IMG/VR virus record: IMGVR_UViG_3300025647_000019
Span: 29,965 to 93,964 of that record
Length of the DNA stretch: 64,000 nt
Strand: one strand, 5' to 3'
Source of the DNA: a virus
Shown here: piece after piece, positions 1 through 64,000 of the stretch
Layout: each line of letters opens with the position of its first letter
How positions within the stretch are numbered: position 1 is the stretch's first letter
Program-made: the position numbers and the translations under genes
Notes under the pieces: model-generated
What the model was told of the DNA's origin: nothing
Seen by the model: the letters and a program-made list of their open reading frames with translations, nothing else
Databases searched by the model: none

Positions 1-1
1 A

Positions 2-703
2 TTAGCACAAGACCTTGCAGCATACCACAGTGTTGATGCTGAAGCAGAACTAACTGGATTGCTTTCCGAGGAACTTGCCGCTGAAATTGATCGTGAAATT
101 ATTCGCGACCTAATCAATGTAGCTGCATTCCAGGATCAATGGAATTACAGTAGATCTGCATCAAGTGTGCGTGTTGATGGTGTAACTGTTTCACCTGATA
201 CTGCATCTGGATATGTGACACAAAAAGAATGGAACCAGACATTGATCACTAAGATCAACAAAGTTTCAGCAGCTATTCATAAGGCAACTCTACGTGGTGG
301 AGCCAACTGGATCGTATGCTCAACTGAAGTTGGATCTGTCTTAGAAGATCTTGAAAAGTTCCACGCAGTAAACAAGGATGACGACTTCCAATTCAATATG
401 GGTATCGAACAAATCGGTAGTCTAGGAAGCCGCTATACTGTTTACAAGGATCCTTATTTACCACAAAGCGTCCTGCTTATGGGTCATAAGGGCTCAAGCT
501 TCATGGATACTGGATATGTGTATGCTCCATACATTCCATTCCAGTTGACTCCAGTTGTTCTTGATCCGGACGATTTCACACCTCGTAAGGGTATCATGAC
601 TCGTTACGCTAAGAAGGTAGTTAATAACCGCTACTTTGGTTTAATTAGAGTCATTTTCCCAAGCGAATATGATATCATTCATCAAGATCAAATTCCAAGT
701 TAA
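2..703 (+). CDS. Major capsid protein (T4 gp23-like), C-terminal part; gene starts before the window
   Basis: Frame is open from position 2 (LAQDLAAYHSVDAEAELTGLLSEELAAEIDREII). Contains RGGANW, GYVYAPYIP and PRKGIMTRY, typical gp23 C-terminal motifs. Confidence 0.95.
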   Translation, partial: LAQDLAAYHSVDAEAELTGLLSEELAAEIDREIIRDLINVAAFQDQWNYSRSASSVRVDGVTVSPDTASGYVTQKEWNQTLITKINKVSAAIHKATLRGGANWIVCSTEVGSVLEDLEKFHAVNKDDDFQFNMGIEQIGSLGSRYTVYKDPYLPQSVLLMGHKGSSFMDTGYVYAPYIPFQLTPVVLDPDDFTPRKGIMTRYAKKVVNNRYFGLIRVIFPSEYDIIHQDQIPS

Positions 704-721
704 TAACTAGGAATTAATCTG

Positions 722-751
722 AATGGGAGATCTTCGGATCTCCCATTTTTT
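722..751 (+). terminator. Rho-independent terminator after capsid gene
   Basis: AATGGGAGATC-TTCG-GATCTCCCATT followed by a T-run; C(UUCG)G tetraloop. Confidence 0.9.
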
Positions 752-774
752 ATGAACTTAGATAAATAATTTTA

Positions 775-782
775 ATATTTAT
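775..782 (+). promoter_or_regulatory. Putative late promoter ATATTTAT
   Basis: The same octamer lies 23-58 nt upstream of structural/late genes at 808, 8941, 30844 and, on the minus strand, 8810. Confidence 0.5.
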
Positions 783-807
783 TAACACAATGAATGGAGT
801 CCATTAA

Positions 808-1905
808 ATGGCCAATTATATTTCTACTGACCCCGAAGTAACGGGGATGACAGATTATATTTCTTCTATGCTAGGGGCACCGGTTGTTAACGTTGAATTA
901 GTTGCATCCCAATATACTCATGCATTTAATACAGCAATCGAAGAATATAGTAATTATATTAATCAGTGGGCAATTAAATCTCATATTGCAAATGCTCTTG
1001 GTCTTCCTTCTTCACAAGATTTTACTCTTAGATGGGTATCTCAAAATTTTGAGTTTGCAAAATCCTTTTCAAAAGCATATTCCGAACAAGTAAATGTTGG
1101 TGGCGAAGTTCCCGTAAGGAAAGATTATATAACTTTAGCTAATGATAAACAAACATATTATCTTCCAAATGATAGACAAATAATAGATGTTATGTGGCAT
1201 GAACCTGTTGCTATTAATCGATACCTAATTGATCCGAATACAAATCCAGCTTGGGTAAATCAAGAATTTGGCTGGGCTTATATGGGATCGTCACTTCAAT
1301 ATGTAGCTCCAGTTTCATTTACAATTCAATTATCAAATGCAACTGAATTGAGATATAGAACATTGCGTGGGGATTTTTCATATACTGTAAGACCTGCTCC
1401 GGCCGATGCTACAAGAACCGGAGATGACTATACAGGAGTAACAACAAATGCTGTTTCAATATATCCAGTTCCAACAGGTCAGTATGTTGGAGATAGAGTC
1501 TGGTATTTTTATAAACTAAATGAAGACCTTAATGCCTATGCAAATCAGCAAGCTGGAGATTATATTTCAAATCCAGGAACAATGCCAATTGATGAAATAC
1601 CTTATTCGGCATTTAATTCAGCATCAAAAAGATGGGTTAAGCAATATTCACTAGCTTTGGCAAAAGAAATACTTGGAAGAATAAGATCTAAATTTAGTGA
1701 ATTACCAATTCCCGATGCTACAGTAACTTTAGATGGAGATACTTTAATATCTGAAGCTCAACAAGAAAAACAAGATCTAAAAGAATATCTTCTTAATGAA
1801 CTTGAAGCAATGGACATTGGAAAGCTTATTGCTGACGATGCTGATGCTGCAGAAAATATTAATAGGTCATTAAGTTTTAATCCTGGAGGTCTTTTCATTG
1901 GCTGA
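808..1905 (+). CDS. Neck / head-tail adaptor protein (gp13-like)
   Basis: LGAPVVNVEL N-terminus, WVKQYSLALAKEILGRIRSKF and TLDGDTL C-terminal motifs; position after capsid gene. Confidence 0.8.
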   Translation: MANYISTDPEVTGMTDYISSMLGAPVVNVELVASQYTHAFNTAIEEYSNYINQWAIKSHIANALGLPSSQDFTLRWVSQNFEFAKSFSKAYSEQVNVGGEVPVRKDYITLANDKQTYYLPNDRQIIDVMWHEPVAINRYLIDPNTNPAWVNQEFGWAYMGSSLQYVAPVSFTIQLSNATELRYRTLRGDFSYTVRPAPADATRTGDDYTGVTTNAVSIYPVPTGQYVGDRVWYFYKLNEDLNAYANQQAGDYISNPGTMPIDEIPYSAFNSASKRWVKQYSLALAKEILGRIRSKFSELPIPDATVTLDGDTLISEAQQEKQDLKEYLLNELEAMDIGKLIADDADAAENINRSLSFNPGGLFIG

Positions 1906-2380
1906 CGGACTACCTATTTGGTTTAATGATGAAGAATTCACCCTTTTTAAAAATTTAGGGAGAGAACTAGTTGAGACATTAACCAATCAGCATTTTATTT
2001 TATATTCGATTTCATATGGGGAAACCTCATCAAATCTTTATGGGGAATCAAAACATAAAGTATACTCTGCTCAAACAAAAGTAATAGGAAGAATTCAAAT
2101 TGTGGATTCTGATATTGTTGAACAGGGGGGAGTAAGACGTATGGCCAAAGGCGATATGACTGCCTGGGTCTATGATGATCATCTCGTCGAATTGGGATTA
2201 AGTATTAAAGTTGGGGATTTTATTGGCTTTGAAGGAAAATTTTATGAAATATATGATGCAGGATATAATCAAGATGAAATAAATAGAAAACTTGGTGTAG
2301 ATAGAGAATATTATCATGAAATAAAAGCTAAAGTTATCACAGACGACATTTTTAAATCCATTGAGGGAGATTTTGAATAA
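1898..2380 (+). CDS. Head closure / neck protein (gp14-like)
   Basis: NLYGES and IKVGDFI..GKFYEI motifs; synteny after gp13-like gene. Confidence 0.6.
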   Translation: MADGLPIWFNDEEFTLFKNLGRELVETLTNQHFILYSISYGETSSNLYGESKHKVYSAQTKVIGRIQIVDSDIVEQGGVRRMAKGDMTAWVYDDHLVELGLSIKVGDFIGFEGKFYEIYDAGYNQDEINRKLGVDREYYHEIKAKVITDDIFKSIEGDFE

Positions 2381-2616
2381 TGGAAAAAGATGAATTAAAA
2401 GAATTAATTAAAGAATGTATTCTTGAAGAAGCATATTGGGTATCAAGAGATTCAATTGTTAGATTAATGAATGAAATTGAAAGACTATTAGATGGCACAT
2501 ATGAAGATGCTGTTATGGGATGGGCAGAAAAAACAAGTGATAATGTACTTAAAAAATATGTAAAAAGCTTTTCTGAAGTTAAAACTGCATTAAAAGATAT
2601 GCAAAAATATACATAG
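2380..2616 (+). CDS. Small protein with KELIKECILEE leader (putative internal head protein)
   Basis: N-terminus MEKDELKELIKECILEEA is shared with several ORFs in the window. Confidence 0.55.
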   Translation: MEKDELKELIKECILEEAYWVSRDSIVRLMNEIERLLDGTYEDAVMGWAEKTSDNVLKKYVKSFSEVKTALKDMQKYT

Positions 2617-2625
2617 GAATAAATA

Positions 2626-3042
2626 ATGTATAAACTTGACATAAATAAAGGCGATATAATCCTTCGTGGAAAATATAGAAATAAAAAAGAAGTTGTTAAA
2701 ACCTTTGGTCACGATGATAAAGGCCAACCAACAATAAATGGAAAGAGAATTCTCAATTTTAACATTGAGAAATTATTGCCTAAGAAAGAGATTAAAGAGA
2801 TAATGAAAAAATCAGAATTAAAAGAACTAATTAAAGAGTGTCTTCTTGAAGAAGAATATTCTAAGCGAACTGTTGAATCATTCGCCGAAGATATTTTCTT
2901 TGAAATCTATGAAATTGGAAAATCAAATGGATACCCAGTTCAAGAACATGGATTTTTAGAAGAAACATATAAAGCATTGGTTAAGTATATCAATAAAAAG
3001 CTTAAACAAGGCAAGATAAGTAGAGGTGGATTTGGTAGATGA
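2626..3042 (+). CDS. Hypothetical virion-associated protein with internal MKKSELKELIKECLLEEE leader
   Basis: In-frame ATG at 2803 begins a copy of the leader; possible fusion of two modules. Confidence 0.55.
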   Translation: MYKLDINKGDIILRGKYRNKKEVVKTFGHDDKGQPTINGKRILNFNIEKLLPKKEIKEIMKKSELKELIKECLLEEEYSKRTVESFAEDIFFEIYEIGKSNGYPVQEHGFLEETYKALVKYINKKLKQGKISRGGFGR

Positions 3043-3365
3043 AAAAATCAGAATTGAAAACCCTCATAAAGGAATGTTTTCTTGAACTTCAAGAAGACCG
3101 TCTTCTTGAAGAATATGACGATCCTTCATTAGCATATTCAAAAAAAGAGCTAAAGAGTATCTTAAAAGATATTGATCAAATTTGGAAGCTAATATCAAGA
3201 ATGGATAAATCAATAAAGGGAGCATTTAGACCGGGACAAGCTGGAACGACATTACAATGGGATAAATTGTATGATACAGTTGGAAGTAAATATTTTGAAT
3301 CAGTAAGATATGCTCTTGAGGATTTTCAAGAGTCCGTTAAAAAAGCTTTAAAGGAAATTAAATGA
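3039..3365 (+). CDS. Small protein with MKKSELKTLIKECFLELQE leader
   Basis: Leader repeat; translationally coupled to both neighbours. Confidence 0.55.
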   Translation: MKKSELKTLIKECFLELQEDRLLEEYDDPSLAYSKKELKSILKDIDQIWKLISRMDKSIKGAFRPGQAGTTLQWDKLYDTVGSKYFESVRYALEDFQESVKKALKEIK

Positions 3366-4087
3366 AAAGATTTCCTCCAGGATATCAAGCGTCAACACTT
3401 GAAGAACCCGAATGGTTTAAAGATCCGAATCCATTACAAACTCAACAAACTTTTTTTCCGATAGCAATAGGATTGGAAGATATTGATCAAGGGGTTATGG
3501 ATTGGTTTGTGGAAAAAGAAATAAAAATAGATGGAAAAAATGTTCCTGTATTTTTCTTAACTCCTGAAAAATGGGCTGAATTTAAACACAGTTGGACATA
3601 TACTGATCAAAATCATAACATTAAATTTCCATATATAACTGTGAGAAGAACTCAAGCTCCTAGATTATCTCAAAATCCAGTTAAAGGTCGTGTTGTTAAT
3701 CCTAGAAAATTTACCACTTATAAGATTCCATATTATGATAATAATGGAATGACATACAAATTTTATAAAGTTCCTCAACCAATAAAAGTTGAATTGGAAT
3801 ATGAAATTAGAGCTTTAACTCATTACATGACGGATATTAATCAGATAAATGAAGCATTTTTACGGCATTTCGCGAGTCTACATTCATATTTAAATATACA
3901 ACAGCACTATATGCCAATGAAGATCGAGAATGTCAGTGATGAATCTGATTATACTACGGATCTTAGTGAGGAGAGGATTATCCATACCCTCTATACTATT
4001 ACTGTGCAAGGGTACCTTATCGATAAAGAAGAGTTTGAAGAAAAAATTGGGCTTAAAAGTACTACTGTTAGTATAACAGAAGCCTAA
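3362..4087 (+). CDS. Tail terminator / sheath stabiliser (gp15-like)
   Basis: EKW..FPYITVRR and PQPIKVELEYEI motifs; directly upstream of sheath. Confidence 0.65.
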   Translation: MKRFPPGYQASTLEEPEWFKDPNPLQTQQTFFPIAIGLEDIDQGVMDWFVEKEIKIDGKNVPVFFLTPEKWAEFKHSWTYTDQNHNIKFPYITVRRTQAPRLSQNPVKGRVVNPRKFTTYKIPYYDNNGMTYKFYKVPQPIKVELEYEIRALTHYMTDINQINEAFLRHFASLHSYLNIQQHYMPMKIENVSDESDYTTDLSEERIIHTLYTITVQGYLIDKEEFEEKIGLKSTTVSITEA

Positions 4088-4114
4088 CATAAGAATTATG
4101 AAAGAGAGAAAATA

Positions 4115-6334
4115 ATGGCAGAAATATTTGTTTCTCCGGGCGTATATGTTCGCGAGAGAGATTTTTCCTACTATGTATCAAGTGTAAATGAATCTTCATT
4201 AGCATTAGTAGGAGAAACAAAAAAGGGTCCAGCATTTTTACCTACAATGATTTCTAATATTTCAGAATTTAAAGAAATCTTTGGTAACTTAGATCCAAAT
4301 AAAATTCTAGGCTACTCAGCTAAGAATTATTTTAAGTATGCAAATCGAGCATATGTAACTAGAGTCTTAGGAAGCGATTCTTTAAGAGGGACAAATAACA
4401 TTCTTGCTATTGTTTCTTCTGGGGCTTCTCCAGTTGTATTAGCAACATTCCTTTGCTCTGGGGCTCTTCAAGTTAACATTACAGGATCAAGTACATCTTT
4501 AGATGCTGATTCAACTTTCTATATGAATATAGGGGGGGTTTATAGTGGTAATGTAAGCTTATCAGATGCTAATTCCCCAGTATATGTAGAAACTTTATTC
4601 CCAAGAACGAATACTGTAAATGCTACAACTATTGCTTTACAACATGTATTCCCAATTCAAACTGACGGTCTTCTTGTAGCAACTGGAACTTCAAGTTGTG
4701 TTACTGGAACTACTTTAACTGATGGGCCATTTGATGTAGAAGGATATCTTGCAGCTTCAACTCCGATGATTGTTGGTAATACAGTTGATGCAACAAATGC
4801 TGGAACTAGTTTGTTCACAGTAACCACTATCAGTCATGGACAAGAAGCTAATAAAGACGTAAAAATCACTATTGAAGATATTGATACTGGAAATACGACA
4901 TTCAGTCTTGGCGTTCGTCAATTTAGTGATACAAATGAAGCTCCGATCTATCTTGAAAAGTTTACTCAACTTTCAATGGATCCAACAAATACAAACTATA
5001 TTGCAAGAGCAATTGGTGATAGTAGAGATGGATCTGGGGATTATGCTCAAGTTTCAAAATACATATATGTTACTGTTGAAGCTGGAGCCCCAGCAACGGC
5101 TCTTCCATATGGATTCAATGGAGTTTCTGCACCTTGGAGTGGACAAACTGGATTCCCACAATGGCCAATGGACAAAACTTATGTAACAACTACTTCACTT
5201 AAGAAACAGATTTTAGGATTAAATTTTGATGCTATTGATCCAGATCATATTATGGGTGGTTGGTCAAGTTCATGGAATATTGGAGCATCTTCAGATAAAA
5301 CTCTGACAGGATTCCACTTGAATACTAGTTCAAATGCTACTTTATATCAAGTTCCAACTGTGGATTATATTCCATCAGGTAAAACTTATATGAAGTTTGG
5401 TGTACCTCTATTGGGAGGAAATGATGGTTGGGTACAAAGTGCTCAAACAAGATATACTTTATCTGGAACACCAACTGATTCTCTTGTTGCTTCATATCAA
5501 ACTGCATTTGATCTTATTTCAAGTACAGAAGATTATGATATCAACTTACTAGCAGTACCTGGTGTTGCTTTTGATAATACTATTGGTCAGAATGCTATTG
5601 CTCTTGCAGAATTAAGAGCTGATACTTTCTATGTTGGAGATTTCCCAAGTAACTATACCACAGTTGCTGGAGCAGCTAATGTTCCTTCAAATTCTAGTAT
5701 TGATACAAACTATGCTGCAACATATTGGCCATATGTCAAGATTTATGATTCTGATAACATGCAAGACGTAATGATTCCTCCAACCCCACAAGTGTTGGAA
5801 GCCATTGCTTATACCGATCAAGTTTCTTACCCATGGTTTGCTCCAGCAGGAATGAACCGTGGATTATTAACTGATGTTATCAAGACTCAATATAAATTAA
5901 CTCAAGACGATCGGGATGATCTTTATACTAATAAGATCAATCCAATTGCTACTTTACCTGGACAAGGTTATGCTGTTTGGGGTCAAAAGACTCTTCAAAC
6001 TAGAACAACAGCCTTGGACAGAATCAATGTAAGAAGAATGCTTCTTTATATTGAAAAAGTAATTGCTGGAGCAAGTCGTTATCTTGTATTCGAACAAAAT
6101 GATTCTAAAACTTGGGATCGTTTCAAGAATATGGTTCAACCAGTTCTCGATCGAGTTAAGATCAAACAAGGACTATATGACTTCCGTGTAAAAATGGATG
6201 AAACAACCAATACTCCAGATATGATCGATCGTGGTCAAATGGTTGGAGAAATTTATATTAAACCAACAAAATCAGCAGAAGCAATTCTGATTAACTTCAA
6301 CATTATGCCAACTGGTGCAGTGTTTGAGGAATAA
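4115..6334 (+). CDS. Contractile tail sheath protein (gp18-like)
   Basis: SPGVYVRE N-terminus; YPWFAPAGMNRG, INPI, WGQKTL, LDRINVRR, FEQND motifs. Confidence 0.97.
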   Translation: MAEIFVSPGVYVRERDFSYYVSSVNESSLALVGETKKGPAFLPTMISNISEFKEIFGNLDPNKILGYSAKNYFKYANRAYVTRVLGSDSLRGTNNILAIVSSGASPVVLATFLCSGALQVNITGSSTSLDADSTFYMNIGGVYSGNVSLSDANSPVYVETLFPRTNTVNATTIALQHVFPIQTDGLLVATGTSSCVTGTTLTDGPFDVEGYLAASTPMIVGNTVDATNAGTSLFTVTTISHGQEANKDVKITIEDIDTGNTTFSLGVRQFSDTNEAPIYLEKFTQLSMDPTNTNYIARAIGDSRDGSGDYAQVSKYIYVTVEAGAPATALPYGFNGVSAPWSGQTGFPQWPMDKTYVTTTSLKKQILGLNFDAIDPDHIMGGWSSSWNIGASSDKTLTGFHLNTSSNATLYQVPTVDYIPSGKTYMKFGVPLLGGNDGWVQSAQTRYTLSGTPTDSLVASYQTAFDLISSTEDYDINLLAVPGVAFDNTIGQNAIALAELRADTFYVGDFPSNYTTVAGAANVPSNSSIDTNYAATYWPYVKIYDSDNMQDVMIPPTPQVLEAIAYTDQVSYPWFAPAGMNRGLLTDVIKTQYKLTQDDRDDLYTNKINPIATLPGQGYAVWGQKTLQTRTTALDRINVRRMLLYIEKVIAGASRYLVFEQNDSKTWDRFKNMVQPVLDRVKIKQGLYDFRVKMDETTNTPDMIDRGQMVGEIYIKPTKSAEAILINFNIMPTGAVFEE

Positions 6335-6345
6335 TTTAACATAAT

Positions 6346-6365
6346 GGGGAGTTTTCGGACTCCCC
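6346..6365 (+). terminator. UUCG hairpin after sheath gene (weak terminator or RNA-stabilising hairpin)
   Basis: GGGGAGTT-TTCG-GACTCCCC; lacks a clean U-tract. Confidence 0.6.
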
Positions 6366-6382
6366 TATATTTAGGAGAATAA

Positions 6383-6685
6383 ATGAAAAAGTCTGAATTA
6401 AAAGAAATTATTAAAGAATGCATTCTTGAAGAAGCTAAAGAAGAAGATGATGCTCAATTTGACTATGGATATTTGGCTGATGTTTTTTCGAATATATGTT
6501 CATATGGAATTGATAAATTCGGAAATAGAGAATTAAAAAGCGAATACGATGCCCGTTTTAAAGTGAAGAGTATTGACAGTGTAGGGGGATCTGGGGCTGG
6601 CTCAAAGTCTGCACTTAATGTAAAAGTATCTACCCCAAGGGGAGATAAAGTAATTAAGATAGAAATAAAAGCACCAAGAAAATAA
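6383..6685 (+). CDS. Small protein with MKKSELKEIIKECILEEA leader
   Basis: Leader repeat; AGGAG RBS. Confidence 0.55.
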   Translation: MKKSELKEIIKECILEEAKEEDDAQFDYGYLADVFSNICSYGIDKFGNRELKSEYDARFKVKSIDSVGGSGAGSKSALNVKVSTPRGDKVIKIEIKAPRK

Positions 6686-6706
6686 AACAAATAAGGAGTT
6701 ATTTAA

Positions 6707-7510
6707 ATGAGCGATTTACATGATCCTGGCAAAATGAAGCCAGCAGGTTCTTCGGTAGATTTAGAAATGGCTTTTGATGTGATAAGTTTACCTTCAAAAG
6801 GATTAGTTTATTCACCAGAATCCAAATTATATAAAAAAGAAACACTTGAAATAAATTATCTGACAGCAATTCACGAGGATATTTTAACTTCTCCAAATTT
6901 AATTCAAACGGGGTTAATGATTCCAGTTTTATTAAAATCCGTTATTCGAGACAAACAGATTGATGTAGATGAATTATGTTTGGGAGATCGAAATACAATT
7001 CTTATTTGGTTAAGATCTACAGGATATGGTTCTGAATATCCGGTTAGATTAAATTGTGTGGATTGTGGAGCAAATTATACTTATGAATTTGATTTATCTA
7101 AACTGGATATAAAAGAATTAGAAGCTAAGCCTGATGATAATGGTTTATTCGAATTTACTTTACCAGTTAGTAAGAAATTAATTAAATTTAGATTTCTAAA
7201 TAGTAAGGATGAAAAAGAAATTAATGATATAGTATCTTCTAAGAAGAAAAAGCTTGGAAATAAAATTAATAATAGTCTTTCATTAAAGATGTTCAGAATA
7301 ATTCAAGAAGTTGAAGGAAATGAAGATCGAGGATATATTAGATCTTTTACTGAAAGTATGCCTGTAAAAGACGCCAAAGAATTCCGAAAATATTTGCAGG
7401 AAATAGAGCCTGGAGTTGTTATGAAACAAGAAGCTAAATGCTCTGAATGTGGATCTATCCACGAGGAGGTTGTGCCTATTCAGGCGAGCTTTTTTTGGCC
7501 TGACAGCTGA
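6707..7510 (+). CDS. Baseplate hub assembly / tail assembly chaperone (gp26-like)
   Basis: LPSKG..Y, EDILTS, LRSTGYG, two CxxC pairs, C-terminal FFWP. Confidence 0.8.
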   Translation: MSDLHDPGKMKPAGSSVDLEMAFDVISLPSKGLVYSPESKLYKKETLEINYLTAIHEDILTSPNLIQTGLMIPVLLKSVIRDKQIDVDELCLGDRNTILIWLRSTGYGSEYPVRLNCVDCGANYTYEFDLSKLDIKELEAKPDDNGLFEFTLPVSKKLIKFRFLNSKDEKEINDIVSSKKKKLGNKINNSLSLKMFRIIQEVEGNEDRGYIRSFTESMPVKDAKEFRKYLQEIEPGVVMKQEAKCSECGSIHEEVVPIQASFFWPDS

Positions 7511-7685
7511 GCATAAACAATATTTCTATGAGGAATTATTTAGTTTAGCATATTATGGGAAAATAAGTATTTCAGAAGCTCAGAGAATGCCTATTTATAC
7601 AAGACAATGGTTTATTCAAAGAGTAAAAAAAGAACTAAAAGAACTAAAGAAAAAACAAGATCAAGCTTTAAAGGGTAAAAAATGA
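7449..7685 (+). CDS. Tail chaperone second ORF (T-like), probably reached by frameshift from 6707..7510
   Basis: Overlaps the upstream ORF across a T7 run at 7490-7496; no ATG with RBS near its 5' end; EAQRMPIYTRQWF motif resembles chaperone C-terminal domains. Confidence 0.6.
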   Translation: MDLSTRRLCLFRRAFFGLTAEHKQYFYEELFSLAYYGKISISEAQRMPIYTRQWFIQRVKKELKELKKKQDQALKGKK

Positions 7686-8008
7686 AAAAATCAGAATTGA
7701 AAGAGCTTATTAAAGAGTGTATTTCAGAATTAAATGAAGGTAAAAAATATATTGAACCTGAGGATCTTTCGGAATTTGTTCGTGAAAAAAATATATTTAA
7801 AAAAATATATGGAAAGGATTTTCAATGGTCCGATAAAATTGAAAGAGATGGAATAGGAAAATCTCAAGAAAAGAAAATGGAAAAATGGATTATGAATAAA
7901 ACGGATCTACCTGAAAATCCCAAAAGATATGACCCCGATAATTGGGAAGATTATTTTATGCAATTTTGGGAAGATTTTTATTATCGTCAAAACCCCGACT
8001 ATCTATAG
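7682..8008 (+). CDS. Small protein with MKKSELKELIKECISELNE leader
   Basis: Leader repeat. Confidence 0.55.
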   Translation: MKKSELKELIKECISELNEGKKYIEPEDLSEFVREKNIFKKIYGKDFQWSDKIERDGIGKSQEKKMEKWIMNKTDLPENPKRYDPDNWEDYFMQFWEDFYYRQNPDYL

Positions 8009-8020
8009 AAAGGAAAAATA

Positions 8021-8239
8021 ATGGGAATTTACAAATCAGGATTAAGCGTATGGCAAAGAAATAGAGCTAAACTTCCAGCGGATCATGCGGGAGATAAAGA
8101 AGTAATTGGGGGAGAAACTCCCGGTAAATACTTAGGGGAAAAAGAGACCCCTCCTGCTCCTGAACCTGCACCAAAAGCTGTCGTAGAGGAAAAAAAAGAA
8201 CCAGTAGCTAAGAAAACTACTCCTAAGACCAAAAAATAA
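8021..8239 (+). CDS. Hypothetical protein, Pro/Lys-rich C-terminus
   Basis: ORF with AAGGA RBS. Confidence 0.5.
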   Translation: MGIYKSGLSVWQRNRAKLPADHAGDKEVIGGETPGKYLGEKETPPAPEPAPKAVVEEKKEPVAKKTTPKTKK

Positions 8240-8265
8240 TTAAGGGCTTATACTTTACCCTTAAT

Positions 8266-8303
8266 AAAAAAAAGAGCTCTTATAATTCAAATAAGAGCTC
8301 TTT
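8266..8303 (-). terminator. Terminator for the inverted tail tube gene (possibly bidirectional)
   Basis: 13-bp inverted repeat AAAGAGCTCTTAT / ATAAGAGCTCTTT with an A-run on the left (U-tract on minus strand), between convergent genes. Confidence 0.8.
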
Positions 8304-8321
8304 AATGTTGTTTGTTTTTAA

Positions 8322-8810
8322 TTAATAAGCTAGGATTGCTCTATCATATCTTATAGATACACTAATATCAGTTAAATCATCAGATCCATGATCTAGATCC
8401 CCAAAATCTACAGAAGTGATCATTGCTCCATAGATGACCCATTTTTCAACTTCTTCACCAGCTGGATCTAAGATTTTCAGAGAAAGATTCTTTTTATAAT
8501 TGGTAGCATATCCCATTTTACCAGTTGAATATTCAACGTGTTGTCTAACCCATTCCATTACCTTTTGGGAAGTAGAAGGACCAATGACATCAATAAATTT
8601 AATGTCCATTGATTCCCACTGTGTTTTACCAGCAACCCAAGATGTAGTATTCATATAATCAATTTGTTTTTCTGCAATAGTTAATTTTGGTCTTGCAGCA
8701 ACTTGAACCATCCATTCTGCAAAATCTAAGTCAGCAGGGAATTCAAGTATAAATCTATTTTTTCTTTTAGGTTCCAGGTCAACTGGAATTGGTCTCAACA
8801 TTTCAGCCAT
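8322..8810 (-). CDS. Tail tube protein (gp19-like)
   Basis: EPKRKNRF, VAGKTQWE, VMEW, YKKNLSLKILDPAG..VEKW..GA, FGDLD motifs; AGGAG RBS on minus strand. Confidence 0.9.
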   Translation of the reverse strand: MAEMLRPIPVDLEPKRKNRFILEFPADLDFAEWMVQVAARPKLTIAEKQIDYMNTTSWVAGKTQWESMDIKFIDVIGPSTSQKVMEWVRQHVEYSTGKMGYATNYKKNLSLKILDPAGEEVEKWVIYGAMITSVDFGDLDHGSDDLTDISVSIRYDRAILAY

Positions 8811-8868
8811 TATAGTTCTCCTTTATTCAATCTTATACCTCTTAGGGTATTTTTATTTCTTATCAATT

Positions 8869-8916
8869 ATAAATATGCACAACAATTTTTTGTTCTTGAA
8901 GTTACAAGATATTTAT
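8869..8916. promoter_or_regulatory. Back-to-back ATATTTAT motifs (putative divergent late promoters for tube and tape measure)
   Basis: ATAAATAT at 8869-8876 (ATATTTAT on minus strand) and ATATTTAT at 8909-8916. Confidence 0.5.
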
Positions 8917-8940
8917 TCATATCTAACAAAAGGATTAAAT

Positions 8941-11025
8941 ATGGCTGATAATAATATTATGAGCAATCAAGAGAATTTTTTAAAGGGATTTTCTAGTTCC
9001 GTAACTAAAATGAGTGGAGCTATAGCTTCTTTTGTAGCAGGAGTTGATGCTTTTAATAGTGGAAATTTTGAATTTGTTAGTATGTTAGAAAAATGGGGAA
9101 AAACTTTTTCATTTACTAATATAATTTTAACTCTTGAAAAAATGACCCGAGAATATAATGATGCTCGTCTTGAATTAGCTAAAACTTTTGGTGTTTATGG
9201 TGAACGAAGAACTGGATTGATGAGCATCCTTCAAGATGAACGACAAGAATTTATAAGATATGGAATAGGATTAAATGAATCTTTAGAAACAACTCTAGCT
9301 TTATCAGATAAATTTGGCTCTATTGATTTTGTTACTTCACAGCAAGGTTTAATTTCAACAACAGCTTTAATATCCAAATCATTTAATGTTTCTGCTGAAG
9401 CTGCTGCAGAATTAACTTCCCAATTTGCCTTATTTGCCGGTAGAGATGCTTTAGAAATCAAAGATACTATGGAATATATGGCAACAATGGCTGATGCAGC
9501 TGGAGTTTCTACTTCTGCTGTATTTGAAAATATGAAAAGTGCTGCTAATGTCATGTATCTTTTCAATCTTCAAGGGGCTAATGCAGATAAAAAAATGGCA
9601 GATCTAGCAGTATTTGCTACTGGAATTGGTTTAGATCTTGGTTCTGCAACTACAGCTTTAAAAGCTATGAGGGATCCCATGAATGCTATAAAAGCTTCGG
9701 CTGAATTAGCTAGAGTGGGAATTATGACTACGAGTACGGAATTAATGTCCATGTCTTTTGGAGGACCAGAAGCTCAACAATCAGGTTTGATAAACCTTCT
9801 TTCCCAATTACAAGGATTTGATCCTGCAATCCAAGCACAACAATTTGAAGTAATTGCGGATAAATTGGGACAATCTCCGGAACAAATAGCTAAGTCCTTT
9901 GAAAGAATGGAAAAAGTTGGATTTAATAAATTAATCGCTGGTGATGCTGAAGCTCTTAAAGAATTAGAAAACATGGCAGAAGCAAGTATGGGATTTACTG
10001 CAAGATTAGATGCTTTAATGAAGAGTTTATTTACAGCATTAGATCCTATTGCTACAATGGTTTTCCCTGCTTTAGATGCAGTTTTTAAATGGCTAGCAGA
10101 ACATGTTAAAATTACTAGGGGAATAGCAATAGCAGTTACAGGTATATTTTTACTTCAAAAAAGTCAAGCAGTTAGAAAAGCCGTTGGAGGAGCATTTTCG
10201 GGAGCAGCTCAAACCTTATTATTAAAAGGAATGGATCAAAGGGGGGGAACTGGATCTGTTTCGGGATGGTTAGCTGATAGATTTTTTCCTGCTGCTTCTA
10301 TATCAGCACCTTCAACCCCTTCAGCACCAACTACACCGGGCGGTCCGGGTTTTGGGGGTATTACAGGAAAAGACCTTATGCAAGGAGCAGCAGGAGTATT
10401 AATAATGGCCGGAGCATTATTTGTTATGGCTAAATCTTTTCAAGAATTTGAAAAATTAGATAATGGTTGGGAAACATTTGGTTTAGCCGCAGCTTCAATT
10501 GCTGCTCTTGGATTAATAACTGCTGGATTAGGTTTAATTGCTACTCCATTAATGGCCGGAGGAGCAGCTTTAGCTGCTGCTTCTGTCGGATTTGCCGTTT
10601 TTGGATGGGCAATGGGAATTTTTTCTAATGGTATTTCACCTTTATTGGGATATGGAGAAGATTTAGCTTTAATTGGAAAAGGCCTTATGAGTATATTTGG
10701 GGCTATAGCTTTAATGCCTATTGCTACAGTTGGGGGACTTATAGGTAGCATTTTCGGCGGAACTTCTACAATGATTCGTCCATTAGAAGAACTTTTACAA
10801 TTTGCACAAAATGATTTAACACCACTTAAAGAGTTAGGTGAAGTTCTAACTAAAATTAGTCTAGCAATGGAATCAATTTCAGATTCACAATTATCAGGAC
10901 TTCAAGCCGATATTAATACTGCCGGTCGAGGTGGGGGAGTACCATTACAAAATAATATTCGAATTGATTTAGATGGTAGAAAATTATGGGATAGTATGTA
11001 CGAATCAAAAGCAGGTAAGAAATAA
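8941..11025 (+). CDS. Tape measure protein
   Basis: Long Ala/Gly-rich helical protein with hydrophobic repeats and C-terminal IDLDGRKL; ATG 8941 has an AAGGA RBS. Confidence 0.85.
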   Translation: MADNNIMSNQENFLKGFSSSVTKMSGAIASFVAGVDAFNSGNFEFVSMLEKWGKTFSFTNIILTLEKMTREYNDARLELAKTFGVYGERRTGLMSILQDERQEFIRYGIGLNESLETTLALSDKFGSIDFVTSQQGLISTTALISKSFNVSAEAAAELTSQFALFAGRDALEIKDTMEYMATMADAAGVSTSAVFENMKSAANVMYLFNLQGANADKKMADLAVFATGIGLDLGSATTALKAMRDPMNAIKASAELARVGIMTTSTELMSMSFGGPEAQQSGLINLLSQLQGFDPAIQAQQFEVIADKLGQSPEQIAKSFERMEKVGFNKLIAGDAEALKELENMAEASMGFTARLDALMKSLFTALDPIATMVFPALDAVFKWLAEHVKITRGIAIAVTGIFLLQKSQAVRKAVGGAFSGAAQTLLLKGMDQRGGTGSVSGWLADRFFPAASISAPSTPSAPTTPGGPGFGGITGKDLMQGAAGVLIMAGALFVMAKSFQEFEKLDNGWETFGLAAASIAALGLITAGLGLIATPLMAGGAALAAASVGFAVFGWAMGIFSNGISPLLGYGEDLALIGKGLMSIFGAIALMPIATVGGLIGSIFGGTSTMIRPLEELLQFAQNDLTPLKELGEVLTKISLAMESISDSQLSGLQADINTAGRGGGVPLQNNIRIDLDGRKLWDSMYESKAGKK

Positions 11026-12182
11026 TGAAAAAAATTCCTTGGACAAAATATAATGAATATGTTGGACAATCTAGACTAAAAAGTAAAATAGACGAGATTA
11101 ATAAATTTGAATCTACTTATGATATCACTGCTGAATCAGAAAGAGAATATGAAAGACAAAGGGCTTTGAATAAAAGTAATGCAGTAAAAAATGCTGTAGA
11201 AGCTCTTTATGAAAAAGGAGCAACGGCAGTAGAGAATTTTGCATTTAATAGTGCAAAATCTGTTTTATTTGGTGGAGGACAAATTCCGGGAATTACGGGA
11301 AGTCTTCCCGATGCTTCTACTCTTCTTCCCCCAAGAGCAGTTGGACCACTTGAAGAAATGCCTTATGCAACTTTATTTACTGATTCAATTATGCTTCAAA
11401 ATGTAGTGTCAAAAACAATGATAGCTGCTGAGCATAGACTCAAAGCTAAATTAGCAACACATAAAACAGCTGATGGAATTGCTCCAAACAAATGGTATAA
11501 AGAACCTGGACTTCAATCTCCAGCAGATTTTTTCGATATAAACAGATTTACTTTTGCTATTCGAAATAAAGCATATACATATACAACTGTAAATCCTCCC
11601 CCGGGAGTATATCAAGATCCAAATGGAATATATCAAGCATTTCCTGCATATATTAAAACTTTTAATGAAAATCTTGGAGCTACTTGGGATGCAGTTCATT
11701 TTATAAATGCAACTGAAGACAAATATATTTATCAAAAAGGGGATAGAAGTTTTACTCTTGAGTTTATTTTATTTGCAACTCATGCCTCAGATTTAGAAAG
11801 TTCAACAATTGAACTTGAACAAAGTAGAACTAATAATGCTATGGGGATTCCAGATATAAAATTTTATAGTTTGTTTAGTGCTTATGAATTGGAATTTGCT
11901 TTGGAATTTTTAAACAAATTAATAAGACCTAAAATTGTAAATGATGTTATAACTGAAGTTCCTTTCTGTGAGTTAACCCTTGGAAATATGTTCAATAAGC
12001 AAAAATGTATTTTCGATGGGGTTTCCTTAAATTATGATCTACTTTGGGATTTGAATATGGAAAGTCCCGGCTATTTAAAACCTAAAATGGTTGAAGTTAC
12101 TTTAACCGGTAAATTCCTTCATGACAATCCTTCTACAGATACAAGATATTATGCTATTAATTCGAAGGCGGTATCCTCTTGA
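11025..12182 (+). CDS. Baseplate / tube-initiator-like protein
   Basis: FPAYI..F.E...ATW, YIYQ..DRSFTLEF, P.CELTLGNMF motifs; synteny after tape measure. Confidence 0.6.
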   Translation: MKKIPWTKYNEYVGQSRLKSKIDEINKFESTYDITAESEREYERQRALNKSNAVKNAVEALYEKGATAVENFAFNSAKSVLFGGGQIPGITGSLPDASTLLPPRAVGPLEEMPYATLFTDSIMLQNVVSKTMIAAEHRLKAKLATHKTADGIAPNKWYKEPGLQSPADFFDINRFTFAIRNKAYTYTTVNPPPGVYQDPNGIYQAFPAYIKTFNENLGATWDAVHFINATEDKYIYQKGDRSFTLEFILFATHASDLESSTIELEQSRTNNAMGIPDIKFYSLFSAYELEFALEFLNKLIRPKIVNDVITEVPFCELTLGNMFNKQKCIFDGVSLNYDLLWDLNMESPGYLKPKMVEVTLTGKFLHDNPSTDTRYYAINSKAVSS

Positions 12183-12427
12183 TTAACAAATATAAATCAA
12201 ATATCGATTTTACAAAAAAAATAAATAGAAGAGAAACAGATGTTTATATCGAAATAAATGATCAAGATAGGTTTGATCGTATTTCATATAGAGCGTATGG
12301 GGATCCTCAATATTGGTGGTTGATTCTTCAAGCAAATGGATATCAAATTGAATTTGATGTTGAAGCGGGAGAATTAATTCGAATTCCATATCCCTTATCT
12401 GCTGCTTTATCTGATATAGAGGTTTAA
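12179..12427 (+). CDS. LysM-like baseplate protein (gp53/gpX-like)
   Basis: DRFDRISYRAYGDPQYWWLILQAN..G.LIRIP. Confidence 0.8.
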   Translation: MINKYKSNIDFTKKINRRETDVYIEINDQDRFDRISYRAYGDPQYWWLILQANGYQIEFDVEAGELIRIPYPLSAALSDIEV

Positions 12428-12428
12428 A

Positions 12429-14156
12429 ATGAGAATAGAAGGTCTCTTAAATTCTTCGTATGTTCGACTATGGTATACTAATCCCGACTTAGATCAAGAA
12501 AATAAATATATCATTGGAACTGATCCTGAAAGACCAGTAAAAAGTAGAATTGAAACTCTTGGAGGAGGAATTAAAGATTTCACTGTTAAAGTGGAAGGTC
12601 AAAATATTATAGTTTCTACAGTATTTGTTGTTCCCTTTCAAACTTTAAATTTATCCCAAGATCCAGATTTGAATAATGAAATTGAAAATTTATTTAATTT
12701 GAATAATACTTGGGGAGCTCAACTCGGAAGAGGTGAGAAAAATGATTTTTGTTGGATTCCAAATTTAAGAGTTGGTGAATCCCAAATTGAATATTCAACA
12801 AGTATTAGAGGAATTGAAATTTCTTTAACTCTTCATGGGGCTCTTTTTTCTCTTTTGAATTATATTAAATTATCCAATCTAAAAAAATATGATATACAAT
12901 ATGGGAGAAATTCTTTTTCTGAAGATAATTTAATTGATCCTTCCTTAGGATTTATAACATTAAGAAATGTTGTAACTGCTATTTTGAATTCTTGTAAAAG
13001 ATATATTGCTTTGTCTTCAGCAGAAAGATTGGCTATTAATGACCCAACCTTTGTACCTCCTCCAATTATTGAAACTCCTGATTTACCTTTCTTTCAGAAT
13101 GAAAATGTTCCTTTACCCCCTGGTGTAGAACTTCCTCCTGCTCCGCCAATTAATTCGGAGAATTTACCAGCAGATCAATTGGAAAAATTAAGGGTATATG
13201 AAGAGGAAGATGCAATATTAGGGGCTACTCCTGATTTAATTCCTTCATTTTCTGATTTAAGAAAAATTATTGTAGCAAAAACCCCTGAAGAAGGATTAGA
13301 AGTTTATAATAAATCTTGGAATGGAAAATTAATTAAAACAAATAATCTTAAAAAGCTTTATGAAGAATTAAGTGCAAATGATAGAACTTCTGTTCAAGCT
13401 TATTTGTCAGCTTTATTAAATGAAAAAGCTTTACAAATGGTTCCTGCTCCCCAAATTTCAGTTAAAAGGTCCGGACTGTCTATATTAGTAATACCAATTG
13501 GGGCTATTCAGGGAGCCGGGTTTTCGGAATTTGAAGTAAAAGAAGATGGTCAAATTTCAGACAAATATAATAGTTCAGATTATTCAGATGAATATTTTAA
13601 TTTACAAAAGGTCGGAAATGTGGTATTATCAGTTCAGGCTAGTACAAATAAAGGTGAGCAAACTCTTGCTTCAATCTCTCAAGCAAAAAGACTGGCTGAA
13701 AATGATGCAGCAGATCAAGAACTTAGTATTTACAATTTCTTAGAAAAAACTTCTAAAGAGATTACTGTTGAAATGATCGGAGCCCCAAAATTAACTTATT
13801 ATGATAATGTTAATATAGAATTTTTGAGTTCGGTTTTTACTGGTAACTATAAAATTATTTCTTTCACTCATAAAGTAAATGGAAACCAATTTACAACTGA
13901 ATTCGAAGCTATCAGGCTTGAAAAAGGAATTTCATCTTCTGCAAATAATGCTGCCGCAGATGAAATTTCAAAGGAAAAAAGAAAAAAAGAATTTGAAGAA
14001 GGATTAAATTTCTTTGAAAGAATGTTTGGAAAGTTGGATACCTCAGAAATAAATATTATCCCTGAGGGTCAAACAATGACAGAAGCAGCAGAACAACTTA
14101 GAAATGAGACTGGTTCGGGTTTACCTTATAATCGGTGGAGAAGAGATTCGAATTAA
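12429..14156 (+). CDS. Baseplate hub protein (gpD/gp27-like)
   Basis: C-terminal VEMIGAP...TGNYKIISFTHKV...FTTEF motif; Pro-rich insert. Confidence 0.6.
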   Translation: MRIEGLLNSSYVRLWYTNPDLDQENKYIIGTDPERPVKSRIETLGGGIKDFTVKVEGQNIIVSTVFVVPFQTLNLSQDPDLNNEIENLFNLNNTWGAQLGRGEKNDFCWIPNLRVGESQIEYSTSIRGIEISLTLHGALFSLLNYIKLSNLKKYDIQYGRNSFSEDNLIDPSLGFITLRNVVTAILNSCKRYIALSSAERLAINDPTFVPPPIIETPDLPFFQNENVPLPPGVELPPAPPINSENLPADQLEKLRVYEEEDAILGATPDLIPSFSDLRKIIVAKTPEEGLEVYNKSWNGKLIKTNNLKKLYEELSANDRTSVQAYLSALLNEKALQMVPAPQISVKRSGLSILVIPIGAIQGAGFSEFEVKEDGQISDKYNSSDYSDEYFNLQKVGNVVLSVQASTNKGEQTLASISQAKRLAENDAADQELSIYNFLEKTSKEITVEMIGAPKLTYYDNVNIEFLSSVFTGNYKIISFTHKVNGNQFTTEFEAIRLEKGISSSANNAAADEISKEKRKKEFEEGLNFFERMFGKLDTSEINIIPEGQTMTEAAEQLRNETGSGLPYNRWRRDSN

Positions 14157-14171
14157 AAGGGGGATTATCCC

Positions 14172-14915
14172 ATGGTTATTTGTAATATTGTTTATGACAA
14201 GAAAGACGATTGTCTTCAGAAGTATCTTGATCTTCCATTTATTAATGCTGCAGATAAACATTGGAAAGTTAAAAGAAATATTCCAACGCTAATTTATGGA
14301 TTTAAATTAGCAAAAGAATTATATCCAAATGAAATTGATCCTCATAATAATTGCATCAGAACTAATGGTCTTTTAAATTGGTCGTATAGCATTGAAGAAT
14401 TTGAAAATAAATGTTGGCTTGATTCTTGGATTACACAATCCATTGAAAAACATTTAAGGTGTGTTCCGAATAATATTGATGTTATTTTTAATAAATCTTT
14501 TGAATTGAAAGCTTTTTTGGAAAAAATAGATCCTTTTCCTCTTGTCCATGCAGGTAAACATGAAATTTACATTGCAGAAAAAAGGGATTGGGATAATGCT
14601 TGTATTATTCATTCCTTTCAAATGGACAATCTGACTTATGCTGGAATTGATCCAGAAACTTTCTATTACGAATTGTTGAATTATTTCGAAAATAGATGTG
14701 TAGTTCTTTCTACAAATGACATTGATTTTACTAGAATAAAAAATACTCCGATCTCATTTCAAGATTTATCTTTGGCTAGTCAAAATGAATCTATAGATAT
14801 TCAAAAGATAATCAGAACATTTTCTTCGTTTATTCCTCTTTCAAAAGAAATGGTTCTTACTTATTTTCTGAAACATGACCTTTATTCTAAGACCCTTTTT
14901 CACAGTTTTTTATGA
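14172..14915 (+). CDS. Hypothetical protein upstream of mini-PolA
   Basis: 247-aa ORF; no motif recognised with confidence. Confidence 0.5.
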   Translation: MVICNIVYDKKDDCLQKYLDLPFINAADKHWKVKRNIPTLIYGFKLAKELYPNEIDPHNNCIRTNGLLNWSYSIEEFENKCWLDSWITQSIEKHLRCVPNNIDVIFNKSFELKAFLEKIDPFPLVHAGKHEIYIAEKRDWDNACIIHSFQMDNLTYAGIDPETFYYELLNYFENRCVVLSTNDIDFTRIKNTPISFQDLSLASQNESIDIQKIIRTFSSFIPLSKEMVLTYFLKHDLYSKTLFHSFL

Positions 14916-14958
14916 TTTAAATCTTTGTCCATACTATAGTCCGTAGGAAAGAACTAAA

Positions 14959-15903
14959 TTGAGTACAGACAAAAAAAATGAAGAAAAACATATGGTTTTT
15001 AAGGAGAACGTATCAATGAATGATACCAAAAGACATTATGATAGATTAATTGCTGCTTCTAAGGCAGAACAGATCTTGGGTAAGAGTAAAATTTATGTAA
15101 ATGTCCCGGCTTTGAAGATCATAAATAAGCTTAGACCAACAAAAGAACGAAATCAATATCTGATTAATTCTATTGATACAGGATATATTCAAACCAAATA
15201 TAGTTCTAAAGATAAGATTACTGCTAGGATGTTTACTACTCCCGGGAATTTAAATCTAATCACTCTTTCAGATGAGGATATTTTAAATTGTATTGTTTCA
15301 AAATATGGAAGAGAAGGTATTTTAGTTGAATTGGATTTTAAACAATTCGAACCGACAATTATGTCAAAGCTTATAGGATACTCATTTGATGGGGACATTC
15401 ACACAATAGTAAGTAAAAAATTAAAAATGACTCGTAATGATGCTAAAATATTAAACAATGCTTATTTTTATGGAGCATCAGAAGAAACTATCAACCAAAA
15501 ATTTTATGTAGGGGGGGATATAAAGGATTATCTTGATATGATGGAGGACTTTAATAATGCAAAAGATAAATTTTTAGAACCCCATTTAGAAATGTATGAA
15601 AAAAATGGATATATTATTAATCCTTATGGAAGAAAAGTGTTTCCAAGAGAAAAAAGAAATATATTTAATAACATGATACAATCTACTGGTTCTGATATCC
15701 TGATTGATACTATCATCAAATTAAATCAAGAAAACTTAAATGTAATCTTACACCGATTTGATTCTTTATTTTTTGATTTAAAGAAATTAAATATATATTT
15801 AGAATTAGAGGAAATAATTACTATAATGACTGAGAATAATTATAACTTAGAGGTCTCAGTTTTAGTGGGAAAGAATTTAAATAAACTTAAGAAACTCAAT
15901 TAA
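14959..15903 (+). CDS. Miniature family A DNA polymerase (palm/fingers only)
   Basis: Motif A DFKQFE, DIH, motif B RNDAKILNNAYFYG, PYGRK, NNMIQSTGSD, motif C LHRFDS. Confidence 0.8.
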   Translation: MSTDKKNEEKHMVFKENVSMNDTKRHYDRLIAASKAEQILGKSKIYVNVPALKIINKLRPTKERNQYLINSIDTGYIQTKYSSKDKITARMFTTPGNLNLITLSDEDILNCIVSKYGREGILVELDFKQFEPTIMSKLIGYSFDGDIHTIVSKKLKMTRNDAKILNNAYFYGASEETINQKFYVGGDIKDYLDMMEDFNNAKDKFLEPHLEMYEKNGYIINPYGRKVFPREKRNIFNNMIQSTGSDILIDTIIKLNQENLNVILHRFDSLFFDLKKLNIYLELEEIITIMTENNYNLEVSVLVGKNLNKLKKLN

Positions 15904-15906
15904 AAT

Positions 15907-16302
15907 ATGAAATCAATACTTCTATTGTCGTTTATAAACAAAGACCAAATCTATTTAGCATTAGATAAAATATCCGAAACTTTAAATATAAAAAAAAGTC
16001 AAATTTTTGTATTTAAAATCCAGGATACTGAAGAATTGATTGTAACTTATAATTTAAATCCAAATTATACCAATATTAAATTTAATTCAATTTGGCCAAA
16101 TACTATTTCTATTCACAGAAAAAAACAAACTAATACATTATATTCTTTAAATGCTATGAACGAACTTATTAAGAAAAAAAATGGTGGGGTTTTTAAAAAA
16201 GAATATGCTCTTCATTGGGAAGATTTTAAAAATTCTTTAATGATAATTAAAAACGGGAAACTTAAAATTCTAAAAATTCAACTTGTCAAAATAAACCAAT
16301 AA
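15907..16302 (+). CDS. Conserved phage protein (HRKKxTNTLYxxNA motif)
   Basis: Motif recalled from replication modules of large phages; function unknown. Confidence 0.55.
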   Translation: MKSILLLSFINKDQIYLALDKISETLNIKKSQIFVFKIQDTEELIVTYNLNPNYTNIKFNSIWPNTISIHRKKQTNTLYSLNAMNELIKKKNGGVFKKEYALHWEDFKNSLMIIKNGKLKILKIQLVKINQ

Positions 16303-16309
16303 AAAAAGA

Positions 16310-16338
16310 TTTACAAATTCCAAACAACGTGTTAAAAT
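16310..16338 (+). promoter_or_regulatory. sigma70-like promoter TTTACA-17-TAAAAT with extended -10 TG
   Basis: Exact 17-bp spacer; upstream of SSB. Confidence 0.65.
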
Positions 16339-16418
16339 AGGGCACGTTTACAACAGTGGTAATATTGCCACAACTCAACGTACAGCGATCAGCGGTACAA
16401 CTTTATAGGAGGTCCAAT

Positions 16419-17219
16419 ATGGACATAAAAGCACTCAAAGAAAAACTAAACAAACTTCAATCTCAAAACAAAAGCGGCGGATCAAATATTTTTCTTAAGC
16501 AAACTGAAGAGCCACAGATGATTCGAATTCTACCTTATCCTCACAATCCGGATAAAGATCCATATATTGAAATCTATTGGCATTATGATATTGCTGGCTA
16601 TAGATCTATTTTCTGTCCTCAGGAAAATCTTGGCGAGCCATGTCCCATTTGTAAATTGTCAGCAGAATTTCTTTCAATGGGAGGAAAGGAAAATTGGAAG
16701 ATTCATAAACAACTAGAAGCAAAAATTCGTACTTATTCCCCCGTAATTGTTCGGGGTAGAGAAGAAGAACTAGGGGTTAAGCTTTATGGTTATGGTGTAC
16801 AAATTTATGAGGATCTCTTGACTACTTCAGTTGAAGAAGGGGATATTGCAGATCTTAAAACTGGTCACGATTTAAGTGTCAAGCAAATTCCAGTTGGAGC
16901 GCCAGGAAATGACACTACTTATCCAAAGCCTATTTGCAAGGTTCAATTTAAAGAATCACCAGCACTTGAAGACACTGCTCTTTTGAAAAAGCTTTTGAAG
17001 AGTATTCCTGATTATAAGGAGGATCGAGAAGCCTTTCCCCTTATGACTTATCAAGAGCTATCTGAAATTGTAAATAAGCTTAAAACCGAAGAAGATGAAA
17101 GTTCCTTTGAAGATGATATGGATGATGTTTTTGAGGAAAAGACTGAAAAGCCTAGTACCTCAGTTAAAGCTTCAACCGTTGATATTGATGAACTTGATGC
17201 TCTTCTAGAGGAAGATTAA
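16419..17219 (+). CDS. Single-stranded DNA-binding protein (gp32-like)
   Basis: IRILP, H..C....CPIC zinc motif, GHDL, acidic C-tail; AGGAGG RBS at ATG 16419. Confidence 0.85.
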   Translation: MDIKALKEKLNKLQSQNKSGGSNIFLKQTEEPQMIRILPYPHNPDKDPYIEIYWHYDIAGYRSIFCPQENLGEPCPICKLSAEFLSMGGKENWKIHKQLEAKIRTYSPVIVRGREEELGVKLYGYGVQIYEDLLTTSVEEGDIADLKTGHDLSVKQIPVGAPGNDTTYPKPICKVQFKESPALEDTALLKKLLKSIPDYKEDREAFPLMTYQELSEIVNKLKTEEDESSFEDDMDDVFEEKTEKPSTSVKASTVDIDELDALLEED

Positions 17220-17221
17220 TA

Positions 17222-17563
17222 ATGACTAAAAAAGATAACATCAAGATAATTCGCGGAAGTGGATTTAAAAGTCTTGATGGATCATTAGTTTCGGTTATTT
17301 CTATGGGGGATGACGGTCGATCGACCGTCGTTCCCTATGGTATTGAATGTGTTCCTATTTCTATAGATTCAAGATGTTTGCAGGATGTTGATATCGATAA
17401 AACTTTTTCATATACATTTGAAATTTTAAAATATAATTCAGATGGATCTGGTTATGAAGAACAAAAGTTCTATAAAATTGAAAAAGCTTTAAGAGATGTT
17501 CCTTTAAACACCATTATTGAATACTTAGAAACTCACCTTAAACCAATATTAAAGTTGGAGTAA
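17222..17563 (+). CDS. Hypothetical protein
   Basis: ORF within operon. Confidence 0.45.
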   Translation: MTKKDNIKIIRGSGFKSLDGSLVSVISMGDDGRSTVVPYGIECVPISIDSRCLQDVDIDKTFSYTFEILKYNSDGSGYEEQKFYKIEKALRDVPLNTIIEYLETHLKPILKLE

Positions 17564-17565
17564 AT

Positions 17566-18693
17566 ATGGTAAAAAAAGAAGATTCTTTTGAAGACGAAAT
17601 GATTGATGCTTTATCGTCTTCATTTAAGAAACAAAGTTCAAATGCCAAGGCATCTTATTTGTGGCAATCATCTTCAAACATTAAAGATTATATTTCAACG
17701 GGAAATCCTCTTTTAGATATGTGTTTATCTAATAAGCCCAATGGGGGTTTACCAGTTGGAAGATTGACAGAAATATCAGGAGGGGAAGGTGCTGGTAAAA
17801 CCTTACTTGCATCTTATGTTTTAGCCAATACTCAGAAAAAAGGGGGTATTGGAATTTTTATTGATACAGAGCATGCTGCATCAATGGAAGTTTTAAAAGA
17901 AGTTGGGGTTGATACTGATAAATTAGTATATGTCCAATGTGGCTGTGTTGAAGAAGTTTTTGCTGCTATGGAGACTATTGTTGGAAAAATTGTGGCATCA
18001 GGAGCAGGAAAAGAAAGACCTATAACCATTGTTTGGGATTCAGTTGCAGCCACTTCAACAAAGGCAGAAGTGGAGGGTGATTATGATCAACAAACTATTG
18101 CTATGGCGGCTAGAGTTATATCTAAAGGACTTAGAAAGTATATTCCTCTTTGCAGTGCTCATAATGTTTGCTTGGTATTTTTGAATCAATTAAGAACTAA
18201 TATTAGTAGTTTTGGGCATGCTGAAAAATTCACGACCCCCGGAGGAAAAGCAATTCCATATCATGCTAGTATTAGATTGAGACTTTCTCATTATAAAAAG
18301 ATCAAAGATCCTAAAACAAAGGATGAAATTGGGCGAGAAATTAAATGTGAAGTTAAGAAAAACAAAATTGCTCCCCCTATGAGAACAACATATCATACGA
18401 TTCGTTGGGGTTCAAAACCTGGTGCATGGTTTGATATTGGTGCTACTCTTTGGGAAGCGGGAATTACTTCTGGACTGTTTAATAAAATTTCAGCTCAAAA
18501 ATATGGATTTATAACTTCCGAAGGGGAAGAACTTGAATTTACAAAAAAGGTTTTTAATGATCTAGTTAAAGATAAAAATTTCTACAATGAAGTGGTTAGA
18601 TTATTAGAAGGATATTATATAATTGGACCGGATAATGCTCCAGATCCAGATGAACTAATAAAAGAAGAATCAGATGAAGACGAAGGGATTTAA
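17566..18693 (+). CDS. uvsX: RecA/UvsX recombinase
   Basis: GGLPVGRLTEISGGEGAGKT, IDTEHA, VWDSVAA, NQLR, TPGGKA, KNKIAPP. Confidence 0.95.
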   Translation: MVKKEDSFEDEMIDALSSSFKKQSSNAKASYLWQSSSNIKDYISTGNPLLDMCLSNKPNGGLPVGRLTEISGGEGAGKTLLASYVLANTQKKGGIGIFIDTEHAASMEVLKEVGVDTDKLVYVQCGCVEEVFAAMETIVGKIVASGAGKERPITIVWDSVAATSTKAEVEGDYDQQTIAMAARVISKGLRKYIPLCSAHNVCLVFLNQLRTNISSFGHAEKFTTPGGKAIPYHASIRLRLSHYKKIKDPKTKDEIGREIKCEVKKNKIAPPMRTTYHTIRWGSKPGAWFDIGATLWEAGITSGLFNKISAQKYGFITSEGEELEFTKKVFNDLVKDKNFYNEVVRLLEGYYIIGPDNAPDPDELIKEESDEDEGI

Positions 18694-18695
18694 AT

Positions 18696-18920
18696 ATGAC
18701 AAACTCAAACAAAAACCACAATTTTTTAGTTACATTAAAAATGGATGGAAAGATTATTGCAACACGTAACACGACTGTTACTGAATATAATGACAATGTT
18801 ATATATTCTTTGAGACTAAATCAGCTCATGAATGAAATGTCTGATTTAATTGTTGAAGCTCTTAAAGATAAAAGTATAGATGAAGCCCATCGTCTTCTTA
18901 AGAAGGGACAATACAGTTGA
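18696..18920 (+). CDS. Hypothetical protein
   Basis: Coupled ORF. Confidence 0.45.
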   Translation: MTNSNKNHNFLVTLKMDGKIIATRNTTVTEYNDNVIYSLRLNQLMNEMSDLIVEALKDKSIDEAHRLLKKGQYS

Positions 18921-19930
18921 AAAAACGAAGAATAGTTCTAATAGACTATTACAATCTCTTTATAAGAAATTGGCAAGTTTGCCCTTTGACTGATGAAAAT
19001 GAAGAGCATTTTGGGGCAGTCGTTGGTAGTTTAAATTCTATTAAATCCTTTATCAAGAAAACAAATCCCACTGATGTATTCGTTATAACAGACGGGGAAA
19101 ATGCTGCATTACGTAGAAAAATGATGATGAAGGAATATAAAGCTAATAGAAAAAAGGAATGGGCCCGAGGAGCTTGTCGGGCCTATGACTTTTTAAATGA
19201 ACAAGATCAAAAAGACAATTGGACATTTCAGAAAAGAAGACTAGATGAATATCTTTCTGTCTTGCCTATAAAAACTATTTCGATTCCATATCTTGAAGCA
19301 GATGATGTTATAGCTCAAATTTCTAATGTAATGAATAATGAGGAAACTCAAATAGTAATTTATTCATCAGACGCTGATTATCAACAGCTAATAAATGAAA
19401 ATGTTTTTTGTTATAATCCCATCACAAAAAAATTATTGAATGAAGAGAAATTTTTTAAGAAACACGGCATCCCGCCATATAATTATATCTATCTAAAGTG
19501 CATCCAAGGGGACGCTTCAGATAATGTTACAGGAATAAAAGGAATTGGTCCTAAAACTCTAATAAAAATGGTACCGGAAATAGTTGATACAAGAATAGAT
19601 TCAATTCAAGATTTTTTAGAAATATGTCAACATGCAATTGATAGTGGATCTAAAGTCTATACAAAATCAATGCTGAATAAATTCAAATTATTGATAGAAA
19701 ATGAAAGTAAATTACAATTAAATTATAATATAATGCAATTATCAGATGTTGATATTTCTCAGCAATCTAAGGATTTAATAAATCGGGTTATTGAAGAAGA
19801 TGTTACACCCTTTAGTAAAACTAAATTAAGAGCTATGTTTTATAATGATGGAATGTATAATAACGTAAAATATCTCACTGATTGGTCAACTATGTTTAGT
19901 AAATTAACATTATATGGGAGAAATAAATGA
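18917..19930 (+). CDS. 5'-3' exonuclease / flap endonuclease (T4 RNase H-like)
   Basis: YKANR, EADDVIA, SSDADYQQL, GDASDNVTGIKGIGPKT. Confidence 0.93.
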   Translation: MKKRRIVLIDYYNLFIRNWQVCPLTDENEEHFGAVVGSLNSIKSFIKKTNPTDVFVITDGENAALRRKMMMKEYKANRKKEWARGACRAYDFLNEQDQKDNWTFQKRRLDEYLSVLPIKTISIPYLEADDVIAQISNVMNNEETQIVIYSSDADYQQLINENVFCYNPITKKLLNEEKFFKKHGIPPYNYIYLKCIQGDASDNVTGIKGIGPKTLIKMVPEIVDTRIDSIQDFLEICQHAIDSGSKVYTKSMLNKFKLLIENESKLQLNYNIMQLSDVDISQQSKDLINRVIEEDVTPFSKTKLRAMFYNDGMYNNVKYLTDWSTMFSKLTLYGRNK

Positions 19931-20793
19931 AAAATAAAATCTTAGTTTTTTTAAATAGTTATGACGGGGGAACTTTTTTGGGTATGTTGATATTAATAAT
20001 TTGTCTTTTGTTTTATCATAACTGTTCAGCTCAAGAAATATCAGGGGATCTTTCAATCTTGGGAAATATTGATGTTACAAATAAAAGCGAAGATCCAAAT
20101 TCCCATTTACAATATTTTGGGGGAACATTAGATTCCGATAATGCTTTTGTTTCAGCTTCAATGGACAGTACTGAAACTTTAAAATTACGAGAAGCTTATA
20201 TTAAGTTTAATTATGACGGATTATTAATTCATATCGGTAAAGTTGCTGTTCCATTTGGTTATATGAATTTGGATGATCCGTCAACTAGCGTATTTATTTT
20301 GTATCCTCGAAAAGATTATCGTGACTATGGTTTACATTTATCTACTATGTATGATATAGTAAAGTTTGAAGGGGCATATATTGATCACGCCAATTATAGC
20401 ATTAAATCAAAATTAATATTATTGGGCGGGGGAGAAGTTATATCGATAAGTTATGCAAATAGTGAATATTTGAAGGAGTTAATACTTAATAATGAATTTT
20501 ATTTTTCCTCCCTATTATTCAATATGTCGAATGTATTAGAATGGTGTCCAGATAATGGTGATTTTTGGATCAGATCAGTATTTGCCCCGGGCATATTTGA
20601 TGTCTTAGGTTTAACATTAGGATATTATCATTTAGATTATATTGAACAAACATTACAAGATTATGATTTAACTGGTGATGCTTGGACTTATGGATGTTAT
20701 TTGGATTTTTCAACCCATGCAACTGTATCAACAGAATGGGTCTTTGGTGAAAGTATTAATAAACCAACAGTTAAACTTGTTGCAAAATTTTAA
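19927..20793 (+). CDS. Putative outer-membrane beta-barrel / porin-like protein
   Basis: Signal peptide (..CSA|QE), LREAYI...IGK..VPFG motif of OprO/P-like porins, alternating beta-strand pattern, C-terminal Phe. Confidence 0.55.
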   Translation: MKNKILVFLNSYDGGTFLGMLILIICLLFYHNCSAQEISGDLSILGNIDVTNKSEDPNSHLQYFGGTLDSDNAFVSASMDSTETLKLREAYIKFNYDGLLIHIGKVAVPFGYMNLDDPSTSVFILYPRKDYRDYGLHLSTMYDIVKFEGAYIDHANYSIKSKLILLGGGEVISISYANSEYLKELILNNEFYFSSLLFNMSNVLEWCPDNGDFWIRSVFAPGIFDVLGLTLGYYHLDYIEQTLQDYDLTGDAWTYGCYLDFSTHATVSTEWVFGESINKPTVKLVAKF

Positions 20794-20802
20794 GAGGTAA
20801 AA

Positions 20803-22248
20803 ATGACCAGTTTTGAAAAGTTTGGAGAAAACTTTCAATCTAAAATTATATATCATTTGGTAACTGATTCTGATTTCGCTATTCAAGTTCTGGAGATTCT
20901 AAAGCCAGAATTTTTTAGTCAAGAAAACCATAGAACCATAGCTCAATTAATTATGAGATGGAATGAAAAATATGGAACAATACCTTCTTTCGAAAATCTA
21001 AGAACTCTGTTAGCAAAATTATATAAAGAAGATGAAATTTTATCCGAATATATGACTTCGTTAGTTTCTGATATTGAGTTTAAAACCAACTTACTTGATA
21101 AAGCTCATGTTATAGATGAAACAGTGGAATTTTGTAAGCAACAAGCATTTAGAAATGCTATTTTTGAATCCGTTGAATTAGTTAAAAAAGAAAAATACGA
21201 TGAGATTTATTCTATCTTTCAAAAAGCAATGGTTGCAGGAGAAAAGAAAAATATTGGTCACGATTATTTCCACGATATGAATAAAAGAGTTATGGAAAGA
21301 AGATTTCCTATAGCTACAGGGTTCCAAATGCTAGATCCAGTTATTTCCGGTGGATTATCGGGAGGAGAATTGGGTCTTATTTTAGCAGGAACTGGTATTG
21401 GTAAATCTATGATTTTAGTTCATCTTGCTGCTGAAGCATATAAGCAAGGTAAAAAAGTTCTTTACTATACTTTAGAACTATCAGAAAAAATAGTAGGACT
21501 TAGAATTGATTCAAAGATTGCAGGAATTCCTTTATCAAGTTTATTAACAGATATTGATGGTGGATTGAGAAACAGAATCAAAAATGAAATCACTAAAGAA
21601 AGAAACAAACATCAGATTAAACCAGAATTAATAATCAAGAATTTTCCAACTAAAACAGCTTCAATTCAAACATTAAATAATCATTTACGAATGCTAGAAA
21701 ATAAGGGTTTTATTCCTGATATTATTTTTGTTGATTATGTTGATCTTCTTAGACCAACTAATAGATATGGGGATAAAAGATTTGAGCTTGAAAGCTTAAC
21801 TGAAGAATTAAGAGGGATGGCTGGAACTAGAGATATTCCTTTATGGTCAGCTTCTCAAACAAATAGAGAAGGCTGGGATACTTCAATAGTGGGATTAAAA
21901 ACAATTTCAGAATCAGCAGCAAAAGCATTCGTTGCAGATTTAGTTATATCAATTGGTCGATCACAAGCTCTTGTTGATGAGGGAAGAGCTTGCTATTATA
22001 TTGCAAAGAGTAGATTGGGTCCCGATAAACTTCCCTTTACGGGAGAATTTGATACTTCATTAGTCAATTTTACAATTGATTCGGAAGGTTTTGATGAAGA
22101 AGAATTAAGAGAACAAGATCGTAGATTTGCAATGAATAGAGCAGTTGAAAGGGTTCAAAGTCAAGCCCCAACTGAAACTTCAAACAATAATTTAAATGAG
22201 ATCTTAAGAACATTGGATATGAATATAAGTAATGGAGATACAGAATGA
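20803..22248 (+). CDS. Replicative DnaB-like helicase (gp41-like)
   Basis: Walker A AGTGIGKS, YTLEL, VDYVDL, WSASQTNR, KSRLG. Confidence 0.95.
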   Translation: MTSFEKFGENFQSKIIYHLVTDSDFAIQVLEILKPEFFSQENHRTIAQLIMRWNEKYGTIPSFENLRTLLAKLYKEDEILSEYMTSLVSDIEFKTNLLDKAHVIDETVEFCKQQAFRNAIFESVELVKKEKYDEIYSIFQKAMVAGEKKNIGHDYFHDMNKRVMERRFPIATGFQMLDPVISGGLSGGELGLILAGTGIGKSMILVHLAAEAYKQGKKVLYYTLELSEKIVGLRIDSKIAGIPLSSLLTDIDGGLRNRIKNEITKERNKHQIKPELIIKNFPTKTASIQTLNNHLRMLENKGFIPDIIFVDYVDLLRPTNRYGDKRFELESLTEELRGMAGTRDIPLWSASQTNREGWDTSIVGLKTISESAAKAFVADLVISIGRSQALVDEGRACYYIAKSRLGPDKLPFTGEFDTSLVNFTIDSEGFDEEELREQDRRFAMNRAVERVQSQAPTETSNNNLNEILRTLDMNISNGDTE

Positions 22249-24104
22249 AAAATCTTTCAAATGAAATACTCTCTGATATTACAGTTCACATGAAATATGC
22301 AAAATATGTGAGAGAAGAGAACAGACGAGAAACTTGGGAAGAGCTTGTGGATAGAAATAAGAAAATGCATCTTAAGAAATTTCCAGAACTTAAGGAGCAA
22401 ATTGATTGGGCATATGAATTTGTTTATGATAAAAAGGTTGTGCCATCAATGAGGTCAATGCAGTTCGCAGGAAAGCCAATTGAAATTTCACCTAACAGAC
22501 TTTTCAATTGTGCATACACACCCATGGATGATTGGAGAGCATTCCATGAAATCATGTTTCTTTTGTTAGGTGGTAGCGGGGTAGGATTTTCTGTTCAGAA
22601 TCATCACATTGAACAACTTCCAGAAATTAGGAAACCGAATAAGAATCGCAATCGCAGATATCTTATTGGAGATTCAATTGAAGGTTGGGCAGACGCAGTT
22701 AAAGCATTGATGAAGTCTTATTTTTTTGGTGGGTCAAATCTTAAGTTTGACTTTTCTGATATTAGACCAAAGGGTGCAGAACTTGTGACCTCTGGGGGTA
22801 AAGCTCCAGGTCCACAACCACTAAAAGAATGTTTGGTTAAAATTAAAGGAATGTTGGAGGAAAAGGAAAATGGTGACCAACTCACATCAATCGAAGTCCA
22901 CGATATTGTGTGTCATATTGCAGATGCAGTTCTTGCTGGAGGGATCAGGAGAGCGGCACTTATATCATTATTCTCCGCAGATGACGGGGACATGCTATCG
23001 GCTAAAGCTGGGCACTGGTGGGAACACAATCCGCAAAGAGGTCGTGCCAACAACTCTGCCGTCTTGGCCAGATCGAAAATTACTAGAGAATTTTTTATGG
23101 ACTTGGGAGAAAGAATCGAAGCGTCAAATGCTGGAGAACCCGGAGTATTTTTCACAAATGACAAAGATGTTGGAACAAATCCCTGCTGTGAAATCTCCCT
23201 CAAGGCTAATCAGTTTTGTAACCTTACCGAAGTCAATGTATCAAACGTGGTATCACAAGAAGATCTTAATGACAGAGTAAGAGCGGCAACAATAATTGGA
23301 ACACTCCAAGCAACATACACAGACTTCCATTATCTCCGTCCAGTGTGGCAACGCACAACAGAGAAGGAAGCATTGCTTGGCGTGTCCTTAACTGGAATTG
23401 CCAGTAAAAGAATTTTTGACTTTGATCTCAAAGAAGCCGCAAAAAAGGCAAAAATGCTAAATGAGCAATTGTCCGCTGAATTGGGAATCAATCCAGCGGC
23501 AAGAATAACATGTGTCAAACCATCTGGAACCAGTTCACTTGTATTGGGAACCAGTTCTGGAATTCATGCTTGGCATTCACCATATTACATTCGCAGAATT
23601 CGTGTTGGAAAGAATGAAGCAATTTATTCATATCTGTCTGAACATCACCCAGAACTCGTTGAAGATGAATACTTCAGCCCACATGATACGGCAGTTATTC
23701 AGGTTCCACAAAAAGCACCAGCAGAAGCTATCTATAGGACTGAATCTCCTATTGACTTGCTTGAGAGAATAAAATATATCAATAGAAATTGGATTCAACC
23801 CGGCCATAGAAATGGTATGAATAAACACAATATTTCTGCAACCATTTCAATCAAACCTGAAGAATGGATTGAAGTCTTCAATTGGATGTGGGATAATCGT
23901 GATTGTTATAATGGAATTTCTCTGTTGCCTTATGATGGTGGATCTTACATCCAAGCACCATTTGAAGAATGTACAGAAGAAAAATATAATGAGATGTTCG
24001 ATTCACTCACAAAAGTAAACTTAAAGAGTATAATTGAACACACAGACAATACAGACCTTAAGGGTGAAGTTGCCTGTTCAGGGGGAGCGTGTGAGATTGT
24101 ATGA
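22245..24104 (+). CDS. nrdJ: Class II (adenosylcobalamin) ribonucleotide reductase
   Basis: RRETWEE, PSMR, NCA, GGIRRAA, TNPCCEI, FCNL, VKPSGT, C-terminal ACSGGACEI. Confidence 0.95.
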   Translation: MKNLSNEILSDITVHMKYAKYVREENRRETWEELVDRNKKMHLKKFPELKEQIDWAYEFVYDKKVVPSMRSMQFAGKPIEISPNRLFNCAYTPMDDWRAFHEIMFLLLGGSGVGFSVQNHHIEQLPEIRKPNKNRNRRYLIGDSIEGWADAVKALMKSYFFGGSNLKFDFSDIRPKGAELVTSGGKAPGPQPLKECLVKIKGMLEEKENGDQLTSIEVHDIVCHIADAVLAGGIRRAALISLFSADDGDMLSAKAGHWWEHNPQRGRANNSAVLARSKITREFFMDLGERIEASNAGEPGVFFTNDKDVGTNPCCEISLKANQFCNLTEVNVSNVVSQEDLNDRVRAATIIGTLQATYTDFHYLRPVWQRTTEKEALLGVSLTGIASKRIFDFDLKEAAKKAKMLNEQLSAELGINPAARITCVKPSGTSSLVLGTSSGIHAWHSPYYIRRIRVGKNEAIYSYLSEHHPELVEDEYFSPHDTAVIQVPQKAPAEAIYRTESPIDLLERIKYINRNWIQPGHRNGMNKHNISATISIKPEEWIEVFNWMWDNRDCYNGISLLPYDGGSYIQAPFEECTEEKYNEMFDSLTKVNLKSIIEHTDNTDLKGEVACSGGACEIV

Positions 24105-24574
24105 TATTTGATTTACCAAAAAACATGTTTCAACACATGACAAAGGTTGATACAAAAATCGATGATTCATTTTTTATTATTGATTCAATAGACAAGCAAA
24201 TAGCAAAAGCAATAGATGAAGAATTTTTGAACTTAATCGAAAGAGAGGAAAATAATATGGGAATGTACAGAAAGAAACCAGTCATTGTTGAAGCAATTCA
24301 ATGGACTGGTGAGAATAAAGAAGAAATTATTGGTTTCGTTGATGGAAATGGATTTTTTGATCATAATGATCTTGTGATCAAAACCCTTGAAGGGAAACTC
24401 ATATCAAAACCCGGGGATTATATAATCAAAGGTATTGATGGAGAATTTTATCCATGTAAAGAAAAAATATTCAATGAAACATACGAACGTGCCCATGGAT
24501 ATGAAATGGATATAACTGATGATTTCTTATCCCACGATTATAATATGGATACAAAACCGTTTCGAAGCAGATGA
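24101..24574 (+). CDS. Conserved phage protein (YRKKPV.VEAIQW / TLEG / GDYII domain)
   Basis: Recognisable common phage domain in the C-terminal half. Confidence 0.65.
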   Translation: MIFDLPKNMFQHMTKVDTKIDDSFFIIDSIDKQIAKAIDEEFLNLIEREENNMGMYRKKPVIVEAIQWTGENKEEIIGFVDGNGFFDHNDLVIKTLEGKLISKPGDYIIKGIDGEFYPCKEKIFNETYERAHGYEMDITDDFLSHDYNMDTKPFRSR

Positions 24575-24614
24575 CAAATAATTGATTAAGATTGGTTCAA
24601 TCTAAGGAGTTATT

Positions 24615-24815
24615 ATGGGAAAACAAAAAAGTGCAAATGAAATAAGAAATAACAAAGCAAAAAAAAGAGCCTCTAAAAAAAGAAAATATGCAAAACAACA
24701 TAAAGAAAAGCTAAGAGCTAAAATGAACCAAAGAAGGGATTTTATTGAACAACTCCAAAATGAATATGTAAAGGAAATGGTGAAACGTTATGAAGAGAGC
24801 CAAAAAGAAAATTAA
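24615..24815 (+). CDS. Small basic hypothetical protein
   Basis: AAGGAG RBS; Lys/Arg-rich. Confidence 0.5.
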   Translation: MGKQKSANEIRNNKAKKRASKKRKYAKQHKEKLRAKMNQRRDFIEQLQNEYVKEMVKRYEESQKEN

Positions 24816-25221
24816 AAGGAAACCGGTAAGATATCTTCGTAGAATAAAACCTGGTTATGTTAGAGAAGTTGTTACTTTAACCGAACAACTTAATACTGGT
24901 GATATTTTGGAATTTCAATATGGGCGTAAACAAAAACCAGGTCAAGTTGGCGGCTGGAAAAATGATCCTAAACCAAAGCTTTTAGTTTTTTATGATGATA
25001 AGATAAAATATATCGAAGGAATAAATACTAATTACCTGAGCGATTGGTATTTAATGAGACTGAATAATATTTTAAAGAAATACCCAGGGATTAATGGCGA
25101 AGAGCTTTATGATATAGTTATGAGGAGTACCAAAGGTGCTGTTCAAAAAGGCTATAGAAAATATATCAGAGCAAGTGTTAAGAATCCCTTGAAGCATATT
25201 TATAAAGTCGAAGGGGATTAA
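24790..25221 (+). CDS. Possible DNA end-protector protein (T4 gp2-like)
   Basis: F.Y...DPKP.LLV....GINTNYL resembles the gp2 core. Confidence 0.4.
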   Translation: MKRAKKKIKRKPVRYLRRIKPGYVREVVTLTEQLNTGDILEFQYGRKQKPGQVGGWKNDPKPKLLVFYDDKIKYIEGINTNYLSDWYLMRLNNILKKYPGINGEELYDIVMRSTKGAVQKGYRKYIRASVKNPLKHIYKVEGD

Positions 25222-25226
25222 ACGAT

Positions 25227-26021
25227 ATGAACGATATGAACGAAATAACGTCAACATATATTTTATTTGGTAAATTAAAAATTGGATCTGAATTTAGAAT
25301 GTTTAATGATCCTGATAATGCCATTCTTATTAAAACTGGAAATAAAACATATAGAACAAGTAAATCAAAAGTTACATACACTCTTGATCCAAAAACAAAA
25401 GTGCAATCTATGGGGGCAAAGGGATATAAATTTGATGAATCTTTTAATATACATTATCCATCACTTAAAAAGCTAGTCGATTTACAATACGATGATCCCC
25501 GCACGAAAGACAGCTGTACAATTGTCGCTGAAAAATGCGGAAAGCTAAGAAAAGAAAATGGAGAAGTTATTGAGGGATCATATATTATGTATGAGGATTC
25601 TGAAATGAAAGGCAAATTTATCGCAGTTCATGTTTCAGATGCTATCAATGAAGAATCTGGAGAATCCGAAGTAAATGTTATCGCTATTGGTAATAAGAAA
25701 TCTGTTCGTGAAAGAATGGGGTATAGGATTCGTAGAAATAAAAATCTTGAAGAGGGATTTAAACCTTATTTAGAAATACAATTAAATAATAAATTAAATG
25801 AAGTAAAAATTAACAAACAAAAAGTTCAAAATGCAACTGAATATGCAAACAATTATGACTTTAAAAAATCTAGAAATTTTATAGGGATGTTACAGGGATA
25901 CGGAATAAGCACAGAACCTGGATATGAATATACAATTGATGATGCAATTGATAATTTTGATGAAAAAGATAAACAAATGTTTGTTAAAGATATGAAAAAA
26001 TTTGGTTTTAAAGTAACTTAA
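25227..26021 (+). CDS. Hypothetical protein (possible head protein, several xxE motifs)
   Basis: ORF; AINEE, NLEE and KLNE motifs. Confidence 0.45.
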   Translation: MNDMNEITSTYILFGKLKIGSEFRMFNDPDNAILIKTGNKTYRTSKSKVTYTLDPKTKVQSMGAKGYKFDESFNIHYPSLKKLVDLQYDDPRTKDSCTIVAEKCGKLRKENGEVIEGSYIMYEDSEMKGKFIAVHVSDAINEESGESEVNVIAIGNKKSVRERMGYRIRRNKNLEEGFKPYLEIQLNNKLNEVKINKQKVQNATEYANNYDFKKSRNFIGMLQGYGISTEPGYEYTIDDAIDNFDEKDKQMFVKDMKKFGFKVT

Positions 26022-26068
26022 AATATAGAACGATTAACCACATCCAGAGAGATGTAGATCGGAAAAAA

Positions 26069-26239
26069 ATGAAATACTATTGTGAGAAGTGTAAGGGATC
26101 TTACACTATTCCAGTAGGGGATAAACTAATCGAAAAAAATGATATTTGTAAATGTGGTGAGAAAGCTAAAAACTTTCAAATTACAGACAATATCATTTTT
26201 TTTAAGTTCCCCGAAAATATGATGCTAATTAGGGGTTAA
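26069..26239 (+). CDS. Small zinc-ribbon protein (56 aa, not in ORF track)
   Basis: MKYYCEKC...ICKCG, translated by hand. Confidence 0.5.
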   Translation: MKYYCEKCKGSYTIPVGDKLIEKNDICKCGEKAKNFQITDNIIFFKFPENMMLIRG

Positions 26240-26242
26240 TAA

Positions 26243-26271
26243 TTTACTTTAATAGGTTTTTGTAATATAAT
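26243..26271 (+). promoter_or_regulatory. sigma70-like promoter TTTACT-17-TATAAT
   Basis: Exact spacing; upstream of dNMP kinase. Confidence 0.75.
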
Positions 26272-26296
26272 AGTTGAAACTAACTAGGAGGTTTTA

Positions 26297-26836
26297 ATGA
26301 TCATTCATATGGAAGGCCCAGATCGTTGTGGTAAAACCACAATTGCAAAATATTTGGCCAAGGTTTATAATCTAGAATATTGGCGATATAGTAATGTAGA
26401 TGAAACATTAAGAAGAAATCCCGATCACTGGAAATATATTCTACGATATTATTATTCTGAAATTCCTGAATTTGCTAAAATGCTAGAAAATCAAGGTAGT
26501 GGTTTAATTTTAGATCGAAACTATATCACTGAATGGGTTTATTCTAAATTATTTAAAAGAGATACATATCCCATTATTTTGGCTGACCTAGAAAGCCAAT
26601 ATGCAGAATTAGGAGCAGTTACCATTTATTGTACTAAAAAGAAATATGATGATTTTGAAGATGAGTTTGTAACAAAAAATCAGATTGATGAAATAAAAGA
26701 ACTCTATGAAAATTATTTTTTGATCTTTTCTAAAATGCCGGTTCTTTGGTTAGATACAACTAATGAGGATTTAGAAAAACAATTAGAAATTATTGATGAA
26801 TTTTTAAAGGAGAATGTTAATGTGGATGAAAATTAA
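26297..26836 (+). CDS. Deoxynucleoside monophosphate / thymidylate kinase
   Basis: EGPDRCGKTT P-loop, ILDR..TE.VYS. Confidence 0.85.
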   Translation: MIIHMEGPDRCGKTTIAKYLAKVYNLEYWRYSNVDETLRRNPDHWKYILRYYYSEIPEFAKMLENQGSGLILDRNYITEWVYSKLFKRDTYPIILADLESQYAELGAVTIYCTKKKYDDFEDEFVTKNQIDEIKELYENYFLIFSKMPVLWLDTTNEDLEKQLEIIDEFLKENVNVDEN

Positions 26837-27242
26837 AAAATTAAATGGACGAGCAAAATTACCAACAAGAGCCCATTCAACTGATGCTGGTATGGATGTA
26901 TATTCAATGAACAATGTTGTTATTGCTCCCGAGGGTGATTACTTATTTCCTCTTGGATGGGCTTGTGAAATACCAAGAAATTGGGCATTAATTGTAAAAG
27001 AAAAATCCGGTAGGGCTGTTAAAGATAAATTAGATGTTGGTGCATGTGTAATTGATTCGGGGTATCGTGGAGAAGTTCATGTTCACTTATTTAATAATTC
27101 AAAAATTCCCGTTGAAATAAAAGAAGGTGAAAAAATTGCACAGATGCTTTTGGTTCCTTGTTGGTGTGGGACTCCAGAAGAAGTTGATGAACTTGATAAT
27201 ACTCCTAGGGGTTCAGGGGGGTTTGGATCTACTGGATTATAG
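26820..27242 (+). CDS. dut: Trimeric dUTPase
   Basis: AGMD, KSG, VIDSGYRGE, KIAQ, RGSGGFGSTG. Confidence 0.95.
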   Translation: MWMKIKKLNGRAKLPTRAHSTDAGMDVYSMNNVVIAPEGDYLFPLGWACEIPRNWALIVKEKSGRAVKDKLDVGACVIDSGYRGEVHVHLFNNSKIPVEIKEGEKIAQMLLVPCWCGTPEEVDELDNTPRGSGGFGSTGL

Positions 27243-27251
27243 AACAAATTG

Positions 27252-27280
27252 TTTACATTTGTTGATAAGTGGTGTATAAT
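27252..27280 (+). promoter_or_regulatory. sigma70-like promoter TTTACA-17-TATAAT
   Basis: Exact spacing; upstream of PolB. Confidence 0.75.
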
Positions 27281-27312
27281 TGTATTATATACCATTTTTA
27301 TTAGGAGAGGTT

Positions 27313-29781
27313 ATGGCAAACACAACATATAAAATTTCTAGAATATGTTCTTCGTTTAATTATGGGAGATGGAATATCCATAAATTTGGCTATACTCCTA
27401 AAGGGGAATTTGTAAAAGTAAAGTCCGATTTTACTGATTATTTTTATTTTAATTCCGAAGAAGTTTCAAATTTAATTCCCTTTAATAAATTAGATCAAAA
27501 TGACTATGGGGATTATATGTCGGTTTATGGAAAACCGACTCGTAAAATTGAATACAGATCAATAAAAGAAAAAAATCAAGTTGTATCTCAATATCCTGAA
27601 TCAGTATATGAAGCAGATGTTCCCCCCGAGTTTAAATACCTTATGGAAATAAAACATGAATGGGCAGATTCATCTGAAAGACATATTCTATATTTTGATA
27701 TTGAAACATGGGCAAAAGATATAAGTTCTACTCCAGAAAGACCTGATGCTCCCATCACTTCTATTCAGCTTTACTCTACTAGGTTTCAGAGATACTTTTT
27801 GTTTGCTTGGCATCCGGAAAAGACTTCGGATTTCTCAGTTCCTAAAATTCTCCAGAATGAAGAAGTAACTTATATCTTTAGTAAAGACGAACGTGGAGTA
27901 ATTGAATCCTTTATTGCTTTTTTTGAAGAATATTCCCCAGATATTATATCTGGATGGTGGTCTGCTGGATTTGACTTACCATATATTCTTAATCGATGTT
28001 CCAGATTAAACATTGACTATAATCGTTTATCTCCAATAGGAAAAGTAAATCACTATCAAAAAAAGGGAAACTGGAAAACCTATATCAGTGGTGTTGATCA
28101 CATTGATATGCTTGAAGCAATAAAAGACATTGGATATAATCTTCCAAATTATAAACTTGCCACTGCTGCAAAAGAAATCCTTCAAGATCCTGATATTGAA
28201 AAGCTTACTGAAGTTACTTGGGCAGATTGGATGGACAATTTTGGGGGCTTTATAAAATACGGTCTTAGGGATGTCGAGATCCTTAAAGAAATAGATGAAG
28301 AACTAAAGATTTTTGACCTGTACTGCACGATTCAGAAACTTACAAACATTACTACGCTCGGTGAAGTTATGTTTAAATCGTCCGTTGTAGATAAGTTTAT
28401 TTTGACTGAAAGCCACGGAGAATATGTTTTCCCAACTCGTTCAACTTCATCTAGACAGAAATATATGGGTGCACATGTGATGGATCCTAAACCGGGTCTT
28501 CACAAGGATGTAGCTATTTTTGACTTTGCTTCGCTTTATCCAACATCCATTATGACGTTTAATATCTCTCCCGAGACTTTCATTTGCTCAGATAAGCAAC
28601 TTGAAAGAAGAGGATTAACAATAGATGATGTTATCGAGAATTTAAACAAAAGAAACATTCCATTTATCGATACAGGATATGATACAGAACTATTTGGAAA
28701 TAGATACTTGTTTTATTCTCACAGTCATAGATTGGGGATTTTTCCCAAGATCCTTAAAAAGATGTATGAAGAAAGAAAAGCAATCAAATCCGAAATGAGA
28801 AATGAATCTGATGAACATAAATTGAATACTTTAGATAAGCATCAGCAAGCAATTAAATTGATTCTTAATTCTGCTTATGGTGCTTTAGGATTTAATTATT
28901 TTAGATTATATAAACCTGAATGTGCTGATTCTATTACTTACTTTGCTAGACAAGCATTATATTTTGCCCAGGAAAGTTTGCAAAAAGAAGGAATGGAAGT
29001 TATATACCAAGATACAGACTCTGAATTTGCTCTTCAAAATGGGAAAACTGCTACCGAAATTAATATGTGGGTTGACCGATTCAATGGAAGTGAAGTTATT
29101 GAATTTGCTCAGCAATATAATAATGGGGAAATAGAATCTTTTGAAGATTATCTTACTCTTGAAATGGAATATGAAAAAGATCTAGAAAGAATTTATTTCG
29201 GTTATGATGATAAATTAAAAATTGGTGTTAAGAAAAGATATTATGGGATTATTCGTAATTCCCGAAAGAAGTATATTCGGGGATTGAATATCATTCGAAA
29301 AGATACTCCAGAATTCCTAAAAAAGAAATTAGATGTTCTTTCTGAATTGGCAGTCAATGATGCTCTTCAGATAAAACATCTTGAAACAATCAAAAAATTG
29401 ATAAAGCTTCAGGATCTAAAAAATATCGGAATAACTAAAGCATTTGGAAAAAGATTCGATGCTTATGATAAAACTCAGCCACAACATTTAGTTGCTGCTA
29501 AATGGGCAAATGAAATTTTAGGTTGCAATATAAACCATACACATAATCCATATTTGTTTTATGTTATTTCAAAATGTGAAGATCATCTTCCCAAAGGAAA
29601 AAGAAATAAAGCAATTTGCTTACTTGAGGAGGATCTAGAAAAGGCAAAAACAAATCCGGATCTTTTCGAAATCGATTATGACATATATTTCAGAAAACAA
29701 GTATTAGATCAACTTGAGGAGTTTGATCTTATTCCCTCTGTTAAAAATGTTATTGCAGAATATAAGGAGAAAATGAAATGA
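27313..29781 (+). CDS. Family B DNA polymerase
   Basis: Exo motifs FDIET, FDLPY, YGLRD; pol motifs DFASLYP, KLILNSAYG, YQDTDS, KKRY. Confidence 0.96.
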   Translation: MANTTYKISRICSSFNYGRWNIHKFGYTPKGEFVKVKSDFTDYFYFNSEEVSNLIPFNKLDQNDYGDYMSVYGKPTRKIEYRSIKEKNQVVSQYPESVYEADVPPEFKYLMEIKHEWADSSERHILYFDIETWAKDISSTPERPDAPITSIQLYSTRFQRYFLFAWHPEKTSDFSVPKILQNEEVTYIFSKDERGVIESFIAFFEEYSPDIISGWWSAGFDLPYILNRCSRLNIDYNRLSPIGKVNHYQKKGNWKTYISGVDHIDMLEAIKDIGYNLPNYKLATAAKEILQDPDIEKLTEVTWADWMDNFGGFIKYGLRDVEILKEIDEELKIFDLYCTIQKLTNITTLGEVMFKSSVVDKFILTESHGEYVFPTRSTSSRQKYMGAHVMDPKPGLHKDVAIFDFASLYPTSIMTFNISPETFICSDKQLERRGLTIDDVIENLNKRNIPFIDTGYDTELFGNRYLFYSHSHRLGIFPKILKKMYEERKAIKSEMRNESDEHKLNTLDKHQQAIKLILNSAYGALGFNYFRLYKPECADSITYFARQALYFAQESLQKEGMEVIYQDTDSEFALQNGKTATEINMWVDRFNGSEVIEFAQQYNNGEIESFEDYLTLEMEYEKDLERIYFGYDDKLKIGVKKRYYGIIRNSRKKYIRGLNIIRKDTPEFLKKKLDVLSELAVNDALQIKHLETIKKLIKLQDLKNIGITKAFGKRFDAYDKTQPQHLVAAKWANEILGCNINHTHNPYLFYVISKCEDHLPKGKRNKAICLLEEDLEKAKTNPDLFEIDYDIYFRKQVLDQLEEFDLIPSVKNVIAEYKEKMK

Positions 29782-30101
29782 GAACACGTTGGGATGAATT
29801 AAGAAGAATGGCTGGAGGAATTAATATTCCAGGTCCAGAAAGAATGGGTAAAACCTTTGTTGAACTTTTTTGTCATTGTGATTTTGAACCTTTTGGTCGT
29901 GCCTCTGAAATGTGGGAATATGTTTGGACATTACATTTTCCAGAAGCACCAAGAATGTGGAAATCAACAAAAGGTTGGGTTCAATCTCACACTCATCCAT
30001 ATGGAATGCAATTCAGGGGAAGATCAGTTGAAGATGTTATGAAACAAGCAGAAGATTTTTTTGGTGAATTGGAGAAACAAAATGACAGACCCAAGAAGTA
30101 A
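29778..30101 (+). CDS. Hypothetical protein
   Basis: Coupled ORF. Confidence 0.45.
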   Translation: MRTRWDELRRMAGGINIPGPERMGKTFVELFCHCDFEPFGRASEMWEYVWTLHFPEAPRMWKSTKGWVQSHTHPYGMQFRGRSVEDVMKQAEDFFGELEKQNDRPKK

Positions 30102-30630
30102 AGTTATGTGTGAATATTGTATGGACACACAAGTATATACTGCAAACCCAATGGACCCACCCCATTCGTGTCCATATTGTACACCAGCAGAAAATAGAGC
30201 AATAAGTTGGGATAGTATATGGATGGATCTTGCAAAGTCCATTGCTTTAAGATCAACATGTAAAACTCCAAATAGACAAGTTGGGTGTGTTATTGTATCA
30301 TCTGATAATTCAAGAGTATTAGCTCTTGGATATAACGGTTCAGCAAAGGGTGACGATAATTCTTGTGAATATGGAACTGGTCAAGCATTTAATAGTCGAT
30401 GTACATGTATTCACGCTGAAATGAATGCTCTGACTAAACTTGACACAACGAATCCATGTGATAAGAAAATGTATTTAACATTGTCCCCGTGTGATGTATG
30501 TTGGAAATTGATTGTTAATGCTGGTATTAAGGAATTAATTTTCGATGAAAAATATGGAACAACTGGTGAAAATTTAAAGTATCTAACACATTTAGGAATT
30601 TTGGTGAGGAAATTTAATGGAGATTATTGA
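30082..30630 (+). CDS. dCMP deaminase with N-terminal CxxC..CxxC
   Basis: RSTC, QVGCVIV, GYNG, HAEMNAL, PCDVC. Confidence 0.92.
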   Translation: MTDPRSKVMCEYCMDTQVYTANPMDPPHSCPYCTPAENRAISWDSIWMDLAKSIALRSTCKTPNRQVGCVIVSSDNSRVLALGYNGSAKGDDNSCEYGTGQAFNSRCTCIHAEMNALTKLDTTNPCDKKMYLTLSPCDVCWKLIVNAGIKELIFDEKYGTTGENLKYLTHLGILVRKFNGDY

Positions 30631-30826
30631 TATTAAAGAAAACAGATACCAAGTAATCCGAAAATATATAAATCCGGATAAAGAATTTATAGAGAAATTA
30701 AGTAAATTCTATAGAGAACAATATTCAGATTATGAACTAATTAAAACAAGAAATAAAAATGAGTATCTTATGTGTCGATTGATACATAATTTGACTTTTG
30801 TAGAAGAGAATAATATTTATATATAA
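30617..30826 (+). CDS. Hypothetical protein
   Basis: Coupled ORF. Confidence 0.4.
   Translation: MEIIDIKENRYQVIRKYINPDKEFIEKLSKFYREQYSDYELIKTRNKNEYLMCRLIHNLTFVEENNIYI
30813..30820 (+). promoter_or_regulatory. Putative late promoter ATATTTAT
   Basis: Upstream of the lysis/head-protein block. Confidence 0.45.
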
Positions 30827-30843
30827 GAAGGTTGAGAGGTTAA

Positions 30844-31026
30844 ATGAAAGTCACAAAAGACACATTAAGAGAATTAATAAAACAAGTAATAGACGAAATG
30901 TCTGATGATGAAATTATTACTTCAGAAATAGTTTCTAATACGACAGCAAACGTAGCTGGATATGATGGTCCTTTACAAAAAAAACCTGTAAAAAGGAAAT
31001 TGAGTAAGAAAAAAGATAAGGATTAA
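30844..31026 (+). CDS. Small protein with leader variant MKVTKDTLRELIKQVIDE
   Basis: Leader-like N-terminus. Confidence 0.5.
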   Translation: MKVTKDTLRELIKQVIDEMSDDEIITSEIVSNTTANVAGYDGPLQKKPVKRKLSKKKDKD

Positions 31027-31028
31027 TA

Positions 31029-31232
31029 ATGGAGTTTGCTGATCTGCTAATAGCAATATTTAAACAATATGGCGCCCCTGGACTTGCTATTGTTGGTGGG
31101 TTATATTATATAAAGGCTCTAGATTCAAAAATAGATAGGTTAACAAATTTAACCTATAAAACTTTTGGTGTTATGCTTTCATTAGTTGATGACAAATTTA
31201 GAAGAGACTTAATTGATAAGGGAGATGATTAG
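31029..31232 (+). CDS. Putative holin / small membrane protein
   Basis: QYGAPGLAIVGGLYYI TM segment followed by a coiled segment; near endolysin. Confidence 0.5.
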   Translation: MEFADLLIAIFKQYGAPGLAIVGGLYYIKALDSKIDRLTNLTYKTFGVMLSLVDDKFRRDLIDKGDD

Positions 31233-31235
31233 GCA

Positions 31236-31844
31236 ATGTTATTATTAGATGTTGTTTTTATCGGGTCTATAGTTATTATTCTATTTATATTATTTAAAAA
31301 ATTAAAGAAACAAAATAAAATATTAACACAAATAGAAAATCAATATGAAGGGACTCTTCTTTCGTTTGTCAATGACAATAATTTAGCGGAAGTCGATATT
31401 GATTTTTTAAATCCTGGAGATCTAAAAAAAAAATCAAGGGGAAATGAAGTAATAAGATTTGTTGGTGTTGACATTAATAAAGGATATGACTTTATTGAGG
31501 CTAAACACGAAAAGGGTTATATATTTGGACCCCACGTTCATCATAACTCAAGTGAATTTTTTTATGTAGTATCTGGGAAGATAAAAATCACCGAATGTAG
31601 TAGGGCTATAAAACAATGTGAAAAATGTAAAGGTGATTGTGGATTATACGGGGGGAATGATAATGGATTTATTGATACCTTTATTTTAAATTCAGGGGAC
31701 CATTACTTTTTAACTGCTGAAACTTATCATACATTTGAGGCATTGGAGGATTCATTTGTGATTGTTGTTACAATGCCGCCAATTGGAAAATTATATTTAG
31801 ATCAATATAACATATACAATAAAGACGCTGTTCATAAGGGATAA
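31236..31844 (+). CDS. Cupin-domain protein with N-terminal TM helix
   Basis: PHVH..SEFFYVVSG and YHTF cupin metal motifs; four-Cys insert. Confidence 0.7.
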   Translation: MLLLDVVFIGSIVIILFILFKKLKKQNKILTQIENQYEGTLLSFVNDNNLAEVDIDFLNPGDLKKKSRGNEVIRFVGVDINKGYDFIEAKHEKGYIFGPHVHHNSSEFFYVVSGKIKITECSRAIKQCEKCKGDCGLYGGNDNGFIDTFILNSGDHYFLTAETYHTFEALEDSFVIVVTMPPIGKLYLDQYNIYNKDAVHKG

Positions 31845-31864
31845 TGCTGTTCATAAGGAATAAT
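31827..31864 (+). repeat. 19-bp tandem duplication GCTGTTCATAAGGRATAAT
   Basis: Two copies, one mismatch, spanning the cupin stop codon. Confidence 0.8.
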
Positions 31865-31869
31865 AAGTT

Positions 31870-32460
31870 ATGAATATTTGGGTATTTTTTGAAATATTTA
31901 ATAGATTAAATAAAAGGCTTAGAAAACTTATGTCAAAAAACGAGATTGAAATACAAACATTAAAATTGGAAAGGAATCCAAGAAACCCCAATTGGGGTCA
32001 AAGAGATATTTCTTTGATAAATAAAATAATAGTTCATCAAGAACTTGGAGAAGGAACAACTGAGCAAGTTCACGCATATCATATAAGTAAAGAATCACAT
32101 TTAAAACCAGGTGTTGGAGCTCCGGCCATAGCATACCATTTTACAATTGAAAAAGATGGAACTATATATAAAGTAAATGATCTTACAGATGTCACTTGGC
32201 ATTGTGCAGGAGAAAATCTTCAAAGCATTGGAATAATGGCTGTGGGAGATTTTGCATGTAAAGATAATATTAATGGAAAGGCCCCAACACAAGAGCAATT
32301 GAAATCTTTAAGATTATTGTTAAATTATTTAACCGATAAATATATGATTCTTAAAGCTAATGTTTATGGGCATAAAGACTTTGGGAAAGAATCTTGCCCG
32401 GGATTTGTTTTATATGATTTTGTTCAAGATTATAAAAAAGAAAGCTTTAATGTAGTATGA
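31870..32460 (+). CDS. N-acetylmuramoyl-L-alanine amidase (endolysin)
   Basis: IIVH, IAYHF.I..DG, WHC.G.N..SIGI, YGHKD...CPG. Confidence 0.9.
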   Translation: MNIWVFFEIFNRLNKRLRKLMSKNEIEIQTLKLERNPRNPNWGQRDISLINKIIVHQELGEGTTEQVHAYHISKESHLKPGVGAPAIAYHFTIEKDGTIYKVNDLTDVTWHCAGENLQSIGIMAVGDFACKDNINGKAPTQEQLKSLRLLLNYLTDKYMILKANVYGHKDFGKESCPGFVLYDFVQDYKKESFNVV

Positions 32461-34853
32461 AAGTAAAATACCATAAATTTACAGGTAGTATGCCTATTAT
32501 TTTTGTAGAGAGATTTTCAGATTTTGCTACAAAAATAGGATGTCGTCGGGAAGAATTAGAAGAAGGAACTGAATTTGATGGTGGAAAATATTTTAGAACT
32601 ATTGGATTTAAAGGATCTCCACTAAAATTTGCTGTATTTGAAGACTCAATGATGAGAACTCTTTTTGGTACTAGACGAAATGATATAGTTGATGCTACCT
32701 TGGCAATGTATGTTTCCGAAAAGAAATATCCATTAAACAGTAAATTATCAATGAATAATGCAATTAAAATGACTTTAGAAAATGATGCTCAAGGAGCATA
32801 TAGAATTTTACAAAAAGTTTATTTGAATAAATTTAAGGTTGAGAATCCATATCACAAAATAGCTATTCAAGAAGGATTTATCAATGAAGTTCCAGATAAA
32901 CATTTGAATGAACCCGGTGATGCTGAAAAATATAAAGATTCCCATACTCATGTTTCAGGGGGGGAAGGAAATCTTTATATGGTTGGAAAAATGCCACAAG
33001 AAAAGGCACAAGAAAAAGCAAAGAAACAAGGTGCCGATGCTAAACTTGTCAAAGGAAAAATGGTTCCATTATCACCCGAGGAAAAAAAACCATTAGATGG
33101 TGATAAACAAAAACCCCAACAAGAACCAAAAGAGCCTAAAAAAAGAGAAGTTAAAATTGTCAAGACAGATACCGGAGAAGAAATCTCTCCTGAAGAATTA
33201 CCGACTGATACAACGGGAAATGCCGAGCAAGAAAAAACTGGGGGAGGTCAAATTACCCCTGACAAAGTATCAGACAAAAACTTTGATAATATGATTTCGG
33301 CAATTAAAAAGTCTGGGAATAAATCAAAGGAAATAGATGAAGTAATTTCTCTTTTGGAAAAAGCAAAAAAAGGTGAACCAATTTCTACTGCCGAAGCTAA
33401 ATTTATTGGACAATATATTCGACCAACTGAAAGCCCAAAAAATGTTTATATGACACATTCTCAAGTACCAGGAAACCCTCTAGAAGATTTTGGAAAAAAG
33501 GGTATTAAAAGAAACTATGATAAAATTGGAAACCCGACATTAAATAGATTATTAAAACAACTTGGAATCCCTGAAGCAGTCCAAACCCTTACTGGTAGCT
33601 CTAAAATGAAACCAGAAAAAATATTCATAGATGAAAATGGCGATACTAGAACAACAAAAGTTAAAATGGGGGCAGGATCTAAAGGACTTACTATCAATGG
33701 AAGAACTTTAAAAGAAAAGAAAATCCCCGATGGATCTAAATTTGTTGATTATTATCTTCAGCAAGGACTTTCTCAAGAAGAAGCTAAATCTAAAGCAAAA
33801 AATGCTATAAGAGCCTTGAAAAAGTATAATAAAGGGATTGAATATTTCAGAAATGTTATTCAATCTGAAGGAACTGATGCTTTATCAACCATAGATATTA
33901 TTCCAGGGGTTCATCCAACAACATCAGAAAATCGTAGAAAATTAATTGATAAAGCCATTGATGATACAGTATTAAAAATGGCTCAATTAACTGAAGGACA
34001 TAATAAAGAAGAAATAATTAAAGGATTAGAAAAATTAAAAAAAGCTAATTCCGATAATTTTGAACAAATAATGGATGAAGCTCTTCACCCCTTAATGACA
34101 GATAAACTATTAAGAGACGGAGGAGCAGATCTTGTTGAAGTTATTAGCTATGTAAAAGCTTTAGTTAATGGATATGAAGCTTATATGCCTGCAGAAGGAA
34201 ATTGGCCATTAGGTGATGTTTTGATTTTACCCGGTGAAGATACTCCTTTAAAGACTATTGAAGATATGGCAACACATCTCGACATGATTGCAGTTTCATT
34301 AGAAAATCAATCAGTTAAAAAGAATGCTGGGGCTGCCAGTGCAGCAAAAAATAAAATTGAACAGTCATCATTCGTAGATCCACCTCCGGGAGTAAAAGAA
34401 GATCTCCAAAAAATGGAAGGTGAGATTTATGATGATATCTGGAATAATAACAACTTAGATAAAGCAGAAGAAGCTATATATGAACTATATCAAAAATATG
34501 GATTAGATCCAAAAAAATATTTAAAAGATCCAAGTGCAAAACAAATTGATAAAGTTTTAAAAATGAACTTAAAAGCAAACCCAGAATTGGATAAAAAAGA
34601 GCATAGAAGACAATTAGAATTAGAATATTTAAATGGAATGCTTTTACAGGATGTTCATAATGCTTATATTGATACTCAATTTTATTCAAATGAAGTATAT
34701 AAGGTTCAGAAAAATAATTTTACAACGAATAGATCTAACGGGGTTACAAAAATCGCATATATGAAATATGCCTTTAATAACAAATATAGTAAAAGTGGAA
34801 AACCCGATACTAGAATTGCTGGACTTATGGTAAATAAAGATAGGATGAAATAA
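32457..34853 (+). CDS. Large putative internal virion protein with PD-(D/E)XK-like C-terminal domain
   Basis: FINE motif, K/E/P-rich linker, E..YMPAEGNWPLGDVL...SVKK pattern. Confidence 0.4.
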   Translation: MKVKYHKFTGSMPIIFVERFSDFATKIGCRREELEEGTEFDGGKYFRTIGFKGSPLKFAVFEDSMMRTLFGTRRNDIVDATLAMYVSEKKYPLNSKLSMNNAIKMTLENDAQGAYRILQKVYLNKFKVENPYHKIAIQEGFINEVPDKHLNEPGDAEKYKDSHTHVSGGEGNLYMVGKMPQEKAQEKAKKQGADAKLVKGKMVPLSPEEKKPLDGDKQKPQQEPKEPKKREVKIVKTDTGEEISPEELPTDTTGNAEQEKTGGGQITPDKVSDKNFDNMISAIKKSGNKSKEIDEVISLLEKAKKGEPISTAEAKFIGQYIRPTESPKNVYMTHSQVPGNPLEDFGKKGIKRNYDKIGNPTLNRLLKQLGIPEAVQTLTGSSKMKPEKIFIDENGDTRTTKVKMGAGSKGLTINGRTLKEKKIPDGSKFVDYYLQQGLSQEEAKSKAKNAIRALKKYNKGIEYFRNVIQSEGTDALSTIDIIPGVHPTTSENRRKLIDKAIDDTVLKMAQLTEGHNKEEIIKGLEKLKKANSDNFEQIMDEALHPLMTDKLLRDGGADLVEVISYVKALVNGYEAYMPAEGNWPLGDVLILPGEDTPLKTIEDMATHLDMIAVSLENQSVKKNAGAASAAKNKIEQSSFVDPPPGVKEDLQKMEGEIYDDIWNNNNLDKAEEAIYELYQKYGLDPKKYLKDPSAKQIDKVLKMNLKANPELDKKEHRRQLELEYLNGMLLQDVHNAYIDTQFYSNEVYKVQKNNFTTNRSNGVTKIAYMKYAFNNKYSKSGKPDTRIAGLMVNKDRMK

Positions 34854-36679
34854 TGGCAGTAAGTAAACCAAATGTTATAGTATCCTATGGGGGAAGATTT
34901 CAGCCCTTTCATTTAGGACATTTTAAAGTTTATCAGGCCTTAGTTAAAAAATTCGGTAAAAAAAATGTATACATAACTACTTCAAATAAAGTTGAAGATA
35001 AAAAAAGCCCATTATCTTTTCAATGGAAAAAAAAGATGATGATTCATACTGGCGTTCCATCAAATAAAATTCTTCAAGTTGCAAATGGGTATAAAGCAGA
35101 TCTTGTTTCTAAAGCTGCAGGATTCAATTTAGAAGATACAATATGGATTTCGGCTATTGGGGAAAAAGATGTAAGCAGATTAAGTGGTTGGAATTATTTT
35201 TTACCATATAAATCTGGGGGAGCAATGGTAACTGCTGATAAGCATGGTTATTATTATCCAGTTCCAAGTTCTGAAAGCGTTACCAAAGTTCAGGGAAAAG
35301 TTTTATCTGCAACAGTTGTTCGTGATGTATTAAGAAAAGACGAGTTAGATAAAAAAGATTATGAATTTTTAAAGGGGGCTCTTGGAGCTCCTAGAGCTTT
35401 AATTGATACTTTACGAACTCAAATAAAATTAGAATCTCAAATTAGAAATGGTACGATTTTAACCGAAGGTGGGATGGGTGGACATATGTCTAATCTTTAT
35501 GATGATCCCACATTAAAATTCTCAGATCTTGAAAAAATTATTAAAGACTCCTTAAGCGGTGAATTAAATAAAACAGAAATTCGAGAAAAAACTGATGGCC
35601 AAAATTTATTCGCATCAGTTATAAATGGGGAAGTTCGTTTATCAAGGAATAAATCTCAAACCAAAAATAAAGGAGCTAATTCCCTAGATGCTCAAGGTAT
35701 TGCTAAAAATTGGGCAGAGGTTCCACAAGTAAGAGATGCATTTTTAGAAGCTTTGAAAGCATTAGAGACTTCATTTAAGCAATTTTCAAAAGAGGAACTA
35801 GAAACTATTTTTGACAATGGGGGAAATTGGGTTAATATGGAAATTATGACTCCGAGTAACCAAAATGTTTTCTATTATGGGGATCCCCAAGTTGTATTTC
35901 ATGGATTAGAAATGGTTGATGATGATGGTAAGAAAATTGGGGTTAATGCAGATCTAACTAAAAAACTATATGATAAAATTAGTTCTATTAAGCCAGGAAA
36001 AGTTCCTGTTAAAACTCCCCCGTTTGTAAAATTAAAAAAACGTGAGGATTTTTCGGAAAAAACTTCATACTTTATTTCAAAATTATCAAAATTTAGAAGT
36101 CAACAAAAAGTTGGAAGTAATGCAACTCTTGGTGATTGGTATGAAAAATATTTTGAGAAAAAAATTTCCGAAATGGAAAAGAAATATAGTCATAAAATAG
36201 ATCCAAAACTTAAAGCTAAAATTGCTTATAGATTTGGATGGAACGATAAGTCCTTAACTATGCCAACAATAAAAAAGGAATTAAAATTCTTACCAGTATA
36301 TGAAGAACTAGCACAATTGAATCGGAATCTAAATGATGAATATAAAAAAGCTAGAGAACCTCTTGTTAGATTATTGATGGAATTAGGTATTGAGGTATTA
36401 CAGAATCTTGAGCAGTATTTATCAGCAAGTCCTGAGCAAACTATTCAGAATTTAAGAGATAATCTTGCTAAAAAAATAAAACAAATTCGGGGATCTAAAA
36501 ACCCTGAAGACATAGAAAAAATGAAAGACATTTTAAAGCAGGTTCAATCTGTTGGAGGAATTCAGAATATGGTTCCAACAGAAGGTATTATCTTTGTTTA
36601 TAATGGCAAATCTTATAAGTTAACGGGGACATTTGCTCCTATAGGGAAGTTACTTGGAATGGGAAGGTATGGTAGATGA
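34853..36679 (+). CDS. HxGH nucleotidyltransferase fused to RNA-ligase-like (covalent nucleotidyltransferase) domain
   Basis: GGRFQPFHLGH; after ILTEGG come EKTDG (I), NMEI (III), VVFH (IIIa), EGIIF (IV), YKL (V). Confidence 0.75.
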   Translation: MAVSKPNVIVSYGGRFQPFHLGHFKVYQALVKKFGKKNVYITTSNKVEDKKSPLSFQWKKKMMIHTGVPSNKILQVANGYKADLVSKAAGFNLEDTIWISAIGEKDVSRLSGWNYFLPYKSGGAMVTADKHGYYYPVPSSESVTKVQGKVLSATVVRDVLRKDELDKKDYEFLKGALGAPRALIDTLRTQIKLESQIRNGTILTEGGMGGHMSNLYDDPTLKFSDLEKIIKDSLSGELNKTEIREKTDGQNLFASVINGEVRLSRNKSQTKNKGANSLDAQGIAKNWAEVPQVRDAFLEALKALETSFKQFSKEELETIFDNGGNWVNMEIMTPSNQNVFYYGDPQVVFHGLEMVDDDGKKIGVNADLTKKLYDKISSIKPGKVPVKTPPFVKLKKREDFSEKTSYFISKLSKFRSQQKVGSNATLGDWYEKYFEKKISEMEKKYSHKIDPKLKAKIAYRFGWNDKSLTMPTIKKELKFLPVYEELAQLNRNLNDEYKKAREPLVRLLMELGIEVLQNLEQYLSASPEQTIQNLRDNLAKKIKQIRGSKNPEDIEKMKDILKQVQSVGGIQNMVPTEGIIFVYNGKSYKLTGTFAPIGKLLGMGRYGR

Positions 36680-37779
36680 GTGAATCGTTATTAAAAATCT
36701 TAGTATTAGAAGGCGGAGCAGTTTTTAAAACTACTATATCCGCAGTTCCAAAAGAATATTTAAATCCAACAATGAATAAAGCTCTTAAAGATTCAGGGTT
36801 TGGGAAAATAAGATCAAACCCTGTTGGAAATATCTCAAAACCTTTTTTAGGAGATGTTGATATTGCTGTTGAATTTGAAGATCTTGTTAAATTATTTGGA
36901 TCAACTAAAGATAAAAAAGACTTTTGGGAAAAAGCTGATATCTTTATGAAGAAACAAAAAATTAAAGACTATTCAATAAATAAGGGTCTTCAACAGATTC
37001 ACGTTCTTTCTCCCTTAGTTGATAAAAAAGGAAAACAATTACCTGCTGTTAATAAAGAAGGAAAAGAAATTGGAGGAGAAGGATGGGTTCAAATTGATTT
37101 TATGATTGGTCGAGTAAAATTCATGAAAGACATGCTATCAGGAACAGTTGATAGCAAATATAAAGCAGCATGGAGAAATCAATTATTAGTCGATATTCTA
37201 GCTAATACCTCAACTGGTGATGGGGATGTAAAACATAAATTCCAGGTTAATCGTAAAGACGGATTACAATACGTTCGTTATATAGATCAAAACGGTAAAA
37301 AGAAGAAATTAAATGTTAAGACAGTATCTACTGATATGGATGAAATTTCTTCTTATATATTCGGGAAAAAATATAAATGGAAAGACGTTGATACATTTGA
37401 AAAAATGTGGAAAGCATTTAAAGGATCCGAATTTAGGTGGGCAAGTAAACGTAAGCAAATAATTAAAACCTTTACCGATGCTTTAAAAAGACAAAAAATG
37501 GAATTGCCTTCTGAATTAAATGAAGTAGAAAAAACTATGAATAAGAAACAAATTACTGAAATTGCTGAAATCATTTTAGAAGAACTTGAAAATAAAAATG
37601 AAAAACTCATTAAGCTTATAAAATCTTATGAAGAAAGATTAGATTCTAGTGAATTAAATGAAGAAATTTTTATTGAAGAAACTGAAAGGGCTCTTAGAGA
37701 ACACTTGGGATTCCATGATGATACTGAACTAACAAAAGCTGAATCGGAATTAGAGCGTATGAGGAGATTAATGGGATGA
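36676..37779 (+). CDS. Pol-beta superfamily nucleotidyltransferase
   Basis: LVLEGG N-terminus, GN....GDVDIA, VQIDFM catalytic Asp triad. Confidence 0.7.
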   Translation: MSESLLKILVLEGGAVFKTTISAVPKEYLNPTMNKALKDSGFGKIRSNPVGNISKPFLGDVDIAVEFEDLVKLFGSTKDKKDFWEKADIFMKKQKIKDYSINKGLQQIHVLSPLVDKKGKQLPAVNKEGKEIGGEGWVQIDFMIGRVKFMKDMLSGTVDSKYKAAWRNQLLVDILANTSTGDGDVKHKFQVNRKDGLQYVRYIDQNGKKKKLNVKTVSTDMDEISSYIFGKKYKWKDVDTFEKMWKAFKGSEFRWASKRKQIIKTFTDALKRQKMELPSELNEVEKTMNKKQITEIAEIILEELENKNEKLIKLIKSYEERLDSSELNEEIFIEETERALREHLGFHDDTELTKAESELERMRRLMG

Positions 37780-38159
37780 AAAAGAAAGAATTAATTGAGC
37801 TAATAAGGGAAGTAATTTATTCTGAACTTCCAGATATTATTTCAGAAATCAAAGCTTCTTCTTATGAAAATAATGAATATTTAAAAGAAGAAGACGTTTT
37901 TGATGGTCAATCAGTTCGGGAACATATAAGATCTGAATTTAGAAAAGTAAATCCAATTCAAGAAAGACCTAAAGCCCCAAAAGGTAAAAAAATGTTAGTT
38001 GATTATAGAGGAGAGAAAGTTACTTCTGGATTGGGAGTAATGGATTGGTTTAAAGGACAAGTAGCAGAAGGAAAAACTAGACCAACTGGTGAATTTAAAC
38101 ATACTGATGATCAAATGAAAAATTTTATGGAACAAAAATTTGGAAAGAAGATAAAATGA
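37776..38159 (+). CDS. Protein with leader variant MKKKELIELIREVIYSE
   Basis: Leader-like N-terminus. Confidence 0.5.
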   Translation: MKKKELIELIREVIYSELPDIISEIKASSYENNEYLKEEDVFDGQSVREHIRSEFRKVNPIQERPKAPKGKKMLVDYRGEKVTSGLGVMDWFKGQVAEGKTRPTGEFKHTDDQMKNFMEQKFGKKIK

Positions 38160-38722
38160 AAGTATCAAAAGAAATTTATGATTTAGTTCAAAAGCACGAC
38201 CAAAAAGAAATTAAAATGGGAATTGCTGTTGAGCGTGAACACGATGTTGGTGACACAGACGTTGTTCAATCTGATCTTGATGTATTGAAAATCGCTCTTG
38301 CCCATCTTGAAGAAGACCCCGAATATTATACCCATCTGAAAGCAATGGAAGATAAATATGTCAAAGAACGTGATGGTATGTCTATTGATGTTAAAAAGGG
38401 AATGAAACCTTGGACTAAAAAGAAAAAAAGTAGATTAGCGTCTGAAGAAATGGTTCAAGAATGGATTCTTGAAGAAGGAACTGGAACACTTAAAAAAAAA
38501 ACTTTAAATGAAGCTCCACACATTGAAGTCAACGATAAGGTTATTGATTTCGAATTTGAAAAAGACAAAAACGAAGGTCTCAAAAAAATAATCAAAGCCA
38601 TTATGAAACAAGAAATTTCCGACAAGTATGGCAACAAATTTAAACTCACATCAGATCGGGAGGTTGAGGAATTCATAAAGAAGATTATGAGAAATCCTCA
38701 GATTAAACGATTAATATCTTAA
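38156..38722 (+). CDS. DUF5661-like phage protein
   Basis: MGIAVEREH...IALAHLEEDPEYYTHLKAME motif (family recalled from memory). Confidence 0.55.
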   Translation: MKVSKEIYDLVQKHDQKEIKMGIAVEREHDVGDTDVVQSDLDVLKIALAHLEEDPEYYTHLKAMEDKYVKERDGMSIDVKKGMKPWTKKKKSRLASEEMVQEWILEEGTGTLKKKTLNEAPHIEVNDKVIDFEFEKDKNEGLKKIIKAIMKQEISDKYGNKFKLTSDREVEEFIKKIMRNPQIKRLIS

Positions 38723-38733
38723 GGAGGTGAAAA

Positions 38734-38796
38734 ATGATGTTTGAATTAATTTGTGGTCTTGCTCTTATTGACCTATTTTGGTGGTTGAAGAAGTAA
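38734..38796 (+). CDS. 20-aa hydrophobic peptide MMFELICGLALIDLFWWLKK
   Basis: Perfect AAGGAGGTGA SD at 38721-38730; translated by hand. Confidence 0.55.
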   Translation: MMFELICGLALIDLFWWLKK

Positions 38797-38821
38797 GAAT
38801 TCACATGAGCTGAGACGAGAC

Positions 38822-38877
38822 GAGCGGGATACTATACGGAGCCGAAGTAACATTTTTGAAGTATCCCACTCTTTTTT
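38822..38877 (+). terminator. Large-loop hairpin plus T-run (terminator or structured RNA)
   Basis: GAGCGGGATACT pairs with AGTATCCCACTC (1 mismatch), followed by TTTTTT. Confidence 0.55.
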
Positions 38878-38927
38878 ATTTACATTTGAAATTAAAAGTA
38901 ATATTATATTATTACTTGGAGGTTTAT

Positions 38928-39290
38928 ATGGGAAGAATAATAGGAATAGTTGGTTCTAGATCTCGCGATTCACAAGCCGATCTTTTAGCAGTATCAAAAA
39001 TTTTTAATGAAATATATCAAGATGGGGATTGGATTTGCTCTGGGGGATGCCCAAAGGGCGGAGATCGATTTGCTATTCTTCTTCATAAAGCTTTTGTTAC
39101 TCCATATTTAGAATTTCCAGCACATTGGGAAAAACATGGAAAAGTTGCGGGGTTTTTAAGAAATAGCGATATTGCTAAAGCTTCGGATATTCTCATTGCA
39201 TGTGTACATATAAATCGTATTGGTGGTACTGAGGATACGATAAGAAAGTTTATTGAAGCTCACGGAGAAGAAAGGTTATATATTGTATGA
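38928..39290 (+). CDS. SLOG-family (YspA/DUF2493-like) protein
   Basis: IVGSR, SGGCPKGGD, AGFLRN..IA, GGT..TI. Confidence 0.8.
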   Translation: MGRIIGIVGSRSRDSQADLLAVSKIFNEIYQDGDWICSGGCPKGGDRFAILLHKAFVTPYLEFPAHWEKHGKVAGFLRNSDIAKASDILIACVHINRIGGTEDTIRKFIEAHGEERLYIV

Positions 39291-40426
39291 ATAAAATTAG
39301 AGTTATGATGATACCATCAGATCCTTATGGGGTAGGACATTATCGAAATTTCTGGCCAGCCAAAATGATCCAAAAAAATCATAGTGATGAATTTCAAGTA
39401 GATGTCAGATTCAGGGAAGCCATTACTGAAGACGATTTAAAAAATTATGACATCATTCATTATCATAGATCTATCCCTGCTGAAGATCCTTTAAAAATAG
39501 TAAATCAATTCAAAAATGCAGGAGTGATTACAGTTTGTGATATTGATGATTATTGGGTTCCTCCTTATGGACATCCAATAAGGGAATTAGCTATAAAAAA
39601 GGGTTTACCAAAACAAATCACTGACAATTTAAAAATGGCAGATTATGTTACAACTACTACTGATATTTTTAAAAAGAGAATATGTGCATTAGATAAAAAT
39701 ATAAAAGTAAAAGTACTCCCAAATGGAATTGATCATAATGTGGAAATGTGGCAATTAAAAAGAGAACCTTCAGATAAAGTTCGTATTGGATGGGTTGGGG
39801 GATCTTCTCATGAAAAAGATCTATCTAAACTTCATGGAACCTTTAATAAGCTTTTTTCAGATAAAGAGCTTGAAGGAAAATTCCAGATTATTATGTGTGG
39901 TTATGATACAAGAGGAACAATAACTGAAGTAGGCCCAGATGGTAAAGAGAGAACTAGAAAGATTAGACCTGAAGAATCTATTTGGAATAAATTTGAAGCA
40001 ATCTTTAATAACAATGGAAATCATTTTAAAGACGGGTATGTAAGAAGAAATACTTTACCTATTAACCAATATGGAAAACATTACAATTATATTGATGTTT
40101 GTTTAGCTCCTTTGGTTGAAAATATTTTTAATGAATGTAAATCTGAGCTTAAATTGATAGAAACCGGAATGATGAAATCAGCTCTTATTGCTTCTGATAT
40201 TCACATTTATGGAGAAATGTTAGAACATGGAAAAACTGGGTTATTAATTCCCGCTAAGAAAGATCATAAACTCTGGTACAAATATATTAAAGAATTAATC
40301 CTTAATGAAGAACTAAGAACCTCTTTACAAAACAATTTACATGACCTAGTTGATCCTGCTTATCGTCTTGATGTTTTAACTGAGGATAGATGTAATTGGT
40401 ATAAGGAGATATTAAATGGGCAATAA
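39287..40426 (+). CDS. GT-B glycosyltransferase
   Basis: GVGHYR..P, DIDD, IGWVGGSSH..DL, LAPL..N.FN.CKSELK.IE. Confidence 0.85.
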   Translation: MNKIRVMMIPSDPYGVGHYRNFWPAKMIQKNHSDEFQVDVRFREAITEDDLKNYDIIHYHRSIPAEDPLKIVNQFKNAGVITVCDIDDYWVPPYGHPIRELAIKKGLPKQITDNLKMADYVTTTTDIFKKRICALDKNIKVKVLPNGIDHNVEMWQLKREPSDKVRIGWVGGSSHEKDLSKLHGTFNKLFSDKELEGKFQIIMCGYDTRGTITEVGPDGKERTRKIRPEESIWNKFEAIFNNNGNHFKDGYVRRNTLPINQYGKHYNYIDVCLAPLVENIFNECKSELKLIETGMMKSALIASDIHIYGEMLEHGKTGLLIPAKKDHKLWYKYIKELILNEELRTSLQNNLHDLVDPAYRLDVLTEDRCNWYKEILNGQ

Positions 40427-40667
40427 AATAATTCTTGAAAATCTAGAAGGAGTTAGATTCAACAAAAGAATAACCATGGGGGACGATTATTCGTGGATAT
40501 GCAAATCTATTAATCCAGCACTTAAAAATGGATTTTCATCTGAAAATATAGTTTACAATTGGATAGAAACAGTGTATTATAGAACGGATGAATGTTTATA
40601 CGATGAAGAAAGTAATTCTCTATTGACAATATATCGTCAAAGGGATCTACCAAGGAGATGTCCATAA
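40416..40667 (+). CDS. Hypothetical protein
   Basis: Coupled ORF. Confidence 0.4.
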   Translation: MGNKIILENLEGVRFNKRITMGDDYSWICKSINPALKNGFSSENIVYNWIETVYYRTDECLYDEESNSLLTIYRQRDLPRRCP

Positions 40668-41290
40668 TGAAACAAATTAAATTTTCAACTGACAAGATTA
40701 TGGCATTAGTCGATTATTTCAATAATAAAATCGATGAAATTGAATGCCCTAAAAATCATGCCGCCGCTCGGGCATTGATTGAAGATGTAGGAGAGCGATT
40801 CTTTTCAGCCCCGGCATCCGGTAGATTGATGTATCATAACTGTTGTGTTGGAGGATTACTTGAGCATTCAATTAGAGTCCATACTATTTTTTCTGATCTT
40901 TGTGAAAAATATCATGAAGTTGAAAGCAAAGATGACATTATTATTGCAGCACTATTTCATGATATTGGTAAAATTGGAACATTAGATCAAGATTATTATG
41001 TACCAAAAAATTCAAAATGGCACGAAGAAAATATGGGTCTTTATTATGAATCAAATCCAAAACTTCGATTCATGCCTCATGCACAAAGATCTCTTCAGCT
41101 CTTGGGTCAATATGAATTCAATTTAGTAAATGATGTTTATACTGGGATCCTTATTCACGATGGACAGTATGTTGATGAAAATAAGCCGTATAAAATGAAA
41201 GAAGGAAAGTTTCCTCTTTTGCTTCACATGGCAGATAGACTTGCTTGTGAAATTGAAAAAGAAAAATGGGAGGAATTGAATGGAATTTGA
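40658..41290 (+). CDS. HD-domain phosphohydrolase (YhaM-like)
   Basis: APAS..YH...GGLLEHS, FHDIGK, HDG, LHMAD. Confidence 0.88.
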   Translation: MSIMKQIKFSTDKIMALVDYFNNKIDEIECPKNHAAARALIEDVGERFFSAPASGRLMYHNCCVGGLLEHSIRVHTIFSDLCEKYHEVESKDDIIIAALFHDIGKIGTLDQDYYVPKNSKWHEENMGLYYESNPKLRFMPHAQRSLQLLGQYEFNLVNDVYTGILIHDGQYVDENKPYKMKEGKFPLLLHMADRLACEIEKEKWEELNGI

Positions 41291-42125
41291 AGATCATTTT
41301 CCTATCTTATCAGTAATCGATAACGATTTTTATTTTGGAATTGGAGGATTAGGAGATTTTGTTTTATTGCTATCAACTTTTTATGATGACGTTAAAGGAG
41401 TAGATATTGTTTTTGTTGCTAATAATGTTAAACAAATAAAAGAATTTTCTAAGTTATTTATCGGTAAAAAGGGAATAAGAAAAGTTTGGATTTATCCTAA
41501 TGAAGGATTTTTTAATTTTCCAAATGGACGTATTGATGCATGGAATAAAATCGCTAATCATCCTTTATGTCAAGGAACAGGAGTTACTCCAAAAGAGTTT
41601 GATTATTATGGTGAATGGGATAAAGTAAAAGAAACGAATGTATTTGAATATTATGGAGTTAAAAAAGATGTAAAGTTTATTACTAAAGCAGTCCCCGTTT
41701 ATAAAAACATTACTATTCAGCCATTTGGTGGATTAGATGCAAATAGAATTTCAGAAATGCCAAGAGAGTTTATTGAAGGAATAACTGAAATATATAAAGA
41801 TCAATATGAGATTTTTTTAATCGGATCTCCAAAAGATAGAGATACTCTAGGGAATATTCCCGGAGCTAGATGGTTAACGGATTTGGAAGATTCTTTACAT
41901 AAAATTGCAATGGCAGAATTTCATGTTGGAGTTAACTCTTGGGCAAAATCTTTATCCGGTATATTAGGAATTCCAACTTATATTTGGCCTAGTAGTTATC
42001 GAGATTTAAGTATGTATCCTAATGATAAAGATCCTGCAGATTGGGTGTTTATTGAAAATTGGGGATTTAAAAATGCTTTAGAATTATTACAAGAAGTAGA
42101 GATAGAAGATGTCAGTGAAGAGTAA
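41280..42125 (+). CDS. GT9 (heptosyltransferase)-like glycosyltransferase
   Basis: GLGD, IQPFG, HVGVNS...L...GIPT. Confidence 0.6.
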   Translation: MEFEDHFPILSVIDNDFYFGIGGLGDFVLLLSTFYDDVKGVDIVFVANNVKQIKEFSKLFIGKKGIRKVWIYPNEGFFNFPNGRIDAWNKIANHPLCQGTGVTPKEFDYYGEWDKVKETNVFEYYGVKKDVKFITKAVPVYKNITIQPFGGLDANRISEMPREFIEGITEIYKDQYEIFLIGSPKDRDTLGNIPGARWLTDLEDSLHKIAMAEFHVGVNSWAKSLSGILGIPTYIWPSSYRDLSMYPNDKDPADWVFIENWGFKNALELLQEVEIEDVSEE

Positions 42126-42828
42126 AAATATATCTGTTTGCACTATAGCCAAAAATTGTGCAGATATTGTAGAAACATATCTTAGATGGGCAACTGATAA
42201 TTTTGAAGAAGTTAATGTTGTTTGTGATTTAGAAAATGATGATAATACTTTAGAAATATTAAATGATTGGGTTCCAAAAATAACTTTATGGACAAATGTA
42301 TTTGATAATTTCTCTGCTCAAAAAAATAGAGCGTTCTCAATGGCAACAAAGCCTTGGATATTATCAGTTGATACAGATGAAATCTATGAAGAAAATATTC
42401 CATGGGATAAATTAGTTGAAGGATTAGAAAAGCATAATCAAGATATTGGATCATTTAACCTATATAATCTTCAAAAAGATCTAGATCATTATCTTGATCA
42501 AGTTCTTCCTAAACCTCGTCTTATGAGAACTGAAATAGCCAGAATGGACGGTAAGCCTGTTGACGAAGGAATTGATTTTGCTGGAAAGAAAATTATTTGT
42601 TTTCCATATGCACATATTCATTTTGGTCACGTTAGAAATACTGAAGCTTTATTCCTAAAAGGTAAAGATCGAATAAAATGGAAAGATACAGATCTATGTG
42701 ATGGACCGGGATTAAAAGAACACGGAGAATCCTGGTTCATCTATAGAAATGATAAATGGAATCAACATATAAAAGAAGTTCCAAATGAAATAAAACGAAC
42801 AATAAGGAGATACCATATTGCCTTATAA
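42109..42828 (+). CDS. GT2 glycosyltransferase (WaaE-like)
   Basis: FSAQKN.A...A..PWILSVDTDE. Confidence 0.85.
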   Translation: MSVKSKNISVCTIAKNCADIVETYLRWATDNFEEVNVVCDLENDDNTLEILNDWVPKITLWTNVFDNFSAQKNRAFSMATKPWILSVDTDEIYEENIPWDKLVEGLEKHNQDIGSFNLYNLQKDLDHYLDQVLPKPRLMRTEIARMDGKPVDEGIDFAGKKIICFPYAHIHFGHVRNTEALFLKGKDRIKWKDTDLCDGPGLKEHGESWFIYRNDKWNQHIKEVPNEIKRTIRRYHIAL

Positions 42829-43483
42829 AATATTATTTGCTTTTGCAACAAGATCCAGACCCGAAAGAGCTTTATTTCTTTTGAAACAGTATCAAAAATA
42901 TATTCACGATAAAGAGAATTCCATAATTCATTTATCGTGTGATGTTGATGATGAAACAATGAACAATGAATCTATTATTGAGTTATTAAAAACTTTTAAT
43001 GGGGTTAAATATTTTTTCGGGGAAAATAAAACAAAACTTGATGCTGTGAATGCTAATATATCTGGATATGACTGGGATATTGTAGTTGGGCTTCAAGATG
43101 ATTTATACCCTTTAGTTCCTGGATTTGATAATATTATAAGAGAAGAAATGAAAAATGCTTTTGATCCAGATTTAGATGGGGTTTTATTTTTATTTGATGG
43201 AGCTTTACAAATTTGCACTACTCCTTGTATGGGAAGACGCTTTTATAATCGATTTGGATACTTAAATTATCCGGGATATAAATCTTTATTTGCCGACAGT
43301 GAATTAACTGAAGTTTCAGAAAGACTTGGAAAACTTAAAAGAGTAAATAAAGTTTTATTAGAGCATAAACATCCAACAAGAGCTAATATCCCTTATGATG
43401 AATTATATCGAAGAAATGATTCTTTTTGGGATGAAGATCAAGAATTATTTGAAAAAAGAAAGGAAAATAATTTTTATTTATGA
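42818..43483 (+). CDS. GT-A glycosyltransferase
   Basis: ATRSRP, VGLQDD, YKSLFAD.E, EHKHP. Confidence 0.75.
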   Translation: MPYKILFAFATRSRPERALFLLKQYQKYIHDKENSIIHLSCDVDDETMNNESIIELLKTFNGVKYFFGENKTKLDAVNANISGYDWDIVVGLQDDLYPLVPGFDNIIREEMKNAFDPDLDGVLFLFDGALQICTTPCMGRRFYNRFGYLNYPGYKSLFADSELTEVSERLGKLKRVNKVLLEHKHPTRANIPYDELYRRNDSFWDEDQELFEKRKENNFYL

Positions 43484-44217
43484 ATATTTTGGTTATAGGT
43501 GATAATTGTTTAGATCGACACATATATGGAGAATGTAAAAGGCTTTGTCCTGAAGCTCCGGTTCCCGTTTTTACCCCAATAAGAACTGTAGAAAATTACG
43601 GAATGGCCGGAAATGTTTCTAGAAATTTAAAGGCTTTAGGCAATAAAGTTGAAGAGCTTATTCCCCTTAATGTTCCAGTAAAAACTAGATATATAGATGA
43701 TCATACCAATCAAATGTTTTTAAGAGTTGATGAAGATGATTATTGTTCTTGGGTAGAATTTAGATTGGACGAAATAGATCCTAAAAAATATGATGCAATA
43801 GTAATTGCTGATTATGACAAGGGGTTTTTAACCAAACAAGACATATTATTTATTTCCCGACTACACGATATTACATTTTTAGATACCAAAAAGATCTTAG
43901 GTTCCTGGGCAGAAAGACTGTCTTATATCAAGTTAAACTCCCAAGAATATAAACAAAACCTTGATATTCTAAAGCAAAATGAAACTTTAATGGATAAAGT
44001 AATAGTAACCAAAGGTCCCGAAGGTTGCGTGTTTAAAAATGAAATTTATCCAGTTAAAAAAGTTGATGTAAAAGATCTTTCTGGAGCTGGAGATACATTC
44101 ATGGCTGGATTAGTTTCTCAATACATTCAAAATGGAAATCATATAGAAGACGCAATTAAATTTGCAAATGAATGTGCAACAATTGTTGTTCAAAAAAGAG
44201 GAGTTGCTTGTTTGTGA
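43480..44217 (+). CDS. PfkB-family sugar-phosphate kinase (HldE/RfaE kinase-like)
   Basis: VIGD..LD, PEAPVP, DYDKG, DLSGAGDTF. Confidence 0.9.
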   Translation: MNILVIGDNCLDRHIYGECKRLCPEAPVPVFTPIRTVENYGMAGNVSRNLKALGNKVEELIPLNVPVKTRYIDDHTNQMFLRVDEDDYCSWVEFRLDEIDPKKYDAIVIADYDKGFLTKQDILFISRLHDITFLDTKKILGSWAERLSYIKLNSQEYKQNLDILKQNETLMDKVIVTKGPEGCVFKNEIYPVKKVDVKDLSGAGDTFMAGLVSQYIQNGNHIEDAIKFANECATIVVQKRGVACL

Positions 44218-44714
44218 TTATACGAAGATATCTTGATAAGAAAATACAAGGGGTAGAAATTATCCACAGGAAAGTAATGCATGATCATAGGGGATGGAAT
44301 ATTGAAAGATTCAATGAAGGGGAATTTGATATAAAATTTGTAACCGATAGTATTTCTAAATCAAAATCCCAGACCTTCCGGGGTTTACATGGGGATTCAA
44401 AAACTTGGAAATTAATCGAATGTTTATTTGGAAGATTTTGGCTGATTATATACGATAACAGAAAAGATTCTCCAACATATAAAAATTGGACTACTTCAAT
44501 GTTAACTGGATTTAGTGGAGATCAGATTTTATTACCCCCTGGGGTTGCTAATGGTCACTATTGTTTTGAAGATTGTTTATTCTCTTATAAAATGTCTCAT
44601 CCATATACACAAATAGAAGATCAATTTACAATAAAATGGCATGATGAAAATTTATCAGAGGTTCCTTGGCCATGGGAAATAGAACCAAAATATATTTCAG
44701 AAAGGGATAGATAA
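44214..44714 (+). CDS. rmlC: NDP-4-keto-6-deoxyhexose 3,5-epimerase (RmlC-like)
   Basis: DHRG, FRGLH, D.RKDSPT, P.GVANG, ISERD. Confidence 0.85.
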   Translation: MIIRRYLDKKIQGVEIIHRKVMHDHRGWNIERFNEGEFDIKFVTDSISKSKSQTFRGLHGDSKTWKLIECLFGRFWLIIYDNRKDSPTYKNWTTSMLTGFSGDQILLPPGVANGHYCFEDCLFSYKMSHPYTQIEDQFTIKWHDENLSEVPWPWEIEPKYISERDR

Positions 44715-45331
44715 TGGAAAAAAATAAAAGAGATCCCAAAAGGTTTGATACCGAATTATTTGGGTGGGTAAACACTAATAAAGAAGATGATTATTCTTCT
44801 GAAACTTGGGCATATATCATGTTAAATAAAGAATACATCAAAGGCACTGTAATGGATATTGGATGTGCAGTTGGCCTTCATGTTATTCCTCTTGCAACTA
44901 TATTCGAAGATTTAGATTTGGTATATGGGATTGATATCAATCAAGAAGCTATAGATTGTTCTAATAGTAGACTACCCGAGGAACTTAAAGATAAAGTAAA
45001 ATATTATAAAGTTAATGTTTTAGATTTAGAAAATTATCAAGAAGAAAGTTCTATTGATACTATGGTAAGTTTTCACACTATGGAACATTTTCCAGAAGTG
45101 GATTTAGAAGATATATTTAGTCAGATAAAAAGAGCTTTAAAAAATAATGGACACATAATAATTATTATACCTTATGAACATGCTCATAATGATGGGAATC
45201 ATAAAACCTTTTGGAATGAAACTTCATTGTCAGAATTTATGGAAAAAAATGGTTTTGAAACAATTAAATGTAACAAAATCCAAAATAACAATCTTGCTGG
45301 AATATTTAAAAACAATAAGGAAACAATATGA
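44714..45331 (+). CDS. Class I SAM-dependent methyltransferase
   Basis: MDIGCAVG, GIDIN, MEHF, LKNNG. Confidence 0.85.
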   Translation: MEKNKRDPKRFDTELFGWVNTNKEDDYSSETWAYIMLNKEYIKGTVMDIGCAVGLHVIPLATIFEDLDLVYGIDINQEAIDCSNSRLPEELKDKVKYYKVNVLDLENYQEESSIDTMVSFHTMEHFPEVDLEDIFSQIKRALKNNGHIIIIIPYEHAHNDGNHKTFWNETSLSEFMEKNGFETIKCNKIQNNNLAGIFKNNKETI

Positions 45332-46263
45332 AAAGAGTTTTAATAACTGGTGGTGCTGGTTATATCGGAAATGTTTTAGTTGAATTATTATTAGATAAGG
45401 GATATCATGTATTAGTTTTAGATTCTCTTCTTTTTAATCAAACAGAATTGATTAGATTTTCCAATAATCAAAATTTTGAATTTATATATGGGGATGTTAC
45501 TAATGAAGATCTTTTATATAAGTATACACAGTGGGCTGATATTATTATTCCATTAGCTGCTTATGTTGGAGCCCCCATTTGTAATAATAATTACATCATG
45601 GCCAAAGCAGTAAATCAAGACCACGTTGTTAATATTTCTAGAACTGCCGGAAGTAGAAAAGTTATTTATCCAAATACTAATTCTGGCTATGGGATTTCTT
45701 CTAGTGATGAAATTTGTACAGAAGAAACTCCACTTCACCCTATCAGTCATTATGGAAAAACAAAAACAGCAGCAGAAGAAGTAATTTTAGCAAACGATCA
45801 GGTTTCATTAAGACTTGCTACTAATTTTGGTATATCCCCGAGAATGAGAATGGATTTATTAGTTAATGATTTTGTTTATAGAGCAGTAACAGAAAGATCT
45901 ATTGTTTTATTTGAATCTCATTTTAAGAGAAATTATATTCACGTTAAAGATGTTGCTGCAACATTTTTATTTGCAATTGAAAATTATGATAGAATGAGGG
46001 GAAGAGCTTTTAATCTGGGATTATCAAATGCGAATCTAAATAAATTAGAACTTTGTGAAAAAATAAAATACTATATTCCAGAATTAATTATCATTGAAAG
46101 CCCAATTGGTAAAGATCCAGATAAACGAGATTATATTGTTTCAAATGAAAGATTGGAAAAATTGGGATGGAAACCTGAATATAGTTTAGATAATGGTATT
46201 ACTGAATTAAAAAGGGCATATGAAATTATTAAAAATACTAGAAAAAGGTTTGGTAACGTATGA
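45328..46263 (+). CDS. NAD-dependent epimerase/reductase (extended SDR)
   Basis: TGGAGYIG, YGKTK, RNYIHVKD. Confidence 0.92.
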   Translation: MKRVLITGGAGYIGNVLVELLLDKGYHVLVLDSLLFNQTELIRFSNNQNFEFIYGDVTNEDLLYKYTQWADIIIPLAAYVGAPICNNNYIMAKAVNQDHVVNISRTAGSRKVIYPNTNSGYGISSSDEICTEETPLHPISHYGKTKTAAEEVILANDQVSLRLATNFGISPRMRMDLLVNDFVYRAVTERSIVLFESHFKRNYIHVKDVAATFLFAIENYDRMRGRAFNLGLSNANLNKLELCEKIKYYIPELIIIESPIGKDPDKRDYIVSNERLEKLGWKPEYSLDNGITELKRAYEIIKNTRKRFGNV

Positions 46264-47807
46264 AAGATTGTTTATTTATAGCTCCTAGAATTTCTAAAGC
46301 TACATATCAGGAACTAGCTGAAAATTTTACTGCAATAGAAACCCCAACTTGGTCATTACTTTTAGCAGAATCTTGTCGATCTATCGGCTTTGATGTTTCA
46401 ATTTTAGATATGAATGCTGAAAGATTAACTGATGGACAAATGTTATTAAGGATCTCAAATGAAGATCCCAGATTTATTTGTTTCCCAGTTTATGGATCAA
46501 ATCCAAATTCAGGATCTCTTATGATGGGCGATGCAATTTTATTAGCAGAAACTATTAAAGAGACTTTTCCAAATATTCCCATAATATTTGTTGGATCTCA
46601 TATGCAAGCAAGACCAAATCAAGTACTACTGGATCATAAGGGAATTGTCGATATTATTCTTACTGGTGAGGGGGTTTATGCTTTAAGGAATTTATTAAAA
46701 TTGGATTATACAGTTGGAGCCCCTGAATTATTAAATTTGGATTCTGTTAAAGGAATAGGATTTATTAAAGACGGAAATCCCTTTTTAACCCCGCCAGAAA
46801 AAATAGTTCCACAAGAAAGAATGGATATTGATCTCCCGGGATATGCTTGGGATCTTTTACCATATAAGGAGAGTCCTTTAGACTTATATAGATCTCATTT
46901 TTTCCATGCAGAATATCAACACGATAAAAGAACTCCATTTGCTGCAATTTATACATCATTGGGTTGCATGTTTAAATGCTCATTTTGTATGATCAATCTT
47001 ATTAATAAAAATGATAATGATTCTATTGGAGTTGCTTCAAATTATTCAGGAATGAGATTCTGGAGTCCCGAGCTTATAGCGGGAGAATTTGATAAGTTAT
47101 GGGAAATGGGGGTAAGAACAATTCGTATTAGTGATGAAATGTTTTTACTTAATAGAAAATATTATGTTCCATTGTGTGAAATGTTAAGAGATCGTGGATA
47201 TGGAGAAGAACTTCTGATGTGGGTTTATTCTCGGGTTGATACCATTAATGATAAAAGCAATCTTAAGCTTCTCAGAGACGCAGGAATTAAAATGGTTTCT
47301 TTAGGAGTTGAAAGTGGAAATAAAAAAGTTCGCTTAGAAGTTACTAAAGGAAAATTTGAAGAAGTTGATATCAAAGATGTTATTCAAAAATGTAGAGATG
47401 CAGGAATTGAACCAATGGCAAATTATATGTTTGGTCTTCCAGGGGATACTTATGAATCAATGTTAGAAACACTTCAATTATCATTGGAATTAAATACAAC
47501 AGTATGGAATGCCTATGCAGCTACAGCTTTACCTGGTAGTCAACTTTATAAAGATTGTGTAGATAAAAATATTCCTTTACCTCAAACATATAATGATTGG
47601 TCATTCTTTTCTGAAAATACTATTGGTATTCCAACAGAAGAATTAACTTCCGATCAAATTATAGAATTTAGAGATTGGGCATATCAAGTTTATCATACTT
47701 ATCCTCCATTTTTATATACAATAGAAAAGAAATACGGTAAGATAGCAAAAGAAAATATTTTGAACCAGAATAAGATTTCATTAAAAAGGAATAAAATTAA
47801 TGACTAA
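46260..47807 (+). CDS. B12-binding radical SAM protein (class B methylase-like)
   Basis: N-terminal cobalamin-binding domain; GCMFKCSFC; LGVESG; FGLPGDT. Confidence 0.9.
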   Translation: MKDCLFIAPRISKATYQELAENFTAIETPTWSLLLAESCRSIGFDVSILDMNAERLTDGQMLLRISNEDPRFICFPVYGSNPNSGSLMMGDAILLAETIKETFPNIPIIFVGSHMQARPNQVLLDHKGIVDIILTGEGVYALRNLLKLDYTVGAPELLNLDSVKGIGFIKDGNPFLTPPEKIVPQERMDIDLPGYAWDLLPYKESPLDLYRSHFFHAEYQHDKRTPFAAIYTSLGCMFKCSFCMINLINKNDNDSIGVASNYSGMRFWSPELIAGEFDKLWEMGVRTIRISDEMFLLNRKYYVPLCEMLRDRGYGEELLMWVYSRVDTINDKSNLKLLRDAGIKMVSLGVESGNKKVRLEVTKGKFEEVDIKDVIQKCRDAGIEPMANYMFGLPGDTYESMLETLQLSLELNTTVWNAYAATALPGSQLYKDCVDKNIPLPQTYNDWSFFSENTIGIPTEELTSDQIIEFRDWAYQVYHTYPPFLYTIEKKYGKIAKENILNQNKISLKRNKIND

Positions 47808-48780
47808 AAAAATATGTATAATTTTTTGTACGTGTTCAAGAAACCCAAATCAGGGAAATGCTTGGAAAATTTCAACATTGCAGAATTTATTTTCTCAGAC
47901 ATCAGAAAAATATGAATATACTTTTGTAAGTTCGGATTGTTGTTCTCATCCAGATAATAGAAATAATTTAATTAATTTCAATTTTGATGGAAGAGGTTTT
48001 GATTATATTAATCATATTGATACTCCCATATCTCTACAAATGTCATTAAATCATACAATAAAAAAAGTTCACGAAATAGATCCTCACGATTATTATATAA
48101 TGTGGAGTAGTGATACTGGATTCTTAGATCCATATGCAATTCAAAAAATTATAAACGAATTAGATAATGATGATTCAATTTTTGCCCCGGGGTGGAAATG
48201 TGATTTAGCTGGTCCTCCATTTGGAGAAGCTCACAAATATAAACCAGATGTAAAGAAAACTATTTTGCCAATTGGTTATGGATTTAATGGAATATTCGTA
48301 GGATTTTCAAAATATCATGTTGAAAAATATAATTTAAAACCATATTCTGATGTTGTTTTAACTAATTGCGGAGAATGTATGTTAACATATCAAGCTGCTG
48401 CAATAAAAAAACATCAATCAATTATTAATTATGTTTGCTTAGAGGAAAAAATGTGTCCCCCAGATGGATCTTCAAATCTCTTTATGGGGAGAAGGGAAAA
48501 TTTAGTAAGAACATTAAATCTTCGAGGTCCTTCTGGTGAATTAACTTTATGGGATAATTCGAAATATAATTTTAAAGAAATGGTTGAAGGGGGATTAAAA
48601 TATGGATTAGGATATCAAGAAATGGATGCAAATCAATGGTGGTTACATGATCCAAATTGTTATGATGAAAATTATTTCTGTACAAATGATGATTTGTATC
48701 ATTACATAAAAAACAATTGGTATATAAAAAAAGAAGATTTTGATTATGATGCAAATCATGGTGAATTTAGGAGGTTATAA
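47800..48780 (+). CDS. Possible GT-A-like glycosyltransferase
   Basis: SDCCS, LNHT, SSD pattern; weak. Confidence 0.4.
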   Translation: MTKKICIIFCTCSRNPNQGNAWKISTLQNLFSQTSEKYEYTFVSSDCCSHPDNRNNLINFNFDGRGFDYINHIDTPISLQMSLNHTIKKVHEIDPHDYYIMWSSDTGFLDPYAIQKIINELDNDDSIFAPGWKCDLAGPPFGEAHKYKPDVKKTILPIGYGFNGIFVGFSKYHVEKYNLKPYSDVVLTNCGECMLTYQAAAIKKHQSIINYVCLEEKMCPPDGSSNLFMGRRENLVRTLNLRGPSGELTLWDNSKYNFKEMVEGGLKYGLGYQEMDANQWWLHDPNCYDENYFCTNDDLYHYIKNNWYIKKEDFDYDANHGEFRRL

Positions 48781-49322
48781 TGGTAATTAGAAAAGCTTTG
48801 ATATTAACTTATGATAAATTTCAGGATAATGAAGTTCTTTATCCTTATTATCGATTACAAGAGGCGGGATTTAAGGTAGATGTTTCTGCTGAAAAGATTG
48901 GACCTATTTTTGGAATCAATGGATGTAAAATGATGGCAACAGTAGAAGCAGATAAAATTAATCCTGATGATTATGATTTCCTTTGTATTCCCGGAGGAGT
49001 TAAAGCTTTAGAAAAGCTTCGTCAAGTTTCAGAAGCAATTGAATTTACTAGAAAATTTCATGACGATGGAAAAATTATTGCTTCAATTTGTCATGGGGCT
49101 CAAATACTAATTTCAGCTGGGGTTTGTAAAGGAAAGAAAATTTCTGGATATTATAGCATCAAAGACGATATTATTAATGCTGGTGGAACTTATATAGATG
49201 AAGCTTGGGCTCGAGACGGAAATGTTATTTCTTCACCTCATTATGATTTTATGCCGGAATGGTTAGCCATAGCTTTGAAGATGTATGATACATGGAGTCT
49301 TGTTAACAATGACAGATCATAA
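48780..49322 (+). CDS. DJ-1/PfpI family protein
   Basis: FQDNE..YP, IPGG, SICHG. Confidence 0.9.
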   Translation: MVIRKALILTYDKFQDNEVLYPYYRLQEAGFKVDVSAEKIGPIFGINGCKMMATVEADKINPDDYDFLCIPGGVKALEKLRQVSEAIEFTRKFHDDGKIIASICHGAQILISAGVCKGKKISGYYSIKDDIINAGGTYIDEAWARDGNVISSPHYDFMPEWLAIALKMYDTWSLVNNDRS

Positions 49323-49977
49323 AAATGTAATTGTCAAAAAGCCCTGGGGAAAAGAATATCTCATTTTCGAAAATGATGATGTTGGTATTTGGGCTTTACA
49401 TATTAATAAGGGTGAGAGTACTTCATTGCACTGTCACCCTAAAAAAAATACGGGACTGATTATATTAAAGGGGGAAGTAGAAGTTTCCTTTTTAAATGAT
49501 TCAAGAATTCATGTTCCAATGGACAAAATAATGATCCGAAGAGGATTATTTCATTCTTCAAAAGCTATAACTGATGCAGTCATCCTTGAAATAGAAAGTC
49601 CAAAAGATAAATTGGATCTAGTTAGATTTACAGATAATTACGGAAGAAAATATAAACCCTATGAAGGAAAAGATCAAGAAATAGAAAGAACTGATGAGTT
49701 ATGGATTGAAGTTCCTGAAGATCACATAGTTAGCTGTAAATCGGCTTTTGGTAAATTATTTGTAACTGAAAGAACTAATACGGGTAGAATTCCCCTTACA
49801 ACTCACGAATTAGACATAATAATAATTTGTGAAGGAGGAATTATTGATCAGAAGACTGGATGGTATGTTGCTGCTCCGGGTGATGTTATAACTTCAAAGG
49901 TTATGAATATATTATTAGAAAGATTTAATCCAACTCAATCATTAGTTACTATAAAAATTCCAGTCGGGAAAGGTTAA
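49309..49977 (+). CDS. Cupin (sugar-phosphate isomerase-like)
   Basis: KPWGKE, TSLHCHPKK, FHS, EIE..DLVR..D.YGR. Confidence 0.75.
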   Translation: MTDHKNVIVKKPWGKEYLIFENDDVGIWALHINKGESTSLHCHPKKNTGLIILKGEVEVSFLNDSRIHVPMDKIMIRRGLFHSSKAITDAVILEIESPKDKLDLVRFTDNYGRKYKPYEGKDQEIERTDELWIEVPEDHIVSCKSAFGKLFVTERTNTGRIPLTTHELDIIIICEGGIIDQKTGWYVAAPGDVITSKVMNILLERFNPTQSLVTIKIPVGKG

Positions 49978-49978
49978 T

Positions 49979-50770
49979 ATGTTTGAACAAATTTGTTATA
50001 ATAGATTTTTTGAATTTGAAGTAGCAAAAGCTATTGAAGAAAAAAGAATTCAGATACCAGTTTATTTATCAGCAGGACAAGAATCAATTCCAGTTGGGGT
50101 TCATTCAGTATATCCGGATGCTGCTATTTTTGCACAGCACAGATGTCATTCATGGTATCTTACTTATGGAGGTTCTCCTGAAAAATTACGTGATGAACTC
50201 TTGGGATTAGAAACCGGATGTGCAAAAGGAATGGGGGGATCTGCTTCTATTCACGATCCCGATATTCCTATGTTTGGACATAGTGGGCTAATGGGGGATC
50301 AAGTTCCTATTGCTGTTGGTTATGCTCTTGAATCTCAAAAAACAACTATAGCAGTTATTGGAGACGGGGCAGTAGAAGAAGATTATGTTCTTGCTTCATT
50401 AGGTTTTGCTGCAACTAAAAACTGTCCAATATTATTTGTAGTTGAAGATAATAATTTAGCTATTCTTACTGAAAAGAAAGTAAGAAGGTCTTGGAGTATC
50501 GTAGATGTTGCTAAAGGATTTGGATTGAATTCAGCTCATTGTTCAGATGATCCAACTGAAATAAAACATACTTTAGAAATTTTAAAATTACCTGCATTAA
50601 TCAATGTTCATACACATAGACATTTATGGCATGCTGGATCTGGAAATGATGGTCCTCCTGAATTTAATAGATATGAAGATATTAAATCTAGATATAGATT
50701 GGGGTTTCTTGGTGATGAAATGGAACGTAATGTTATAAATGAAGTGAGGGAATTATGGCAAAAACAGTAG
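49979..50770 (+). CDS. TPP-dependent enzyme, E1 alpha-like subunit
   Basis: YLSAGQE, HRCH, GMGGS, GDGA...EDNN TPP motif. Confidence 0.9.
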   Translation: MFEQICYNRFFEFEVAKAIEEKRIQIPVYLSAGQESIPVGVHSVYPDAAIFAQHRCHSWYLTYGGSPEKLRDELLGLETGCAKGMGGSASIHDPDIPMFGHSGLMGDQVPIAVGYALESQKTTIAVIGDGAVEEDYVLASLGFAATKNCPILFVVEDNNLAILTEKKVRRSWSIVDVAKGFGLNSAHCSDDPTEIKHTLEILKLPALINVHTHRHLWHAGSGNDGPPEFNRYEDIKSRYRLGFLGDEMERNVINEVRELWQKQ

Positions 50771-51666
50771 CTGAAACCATTAGGGATACCACAAGATCTC
50801 ATTTGGAAAAAGGCGGAAAATTATTTGGGCAATGTGTAACTGCTGTTGGTTGGGTCGGAGGAACAATTCCTGAAATGACTGAAGAAGAAGGAATTGTAGA
50901 ATTAGCCCTATCAGATTCTTCCAATCCGGGAATGCCAATTGGTTGTGCCTTAGCTGGTAATCGACCAATTTATGTAGTTCGATATCAGGGCTTTTTATGG
51001 TATAATGCTGTATCATTGATTAATTATGCAGGCAAGTCAAAAGAAATGTGGGATGTTCCTTGCCCGGTTTTTATTCGAGCAATTGGAATGGAAGGAAGCA
51101 TAGGTCCAGTTGCAACTTCTTCTGAACATAGCATGATTATGAGAAAATCTGGTATACCTGTATTTGCTCCAATGACCCCAAAGGAATGGTTAAAAGTTTG
51201 GAATTATTATCTTGAGCATGATGATCCAGTATTTTGTTCAGAACATAGAAAAAGTTTTCAATTAACCGATGAGGGAGATTTATCATATATAAAGTTTTAT
51301 AAGGATGCAGATATAACTTTATTTCCAATTTCTGCAGCTAGATTATCAACTAAAGAAGCTGTTGAAGCTTTATACAATGATAAAAAAATAAAATGTAATG
51401 TTTATCCAATTGTTCAATTAAAGCCTTTTGATATTGGTTATGCTAGCAGAGGATTAATTACCCAAAAAGCTTTAGTTATAGATTCTGACAATGAAATTTG
51501 TGGAGCATCAAAATCTATTGCACACGATATTATGCTTCATACAAGAATTCCAACTCATACTTTAGGGTTAGAAGATCGAACAGCAGGGTTTGCCAAACAT
51601 TTAGACAATGGAACTCCGGATGCTAAAAAGATTTATGATAAGGTGGTTTCTCTTGTTAACTATTAA
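50755..51666 (+). CDS. TPP-dependent enzyme, E1 beta-like subunit
   Basis: G.AL.G.RPI, INYAGK, P.TP.E, DDPVF.SEHR. Confidence 0.85.
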   Translation: MAKTVAETIRDTTRSHLEKGGKLFGQCVTAVGWVGGTIPEMTEEEGIVELALSDSSNPGMPIGCALAGNRPIYVVRYQGFLWYNAVSLINYAGKSKEMWDVPCPVFIRAIGMEGSIGPVATSSEHSMIMRKSGIPVFAPMTPKEWLKVWNYYLEHDDPVFCSEHRKSFQLTDEGDLSYIKFYKDADITLFPISAARLSTKEAVEALYNDKKIKCNVYPIVQLKPFDIGYASRGLITQKALVIDSDNEICGASKSIAHDIMLHTRIPTHTLGLEDRTAGFAKHLDNGTPDAKKIYDKVVSLVNY

Positions 51667-52045
51667 CGATATACCAACGGGATTTGGTAATCCTGAAAAA
51701 ATAATAGCAATAGATTTTGATGGAGTAATTCATGATTCATATAATGGATATGGTGATGGAACTTGTTATGGAGAACCCATTCCGGGAGCTATTGATGCTA
51801 TAATTGAATTGTCTGAAAATTATGATATAGTTATTTTTACCGCTAAAGCAAAACCAGATCGGCCATTGGTTAATGGTAAAACTGGAACTGAGTTAGTTTG
51901 GGAATGGCTAAAGGAATATAATATTGATATGTTTATTGCAAAAGTTACCTCTGAAAAACCTAGAGCAAAATATTATATTGATGATAATGCAATAAGATTT
52001 GAAACGTGGAATCAAACAATGAAGGAATTAAAAAATGGAAATTAA
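51608..52045 (+). CDS. HAD-superfamily phosphatase
   Basis: IAIDFDGVI, FTAK, KP..YYIDD. Confidence 0.85.
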   Translation: MELRMLKRFMIRWFLLLTINDIPTGFGNPEKIIAIDFDGVIHDSYNGYGDGTCYGEPIPGAIDAIIELSENYDIVIFTAKAKPDRPLVNGKTGTELVWEWLKEYNIDMFIAKVTSEKPRAKYYIDDNAIRFETWNQTMKELKNGN

Positions 52046-53231
52046 ATATCCTCTTGCTAAACAAACAATAACAAATGAAGAAATAGATGCTCTTATTGAA
52101 TGGCTAAAAACATATCCCCGTTTAACAATGGGAGAAATTACCAAGGAGTTTGAAAGAAAATGGGCAGAATATATTGGAACAAAATATGCCGTATTTGTAA
52201 ACTCTGGATCATCAGCAAACTTACTAATGATATATGCGTTACTGGTGACTGGGAGATTAAAGAAAGGTGATAAAGTTCTTGTTCCAGCAGTTGGCTGGGG
52301 AACAACAGTGGCACCACTGATTCAACTGGGTCTTGAACCAATTATGGTAGATGTGGATCCTTTTACATTTGGTATAGATGTTTATAAATGCGAAAGAGAA
52401 TTAGAAAAAAATCCAGGAATTAAAGCAATATTATTTGTTGATGTTCTTGGAGTTCCTGCCAATATAAAAGAATTAAAAGAGTTGGCTTCTAATAGAAAAT
52501 TATTATTGCTTGAAGATTCGTGTGCAGCATTAGGATCAAAATATGATAACAAAATGATTGGATCCTTTGGGGATATTTCTACATTTTCATTTTATTTTGG
52601 TCATCAACTTTCTACAATTGAGGGTGGAATGATCAATACAAACAATGAAGAAATTTTTGAAGCTTTAATTATGTCAAGAAGCCATGGATGGGGAAAAGAA
52701 TTATCTCAAGAAACATATGATCATTTGATTTCTGAAAACGATATTGATGACTTTCATAAACCATTTACATTTTTTATTCCTGGATTTAATTTAAGAGGAA
52801 CAGATCTTCAAGCAAAAATAGGATTAGGGCAAATAGAAAAAGCAGAATGGGTTGCAAATAGAAGACATGAAAATCATAAAAGATATATGAAAAATCTCGA
52901 TAGATATTGTGATTTCCAATGTCCAGTTCTTGGCCCAGTTGAAGATAGAGTTTCAAGCATTTCATTTGGGTGTTTAGTAAGAGAAAATTCAACCAGAAAA
53001 GAAATAGTTAGAAGATTAGTGGACAATGGAATTGAAACAAGATTATTCAGTGCTGGAAATTTGGGGCTTCATCCATTCTGGAAACAGTATAATAAAGATT
53101 TTTCAAATTTTCAAGTAGCAAACTTAATTCATTCAAATGGATTTTTTCTACCGAATTATCCAGAGCTTACATTAGATGAGATTGATTTTATTTCATCAGT
53201 TGTTATAGAAGGGGTTACTCATGAGCATTAA
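52035..53231 (+). CDS. PLP/PMP-dependent NDP-4-keto-6-deoxyhexose 3-dehydratase (ColD/DdhC-like)
   Basis: DegT fold (NSGSSANL, EDSC) with His in SFYFGHQLSTIEGG where aminotransferases have Lys. Confidence 0.85.
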   Translation: MEIKYPLAKQTITNEEIDALIEWLKTYPRLTMGEITKEFERKWAEYIGTKYAVFVNSGSSANLLMIYALLVTGRLKKGDKVLVPAVGWGTTVAPLIQLGLEPIMVDVDPFTFGIDVYKCERELEKNPGIKAILFVDVLGVPANIKELKELASNRKLLLLEDSCAALGSKYDNKMIGSFGDISTFSFYFGHQLSTIEGGMINTNNEEIFEALIMSRSHGWGKELSQETYDHLISENDIDDFHKPFTFFIPGFNLRGTDLQAKIGLGQIEKAEWVANRRHENHKRYMKNLDRYCDFQCPVLGPVEDRVSSISFGCLVRENSTRKEIVRRLVDNGIETRLFSAGNLGLHPFWKQYNKDFSNFQVANLIHSNGFFLPNYPELTLDEIDFISSVVIEGVTHEH

Positions 53232-54054
53232 ACCAAAAACTTATCCATCAGAAATTATAGACATAGAATTATCAGGACATAAATTTAAATTTGTAGATTG
53301 GAAGCATCCATCACAAGGAGGGCCTCATTTTGACGTTGGAATGTTTGAATTTATAAAATCAATAGTTAAACCCGGAGATGTTGTAATAGACATTGGAACT
53401 CATGTTGGGGTAAAAACTCTAATGTATGGTTTAGCTGCTGGGAAAAAGGGCGCTGTTTATGGTTTTGAACCAAATCCATATGTTTTCGAGCCTTTTAAAA
53501 AATCTTGTGAATTAAATAGGGATATTATAAATGTTATTCCCGTTTGTGCAGCTATAACTGAAGAACCCGGGAACTTTATTTTTCATTATTCAGACGAAGG
53601 ATATTATAATGGAGGATTTGCTTCTAAAACAGATTATGGAGTTGGAGGATGTGGCCATGTTGTCCCAATAGAAGTTGAAGGAATACGATTTGATGATTAT
53701 TTTTTCGGGGTTGAAGGGAAAGAAAAAATTAAATTATTCAAGGTTGATACTGAGGGATATGATCTATCGGTTTTAAAATCCGTTAAATCTTTATTAGAAG
53801 AAGTCAAACCCATTATTCAATCAGAATTATTTTTAATGTTATCGGATGAAGAAATTCAGAATCATTTAAAATTCCTTGACGATTTGGGTTATGTTAATTA
53901 CTTTTTCCCCGATGAAAAACAATCCGTCTATGGTAAAACCAATATTTATAATTTAAGGGATAAAAATTTCACTTGTAATGAATGGCAGCATGCAAAAAGG
54001 GTTTTCAAAGGCAAAAATTTAATTTCAGTTCATAAGAGTCAATTAGAAGCTTAA
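53221..54054 (+). CDS. FkbM-family methyltransferase
   Basis: IDIGTHVG, FEPNP, KVDTEGYD..VL. Confidence 0.9.
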   Translation: MSIKPKTYPSEIIDIELSGHKFKFVDWKHPSQGGPHFDVGMFEFIKSIVKPGDVVIDIGTHVGVKTLMYGLAAGKKGAVYGFEPNPYVFEPFKKSCELNRDIINVIPVCAAITEEPGNFIFHYSDEGYYNGGFASKTDYGVGGCGHVVPIEVEGIRFDDYFFGVEGKEKIKLFKVDTEGYDLSVLKSVKSLLEEVKPIIQSELFLMLSDEEIQNHLKFLDDLGYVNYFFPDEKQSVYGKTNIYNLRDKNFTCNEWQHAKRVFKGKNLISVHKSQLEA

Positions 54055-54136
54055 AAGCCCCTACTTAAAGTATATTTTTTTAACCTGTATTCAATTTAAT
54101 ATTGACTTTAATACTATAGTCCATAGGAGGAAAACA

Positions 54137-54304
54137 ATGACGTCAGAAAATTTTTTTGATAGTTTAAATGAAGAACAAAAACTAAAAGTTGAACAGAAAG
54201 TAAAAGAGATCTTAAATAAAACCCCGGGAGAATCAACGATTCTTGAAATAAAGGAACTTCAGGAAAGTGTAGCAAAATCTATATACAGAATTCTTCACGA
54301 TTAA
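54137..54304 (+). CDS. Small hypothetical protein (55 aa, not in ORF track)
   Basis: AGGAGG RBS; translated by hand. Confidence 0.5.
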   Translation: MTSENFFDSLNEEQKLKVEQKVKEILNKTPGESTILEIKELQESVAKSIYRILHD

Positions 54305-54308
54305 ATTA

Positions 54309-54337
54309 TTTACAAACCAGGTTCTTTGTGATATAAT
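54309..54337 (+). promoter_or_regulatory. sigma70-like promoter TTTACA-17-TATAAT
   Basis: Exact spacing; heads the putative base-modification operon. Confidence 0.75.
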
Positions 54338-54364
54338 CTGCATAGACCGAAAAATTATGGAGGT

Positions 54365-54877
54365 ATGATAGTGCAGATTTTAAATGTCGGTTATGAATTG
54401 ACAAAGCAATTAGAAGAAAAGTATTCAGTTTTACAAAATAGACCTCTTAAGATTAACATCCATCATCCAGAACACCAAATGATCTTGAAAAGATTCATAG
54501 GCCAATTAAATGAGGAATTGGTTGAATATCATCTTGGGGAGGATTTTGAAAGGATTGAAGAAATAGCAGATATTTTAAATTTTGCTATGAGTATTCTTCT
54601 AATGCTAGATTTTGAGTATTATGATATAGAATATTATGAAGAAGTTTGTATGTTTGAATTGTTTATTTCGTGGAATGATATTGCCCACAAGTTGAAAAAT
54701 CGACCTTGGAAAAACGATCAAGTTCTAACTTGTATGGAAACAATAAAACCTTTAGTTAAAAAAGCTTTTGATCAAACCTATTGTTTTGCAGTAGATAATC
54801 ATCCCAAAGAAGAAATAGTTGAAGCAATTAGACATAAGTTTCAGAAAAACCTTTTTAGATTAAAGTCAAATTATTAG
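54365..54877 (+). CDS. All-alpha (MazG / dimeric dUTPase-dCTPase-like) dNTP pyrophosphatase
   Basis: EELVE...EEIAD...F acidic motif and KNRPWK. Confidence 0.7.
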   Translation: MIVQILNVGYELTKQLEEKYSVLQNRPLKINIHHPEHQMILKRFIGQLNEELVEYHLGEDFERIEEIADILNFAMSILLMLDFEYYDIEYYEEVCMFELFISWNDIAHKLKNRPWKNDQVLTCMETIKPLVKKAFDQTYCFAVDNHPKEEIVEAIRHKFQKNLFRLKSNY

Positions 54878-54885
54878 GAGGAGCT

Positions 54886-55581
54886 ATGAGGATATTCATG
54901 AATCTGGATGAAGCATATCCAGAGATTAAACGAGATTTAAATAAATTTGGGATCATTGTTCATCCGAATACAATGCAAGATAAATATGTTGCGGATGATG
55001 ACGATTATTCTACTAAAGAACTTCAGCTATATAGCTTTTGTATTCTCAATACAGAAGATCATTTGAAATATGCTAAGGATAAAGAATGGTGTATTGCTGA
55101 ATTTGCAGAAAGAATTGATACTAGCAAGGAAACTATTAATCCTGGATACGCATATAAAATTCGTCCGATGTGGGAAGAGTTTGTACACGATGGAAAATTT
55201 GGATACACTTATCATGATCGAATGGCTTTTCAAGTTCCAAAAATTATTGAAGAGTTAAAAAAGAATCCCGATAGTCGTCAGTTGATAGTTCAAATATTTG
55301 ATCCTAATATTGACAATAATAATATTGGATCTGGCGATGGAGGAGCTAAAATCCGAATTCCATGTTCGATGTATTATCAATTAATGTATCGTGAAGAGAA
55401 ATTAGATATTCTCTATCATATGAGAAGTGCAGATTTTAATGAACATTTTAGAAATGATGTTACTCTTGCAATGATGCTTCAGCACTATATTGCCAAAGAA
55501 GCGGGACTTGAACCTGGAAAAATGTTTTATACAGCGGGAAGTTTTCACATTTATAAAAAGGATTGGGAAGTTCTAGCCTAA
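54886..55581 (+). CDS. Thymidylate synthase homologue, dCMP-hydroxymethylase type
   Basis: GYTY..R, DSRQ, catalytic IPCS, MRSADF..HFRND (Asp at the base-specificity position), GSFHIY. Confidence 0.8.
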   Translation: MRIFMNLDEAYPEIKRDLNKFGIIVHPNTMQDKYVADDDDYSTKELQLYSFCILNTEDHLKYAKDKEWCIAEFAERIDTSKETINPGYAYKIRPMWEEFVHDGKFGYTYHDRMAFQVPKIIEELKKNPDSRQLIVQIFDPNIDNNNIGSGDGGAKIRIPCSMYYQLMYREEKLDILYHMRSADFNEHFRNDVTLAMMLQHYIAKEAGLEPGKMFYTAGSFHIYKKDWEVLA

Positions 55582-55590
55582 GGAGCTTAT

Positions 55591-56904
55591 ATGTGCGGAA
55601 TAGCAATTAGAAACATTAAGAACTCAAACTATTATACAAAGGAAATGATTCATCGAGGAATTCTTTCTTATGAAAAGGAATATGGGAATCTTCAAATTAT
55701 TCATGAGCATCTTCCAATTCAAAGTTTGGATCTGGATTATCCTATAATTGAAACTGAAAAATATATTGTTCTTTTTAATGGAGAAATATTTGATCACGAT
55801 AAAAAAGACGATTTAGAATATCTAAAAGAAGTTTTTGAAAATTCTAAAAATATATTCAATGCAATTGAAGAAATAAAATATAAAGATGGATTTTATTCGT
55901 TTATAGTTTTAGATAAAGAAGAAAATAAAGTTTATGCTTTTACAGATCCTCTAGGAAAAAAGCAACTATATTATTCTGAGGGAAGTGGAATTGCATCGGA
56001 AATCCGTGGATTGAACTCCATTAAAAAATTCGATCATACTTATTTTGGGACAATTCTTAAATGGGGATATAATACAGACGATAGAACTCCTTTTATTTCT
56101 GTAAAAAGAATTTTACCAAATAAAATCTATACGTTTAATATTGAAATTGAACTTCGGGGAATTAAGAATGATTATTTTGATTTCTTTACTGATAGAACTT
56201 TTTATGGCAGTCCAAGAGATATTATTTATTATACTCTAGAAAAAGCTACACAAAATAGATTAATTGGTCATAAGAAAATTGCTTTATTGCTTTCAGGAGG
56301 TTTAGATAGTAGCATTATTAATCACCATCTCAGTAATGCAGATGTAGTATCTTATACGGTCGAAAATCAAGAAGATATAGAATTTGCTCTTCAGCTTAGA
56401 CCTGATGCTAAAAGAATTAAATTCGATCAATTTGATTTCAAAGATCCTATGTTAGCTATGGAAATGCCAGTAGATCTAGGAAGTATGATTCCACAATATA
56501 ATCTCTGTAAAAATATTAGCGAAACTGTTATCATAACTGGGGATGGAGCTGATGAACTTTTTGGTGGATATAAAAGAATCGCAGAATATGATTCACAAGT
56601 TTCTGATGTTTTTGATGAACTGAGTTATTACCATCTTATTAGATTAGATCGAATGTCAATGTATTTTACAAAAGAACTTCGAAGCCCTTTTTTGAATTTA
56701 GATTTGGTTCGATTTGCTCTTTGCTTACCTCGTGAAGACAGAATGAATAAAAAAATTCTAAAGGAAACTTATAGCGGGATTCTTCCTGATGAAATTATTA
56801 ATCGGAAAAAGACTGCTCTTAAAATTAATAGATGTGCTCAGGATCCTTATGGTTATCGTAAAGAAATGATTAATTGGTTTATGAAAGGAAAAATTAATGG
56901 TTGA
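55591..56904 (+). CDS. Asparagine-synthetase-like glutamine amidotransferase (Ntn + PP-loop)
   Basis: MCGI, FNGEI, DPLGKKQLYY, LSGGLDSS, TGDGADELFGGY, LRSPFL. Confidence 0.9.
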   Translation: MCGIAIRNIKNSNYYTKEMIHRGILSYEKEYGNLQIIHEHLPIQSLDLDYPIIETEKYIVLFNGEIFDHDKKDDLEYLKEVFENSKNIFNAIEEIKYKDGFYSFIVLDKEENKVYAFTDPLGKKQLYYSEGSGIASEIRGLNSIKKFDHTYFGTILKWGYNTDDRTPFISVKRILPNKIYTFNIEIELRGIKNDYFDFFTDRTFYGSPRDIIYYTLEKATQNRLIGHKKIALLLSGGLDSSIINHHLSNADVVSYTVENQEDIEFALQLRPDAKRIKFDQFDFKDPMLAMEMPVDLGSMIPQYNLCKNISETVIITGDGADELFGGYKRIAEYDSQVSDVFDELSYYHLIRLDRMSMYFTKELRSPFLNLDLVRFALCLPREDRMNKKILKETYSGILPDEIINRKKTALKINRCAQDPYGYRKEMINWFMKGKING

Positions 56905-57775
56905 ATCAAAACATATAAATAAAATTACTGCTCAAGAAGCATTACTTTTTAGAAAAGAAATTCCTGAGGATTATCATTGCAATTGTGAATATTGTAGAGA
57001 AAATTTTATTGGAGAAATTTTTAATACTGATGTAGGAAAATATTATTCACAAAGATGTAGAAATTCTTATTATCCAAAAGATACAGAAAAGAAATTTAAA
57101 CATCTCGATGTTGGTCATTGGCCTGGTTATAGATTTGCAGTTCACCATTATACTAATCCAGGGGATATTGTTTTTGATCCAACGGTAGGATCTGGAACTG
57201 CCATTGCTGAGGCAGAAAATAATCATCGAAGAGGTATTGGGGTAGAATTAGAGTTTCCGGAAGTAGCTGATTTTTTTTGTAATGGAAGAGGTACTGTTAT
57301 TCATGGAAATGCTCTGAAAGTTAATCCTGATGATTTTTTAGAAAAAGAATCAATTCAACTTTTAATTAATGGTACTCCATATCCAACAGTAGGAGCAGTT
57401 TCTTCAGATGCTCCAGAAAGAAAAACTGAAGGGTCTTTAAAAGATTATATGCACAAAGAAAATTTAGGAAAACTTAAACTTGATGAATATTATGATATTA
57501 TCCCCCATCTTTATCTTCGATGGATTCCTTATATTAAAAAAGAGGGATATCTCGGGATTATTATTAAAGACATGATGATGAATAAAGAGCCTTATTTACT
57601 TCACAAATATATTATAGATAGCATTTTGGAAAAAACAGATGAACTTGTTTATGATAGCTGTTTTATTCACAAACATACCCCTTCAACAATGTTTATGAAC
57701 ACTTATCCTAAAAGATTCCCCGGGATTAAAATCCCCCTTTATCAAACTGCTATTATACTAAGGAAAATTAAATGA
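56897..57775 (+). CDS. Atypical amino (N4/N6)-methyltransferase-like protein
   Basis: Motif I VFDPTVGSGT, G.GVEL; motif IV appears as NGTPY instead of (D/N/S)PPY. Confidence 0.75.
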   Translation: MVESKHINKITAQEALLFRKEIPEDYHCNCEYCRENFIGEIFNTDVGKYYSQRCRNSYYPKDTEKKFKHLDVGHWPGYRFAVHHYTNPGDIVFDPTVGSGTAIAEAENNHRRGIGVELEFPEVADFFCNGRGTVIHGNALKVNPDDFLEKESIQLLINGTPYPTVGAVSSDAPERKTEGSLKDYMHKENLGKLKLDEYYDIIPHLYLRWIPYIKKEGYLGIIIKDMMMNKEPYLLHKYIIDSILEKTDELVYDSCFIHKHTPSTMFMNTYPKRFPGIKIPLYQTAIILRKIK

Positions 57776-58332
57776 ATAAAAACGTAATAGCTCACGAATT
57801 AGGTCATGCCATTGTTGGGTATTTAATGGATAAGGATTTTTGGCCAACAAATATTGAATTATATTCAAATGATCATAAAGTAAAGGCGGCATGTATTTTT
57901 GAATCTAATAGAATGGAAAAACCTAAATTATCTGGTACAAAATATGTGTCAGATCTTGGTGGGCTTATTGGCGAAATGATATGGGAAGGAAGTTGGAGAG
58001 TTTGGGGAGCTTCGTATGATCTTGATTCAATTGCTGGTTCTGGAAATAATAAGATAGCAGTTGAAATTGATAATTGGATGTGGATGGAAAATGGACCAAA
58101 GTCTTATCATGGACTAATGGCAAATATGTCCAGAAGTAAACGGAAAAAAATATATGTTGATGAAAGCTTTACACAATATAAATTGCCAAATGTTTGGAAA
58201 GTCTATAAAAAGGTTTTAAAAAATATCAATTCTGAAGAATTTAGAAATATTGTAAATGAAATTTATAAAGAAAAATTAAATAAAATCTTATATAAGAGAT
58301 TACATGGTTATATTCAAAGGATAGTTAAATGA
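57772..58332 (+). CDS. HEXXH metallopeptidase (M41/FtsH protease-like domain)
   Basis: IAHELGHAIV, LGG.IGE, GASYD. Confidence 0.7.
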   Translation: MNKNVIAHELGHAIVGYLMDKDFWPTNIELYSNDHKVKAACIFESNRMEKPKLSGTKYVSDLGGLIGEMIWEGSWRVWGASYDLDSIAGSGNNKIAVEIDNWMWMENGPKSYHGLMANMSRSKRKKIYVDESFTQYKLPNVWKVYKKVLKNINSEEFRNIVNEIYKEKLNKILYKRLHGYIQRIVK

Positions 58333-59072
58333 AGGTTTTAGAAAATGGTTATATCAATCTGATTGATGTTATGGGTGACGATCTTAGGATTGTTAATGCC
58401 GCAAGAAAGTCTTTCGGATCCAGAACATATTCTTTTGGACCAAAGGAAAAGAAACTTCTCAAATATCTTTGGGATAATCAACACACTTCTCCATTCGAAA
58501 TGGTTGAGTTCATGTTTGAAGTCAAGGCTCCATTGTTTGTGGTTCGCCAATGGCAACGTCATAGGACTTGGAGTTATAACGAAGTGAGCAGACGATATAC
58601 TTCAGACGGTTTGGATTTTTACGTTCCAGAAAAAATAAGAACCCAAGCAAAGGATAATAAACAAGCATCAGATGGATTTTTGTATGAATCTGGAAGTAAA
58701 TTTATTGTTGAAGCGATAAAAGAACACAATGAAGATTGTTTGTCTTTTTATGAAAATCTAATCAATGAAGGTTGTTGCCGTGAACAAGCAAGAATGGTTC
58801 TCCCTCAAAATATGATGGTGGAATTTGTGGCAAAGGTTGACCTTTCAAATCTGATAAAGTTTCTTAGACTTCGAAACCATCCTCATGCTCAATGGGAGAT
58901 TCAAGAGTACGCAAGAGCAATTGAAAAGTTGATTGAACCAATCGTTCCTGAAACTATGAAATTATATAGGGAAACAATACCAGCAACGGTTGGTCCAGTT
59001 CAAGAGCGAAAAATTGTGCCACTAAATGAAGAAGAATTCAATCCAACTTTTGATGGAGATGGGAGTGAATAA
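58329..59072 (+). CDS. thyX: Flavin-dependent thymidylate synthase
   Basis: H.SPFE, RQWQRHRTWSYNEVSRRY, EQARMVLP, AQWEI. Confidence 0.96.
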   Translation: MKVLENGYINLIDVMGDDLRIVNAARKSFGSRTYSFGPKEKKLLKYLWDNQHTSPFEMVEFMFEVKAPLFVVRQWQRHRTWSYNEVSRRYTSDGLDFYVPEKIRTQAKDNKQASDGFLYESGSKFIVEAIKEHNEDCLSFYENLINEGCCREQARMVLPQNMMVEFVAKVDLSNLIKFLRLRNHPHAQWEIQEYARAIEKLIEPIVPETMKLYRETIPATVGPVQERKIVPLNEEEFNPTFDGDGSE

Positions 59073-59302
59073 TGTTCGGATTAGAAGACGACCTTTATAG
59101 TAAAATTGAAAAGTTAACAACAAAGGGTGATGCATTGGCTCTTTGGATTTGTGATAATTATGATAAGATTCAAGAATTAAAAGATATGAATTCACATGAA
59201 TCAAAGATGCTCCATAAACTTTTAAAAGATTGGGGCGATGCAAAAAGATTTAGTCCTTGGATGTATAAAGAGGGGCAACAAGAGAAGTTCAAAACTTTAT
59301 AG
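59072..59302 (+). CDS. Hypothetical protein
   Basis: Coupled ORF. Confidence 0.45.
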   Translation: MFGLEDDLYSKIEKLTTKGDALALWICDNYDKIQELKDMNSHESKMLHKLLKDWGDAKRFSPWMYKEGQQEKFKTL

Positions 59303-59311
59303 GGGGGAATA

Positions 59312-59611
59312 ATGTTAGAAATCATACTTTTTATAATAATTTTTATTTTAGTCTTATTGGTTTTAGTTGAGGGAATTATAATTCGGGGTTTTTTAAAAAC
59401 TGATAAAATTGATTCCGAATATAAACCTGCAGCTTTAACCGGTAGGGAAATTGAAGCAATTAGGAGAAAATTAGAAAGCATAGGAATGAATGCTATTAGT
59501 AGGGCTGATGTAGCTAATTTAATAAGGACTTTTCAATTAATAGTTCTTGGTGTTTATGAGGACAAGGATCCTTATGTTCCAGCAGATCCCTATGAAGATA
59601 TACCCCAATAA
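59312..59611 (+). CDS. Hypothetical membrane-anchored protein
   Basis: N-terminal TM helix. Confidence 0.5.
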   Translation: MLEIILFIIIFILVLLVLVEGIIIRGFLKTDKIDSEYKPAALTGREIEAIRRKLESIGMNAISRADVANLIRTFQLIVLGVYEDKDPYVPADPYEDIPQ

Positions 59612-59700
59612 AATATATACTTATGGGAATAAGAGGAATGTCTCTGTTATAAAGTGATTATTTCCAATCATTTATCAGGGGCATTTTTTTGTGTTTTTTA

Positions 59701-59729
59701 TTTACTTTTATCCGGGATTAATATATAAT
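59701..59729 (+). promoter_or_regulatory. sigma70-like early promoter TTTACT-17-TATAAT with T-rich upstream tract
   Basis: Exact spacing; heads a run of small genes. Confidence 0.75.
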
Positions 59730-59770
59730 AGACCTATCAGTTAAACAAACACCTTTCAAGGAGTTCCCCA

Positions 59771-60115
59771 ATGTTCAAGATCTATTACGCCGGCAAGCTT
59801 AGCAAAATGCCTCAAGGTCCCGTTCGGGACGACTTCACTAACAAGGTTATTGATTTGACGTTTGGCTGGGATTTCTACATCGAACGCCACGATGGCCTCG
59901 ATCTTGATGAAACTCACACTTTTGTTGGTATCACTGATCTGACCGATCCTGAAGAGATCTTTTACAAATATAATATGGAAATCGATGAAGATTTCGCCGA
60001 ATATATTTACAACTCTGATGCTACTCATACTAGCATGAGTGTTGGTGATGTTCTGGTCGATACAATGACGGGCAAGAGGTACTTCTGCGACCGAATTGGT
60101 TTTACAGAGGTTTAA
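59771..60115 (+). CDS. Hypothetical early protein (SMSVGDV motif)
   Basis: AAGGAG RBS; TSMSVGDVLV motif common in phage early proteins. Confidence 0.55.
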   Translation: MFKIYYAGKLSKMPQGPVRDDFTNKVIDLTFGWDFYIERHDGLDLDETHTFVGITDLTDPEEIFYKYNMEIDEDFAEYIYNSDATHTSMSVGDVLVDTMTGKRYFCDRIGFTEV

Positions 60116-60117
60116 CA

Positions 60118-60363
60118 ATGAATTCCTACGATCCAAATAAAACCTATGTTCTCGCTCATAATGATTGGTGTGTCAGTACACAGTATCCAGTTTATAATAA
60201 TGAAACTCATGAGGTGATTAATAAACACGAACTTCACATTTTCAGTTGGCAAGGTCGTAAATTAATTAAACATAAATCCTATGGAATGTTGTTCGATAGT
60301 TCCGAAGAAGCTCGGGAATATGCTTTTAACCTTGGATTTTTGAAGGAGTACAATCATGGATAG
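60118..60363 (+). CDS. Hypothetical protein
   Basis: ORF with GAGG RBS. Confidence 0.45.
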   Translation: MNSYDPNKTYVLAHNDWCVSTQYPVYNNETHEVINKHELHIFSWQGRKLIKHKSYGMLFDSSEEAREYAFNLGFLKEYNHG

Positions 60364-60589
60364 CAGAAAGACAAACAGTCATCATGATCTTCGACATGGG
60401 GGTCCCTGGGATCGTGGAGCAGCCGATAGCTATTATCATCGGCCGAGATCTCCTCATTATTATGTCGGCAGTACTGGAACTTCACTTAGAATTGACGAGG
60501 AAAATATGACAGAAGAAGAGCTCCGGGATTACTACGAGGGCTATGAATGGAATGAAACCTTTGGAGACAAGAAAGATTGGGGATGGTAA
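60356..60589 (+). CDS. Conserved phage hypothetical protein
   Basis: HGGPWDRGAADSYY.R...PHY...GD.KDW motif. Confidence 0.6.
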   Translation: MDSRKTNSHHDLRHGGPWDRGAADSYYHRPRSPHYYVGSTGTSLRIDEENMTEEELRDYYEGYEWNETFGDKKDWGW

Positions 60590-60590
60590 A

Positions 60591-60824
60591 ATGAACAAAA
60601 TTATAGATGAATTATCAGTAGCTGGATATTGGGATGAGTTTTGCTTTGTTTGTCAAACTCACACATATCAGCCAGAAGGATTTTGTTCGGTTTGTGGATG
60701 GTGTGATTACCTTAATGATTATATGACTGAAAGGGAGTATAAGAATCGTGAAACTTTGGATGACGTTTTTGCTCGTGTGGACGCTAGGTTTGATAATAAT
60801 AGGATTGCTGCCAAGAAAAAGTGA
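60591..60824 (+). CDS. Small zinc-finger protein
   Basis: CFVC...CSVC. Confidence 0.45.
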   Translation: MNKIIDELSVAGYWDEFCFVCQTHTYQPEGFCSVCGWCDYLNDYMTEREYKNRETLDDVFARVDARFDNNRIAAKKK

Positions 60825-61227
60825 AGTAGTAATTCAAGAAATTGAAATAATTTCTGAACCTGACACTTTGAAATTTGAAGACCCAGATTGGGTTTATCCA
60901 GAATATATTGATGTCACTGTAACTGTATATCATGCTGTTGAATCACAGACAGATGATACACCACATATAACAGCAGATGGGACGGTAATTGATGTACGAA
61001 ATGCTGGACAATATAGATTTTGCGCTCTTTCACGAAATCTTTTGGAACGTTGGGATGGTCCTTATAGTTATGGTGACACTGTTTTTGTTGAAGGTGCTGG
61101 ATCTCTTTCGGGTCCATGGATCGTCAAAGACACGATGCACAAAAGATGGGAAAACAGAGTAGACCTTTTGGTTGATGTTGACACAAGACCCTATAAATTT
61201 GAAACTGCAAAGTTAAGGAGTTTGTGA
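60748..61227 (+). CDS. 3D-domain (MltA-like) cell-wall protein with N-terminal anchor
   Basis: VTVYH....QTDDTPHITADG, ALSR, YGD.V, KDTM..R...RVD. Confidence 0.8.
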   Translation: MKLWMTFLLVWTLGLIIIGLLPRKSEVVIQEIEIISEPDTLKFEDPDWVYPEYIDVTVTVYHAVESQTDDTPHITADGTVIDVRNAGQYRFCALSRNLLERWDGPYSYGDTVFVEGAGSLSGPWIVKDTMHKRWENRVDLLVDVDTRPYKFETAKLRSL

Positions 61228-61368
61228 TGTTGGCAATTTCAATTATGAAATGCATGTCGGTAGTTGGAATTGTGACTTCACTAATGTCAATGACAAATGA
61301 AAAAACAATTTCTGGTGAAATGGTAGTTGGATTCATAATCTTTTTGGCTTTGTTTATCATTACAGATT

Positions 61369-61563
61369 ATGTTTCAAATCTTAAGAGAAAGTAGGTCTGT
61401 GATGAATATGACACCGAAAGGTTATAAATGGGTAAAGAACACAATTACCACTGGATATCGGATGATAAAAGAAATCGATCCAAGTGGGAATATTCATGTT
61501 ACACACGAACCAATTGAAGAATCAAACTGGGTTTTGGTTCCTATAAAAAATAGGAGTTTGTGA
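61369..61563 (+). CDS. Hypothetical protein
   Basis: ORF. Confidence 0.35.
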   Translation: MFQILRESRSVMNMTPKGYKWVKNTITTGYRMIKEIDPSGNIHVTHEPIEESNWVLVPIKNRSL

Positions 61564-61751
61564 TGGAATGGTCTTTGACTTCAGTTTTAATCGGTGCAGT
61601 TATCGCATTTATTATCACATTGCCAATTCGTATTGGTGAAGAATATAATAAGAATAGAGAATATTGGGAATTGAAAGTCACTTGGGAACCTTGGTTGATT
61701 TCACTTGGACTTTTGATAATTACATTAATGTCTTTGGAGGTATGGAGATGA
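61560..61751 (+). CDS. Small two-TM membrane protein
   Basis: Two hydrophobic segments; AGGAG RBS. Confidence 0.5.
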   Translation: MMEWSLTSVLIGAVIAFIITLPIRIGEEYNKNREYWELKVTWEPWLISLGLLIITLMSLEVWR

Positions 61752-61963
61752 ACCATTATGACGATCATGGGGTTGGGGATTTAAAGGCTGAAATTAAACA
61801 CCTTAATCTTGTTATTGAAAGATTAACAGAACAGAAGAAATTTCATAAAGAACGAAATGATGAATGGATAAAGCAAGCAAATTATTATAAAAACAAATGG
61901 GTTACTCTTAAACGTCTTGTTTTTGAATTCAATACTCAAGCAAGAGAAAAGGAATGTTTGTGA
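61748..61963 (+). CDS. Hypothetical coiled-coil protein (MNHYDDHGVGDLKA N-terminus)
   Basis: GGAG RBS; N-terminus duplicated at 62461. Confidence 0.5.
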   Translation: MNHYDDHGVGDLKAEIKHLNLVIERLTEQKKFHKERNDEWIKQANYYKNKWVTLKRLVFEFNTQAREKECL

Positions 61964-62250
61964 TGAGACTTAAATTATGGAGAATTTTAATTTGTTGTGT
62001 TGACAGTTATAAAGAAAAATTTCCATACAATTTGTGTGACCATCATTATTTTGAAACACCGCAAGAAGTTGATGATGCTTATCATATGATGTATAAGCAT
62101 TATGGGTATAGAAGGAGATTATTTAACAGAAATGAAATATTCAATATAAAAATTGAAAAATGGATTAACCCACAATCTACTTTACCAACTGGACGGTGGA
62201 TTGAAGTAACACTTAAAGATTTATATAAATCAGATGAGGAATTATATTAA
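61954..62250 (+). CDS. Hypothetical protein
   Basis: ORF. Confidence 0.4.
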   Translation: MFVMRLKLWRILICCVDSYKEKFPYNLCDHHYFETPQEVDDAYHMMYKHYGYRRRLFNRNEIFNIKIEKWINPQSTLPTGRWIEVTLKDLYKSDEELY

Positions 62251-62460
62251 CGATGATTTTAATTAAAGTTATTATTATGATAATAATTGTATACATTCTT
62301 TTAGCAATGTCGTATAATGAAGATTAGTGAAACGTGATAGTGGAAATAGGGATTTTACAGATTACGATATGGGATCATTAAGACTTCCTATTGATGTTGA
62401 CTTCTCCGAAAAGTATTTGAAGGTTAAACAAATCATTGTTGTTTTTGAAGGGATTGAATA

Positions 62461-62877
62461 ATGAACCATTATGATGACCACGGGGTTGGGGATTTAAAGG
62501 CCCGCATTTCAGAACTTGAAGATGAAATTAAACAGCAAGCTATTATCATTGGAAAGAGTATTGATGACAATGATAAGGTTGTGATGGAATTTCGTGGGAA
62601 AGAAATTGAATACGAAAAGCGTATTGCCGAACTTGAGGCCAGGGTGGCGCAGATAAAGGAGTTTTCCGATGGAAATATGTACTACATCCCCAGGCGTACA
62701 ATGATGGGCCTGAAGGCCATCCTCTCCGACACCCGCAAGCCGTTGGCTGTGGTGGAGGGGCGGGTGTATATGCAGGACAACTCATCATGGCTTACCGTTA
62801 CAGAGGTTCCGCTGATGCCAGATCAACCCGTCACCGTAGTCGTCATGCCGAAGGAGGGCGGCGATGGCCAAGATTAA
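62461..62877 (+). CDS. Hypothetical protein, chimeric (AT-rich 5' half, GC-rich 3' half)
   Basis: Shared N-terminus; compositional switch near 62620. Confidence 0.5.
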   Translation: MNHYDDHGVGDLKARISELEDEIKQQAIIIGKSIDDNDKVVMEFRGKEIEYEKRIAELEARVAQIKEFSDGNMYYIPRRTMMGLKAILSDTRKPLAVVEGRVYMQDNSSWLTVTEVPLMPDQPVTVVVMPKEGGDGQD

Positions 62878-63220
62878 ATCACACCCGCTTTACTGGATAG
62901 CGCTCGCCCAGCTGCTCGCCGTATTGGTTTTGGCATGGGCCATGCGCGAAATCGTCATTCCAGTGGTGTCTGACAAGACGGACCCGGAGCCACCGGCGTG
63001 GAGAGTGTTGGTACAGAAGCCAAAGATATGGAGGTACATCAGCGTAACCCCAGATTCGATGATGTGGACTGATGGATCAGGACTATATAGCGACCGCTAT
63101 TTCATGGACCATATCATGCCGTCATGTGTCTACGACACCATTATCACGGGGAAGCCCAATCTGCCGAAGGAGGACGCCGATGATCCTACCATTGATGGCG
63201 ATGGATGTGGGCATTTTTAA
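62864..63220 (+). CDS. Hypothetical membrane-anchored protein in GC-rich insert
   Basis: AAGGAGG RBS; N-terminal TM. Confidence 0.5.
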   Translation: MAKIKSHPLYWIALAQLLAVLVLAWAMREIVIPVVSDKTDPEPPAWRVLVQKPKIWRYISVTPDSMMWTDGSGLYSDRYFMDHIMPSCVYDTIITGKPNLPKEDADDPTIDGDGCGHF

Positions 63221-63232
63221 AGGGAGAAAATA

Positions 63233-63463
63233 ATGGCTAAAATTATTTATGAGTTCGACCCAACGGATCCAAATGAAAAATCTTCAATTGCCGTTCATGA
63301 TATGGCATGGGGTATGTGGCATGTATTGTGGAATATTAAAAACAATTACAGAAATAATGCTGACCATGGGGACGAAGAAACTTGTTTAATGTATGAGAAA
63401 ATGCTTTTTGATCTCATGGATCTATTTCATGATTATGGAGTTAACTTAGAGAGAGTTGAATAA
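63233..63463 (+). CDS. Hypothetical protein
   Basis: GGGAG RBS. Confidence 0.5.
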   Translation: MAKIIYEFDPTDPNEKSSIAVHDMAWGMWHVLWNIKNNYRNNADHGDEETCLMYEKMLFDLMDLFHDYGVNLERVE

Positions 63464-64000
63464 TGGCAGACTGGAAAACACTTGAAGGAATTCCTATTGA
63501 GGACATTTACGAAGCTATTCGTGAAGAAAACCAATTAGCACTCGATGCTGGTGGTGCCGTTATAGCATACATTGGTGTTGATGGTCAGAACCTTGGACAA
63601 AGAGGAACATCATTTGTTCAGTGTGTTGCTATTCATCATTACGATGATTGTGCTTCTGGTAAAGGTGGACGGGTTTTTTATGTTCGTCATATTGAGCGTA
63701 GATATAATAATCGTCAACAAAGACTTCTTCGTGAAGCAGAGTTAGCAATAAAGCTTGGACAAAAAATGGAGCCACTTTTTTCGGAATTGGATATTCCATT
63801 TGAGGTTCATGCTGATGTGAACTCTTATGCTGGGAAGAATAAAGAGAACAAGTCTCACGAAGTTCATGATGCCGTTAAGGGCTGGATTGAATCAATGGGT
63901 TGGGTTTGCAAAACAAAGCCTCATGCATTCGTTGCCAGCATCGTTGCTGATCGTCACACAAGAGGAACCAAACCTGCAAGGGGAAGACCTTTTGGAAAAA
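63463..64000 (+). CDS. YkuK/DUF458 RNase H-like protein (runs off window end)
   Basis: Translated by hand: YIGVDGQ, GKGGRVFY, RLLREA..A, EVHADVN, KP.AF.AS.VAD. Confidence 0.75.
   Translation, partial: MADWKTLEGIPIEDIYEAIREENQLALDAGGAVIAYIGVDGQNLGQRGTSFVQCVAIHHYDDCASGKGGRVFYVRHIERRYNNRQQRLLREAELAIKLGQKMEPLFSELDIPFEVHADVNSYAGKNKENKSHEVHDAVKGWIESMGWVCKTKPHAFVASIVADRHTRGTKPARGRPFGK

Follow-up and report, generated by a model that had tools for sequence, protein, structure and literature searches.

A Candidate Three-Enzyme Nucleic-Acid Repair Kit Encoded by Two Overlapping Genes of an Uncultured T4-Like Phage

Two overlapping genes of an uncultured T4-like phage encode three enzyme domains, namely an NMNAT-like nucleotidyl transferase, an RNA-ligase-like sealing enzyme, and a minimal DNA-polymerase-beta-like enzyme, which recur together in hundreds of uncultured phages and probably mend broken RNA or DNA ends. 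RNA is the more likely substrate, although the choice between RNA and DNA is undecided, and the enzymes may be carried inside the phage head, but this is not shown. The window analyzed here is a 64,000-nt stretch of IMG/VR virus record IMGVR_UViG_3300025647_000019 (positions 29,965 to 93,964 of that record), and all coordinates below refer to it. The initial annotation had described three nucleotidyltransferase chemistries in two coupled genes, with protease-like sites between them, and this observation is confirmed: all three nucleotidyl-transfer folds are present with intact catalytic motifs. Its interpretation, that these are polyproteins matured in the capsid and injected as a counter-defense system for RNA repair and/or NAD and nucleotide-signal handling, is only partly supported.

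Gene Organization and Domain Architecture

The two genes, here called P1 and P2, are translationally coupled through an ATGA start/stop overlap and belong to an overlapping run (amidase, 798-aa protein, P1, P2, 127-aa protein, DUF5661 protein) with start/stop overlaps of 1–4 nt. The features are as follows.

31870..32460 (+), N-acetylmuramoyl-L-alanine amidase, first gene of the run
32457..34853 (+), 798-aa protein of unknown function, coupled upstream of P1
34853..36679 (+), P1 gene, 608 aa
34853..35446 (+), NMNAT/NadM-like HxGH (HIGH) nucleotidylyltransferase domain, aa 1-198, with GGRFQPFHLGH at 34889-34921 (aa 13-23) and SATVVR (SxTxxR) at 35306-35323
35447..35470 (+), inter-domain linker, aa 199-206, holding the ILTE|GG junction (aa 202-207, nt 35456-35473)
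35468..36676 (+), RNA-ligase-fold covalent nucleotidyltransferase domain, aa 206-608, with GGxxGH at 35468-35485, motif I EKTDGQN at 35585-35605 (aa 245-251), RNK at 35645-35653, motif III NMEIM at 35834-35848 (aa 328-332), motif IIIa VFHG at 35894-35905 (aa 348-351), and motifs IV-V EGIIF...YKLTG at 36581-36628 (aa 577-581 and 588-592)
35945..36562 (+), helical insert of about 200 aa between ligase motifs IIIa and IV (aa ~365-570)
36676..37779 (+), P2 gene, 367 aa
36676..36711 (+), N-terminal leader MSESLLKILVLE, ending in [LI]xE just before GG (LVLE|GG, aa 9-14)
36712..37521 (+), minimal family-X-polymerase-like domain (palm plus fingers), aa 13-282, with GNISK...GDVDIAV at 36826-36870 (GDVDIAV at aa 59-65), VQIDF at 37087-37101 (aa 138-142), and YKAAWRN at 37159-37179
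37537..37776 (+), fused C-terminal module, aa 288-367, of unknown function
37776..38159 (+), 127-aa gene coupled to P2
38156..38722 (+), DUF5661 protein, last coupled gene of the run

The N-terminal domain of P1 was matched by Pfam CTP_transf_like (PF01467, E 6.5e-7) and by the PHROG "cytidyltransferase" profile (6.7e-9). In an alignment of 36 homologues, R15, H20, H23, S152, T154, and R157 are invariant or nearly so. Structure prediction for each domain, which had been proposed beforehand as a check, gave an AF2 model of P1 with pLDDT 86. VIA comparison of the N-terminal domain returned Z 12.3 to M. jannaschii NMNAT 1f9a (152 aa aligned, rmsd 3.1) and Z 12.0 to NadM 2qjt and NadD 4rpi, and the top Foldseek hits were NadM, NadD, NMNAT, and PPAT. 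The fold is closest to NMNAT/NaMNAT.

The second domain of P1 (aa 205-608 of the model) matched RNA ligases, with Z 9.2 to NgrRnl 5cot (187 aa, rmsd 4.2) and Z 8.6 to T4 Rnl2 1s68/2hvq, and matches also to Trl1, REL1, and T4 Rnl1. K246, D248, G249, E330, H350, E577, G578, and K589 are invariant. The helical insert, not seen in known RNA ligases, comprises nine helices between aa 366 and 566 by DSSP of the model, with pLDDT mostly 85–97, and the aligned ligase chains cover only ~180–200 of the ~400 residues.

P2, modeled with pLDDT 92, is not a generic Pol-beta-fold or CCA-type enzyme, as the initial annotation had suggested, but a minimal family-X-polymerase-like protein resembling ASFV Pol X. 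Its polymerase-like domain gave Z 9.0 to the Pol beta palm-thumb 3lqc (172 aa, rmsd 4.6), Z 8.9 to TdT, Z 8.7 to Pol lambda and TthPolX, and Z 8.5 to ASFV PolX 5hr9 (158 aa, rmsd 3.4), while other NTases scored Z 6.4 or less over ~95 aa. The top 50 Foldseek hits are all Pol beta, lambda, or TdT, and D60, D62, and D141 are invariant. The ligase and PolX assignments rest on these fold matches of Z 8–9, a range that can be "middling" for the comparison tool, plus motif invariance; neither domain is recognized by Pfam, NCBIfam, or PDB sequence profiles, and hhalign of the ligase domain to PF09414-type ligases gave only 3% probability. After the polymerase-like domain, ELNE (aa 280-283) precedes MNKKQITEIAEIILEELE, the leader-like helix with which the C-terminal module begins. 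This module (aa ~288-367) is a separate protein of ~76–81 aa in relatives (homologous proteins P0198, P0230, P0244, P0251, and P0255) and is fused in P0123 and P0124.

Among the neighbors, the amidase was identified by Pfam Amidase_2 (7.1e-20) and the DUF5661 protein by PF18905 (7e-14), a domain that is fused inside many long P1 homologues (PF18905 + PF01467 architectures). Family and fold searches gave no lead for the 798-aa protein, but its homologues come from contigs of the same reported lengths as those of close P1 homologues (matching longest contigs of 16100, 14513, 61892, and 114796), so that co-location is inferred, not shown. The description of these genes as "late" was not confirmed, as a consensus promoter/terminator scan gave nothing above shuffled sequence and no TATAAATA lies nearby.

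Conservation of the Domain Set

More than 460 homologues of P1 and 158 representative homologues of P2 were found. The three domains are fused in nearly every order in other phage proteins: HxGH-ligase-PolX (P0148, P0156, P0139), ligase-PolX-HxGH (P0154, P0168, P0187), PolX-ligase-HxGH (P0160), HxGH-PolX-ligase (P0175), and ligase-PolX (P0138). The same P1-then-P2 gene order occurs in the loci labeled L127, L145, and L148, three adjacent separate genes occur in L162-L165, and in Atu_ph07 a ligase-motif gene (EKLDGS) overlaps the PolX-like gene. However, Mel-JY01, the only cultured phage with a P1 homologue and one on which no paper was found, has no PolX-like gene, and none of the 80 loci carrying P1 homologues (31–38% identical) has one. 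The unit is almost restricted to viral contigs, with at least 458 relatives in IMG/VR against 18 loci in 185,579 species genomes, all but possibly three of them explicitly titled MAG or uncultured-assembly contigs and none a named cultured isolate.

Partner domains in relatives fit an RNA-repair reading. An AAA_33/Zeta P-loop polynucleotide-kinase-like domain occurs in long P1 homologues, an HD phosphohydrolase domain occurs in P0016, and the PolX-like domain is fused to a canonical PF09414 RNA_ligase in L149 (2.7e-7), with weak tRNA_lig_CPD and NT5C hits. DUF5661, ParB-like, and SH3-like domains are also found.

Junctions, Leaders, and Possible Delivery

The ligase-like domain follows ILTE|GG and the PolX-like domain follows LVLE|GG, and both junctions lie in segments with pLDDT below 50 (aa 199-206 of P1 and aa 3-13 of P2). 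The junction is [LI]-x-E|GG across the family (site position P3 L/I 92–96%, site position P1 E 70–98%). Before the ligase domain, site position P4 is L in 83%, P3 is L/I in 96%, and P1 is E in 70% or M in 26%; before the PolX-like domain, E occupies site position P1 in 94/96 unique contexts and L/I occupies P3 in 92%. This pattern, with P2 free, matches the T4 prohead-protease (gp21) cleavage rule. A T4-type Peptidase_S77 is encoded by this phage and by 9 of the 10 other kit-bearing genomes or contigs tested, the exception being a 21%-complete fragment. The Gp23 capsid protein has an LMTE|A site.

Homologue N-termini such as MKTFKQFLAE|GG resemble the experimentally defined T4 capsid-targeting sequence (CTS) MKTYQEFIAE, while some homologues start directly at MGGN. 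The packaging-like leader that the initial annotation saw on neighboring genes is real: at least 6 ORFs of the contig start MKKSELKxLIKECxxEL(N/Q)E, with synonymous DNA differences and unrelated upstream DNA. Two of these lie between portal and protease, and the 127-aa gene right after P2 carries a degenerate copy (MKKKELIELIREVIYSE). In relatives, the P1 homologue lies 1.5–2.5 kb upstream of terminase/portal and 8–11 kb from the protease. Packaging and injection are therefore plausible but unproven. P1 of this phage and its closest relatives lack a leader, making P1 the weakest link, and the genes here lie 37 kb from the head module, after the replication genes. The Atu_ph07 homologues, which start at MGG or MNT, also have no leader. 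In addition, the E-G...H motif occurs at the start of the PF09414-type ligases fused to PolX-like domains, so the E could be part of the enzyme rather than a cleavage site.

Proposed Function

We favor, with moderate confidence, the view that P1 and P2 are a phage polynucleotide end-repair kit. What the computation itself establishes is that P1 joins an HxGH nucleotidylyltransferase of the NMNAT/NadM fold, with intact catalytic motifs, to a divergent ATP-type ligase domain of the RNA-ligase fold, that P2 is a minimal family-X-polymerase-like nucleotidyltransferase, and that the three domains form an evolutionary unit; the mechanism and the delivery route are inferences, and no biochemical or proteomic data exist for any member. 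By analogy with T4 Pnkp/Rnl1 and with RlaP plus RNA ligase, after a host nuclease cuts RNA (for example, the tRNA anticodon loop), healing enzymes would restore 3′-OH and 5′-P ends, the PolX-like enzyme would add back one or a few missing nucleotides to the 3′-OH, K246 of the ligase domain would be adenylylated, and AMP would pass to the 5′-phosphate before the break is sealed. The role of the HxGH domain is not resolved, but it most likely makes or removes a 5′-5′ pyrophosphate-linked adenylate, on a nucleotide cofactor or on a 5′-phosphate end, for the ligase to which it is fused. A precedent is RlaP, which is encoded next to RNA ligases and adds 1–2 NMP to damaged RNA 3′-OH ends before ligation (bioRxiv 10.64898/2025.12.29.696909; PMC7824862). 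As for delivery, the phage's own S77 protease could process the many family members bearing a T4-CTS-like leader and an [LI]xE|GG site in the head, and they could enter the cell with the DNA; in this phage, that applies better to P2 and the small leader-bearing neighbors than to P1.

Alternative Interpretations

About as likely as not is the possibility that these are ordinary cytoplasmic proteins, and that nothing is packaged or injected. The hhxEGG motif and N-terminal helices would then be structural or catalytic parts of the domains, or an interaction peptide. The absent leader on P1, the distance from the head module, the M found in 26% of ligase junctions, the start motif shared with another ligase family, the leaderless Atu_ph07 homologues, and the absence of a timing signal are consistent with this view. 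However, the same junction precedes two unrelated folds in segments that AF2 leaves unstructured, its conservation follows the gp21 rule, the leaders resemble the T4 CTS and sit on ORFs between portal and protease, S77 is present in 10 of 11 genomes or contigs tested (own included), and some homologues begin exactly at GG.

A less likely but possible alternative is that the substrate is DNA, with the PolX-like enzyme and the ligase filling and sealing gaps or nicks in phage DNA, in replication, base-excision-type repair, or repair of the genome after entry, as ASFV does with Pol X plus its ligase. Family X enzymes are DNA polymerases, the best fold matches of P2 are Pol beta, lambda, TdT, and ASFV PolX, and giant-virus PolX proteins appear in BFVD. 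The genes lie just downstream of PolB, RNR, DnaB, UvsX/RecA, gp32, and dCMP deaminase, some fusions carry ParB-like domains, and ASFV ligase 6imk is among the ligase matches (Z 7.8). No PF01068 or other DNA ligase was found in the 94-kb contig, although this contig is only 47% complete and the absence means little. Conversely, the top ligase matches are RNA ligases, motif I is of the KxDGxN type, the PolX-like domain is fused to canonical RNA-ligase Pfam domains, the kinase and HD partners are typical of RNA healing, and in relatives the gene sits by the head module rather than the replication module.

It is very unlikely that the HxGH domain is a true NMN adenylyltransferase and that the main job of the kit is to rebuild NAD+, or handle NAD-derived signals, against NAD-depleting defenses, as the initial annotation had entertained. 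GRFQPFHxGH is the NadM/archaeal NMNAT signature, the best fold matches are NMNAT, NadM, and NadD (Z 11–12), and the best NCBIfam hits are NaMN/NMN adenylyltransferases. However, the scores are 29.5 bits or less against equivalog cut-offs of 103–449, PPAT and cytidylyltransferases score nearly as well (Z 9–11), and the domain is fused to a ligase in hundreds of proteins. No NadV/NAPRTase was found in the contig or in the complete Mel-JY01 genome, whereas every NadM-bearing phage surveyed had NadV (PMC9503650). No Nudix partner is present, and no KptA/Tpt1, which would consume NAD+ in RNA repair, was found. NAD rebuilding and tRNA CCA repair are not supported.

The possibility that the HxGH domain activates a sugar or polyol phosphate (as CDP-glycerol or ADP-heptose enzymes do) for the glycosyltransferase island starting at 39287, an outcome named in advance as one that would overturn the original reading, is remote: the Pfam family is cytidylyltransferase-like, glycerol-3-phosphate cytidylyltransferase 2b7l matches at Z 9.1, and glycosyltransferases and a PfkB kinase lie 1.5–7 kb downstream, but NMNAT-type enzymes match better (Z 12 against 9), the motif is of the NadM type, the domain is covalently fused to the ligase domain across the family, and in relatives the gene sits beside terminase/portal.

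Comparison With Known Systems

The closest known concept is RlaP (PF10127), a Pol-beta-superfamily nucleotidyltransferase genetically coupled to RNA ligases in phages (Burroughs and Aravind; Carruthers et al., bioRxiv 2025). P2 shows the same kind of linkage, through adjacency and fusion to three kinds of ligase domain, but gives no PF10127 hit even at E 1, is closest in fold to family X polymerases with a fingers subdomain, is also linked to an HxGH transferase, and carries a leader and cleavage-like site. With T4 Pnkp plus Rnl1/Rnl2 and multidomain healing-and-sealing enzymes (bacterial Pnkp/Hen1, fungal Trl1), P1 shares the ligase nucleotidyltransferase fold and motifs I, III, IIIa, IV, and V, and relatives add a P-loop kinase and an HD phosphoesterase to the same polypeptide. 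It differs in lacking a Pfam RNA-ligase match, in its helical insert, in its invariant GGxxGH start motif, and in a motif V that is K-L-T rather than K-x-K; none of the accessory domains that define Rnl1, Rnl2, Rnl3, or Rnl5 is present, and in this phage an HxGH transferase is fused in place of a kinase.

P2 aa 21-241 align over all 174 residues of ASFV Pol X (O174L), with the same minimal palm-plus-fingers architecture without the 8-kDa and HhH subdomains, an Asp triad, and pairing with a ligase. However, sequence identity is 11–14%, P2 has an extra C-terminal helical region, and its template dependence and sugar choice are unknown. The HxGH domain shares the GRFQPFHxGH and SxTxxR motifs and the Rossmann-like fold with NadM and archaeal NMNAT, but its substrate is unknown.

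T4 internal proteins and Alt carry a capsid-targeting sequence cut by the gp21 prohead protease. Here too there is a short N-terminal amphipathic leader ending in [LI]xE followed by G or A, the genome encodes S77 protease, Gp20 portal, and Gp23 capsid protein, and the leader is shared with ORFs in the head module; however, the cargo would be nucleic-acid repair enzymes rather than small basic proteins or an ADP-ribosyltransferase, and the site is also internal, between domains. Shared with phage polyvalent proteins (Iyer et al., 2017; PMC5512222) are long polypeptides (up to ~1,800 aa) that combine unrelated enzymatic domains in shuffled orders and are proposed to be delivered with the DNA. 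None of the hub domains of polyvalent proteins (MuF, zincin peptidase, ArdC) appeared in the 22 long relatives scanned, and that study found no RNA ligases linked to the 2H phosphoesterase domains of polyvalent proteins. Processing here would be by the head protease, not by autoproteolysis.

Genomic Context

The window is bases 29965-93964 of a 93,964-bp IMG/VR contig that is estimated to be 47% complete, and its G+C content is about 31%. The phage has T4-like head and tail genes, including a terminase, a Gp20-type portal, an acidic scaffold-like protein, and a Gp23-type capsid protein whose propeptide ends LMTE|A, like the FLTE|A of T4. The replication and nucleotide genes are followed by a run of six genes joined by 1-4-nt start/stop overlaps, and then by a glycosyltransferase island. 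The features are as follows.

Genome 27335-27928: Peptidase_S77 prohead protease (92.9 bits at genome 27401-27844)
Window 4115-6334: tail sheath
Window 14959-30630: replication and nucleotide genes (a PolA fragment, gp32, RecA/UvsX, a 5'-3' exonuclease, DnaB, class II RNR, PolB and dCMP deaminase)
Window 14959-15903: 314-aa, fragment-sized match to family A DNA polymerase (1.5e-12)
Window 27280-29781: full family B polymerase
Window 31870: amidase, first gene of the overlapping run
Window 32457-34853: 798-aa lysine/glutamate-rich protein without a known function, coupled upstream of P1
Window 34853: P1
Window 36676: P2
Window 37776-38159: 127-aa protein
Window 38156: DUF5661 protein, last gene of the run
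Window 39287: start of the glycosyltransferase island

No tRNA genes are present in the window, and neither a promoter/terminator scan nor a search for TATAAATA gave any information on timing. Homologs of the 798-aa protein come from contigs of the same reported lengths as those carrying close P1 homologs, but searches of Pfam, PHROGs and NCBIfam gave nothing for it or for the 127-aa protein, and the ESM Atlas gave no lead to a family or fold for the 798-aa protein (Atlas pLDDT 0.51).

Domains of P1 and P2

The observation made in the initial annotation holds: every motif that it listed was found where it had placed it. Its interpretation, in contrast, was only partly supported. Structure prediction of the domains, which had been proposed in advance as a check, was carried out with AF2 for both proteins. 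In P1, aa 1-198 match Pfam CTP_transf_like (6.5e-7), and the HxGH and SxTxxR motifs are invariant in 36 homologs. In the AF2 model (pLDDT 86) this region has the Rossmann-like fold and superposes best on NMN/NaMN adenylyltransferases, with Z 12.3 to 1f9a (152 residues, rmsd 3.1) and 12.0 to NadM 2qjt, followed by PPAT and cytidylyltransferases at Z 9-11. Its sequence scores, however, are not those of an NadM/NMNAT equivalog, at 29.5 bits or less against NCBIfam cut-offs of 103-449.

The remainder of P1 (aa 205-608) has no match in the sequence libraries. Pfam, PHROGs and NCBIfam gave nothing for it, no RNA-ligase family was matched by P1 at E up to 1, no PF09414 match was found in the genome at E up to 10, and PDB searches by single sequence and by profile returned no ligase. 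Alignment with hhalign to PF09414-type ligases was weak (probability 3%), although it lined up E-G..H, EKxDG, R(N/S)K and the motif III region. The model nevertheless matches RNA ligases, with Z 9.2 to Naegleria Rnl5 5cot and 8.6 to T4 Rnl2, while Trl1, REL1 and T4 Rnl1 score Z 8.1-8.5 and DNA ligases come lower; 5cot, 1s68, 2hvq, 1xdn and 9do4 are matched at Z 8.1-9.2 over 176-193 aa. Motif I of the covalent nucleotidyltransferases is present as EKTDGQN at aa 245-251, with K246, D248 and G249 invariant in 36 and 17 sequences, and the other ligase motifs are invariant and in order (K246-x-D-G-x-N, R265-N-K, E330, F349-H350, E577-G578 and K589). Formation of a lysyl-AMP intermediate and strand joining were not assayed. 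The domain is further distinguished by about 200 helical residues inserted between motifs IIIa and IV, by a motif V with one lysine (K-L-T) instead of K-x-K, and by an invariant GGxxGH at its opening.

The P2 model has pLDDT 92. The first nine VIA matches are all family X polymerases, comprising Pol beta palm-thumb (Z 9.0), TdT, Pol lambda, Thermus PolX, ASFV PolX (Z 8.5, covering the whole chain), Leishmania Pol beta and Pol mu, over 158-193 residues. P2 aa 17-241 align to Pol beta 142-334 and to the whole of ASFV PolX, whereas TUTases, CD-NTases and other Pol-beta-fold enzymes reach only Z 6.4 or less over about 95 residues. Foldseek agrees, and in the viral library uncharacterized phage proteins come first, followed by giant-virus PolX. 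GN (aa 51-52), D60, D62 and D141 are invariant, as expected of a palm with G[SN]...DxD and a third Asp followed by the fingers subdomain. Sequence-profile membership in family X was not obtained, as Pfam, PHROGs and NCBIfam gave nothing for P2 and single-sequence and profile searches of the PDB found no polymerase; template-directed DNA synthesis was not measured. The 8-kDa lyase and HhH subdomains are also lacking, since no residues lie N-terminal of the palm beyond a 12-aa leader, but ASFV PolX lacks these subdomains too. P2 is not a paralog of the P1 C-domain (BLASTP E 0.33), and its residues 288-367 are a separate ~80-aa gene in relatives. The initial annotation had mentioned CCA-type enzymes as tRNA-repair background. 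No CCA-adding enzyme appeared among the top 50 of either fold search while family X enzymes filled the top ranks, and we rejected the CCA-adding reading on this ranking in favor of a minimal PolX-like enzyme, although absence from such a list does not exclude the family and a match to the head, neck and body of CCA enzymes is neither supported nor ruled out by it.

Linkage of the Three Domains

P1 has more than 460 homologs in the protein collection and at least 458 in IMG/VR. Many are 800-1,600 aa long and, between or before the two P1 domains, insert an AAA_33/Zeta P-loop kinase, HD, DUF5661, ParB-like and small SH3-like domains. In this phage the DUF5661 (38156), HD (40658) and SH3-like (2626) domains are separate genes. 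The last of these (window 2626-3042) encodes a 138-aa protein whose first ~50 residues (GDIILRGKYRNKK...PTINGK) are the small domain fused inside or at the start of long P1 homologs in 26 related loci; no family name was found for it. The stand-alone HD/HDIG phosphohydrolase (window 40658-41290, Pfam 2.6e-9) lies at the edge of the glycosyltransferase island. It may belong functionally to the kit, as HD domains are fused into some P1 homologs (for example the homolog P0016), but its sequence gave no BLASTP match to those loci.

The P2 domain has 158 representative homologs, and HMMs of the three domains run over them showed fusions in nearly every order. With N denoting the HxGH domain, these are N-lig-PolX (homologs P0148, P0139 and P0156), lig-PolX-N (P0154, P0168 and P0187), PolX-lig-N (P0160), N-PolX-lig (P0175), lig-PolX (P0138) and N-PolX (P0164 and P0178). 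Among viral contigs, the window's own gene order recurs at loci L127, L145 and L148, and three separate adjacent genes occur at L162-L165; P1-P2 adjacency in the closest relatives rests on the first three of these loci and on the matching lengths of the contigs carrying their homologs. The PolX-like domain is also fused to canonical PF09414 RNA ligase (locus L149, 2.7e-7) and to DUF6267, and there are weak hits to the fungal tRNA-ligase phosphodiesterase and to NT5C. Pfam DUF6267 carries KWDG and EGYVF motifs and is probably an unrecognized ligase family. It occurs in an abundant 992-aa phage protein (locus L095: 5871-8846, and about 30 near-identical IMG/VR loci, L095-L136) with four parts in order, namely a leader (MIKLNNLEHFLVSNILLNE), DUF6267 with the KWDG and EGYVF ligase-like motifs, a second GS...GDIDVMV NTase, and the PolX-like domain after LLITE|GG. 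In the cultured jumbo phage Atu_ph07, a gene with an EKLDGS motif overlaps the PolX-like gene. Directly beside this pair (locus L168, Agrobacterium phage Atu_ph07, MF403008: 43318-50592) lies a tandem array of about nine ~250-360-aa paralogs, each starting M(R/K)W(E/H)QL(T/N)E or MRLFQLLE.

Only 18 loci were found among 185,579 species genomes. They come from scattered phyla, including archaea; fifteen are explicitly titled MAG or uncultured assemblies and none comes from a named cultured isolate, so the family is essentially viral. The linkage is not universal, however, as no PolX-like gene was found in 80 loci carrying more distant P1 homologs or in the phage Mel-JY01.

Predicted Function

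A ligase, a 3'-end-extending nucleotidyltransferase, a polynucleotide-kinase-like P-loop domain and an HD phosphoesterase together make up a healing, filling and sealing pathway. The closest described idea is RlaP, a Pol-beta NTase linked to RNA ligases in phages (PMC7824862), which has since been shown to add one or two NMP to damaged RNA 3' ends and to be needed to restore tRNA function (bioRxiv 10.64898/2025.12.29.696909). P2 is not an RlaP by sequence, with no hit to PF10127 at E up to 1, but it shows the same linkage, being adjacent or fused to the P1-type ligase, PF09414 and DUF6267 (KWDG) domains. We therefore read the module as RNA, probably tRNA, repair. The motifs, model folds and domain linkage are results of the computation, whereas the repair pathway, its substrate and any delivery in the virion are inferred from them.

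A DNA gap-repair role like that of ASFV PolX plus ligase is a serious rival, because the genes follow the replication module here and no other DNA ligase was found, although the contig is only half a genome. The partner reaction of the HxGH domain was not identified. NAD salvage, which the initial annotation had considered, is unlikely: no NadV (NAPRTase, PF04095) was found in the 47%-complete contig or in the complete Mel-JY01 genome, whereas every NadM phage surveyed had one (PMC9503650), and the NCBIfam scores are far below the cut-offs. A link through an NAD-dependent 2'-phosphotransferase was rejected because no KptA/Tpt1 was found. The initial annotation had itself named a sugar-nucleotide transferase for the glycan island as an outcome that would overturn its reading, and such a role is unlikely because the domain is fused to the ligase family-wide.

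Phage RNA repair is known from T4, where Pnkp plus Rnl1 act against the PrrC nuclease, and from the recently characterized RlaP. The present module differs from these in using a ligase family and a PolX-like family that sequence libraries do not recognize, in always adding an NMNAT-like transferase whose role in end repair is unexplained, in occurring in hundreds of uncultured phages that encode T4-type head genes, and in domains that carry the marks of T4-style capsid targeting and head-protease processing. Literature searches, which did not take in the paper by Burroughs and Aravind (2016) on RNA repair systems, found no description of an HxGH-ligase fusion, of this PolX-like family, or of leader-bearing repair polyproteins, and the polyvalent-protein survey reports that the 2H phosphoesterase domains of polyvalent proteins were never seen with RNA ligases (PMC5512222). 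The module would give testable candidates for counter-defense against tRNA- or RNA-cleaving systems if packaging is confirmed, and the minimal PolX-like enzyme and the insert-bearing ligase could also be of practical interest as new nucleic-acid tools.

Evidence Bearing on Packaging

The initial annotation proposed that these proteins are processed in the capsid and injected. The junction before the PolX-like domain has L/I at cleavage position P3 in 92% and E at position P1 in 94 of 96 distinct contexts, with position P2 free, while before the ligase domain position P3 is L/I in 96% and position P1 is E in 70% or M in 26%. This is the [LI]-x-E rule of the T4 gp21 protease. The junction precedes two unrelated folds and lies in segments that AF2 leaves unstructured. 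Some stand-alone homologs begin exactly at MGGN, and others begin MKTFKQFLAE|GG, MVSFKQFLLE|GG or MKLLSFREFLIE|GG; the T4 capsid-targeting sequence (CTS) is MKTYQEFIAE, and it is cut once at its end (bioRxiv 10.1101/2021.01.19.427310). Long P1 homologs start MNKLTEWLTKPFLDE, MSLKKLVEEITKPVIDE or MNxLSQFLVESILxE. In this phage P2 has MSESLLKILVLE|GG and its homologs have clear CTS-like leaders, but P1 has none, so that the presence of an N-terminal leader ending in [LI]xE is a mixed result that does not settle the matter for the module. A Peptidase_S77 is present in this genome and in 9 of the 10 other kit-bearing genomes or contigs tested, and the exception is a 21%-complete fragment. Atu_ph07 also has an S77 protease. 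In relatives the P1 homolog lies just upstream of terminase and portal, 8-11 kb from the protease.

Other observations argue against packaging. Both P1 of this phage and its closest relatives have no leader, the module here is 37 kb from the head genes, a quarter of ligase junctions lack E, and the Atu_ph07 pair has no leader. In addition, the E-G..H start is shared with the PF09414-type ligases, so the E may belong to the enzyme. Virions were not examined, and a literature search found no paper on Mel-JY01. There are no proteomic data, so we consider packaging about as likely as not for P2-type proteins and less likely for P1. The delivery mode is plausible but unproven and would be new.

In its furthest form, which is possible but doubtful, this view would hold that a large group of uncultured T4-like aquatic phages packages a ready-made RNA (or DNA) repair set inside the capsid, consisting of the ligase, the PolX-like filler, the HxGH transferase and, in relatives, the kinase and HD phosphatase. 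The proteins would be targeted by a CTS-like leader, cut apart at [LI]xE|GG by the prohead protease and injected with the genome, so that breaks made by host nucleases are mended before any phage gene is expressed, and the HxGH domain would act on 5'-phosphate ends or on the ligase's adenylate, a reaction not known for this superfamily. If packaging is confirmed, this would be the first repair enzyme set shown to be delivered with the genome, and it would widen the known cargo of phage heads beyond the IP proteins and Alt of T4.

A common N-terminal leader, MKKSELKxLIKECxxEL(N/Q)E, sits on at least six otherwise unrelated ORFs of this genome, and it looks like this phage's equivalent of the T4 capsid-targeting sequence. 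It is conserved as peptide, not as DNA. The ORFs are as follows.

Genome 25722-26183 and 26195-27331 (upstream of the window): two leader-bearing ORFs between portal and prohead protease
Window 2380-2616, 3039-3365, 6383-6685 and 7682-8008: further leader-bearing ORFs
Window 30844-31026 and 37776-38159: degenerate copies

Of the two ORFs between portal and protease, the 378-aa one has a second internal copy (IIKECYIELTE|A). A portal-like ORF of 1,284 aa, twice the usual length, lies in a relative (locus L062: 11321-15175) that also has a ParB-HxGH-ligase protein, and it may hold an intein or a fusion.

Follow-up and report, generated by a model that had tools for sequence, protein, structure and literature searches.

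An uncultured phage operon joining a distinct dCMP-type thymidylate synthase homologue to an AsnB-like amidotransferase: most likely a route to an undescribed nitrogen-bearing cytosine

Background

Hypermodified bases in phage DNA have brought to light new chemistry, have conferred resistance to restriction enzymes and CRISPR, and have supplied enzymes for epigenetic sequencing. In T4, the pathway from deoxycytidine to 5-hydroxymethyldeoxycytidine is made up of the gp56 dCTPase/dUTPase, the gp42 dCMP hydroxymethylase, the gp1 dNMP kinase and the Cd deaminase. Two 5-hydroxy-dCMP synthases, RB69 gp48 and DLP3 gp80 (PDB: 9iqu, 9iqc), represent a further type of thymidylate synthase (TS) homologue, and 9iqu and 9iqc show D169N in the printed alignment of Lee et al. 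2026 (PMC13326640). In the Xp12/PaMx74 modules (bioRxiv 10.1101/2024.12.05.627091) the TS homologue, a 5-methyl-dCMP synthase with Asp177, is found in the neighbourhood of an NTP pyrophosphatase and a dCMP deaminase. A different logic is seen in the CmoA, CmoX and CmoY proteins of Synechococcus phage S-B43, which are responsible for 5-carboxymethylcytosine and its glycine amide; CmoY, the only characterised phage homologue of the asparagine synthetase AsnB, works on DNA rather than on nucleotides, and homologues bearing a glutaminase domain were predicted, without testing, to use ammonia (PMC12783734).

Here we compare with these systems a locus that resembles each of them in part. Shared with T4 are an NTP pyrophosphatase of the all-alpha type, an Asp177 TS homologue (both enzymes reading FRND), a candidate dNMP kinase, a dCMP deaminase, a T4-like phage as carrier and, as proposed here, a pre-replicative logic; T4, in contrast, lacks both an amidotransferase and an N-methyltransferase step, and it tailors its base by glucosylating DNA. 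With the Xp12/PaMx74 modules it shares the pyrophosphatase, the Asp177 TS homologue and the deaminase neighbourhood. With the Cmo system it would share an asparagine synthetase homologue that tailors a C5-substituted phage cytosine, but the partner of that homologue is a TS homologue and not a C5-methyltransferase homologue, and CmoY, in contrast to its counterpart here, has no glutaminase domain and acts on DNA.

Results and discussion

Architecture of the locus

The DNA analysed, termed the window, comprises 64,000 nucleotides (positions 29,965 to 93,964 of the IMG/VR virus record IMGVR_UViG_3300025647_000019) from an uncultured T4-like phage of fresh water. With a contig that is no more than about 47% complete, there may be pathway genes beyond those seen. 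The relevant features, in window coordinates, are:

54309..54337, + strand: promoter-like site TTTACA-17-TATAAT with an extended -10 TG (sigma-70-like, score 11/12)
54365..54877, + strand: all-alpha MazG/PRA-PH-like NTP pyrophosphohydrolase, 170 aa (weak phrog_173 match, 3.9e-5)
54886..55581, + strand: dCMP-type TS homologue, 231 aa (PF00303, 1.7e-18)
55591..56904, + strand: short glutamine-dependent AsnB-like Ntn/PP-loop amidotransferase, 437 aa (GATase_7 and Asn_synthase, 9e-31)
56897..57775, + strand: class I SAM methyltransferase-like protein, 292 aa (N6_N4_Mtase motif I only)
57772..58332, + strand: stand-alone HExxH protein, candidate FtsH M41 peptidase-like domain (codon overlap with both neighbours)
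58329..59072, + strand: ThyX, flavin-dependent thymidylate synthase, dTMP supply (PF02511, 1.6e-50)
26297..26836, + strand: P-loop kinase-like protein, candidate kinase for the modified dNMP (weak matches to AAA_28, dNK and Thymidylate_kin)
26814..27242, + strand: trimeric-type dUTPase (PF00692, 3e-30)
30061..30630, + strand: dCMP deaminase (PF00383, 5.9e-24)

A sequence-only reading of this DNA had described four adjacent genes behind their own promoter. All four open reading frames were confirmed as described, with a promoter-like site upstream of them, but the unit numbers six genes rather than four, as the genes for the HExxH protein and ThyX come next, their start codons overlapping the stop codons before them. 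The six genes, from the MazG-like NTP pyrophosphatase through the TS homologue, the AsnB-like protein, the methyltransferase-like (MT) protein and the HExxH protein to ThyX, are translationally coupled, either through short gaps of 8 and 9 nt that carry Shine-Dalgarno sequences or through overlapping start and stop codons. The promoter-like site lies directly upstream of the pyrophosphatase gene and is the top scorer within 53800-59900; the total number of sigma-70-like sites in this interval shows no excess over shuffled sequence. The HExxH protein has no match in Pfam, PHROG or NCBIfam, and Atlas leads indicate Peptidase_M41, so that it possibly resembles the peptidase domain of FtsH. It is kept at an equivalent position only in the locus L003 (39% identity), which also has a ThyX gene at the equivalent downstream position.

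The pyrophosphatase displays weak profile matches to the MazG-like structures 1vmg (0.006) and 2p06 and to HisIE, and its metal-binding pattern EExxE...ExxD (E50, E51, E54, E66, D69) is invariant across 9 homologues. Such homologues flank the TS gene in 18 AsnB loci and 15 TS loci, and the place of the enzyme beside a TS homologue, as with T4 gp56 and PaMx74_53, suggests a dCTPase. ThyX, dCMP deaminase and the trimeric dUTPase, to which the earlier reading had assigned dTMP supply, were all found. It had also listed a dNMP kinase; a P-loop kinase-like gene with weak family matches is indeed present. This protein shows 24% identity (E 0.004) to a thymidylate-kinase-like protein encoded directly upstream of AsnB in 39 loci, and NTP pyrophosphatase, dUTPase and dCMP deaminase genes are further neighbours of AsnB across loci.

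The TS homologue belongs to a distinct clade

The motif RSADFNEHFRND places an Asp at position 177 of E. coli ThyA. Expressed as ThyA positions, the diagnostic residues of the window protein are R157 (L143R), C160 (C146), S161 (H147S), R180 (R166), S181 (S167), D183 (D169), H187 (G173H) and D191 (N177D). This signature, including the catalytic C160 and the phosphate-binding R180 and S181, is invariant in the 26 AsnB-associated and 69 TS-only sequences (95 clade members), bar a single Tyr at 173. Both the retained catalytic Cys and the Asp in place of Asn had been pointed out previously, and can be read directly from the sequence. The rule, invoked in the earlier reading, that Asn or Asp at 177 separates dUMP from dCMP enzymes agrees with the literature, in which N177D and H147S are tied to cytosine substrates and to modified-cytosine viromes (PMC13326640; PMC8670742), and T4 gp42 does read GFRND at the position in question.

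In a phylogenetic tree a branch with 99% support divides the clade from E. coli ThyA, T4 gp42, RB69 gp48 and the PaMx74 TS; RB69 gp48 is its nearest reference, with weak support. The 5-hydroxy-dCMP synthases are likewise the top sequence matches among solved structures (E 3.5e-13), and the RB69 gp48 type shares with the clade Asp177 and a short architecture ending just past the H207 motif. The window protein stops 10 residues past the H207 equivalent and thus has no folate-closing C-terminal segment; because this C-terminus is missing, the cofactor could be folate or flavin. In NCBIfam it reaches at best 64.5 bits, where the cut-off stands at 174.6. On this signature the TS homologue is identified as a dCMP-type enzyme of a distinct clade, for which R143 and H173 have no counterpart among the characterised enzymes compared.

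Four assignments to known enzymes were considered and rejected: 1) A canonical ThyA, converting dUMP to dTMP, conflicts with Asp191 in place of N177, with the sub-cut-off score and with the lost folate-closing C-terminus. 2) A gp42-type dCMP hydroxymethylase would have D177, which is present, yet position 143 is an invariant Arg and not acidic, as the rule of PMC13326640 demands; gp42 has D143 and G173, unlike the R143 and H173 of the window protein, which also lacks a C-terminal extension. 3) An RB69 gp48-type 5-hydroxy-dCMP synthase is contradicted by the absence of the diagnostic D169N, D183 (D169) being invariant in the clade where RB69 gp48 and 9iqu have Asn, and by Arg rather than Glu at 143 and His rather than Val at 173. 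4) A 5-methyl-dCMP synthase, a class represented in this comparison by the PaMx74 TS alone, differs in having 298 aa, N143, G173 and P147 and in lying near a DHFR gene, as against the short clade (231 aa in the window) with R143, H173 and S147. None of the three phage cytosine-type enzymes in the comparison (T4 gp42, RB69 gp48 and the PaMx74 enzyme) shares the signature of the clade.

An AsnB-like enzyme distinct from asparagine synthetases

The AsnB-like protein shares the Ntn glutaminase plus PP-loop fold with AsnB, beta-lactam synthetase, carbapenam synthetase and TsnB9 (TM by query 0.69-0.77). Its AF2 model (pLDDT 87.6) has ASNS, AsnB, BLS, CarA and TsnB9 as nearest structures. Across 26 homologues the MCGI motif with the Ntn Cys2, the glutamine-site residues R22, N63-G64-E65 and D74, and the PP-loop SGGLDSS are invariant or nearly so, and the equivalent of K449 is conserved. 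It is about 120 residues shorter than AsnB, has Asp in place of E348 and is tied to one TS clade. The segment aligned to residues 297-327 of E. coli AsnB is missing throughout the family, and the window protein also lacks the C-terminal 70 residues; the missing segment includes T322, T323 and R325, which we take to be the aspartate-binding loop. The protein scores 161.3 bits against the TIGR01536 equivalog cut-off of 267.1. The family is acidic (median pI 5.8) and confined to viruses plus a few MAG contigs; a tblastn search of 50,697 cultured-phage records with the window protein gave no match. The sub-cut-off score, the deleted loop and the near-exclusively viral distribution make it very unlikely that this is an asparagine synthetase, in line with the earlier view.

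An atypical methyltransferase-like protein

In the MT protein, Pfam covers only residues 81-119, where FDPTVGSGTA matches positions 174-212 of PF01555 (E 4.8e-9). The N-terminus carries a Cys/His-rich motif, YHCxCxYC, and xGTPY stands in place of (D/N)PPY, the catalytic tetrapeptide of N6/N4 amino-methyltransferases being (D/N/S)PP(Y/F): the window protein and its family have the motif LINGTPYP, and within the NGTPY region invariance across 16 homologues is limited to G, P and Y. The AF2 model (pLDDT 86.3) is a Rossmann fold whose nearest folds (Z 13.8-15.5) are RlmO, the m2G tRNA methyltransferases Trm11, TrmN and Trm14, and PrmC. The NPPY/DPPY enzymes Trm11, TrmN, Trm14 and PrmC tie with other class I methyltransferases as the closest folds, so that RlmO, an m5C RNA methyltransferase, stands level with enzymes methylating exocyclic amino or amide nitrogens.

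Nested distribution of the three families

In IMG/VR the TS clade is represented by more than 530 loci, the AsnB family by about 300 and the MT family by 23. The earlier reading had named a lack of co-occurrence elsewhere as a refuting outcome; this check was run and does not refute it, since the three families co-occur in a nested manner. The TS clade lies within 8 kb, mostly next door, in 27 of the 80 AsnB loci examined; in a T4-like jumbo group without an adjacent TS gene, all five genomes at least 63% complete encode the clade elsewhere (E 1e-56 to 1e-96), so that it accompanies AsnB in every judgeable genome. AsnB is missing from 78 of the 80 best TS-clade loci (of more than 530), and a genome-wide search for it in five complete TS-only genomes found none. 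At the next level, 21 of the 23 MT loci have genes of both other families no more than 8 kb away, and no MT was found in four complete genomes with TS and AsnB. This nesting recurs across several unrelated phage lineages, and AsnB-associated TS genes fall into at least three subclades interleaved with TS-only genes. It argues for a linear pathway in which the TS homologue would act first, the AsnB-like enzyme second and the MT last, the order that the earlier reading had put forward.

Because AsnB is missing in most TS-clade phages, the TS product can stand alone, and one might suppose that this product, such as 5-methyl- or 5-hydroxymethyl-dCMP, is already the final base, with the AsnB-like enzyme serving pool balance or supplying asparagine as an auxiliary metabolic gene. 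A TS homologue with a PRA-PH-like pyrophosphatase and a deaminase is, moreover, typical of 5mC phages (bioRxiv 10.1101/2024.12.05.627091). We consider this quite improbable: a general metabolic gene would not be restricted to genomes of one TS clade, pool balancing does not account for the dependence of the MT family on AsnB, the AsnB-like protein lacks the presumed aspartate loop and scores under the AsnB cut-off, and the signature of the PaMx74 5-methyl-dCMP synthase differs. In a pool-balance variant of the idea, the AsnB-like enzyme would turn dUMP or nucleotides of the dTMP type into the cytosine form by amination; PP-loop enzymes beyond PF00733, such as GMP synthetase, do aminate ring carbonyls, which favours the idea.

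A proposed nucleotide-level pathway

An undescribed nitrogen-bearing cytosine for phage DNA is the most likely product of the module, and the six genes probably form an early operon whose nucleotide-pool pathway would put a 5-substituted, nitrogen-bearing deoxycytidine in the place of deoxycytidine. By analogy, the MazG-like enzyme would convert dCTP to dCMP, both removing the canonical precursor and feeding the pathway. Cys160 of the TS homologue would attack C6 of dCMP, with Asp191 selecting cytosine, and a functionalised one-carbon group would be placed at C5, our first guess being hydroxymethyl and our second a carboxyl-bearing group. The AsnB-like enzyme, whose substrate we infer to be the TS product because of the nested co-occurrence, would hydrolyse glutamine and adenylate the substituent oxygen with ATP, and ammonia would replace that oxygen to give an aminomethyl or carboxamide group. 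The xGTPY methyltransferase would then N-methylate the new nitrogen, as suggested by the near-total absence of its gene where TS and AsnB are lacking. The phage P-loop kinase and host NDP kinase would phosphorylate the product to a triphosphate, the form needed by the phage polymerase, with ThyX, dUTPase and dCMP deaminase holding dTTP supply apart, and the modified base would protect the DNA against restriction and similar nucleases.

To our knowledge, every biochemically characterised member of PF00733 adenylates a carboxylate and not an alcohol, so the hydroxymethyl-to-aminomethyl version needs new chemistry; the carboxamide version requires a carboxyl-bearing TS product, which has no precedent. 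A methyl group, as in PaMx74, would give an AsnB-type enzyme nothing to activate. As the earlier reading had held, the product cannot be named from sequence. That reading's overall interpretation is partly supported: it stands as regards Asp177, co-occurrence and an AsnB-like enzyme that is very unlikely to be an asparagine synthetase, and falls short in its count of four genes.

Carboxylate activation, the known chemistry of the AsnB family, would suit tailoring after replication, in which the TS product is incorporated and the AsnB-like and Zn-ribbon MT proteins modify the DNA polymer from carboxyl to carboxamide to N-methyl carboxamide. CmoY, itself homologous to AsnB, joins an amine to 5-carboxymethylcytosine within DNA, and a cluster of glutaminase-bearing ligases is predicted to use ammonia (PMC12783734); the N-terminal Cys/His motif of the MT is of the kind that nucleic-acid binders typically carry, and the enzymes nearest to the MT in fold work on RNA polymers. 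We nevertheless regard post-replicative tailoring as unlikely. TIGR00740 (CmoA) has no match in the window contig (about 47% complete) or in four complete carrier genomes with TS and AsnB, and PF00145 (C5-methylase/CmoX) has none in these or in a fifth genome at 63%. The AsnB gene also sits among nucleotide-pool genes, directly after a dNMP-kinase-like gene, the AsnB-like family is acidic, and a source of the carboxyl group is not evident.

Returning to the nucleotide-level pathway, we tentatively entertain a broader reading, possible though doubtful, in which the R143/H173 TS clade performs a C5 chemistry on dCMP other than methylation, hydroxymethylation or hydroxylation and three undescribed bases fully replace cytosine. 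These would form a series, namely the TS product, a glutamine-derived amine or amide and its N-methyl form, spread over hundreds of aquatic, gut and Clostridium phages. The module is widespread in hundreds of uncultured phages, and our literature search, in line with the earlier statement that no characterised pathway has this gene set, found no paper describing it. The TS clade occurs without add-ons in the cultured Clostridium perfringens phages CPD4, CP3, Clo-PEP-1, CPAS-15 and P21, which give practical access to the first intermediate. Further mass shifts would be expected, from the nested gene sets, upon adding AsnB and MT.

The neighbouring sugar island

A 13-kb sugar island terminates 311 bp upstream of the operon, and the two could be one system in which the modified cytosine anchors an unusual methylated branched amino sugar, as glucosyl-hmC in T4 and arabinosyl-5hoC in RB69 would lead one to think. 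An island HAD gene is annotated phrog_1238, as is RB69p051 of the arabinosylation cluster, and in L003, the closest relative, the module is preceded at a distance of 2.3 kb by the orthologous GT1 and HD genes. Against this, the sugar-island genes were found in no other TS, AsnB or MT locus, the island is a gene block of its own, a separate promoter-like site precedes the operon, and an N-methylated amine or amide is a poor glycosyl acceptor. A joint system is thus highly improbable, and we conclude that the island is not part of the module. The L003 locus itself has a different small island at that place, with a sulfotransferase and a cytidylyltransferase.

Organization of the operon

The window is the final 64 kb of a 93,964-bp viral contig (GC 33.6%; completeness about 47% by the CheckV estimate). 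The sequence-only reading of this DNA had described a four-gene unit for cytosine modification. ORF and domain searches recovered all four genes exactly as described, together with the domains assigned to them, but the unit itself proved to comprise six genes, with a HExxH protein and ThyX added. They lie behind a promoter-like site at 54309-54337, the best of the region.

Genes of the operon
54365-54877, gene 1, NTPase
54886-55581, gene 2, thymidylate synthase (TS) homologue
55591-56904, gene 3, AsnB-like amidotransferase
56897-57775, gene 4, methyltransferase-like protein (MT)
57772-58332, gene 5, HExxH protein
58329-59072, gene 6, ThyX

Where neighbouring genes do not overlap in their start and stop codons, they stand 8 or 9 nt apart, and these gaps contain Shine-Dalgarno sequences. 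The dCMP deaminase and trimeric-type dUTPase reported earlier are both encoded in the window, as is a P-loop kinase, but the identity proposed for the kinase is weakly supported. The HExxH protein (57772-58332) is a stand-alone polypeptide of 186 aa, translationally coupled between MT and ThyX; its only conserved counterpart is in the closest relative, locus L003, and leads from the Atlas hint at the M41 peptidase domain of FtsH.

Freshwater runs from 2017 and marine-labelled runs of a 2024 study yielded contigs with near-identical DNA; contigs of two further studies that match the operon are short, of low depth and uninformative about modification. There were no RNA runs among the sequencing runs listed with operon DNA.

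A distinct clade of TS homologues

Alignment with E. coli ThyA, T4 gp42, RB69 gp48 and the 5-methyl-dCMP-type enzyme of PaMx74 showed that the window TS retains C146, R166, S167, D169, Y94 and H207 (ThyA numbering) and bears the substitutions N177D, H147S, L143R and G173H. The protein ends 10 residues beyond the H207 motif and so lacks the C-terminal segment that closes over folate in ThyA; the equivalent of E58 is not placeable, since the N-terminal half aligns poorly.

Signature positions of TS homologues (ThyA numbering)
T4 gp42: 143 D, 169 D, 173 G
RB69 gp48: 143 E, 169 N, 173 V
PaMx74 TS: 143 N, 169 D, 173 G
Window TS: 143 R, 169 D, 173 H

Published work regards N177D as a mark of cytosine substrates, and positions 147 and 177 as the two that best tell the TS enzymes of modified-cytosine contigs apart from those of unmodified ones (PMC13326640, PMC8670742). 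An acidic residue at 143 accompanies hydroxymethylation or hydroxylation, and D169N marks the flavin-dependent 5-hydroxy-dCMP synthases (PMC13326640). Judged by these residues, the window signature matches none of the characterised classes compared (T4 gp42, RB69 gp48 and the PaMx74 TS). The best solved-structure matches by sequence, 9iqu and 9iqc, both have the D169N signature. The 26 AsnB-associated and 69 TS-only sequences compared all share the window signature, with a single Tyr at 173 as the sole exception, and a quick maximum-likelihood tree separated the clade from all four references by a branch with 99% SH-aLRT support.

Among cultured phages, this clade was found only in Clostridium perfringens phages, including CPD4, CP3, Clo-PEP-1, CPAS-15 and P21, which carry the same R143/H173/D177 signature at 43% identity. 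In these phages the TS gene occurs by itself, close to the DNA polymerase gene (in Clostridium phage CPD4, locus L001, at 48884-49645). A literature search on DNA modification or DNA composition in C. perfringens phages found no useful report. In a complete 430-kb jumbo phage (L094/L095, G004:C1:396502-398406) the match to the TS-clade gene is split in two, covering model positions 1-165 and 163-240. The two parts are about 1.1 kb apart within one 637-aa open frame, a layout suggestive of an intein or of a mobile element inserted in frame in the active-site region.

A virus-only amidotransferase

Across 26 homologues of the AsnB-like family there is little or no variation at Cys2, at the glutamine-site residues or in the PP-loop. 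Relative to E. coli AsnB, the family lacks the final ~70 residues and the segment 297-327, and has Asp in place of E348. The missing segment contains T322, T323 and R325, which are implicated in formation of beta-aspartyl-AMP. A role as a true asparagine synthetase was set aside on the strength of this deletion and of a score of 161 bits against the equivalog cut-off of 267. The AF2 model (pLDDT 87.6) is closest to ASNS, AsnB, beta-lactam synthetase, carbapenam synthetase and TsnB9.

The distribution of the family points the same way. An alignment-based search recovered about 300 loci in IMG/VR, in contrast to a scan with a single protein pattern, which gave no match there. There are >5,000 metagenomic relatives, and the nearest Atlas clusters are also in viruses. 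Only five matches were obtained in 185,579 species genomes. All five are on MAG contigs, of which three belong to freshwater or aquatic taxa. Within 50,697 cultured-phage records, the region had no match by megablast and the AsnB protein none by tblastn. The enzyme is thus an amidotransferase confined to viruses; that it is an asparagine synthetase is very unlikely. The predicted AsnB-TS complex scored 0.00, a value obtained without control runs that counts neither for nor against binding. The MetaGPA supplement places GATase_7 among the not-enriched domains.

The methyltransferase-like protein and the NTPase

The METHYLTRANSFERASE-like protein (MT) has a Pfam match limited to motif I. Conserved features of its family are an N-terminal YHCxCxYC, FDPTVGxGT, xGxPY where (D/N)PPY would be expected, and SDAP. 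Its AF2 model (pLDDT 86.3) adopts a class I fold, with RlmO, the m2G tRNA methyltransferases Trm11/TrmN/Trm14 and PrmC tied as nearest folds at Z 13.8-15.5; the model is compatible with, but not proof of, N-methylation of an exocyclic amine or amide. Profile matches of the NTPase are weak, and a MazG-type pattern, EExxE...ExxD, is invariant in nine homologues; its place beside the TS gene parallels that of T4 gp56 and PaMx74_53.

Nested co-occurrence of TS, AsnB and MT

Co-occurrence in other phages had been proposed as a check on the pathway, and TS, AsnB and MT do recur together, in a nested pattern: 1) The TS clade is the largest set (>532 loci); AsnB is not nearby in 78 of the best 80 of its loci, and all five complete TS-only genomes lack it altogether. 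2) The TS clade lies within 8 kb, usually abutting, in 27 of 80 AsnB loci from IMG/VR. About 49 of the AsnB loci fall in one group of T4-like jumbo phages, in which a gp23 capsid gene is present and no TS lies near AsnB; all five genomes of this group with a completeness of 63% or more nevertheless encode the same TS clade, ~100 kb from AsnB. 3) In 21 of 23 true MT loci, TS and AsnB both lie no more than 8 kb away; the other two (L110 and L120) are on fragment contigs, 35-37% complete, and so carry no weight. MT was sought in four complete TS+AsnB genomes and found in none. The gene sets are nested, TS containing AsnB and AsnB containing MT, and the simplest reading is a linear pathway, in which each enzyme depends on the preceding product. 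Module-bearing lineages differ in replication and capsid genes, and the AsnB-associated TS genes are spread over at least three subclades of the TS tree.

AsnB of the jumbo group directly follows a thymidylate-kinase-like gene. In ~39 such loci (L007-like, e.g. L033:7389-7994) this P-loop gene encodes 180-200 aa and ends 1-6 nt before the AsnB start, an arrangement suggesting that the modified nucleotide has a kinase of its own.

Site of action and possible chemistry

The one AsnB-type DNA tailoring system known is that of Synechococcus phage S-B43. There, carboxy-SAM comes from CmoA, CmoX is the enzyme that carboxymethylates C5 of cytosine in DNA, and glycine is attached by CmoY, an AsnB homologue; ammonia use by glutaminase-bearing CmoY relatives was predicted and could not be tested (PMC12783734). 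The window system is built on a TS homologue instead. Homologues of CmoA and the C5-methylase are absent from its contig (~47% complete) and from four complete carrier genomes; the window system therefore differs from that of S-B43, and membership in the CmoX/CmoY system was set aside. Genes resembling C5-cytosine methyltransferases do adjoin some TS-AsnB modules (L005:5321-6466, L050:10093-11283, L028:5792-7018), with none in the window. They have TECG or DDCG at the catalytic PC motif and a Cys-rich C-terminus, and were rejected as CmoX, which by its published definition has SPPC.

The neighbours of the module are nucleotide-pool enzymes (NTP pyrophosphatase, dUTPase, dCMP deaminase and kinase), and the AsnB family is acidic; tailoring of mononucleotides is therefore mildly favoured over action on DNA. 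The product is not nameable from sequence, and two series fit the enzymes. The first, from hydroxymethyl through aminomethyl to methylaminomethyl, is a tentative possibility; it requires O-adenylation of an alcohol, for which we know of no precedent in the AsnB family. The second, from a carboxyl-bearing group through carboxamide to N-methylcarboxamide, is rather doubtful; its carboxylate step is standard chemistry of the AsnB family, and it needs a new TS reaction. As a speculation, Arg143 and His173 beside C5 might hold an anionic group. Other outcomes take the remaining weight. No papers were found on aminomethyl-, carbamoyl- or carboxamido-cytosine.

The neighbouring sugar island

About 13 kb of glycan genes lie upstream of the operon, and there is a small probability that they decorate the modified base. 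No sugar-island genes were found in other TS, AsnB or MT loci. L003 (identity 81% in TS, 59% in AsnB and 70% in MT) has orthologues of the flanking GT1 (54%) and HD (57%) genes 2.3 kb from its module, and between them a small, different island consisting of a GIY-YIG endonuclease, a sulfotransferase and a small cytidylyltransferase. The sugar island is treated as a variable neighbour outside the module. Between the conserved flanks, the variable glycan segment spans 39287-54054 in the window, with its 13-kb sugar-biosynthesis island, versus L003:2709-6734. A 55-aa ORF at 54137-54304 lies within the 311 bp that separate the sugar island from the promoter-like site of the operon.
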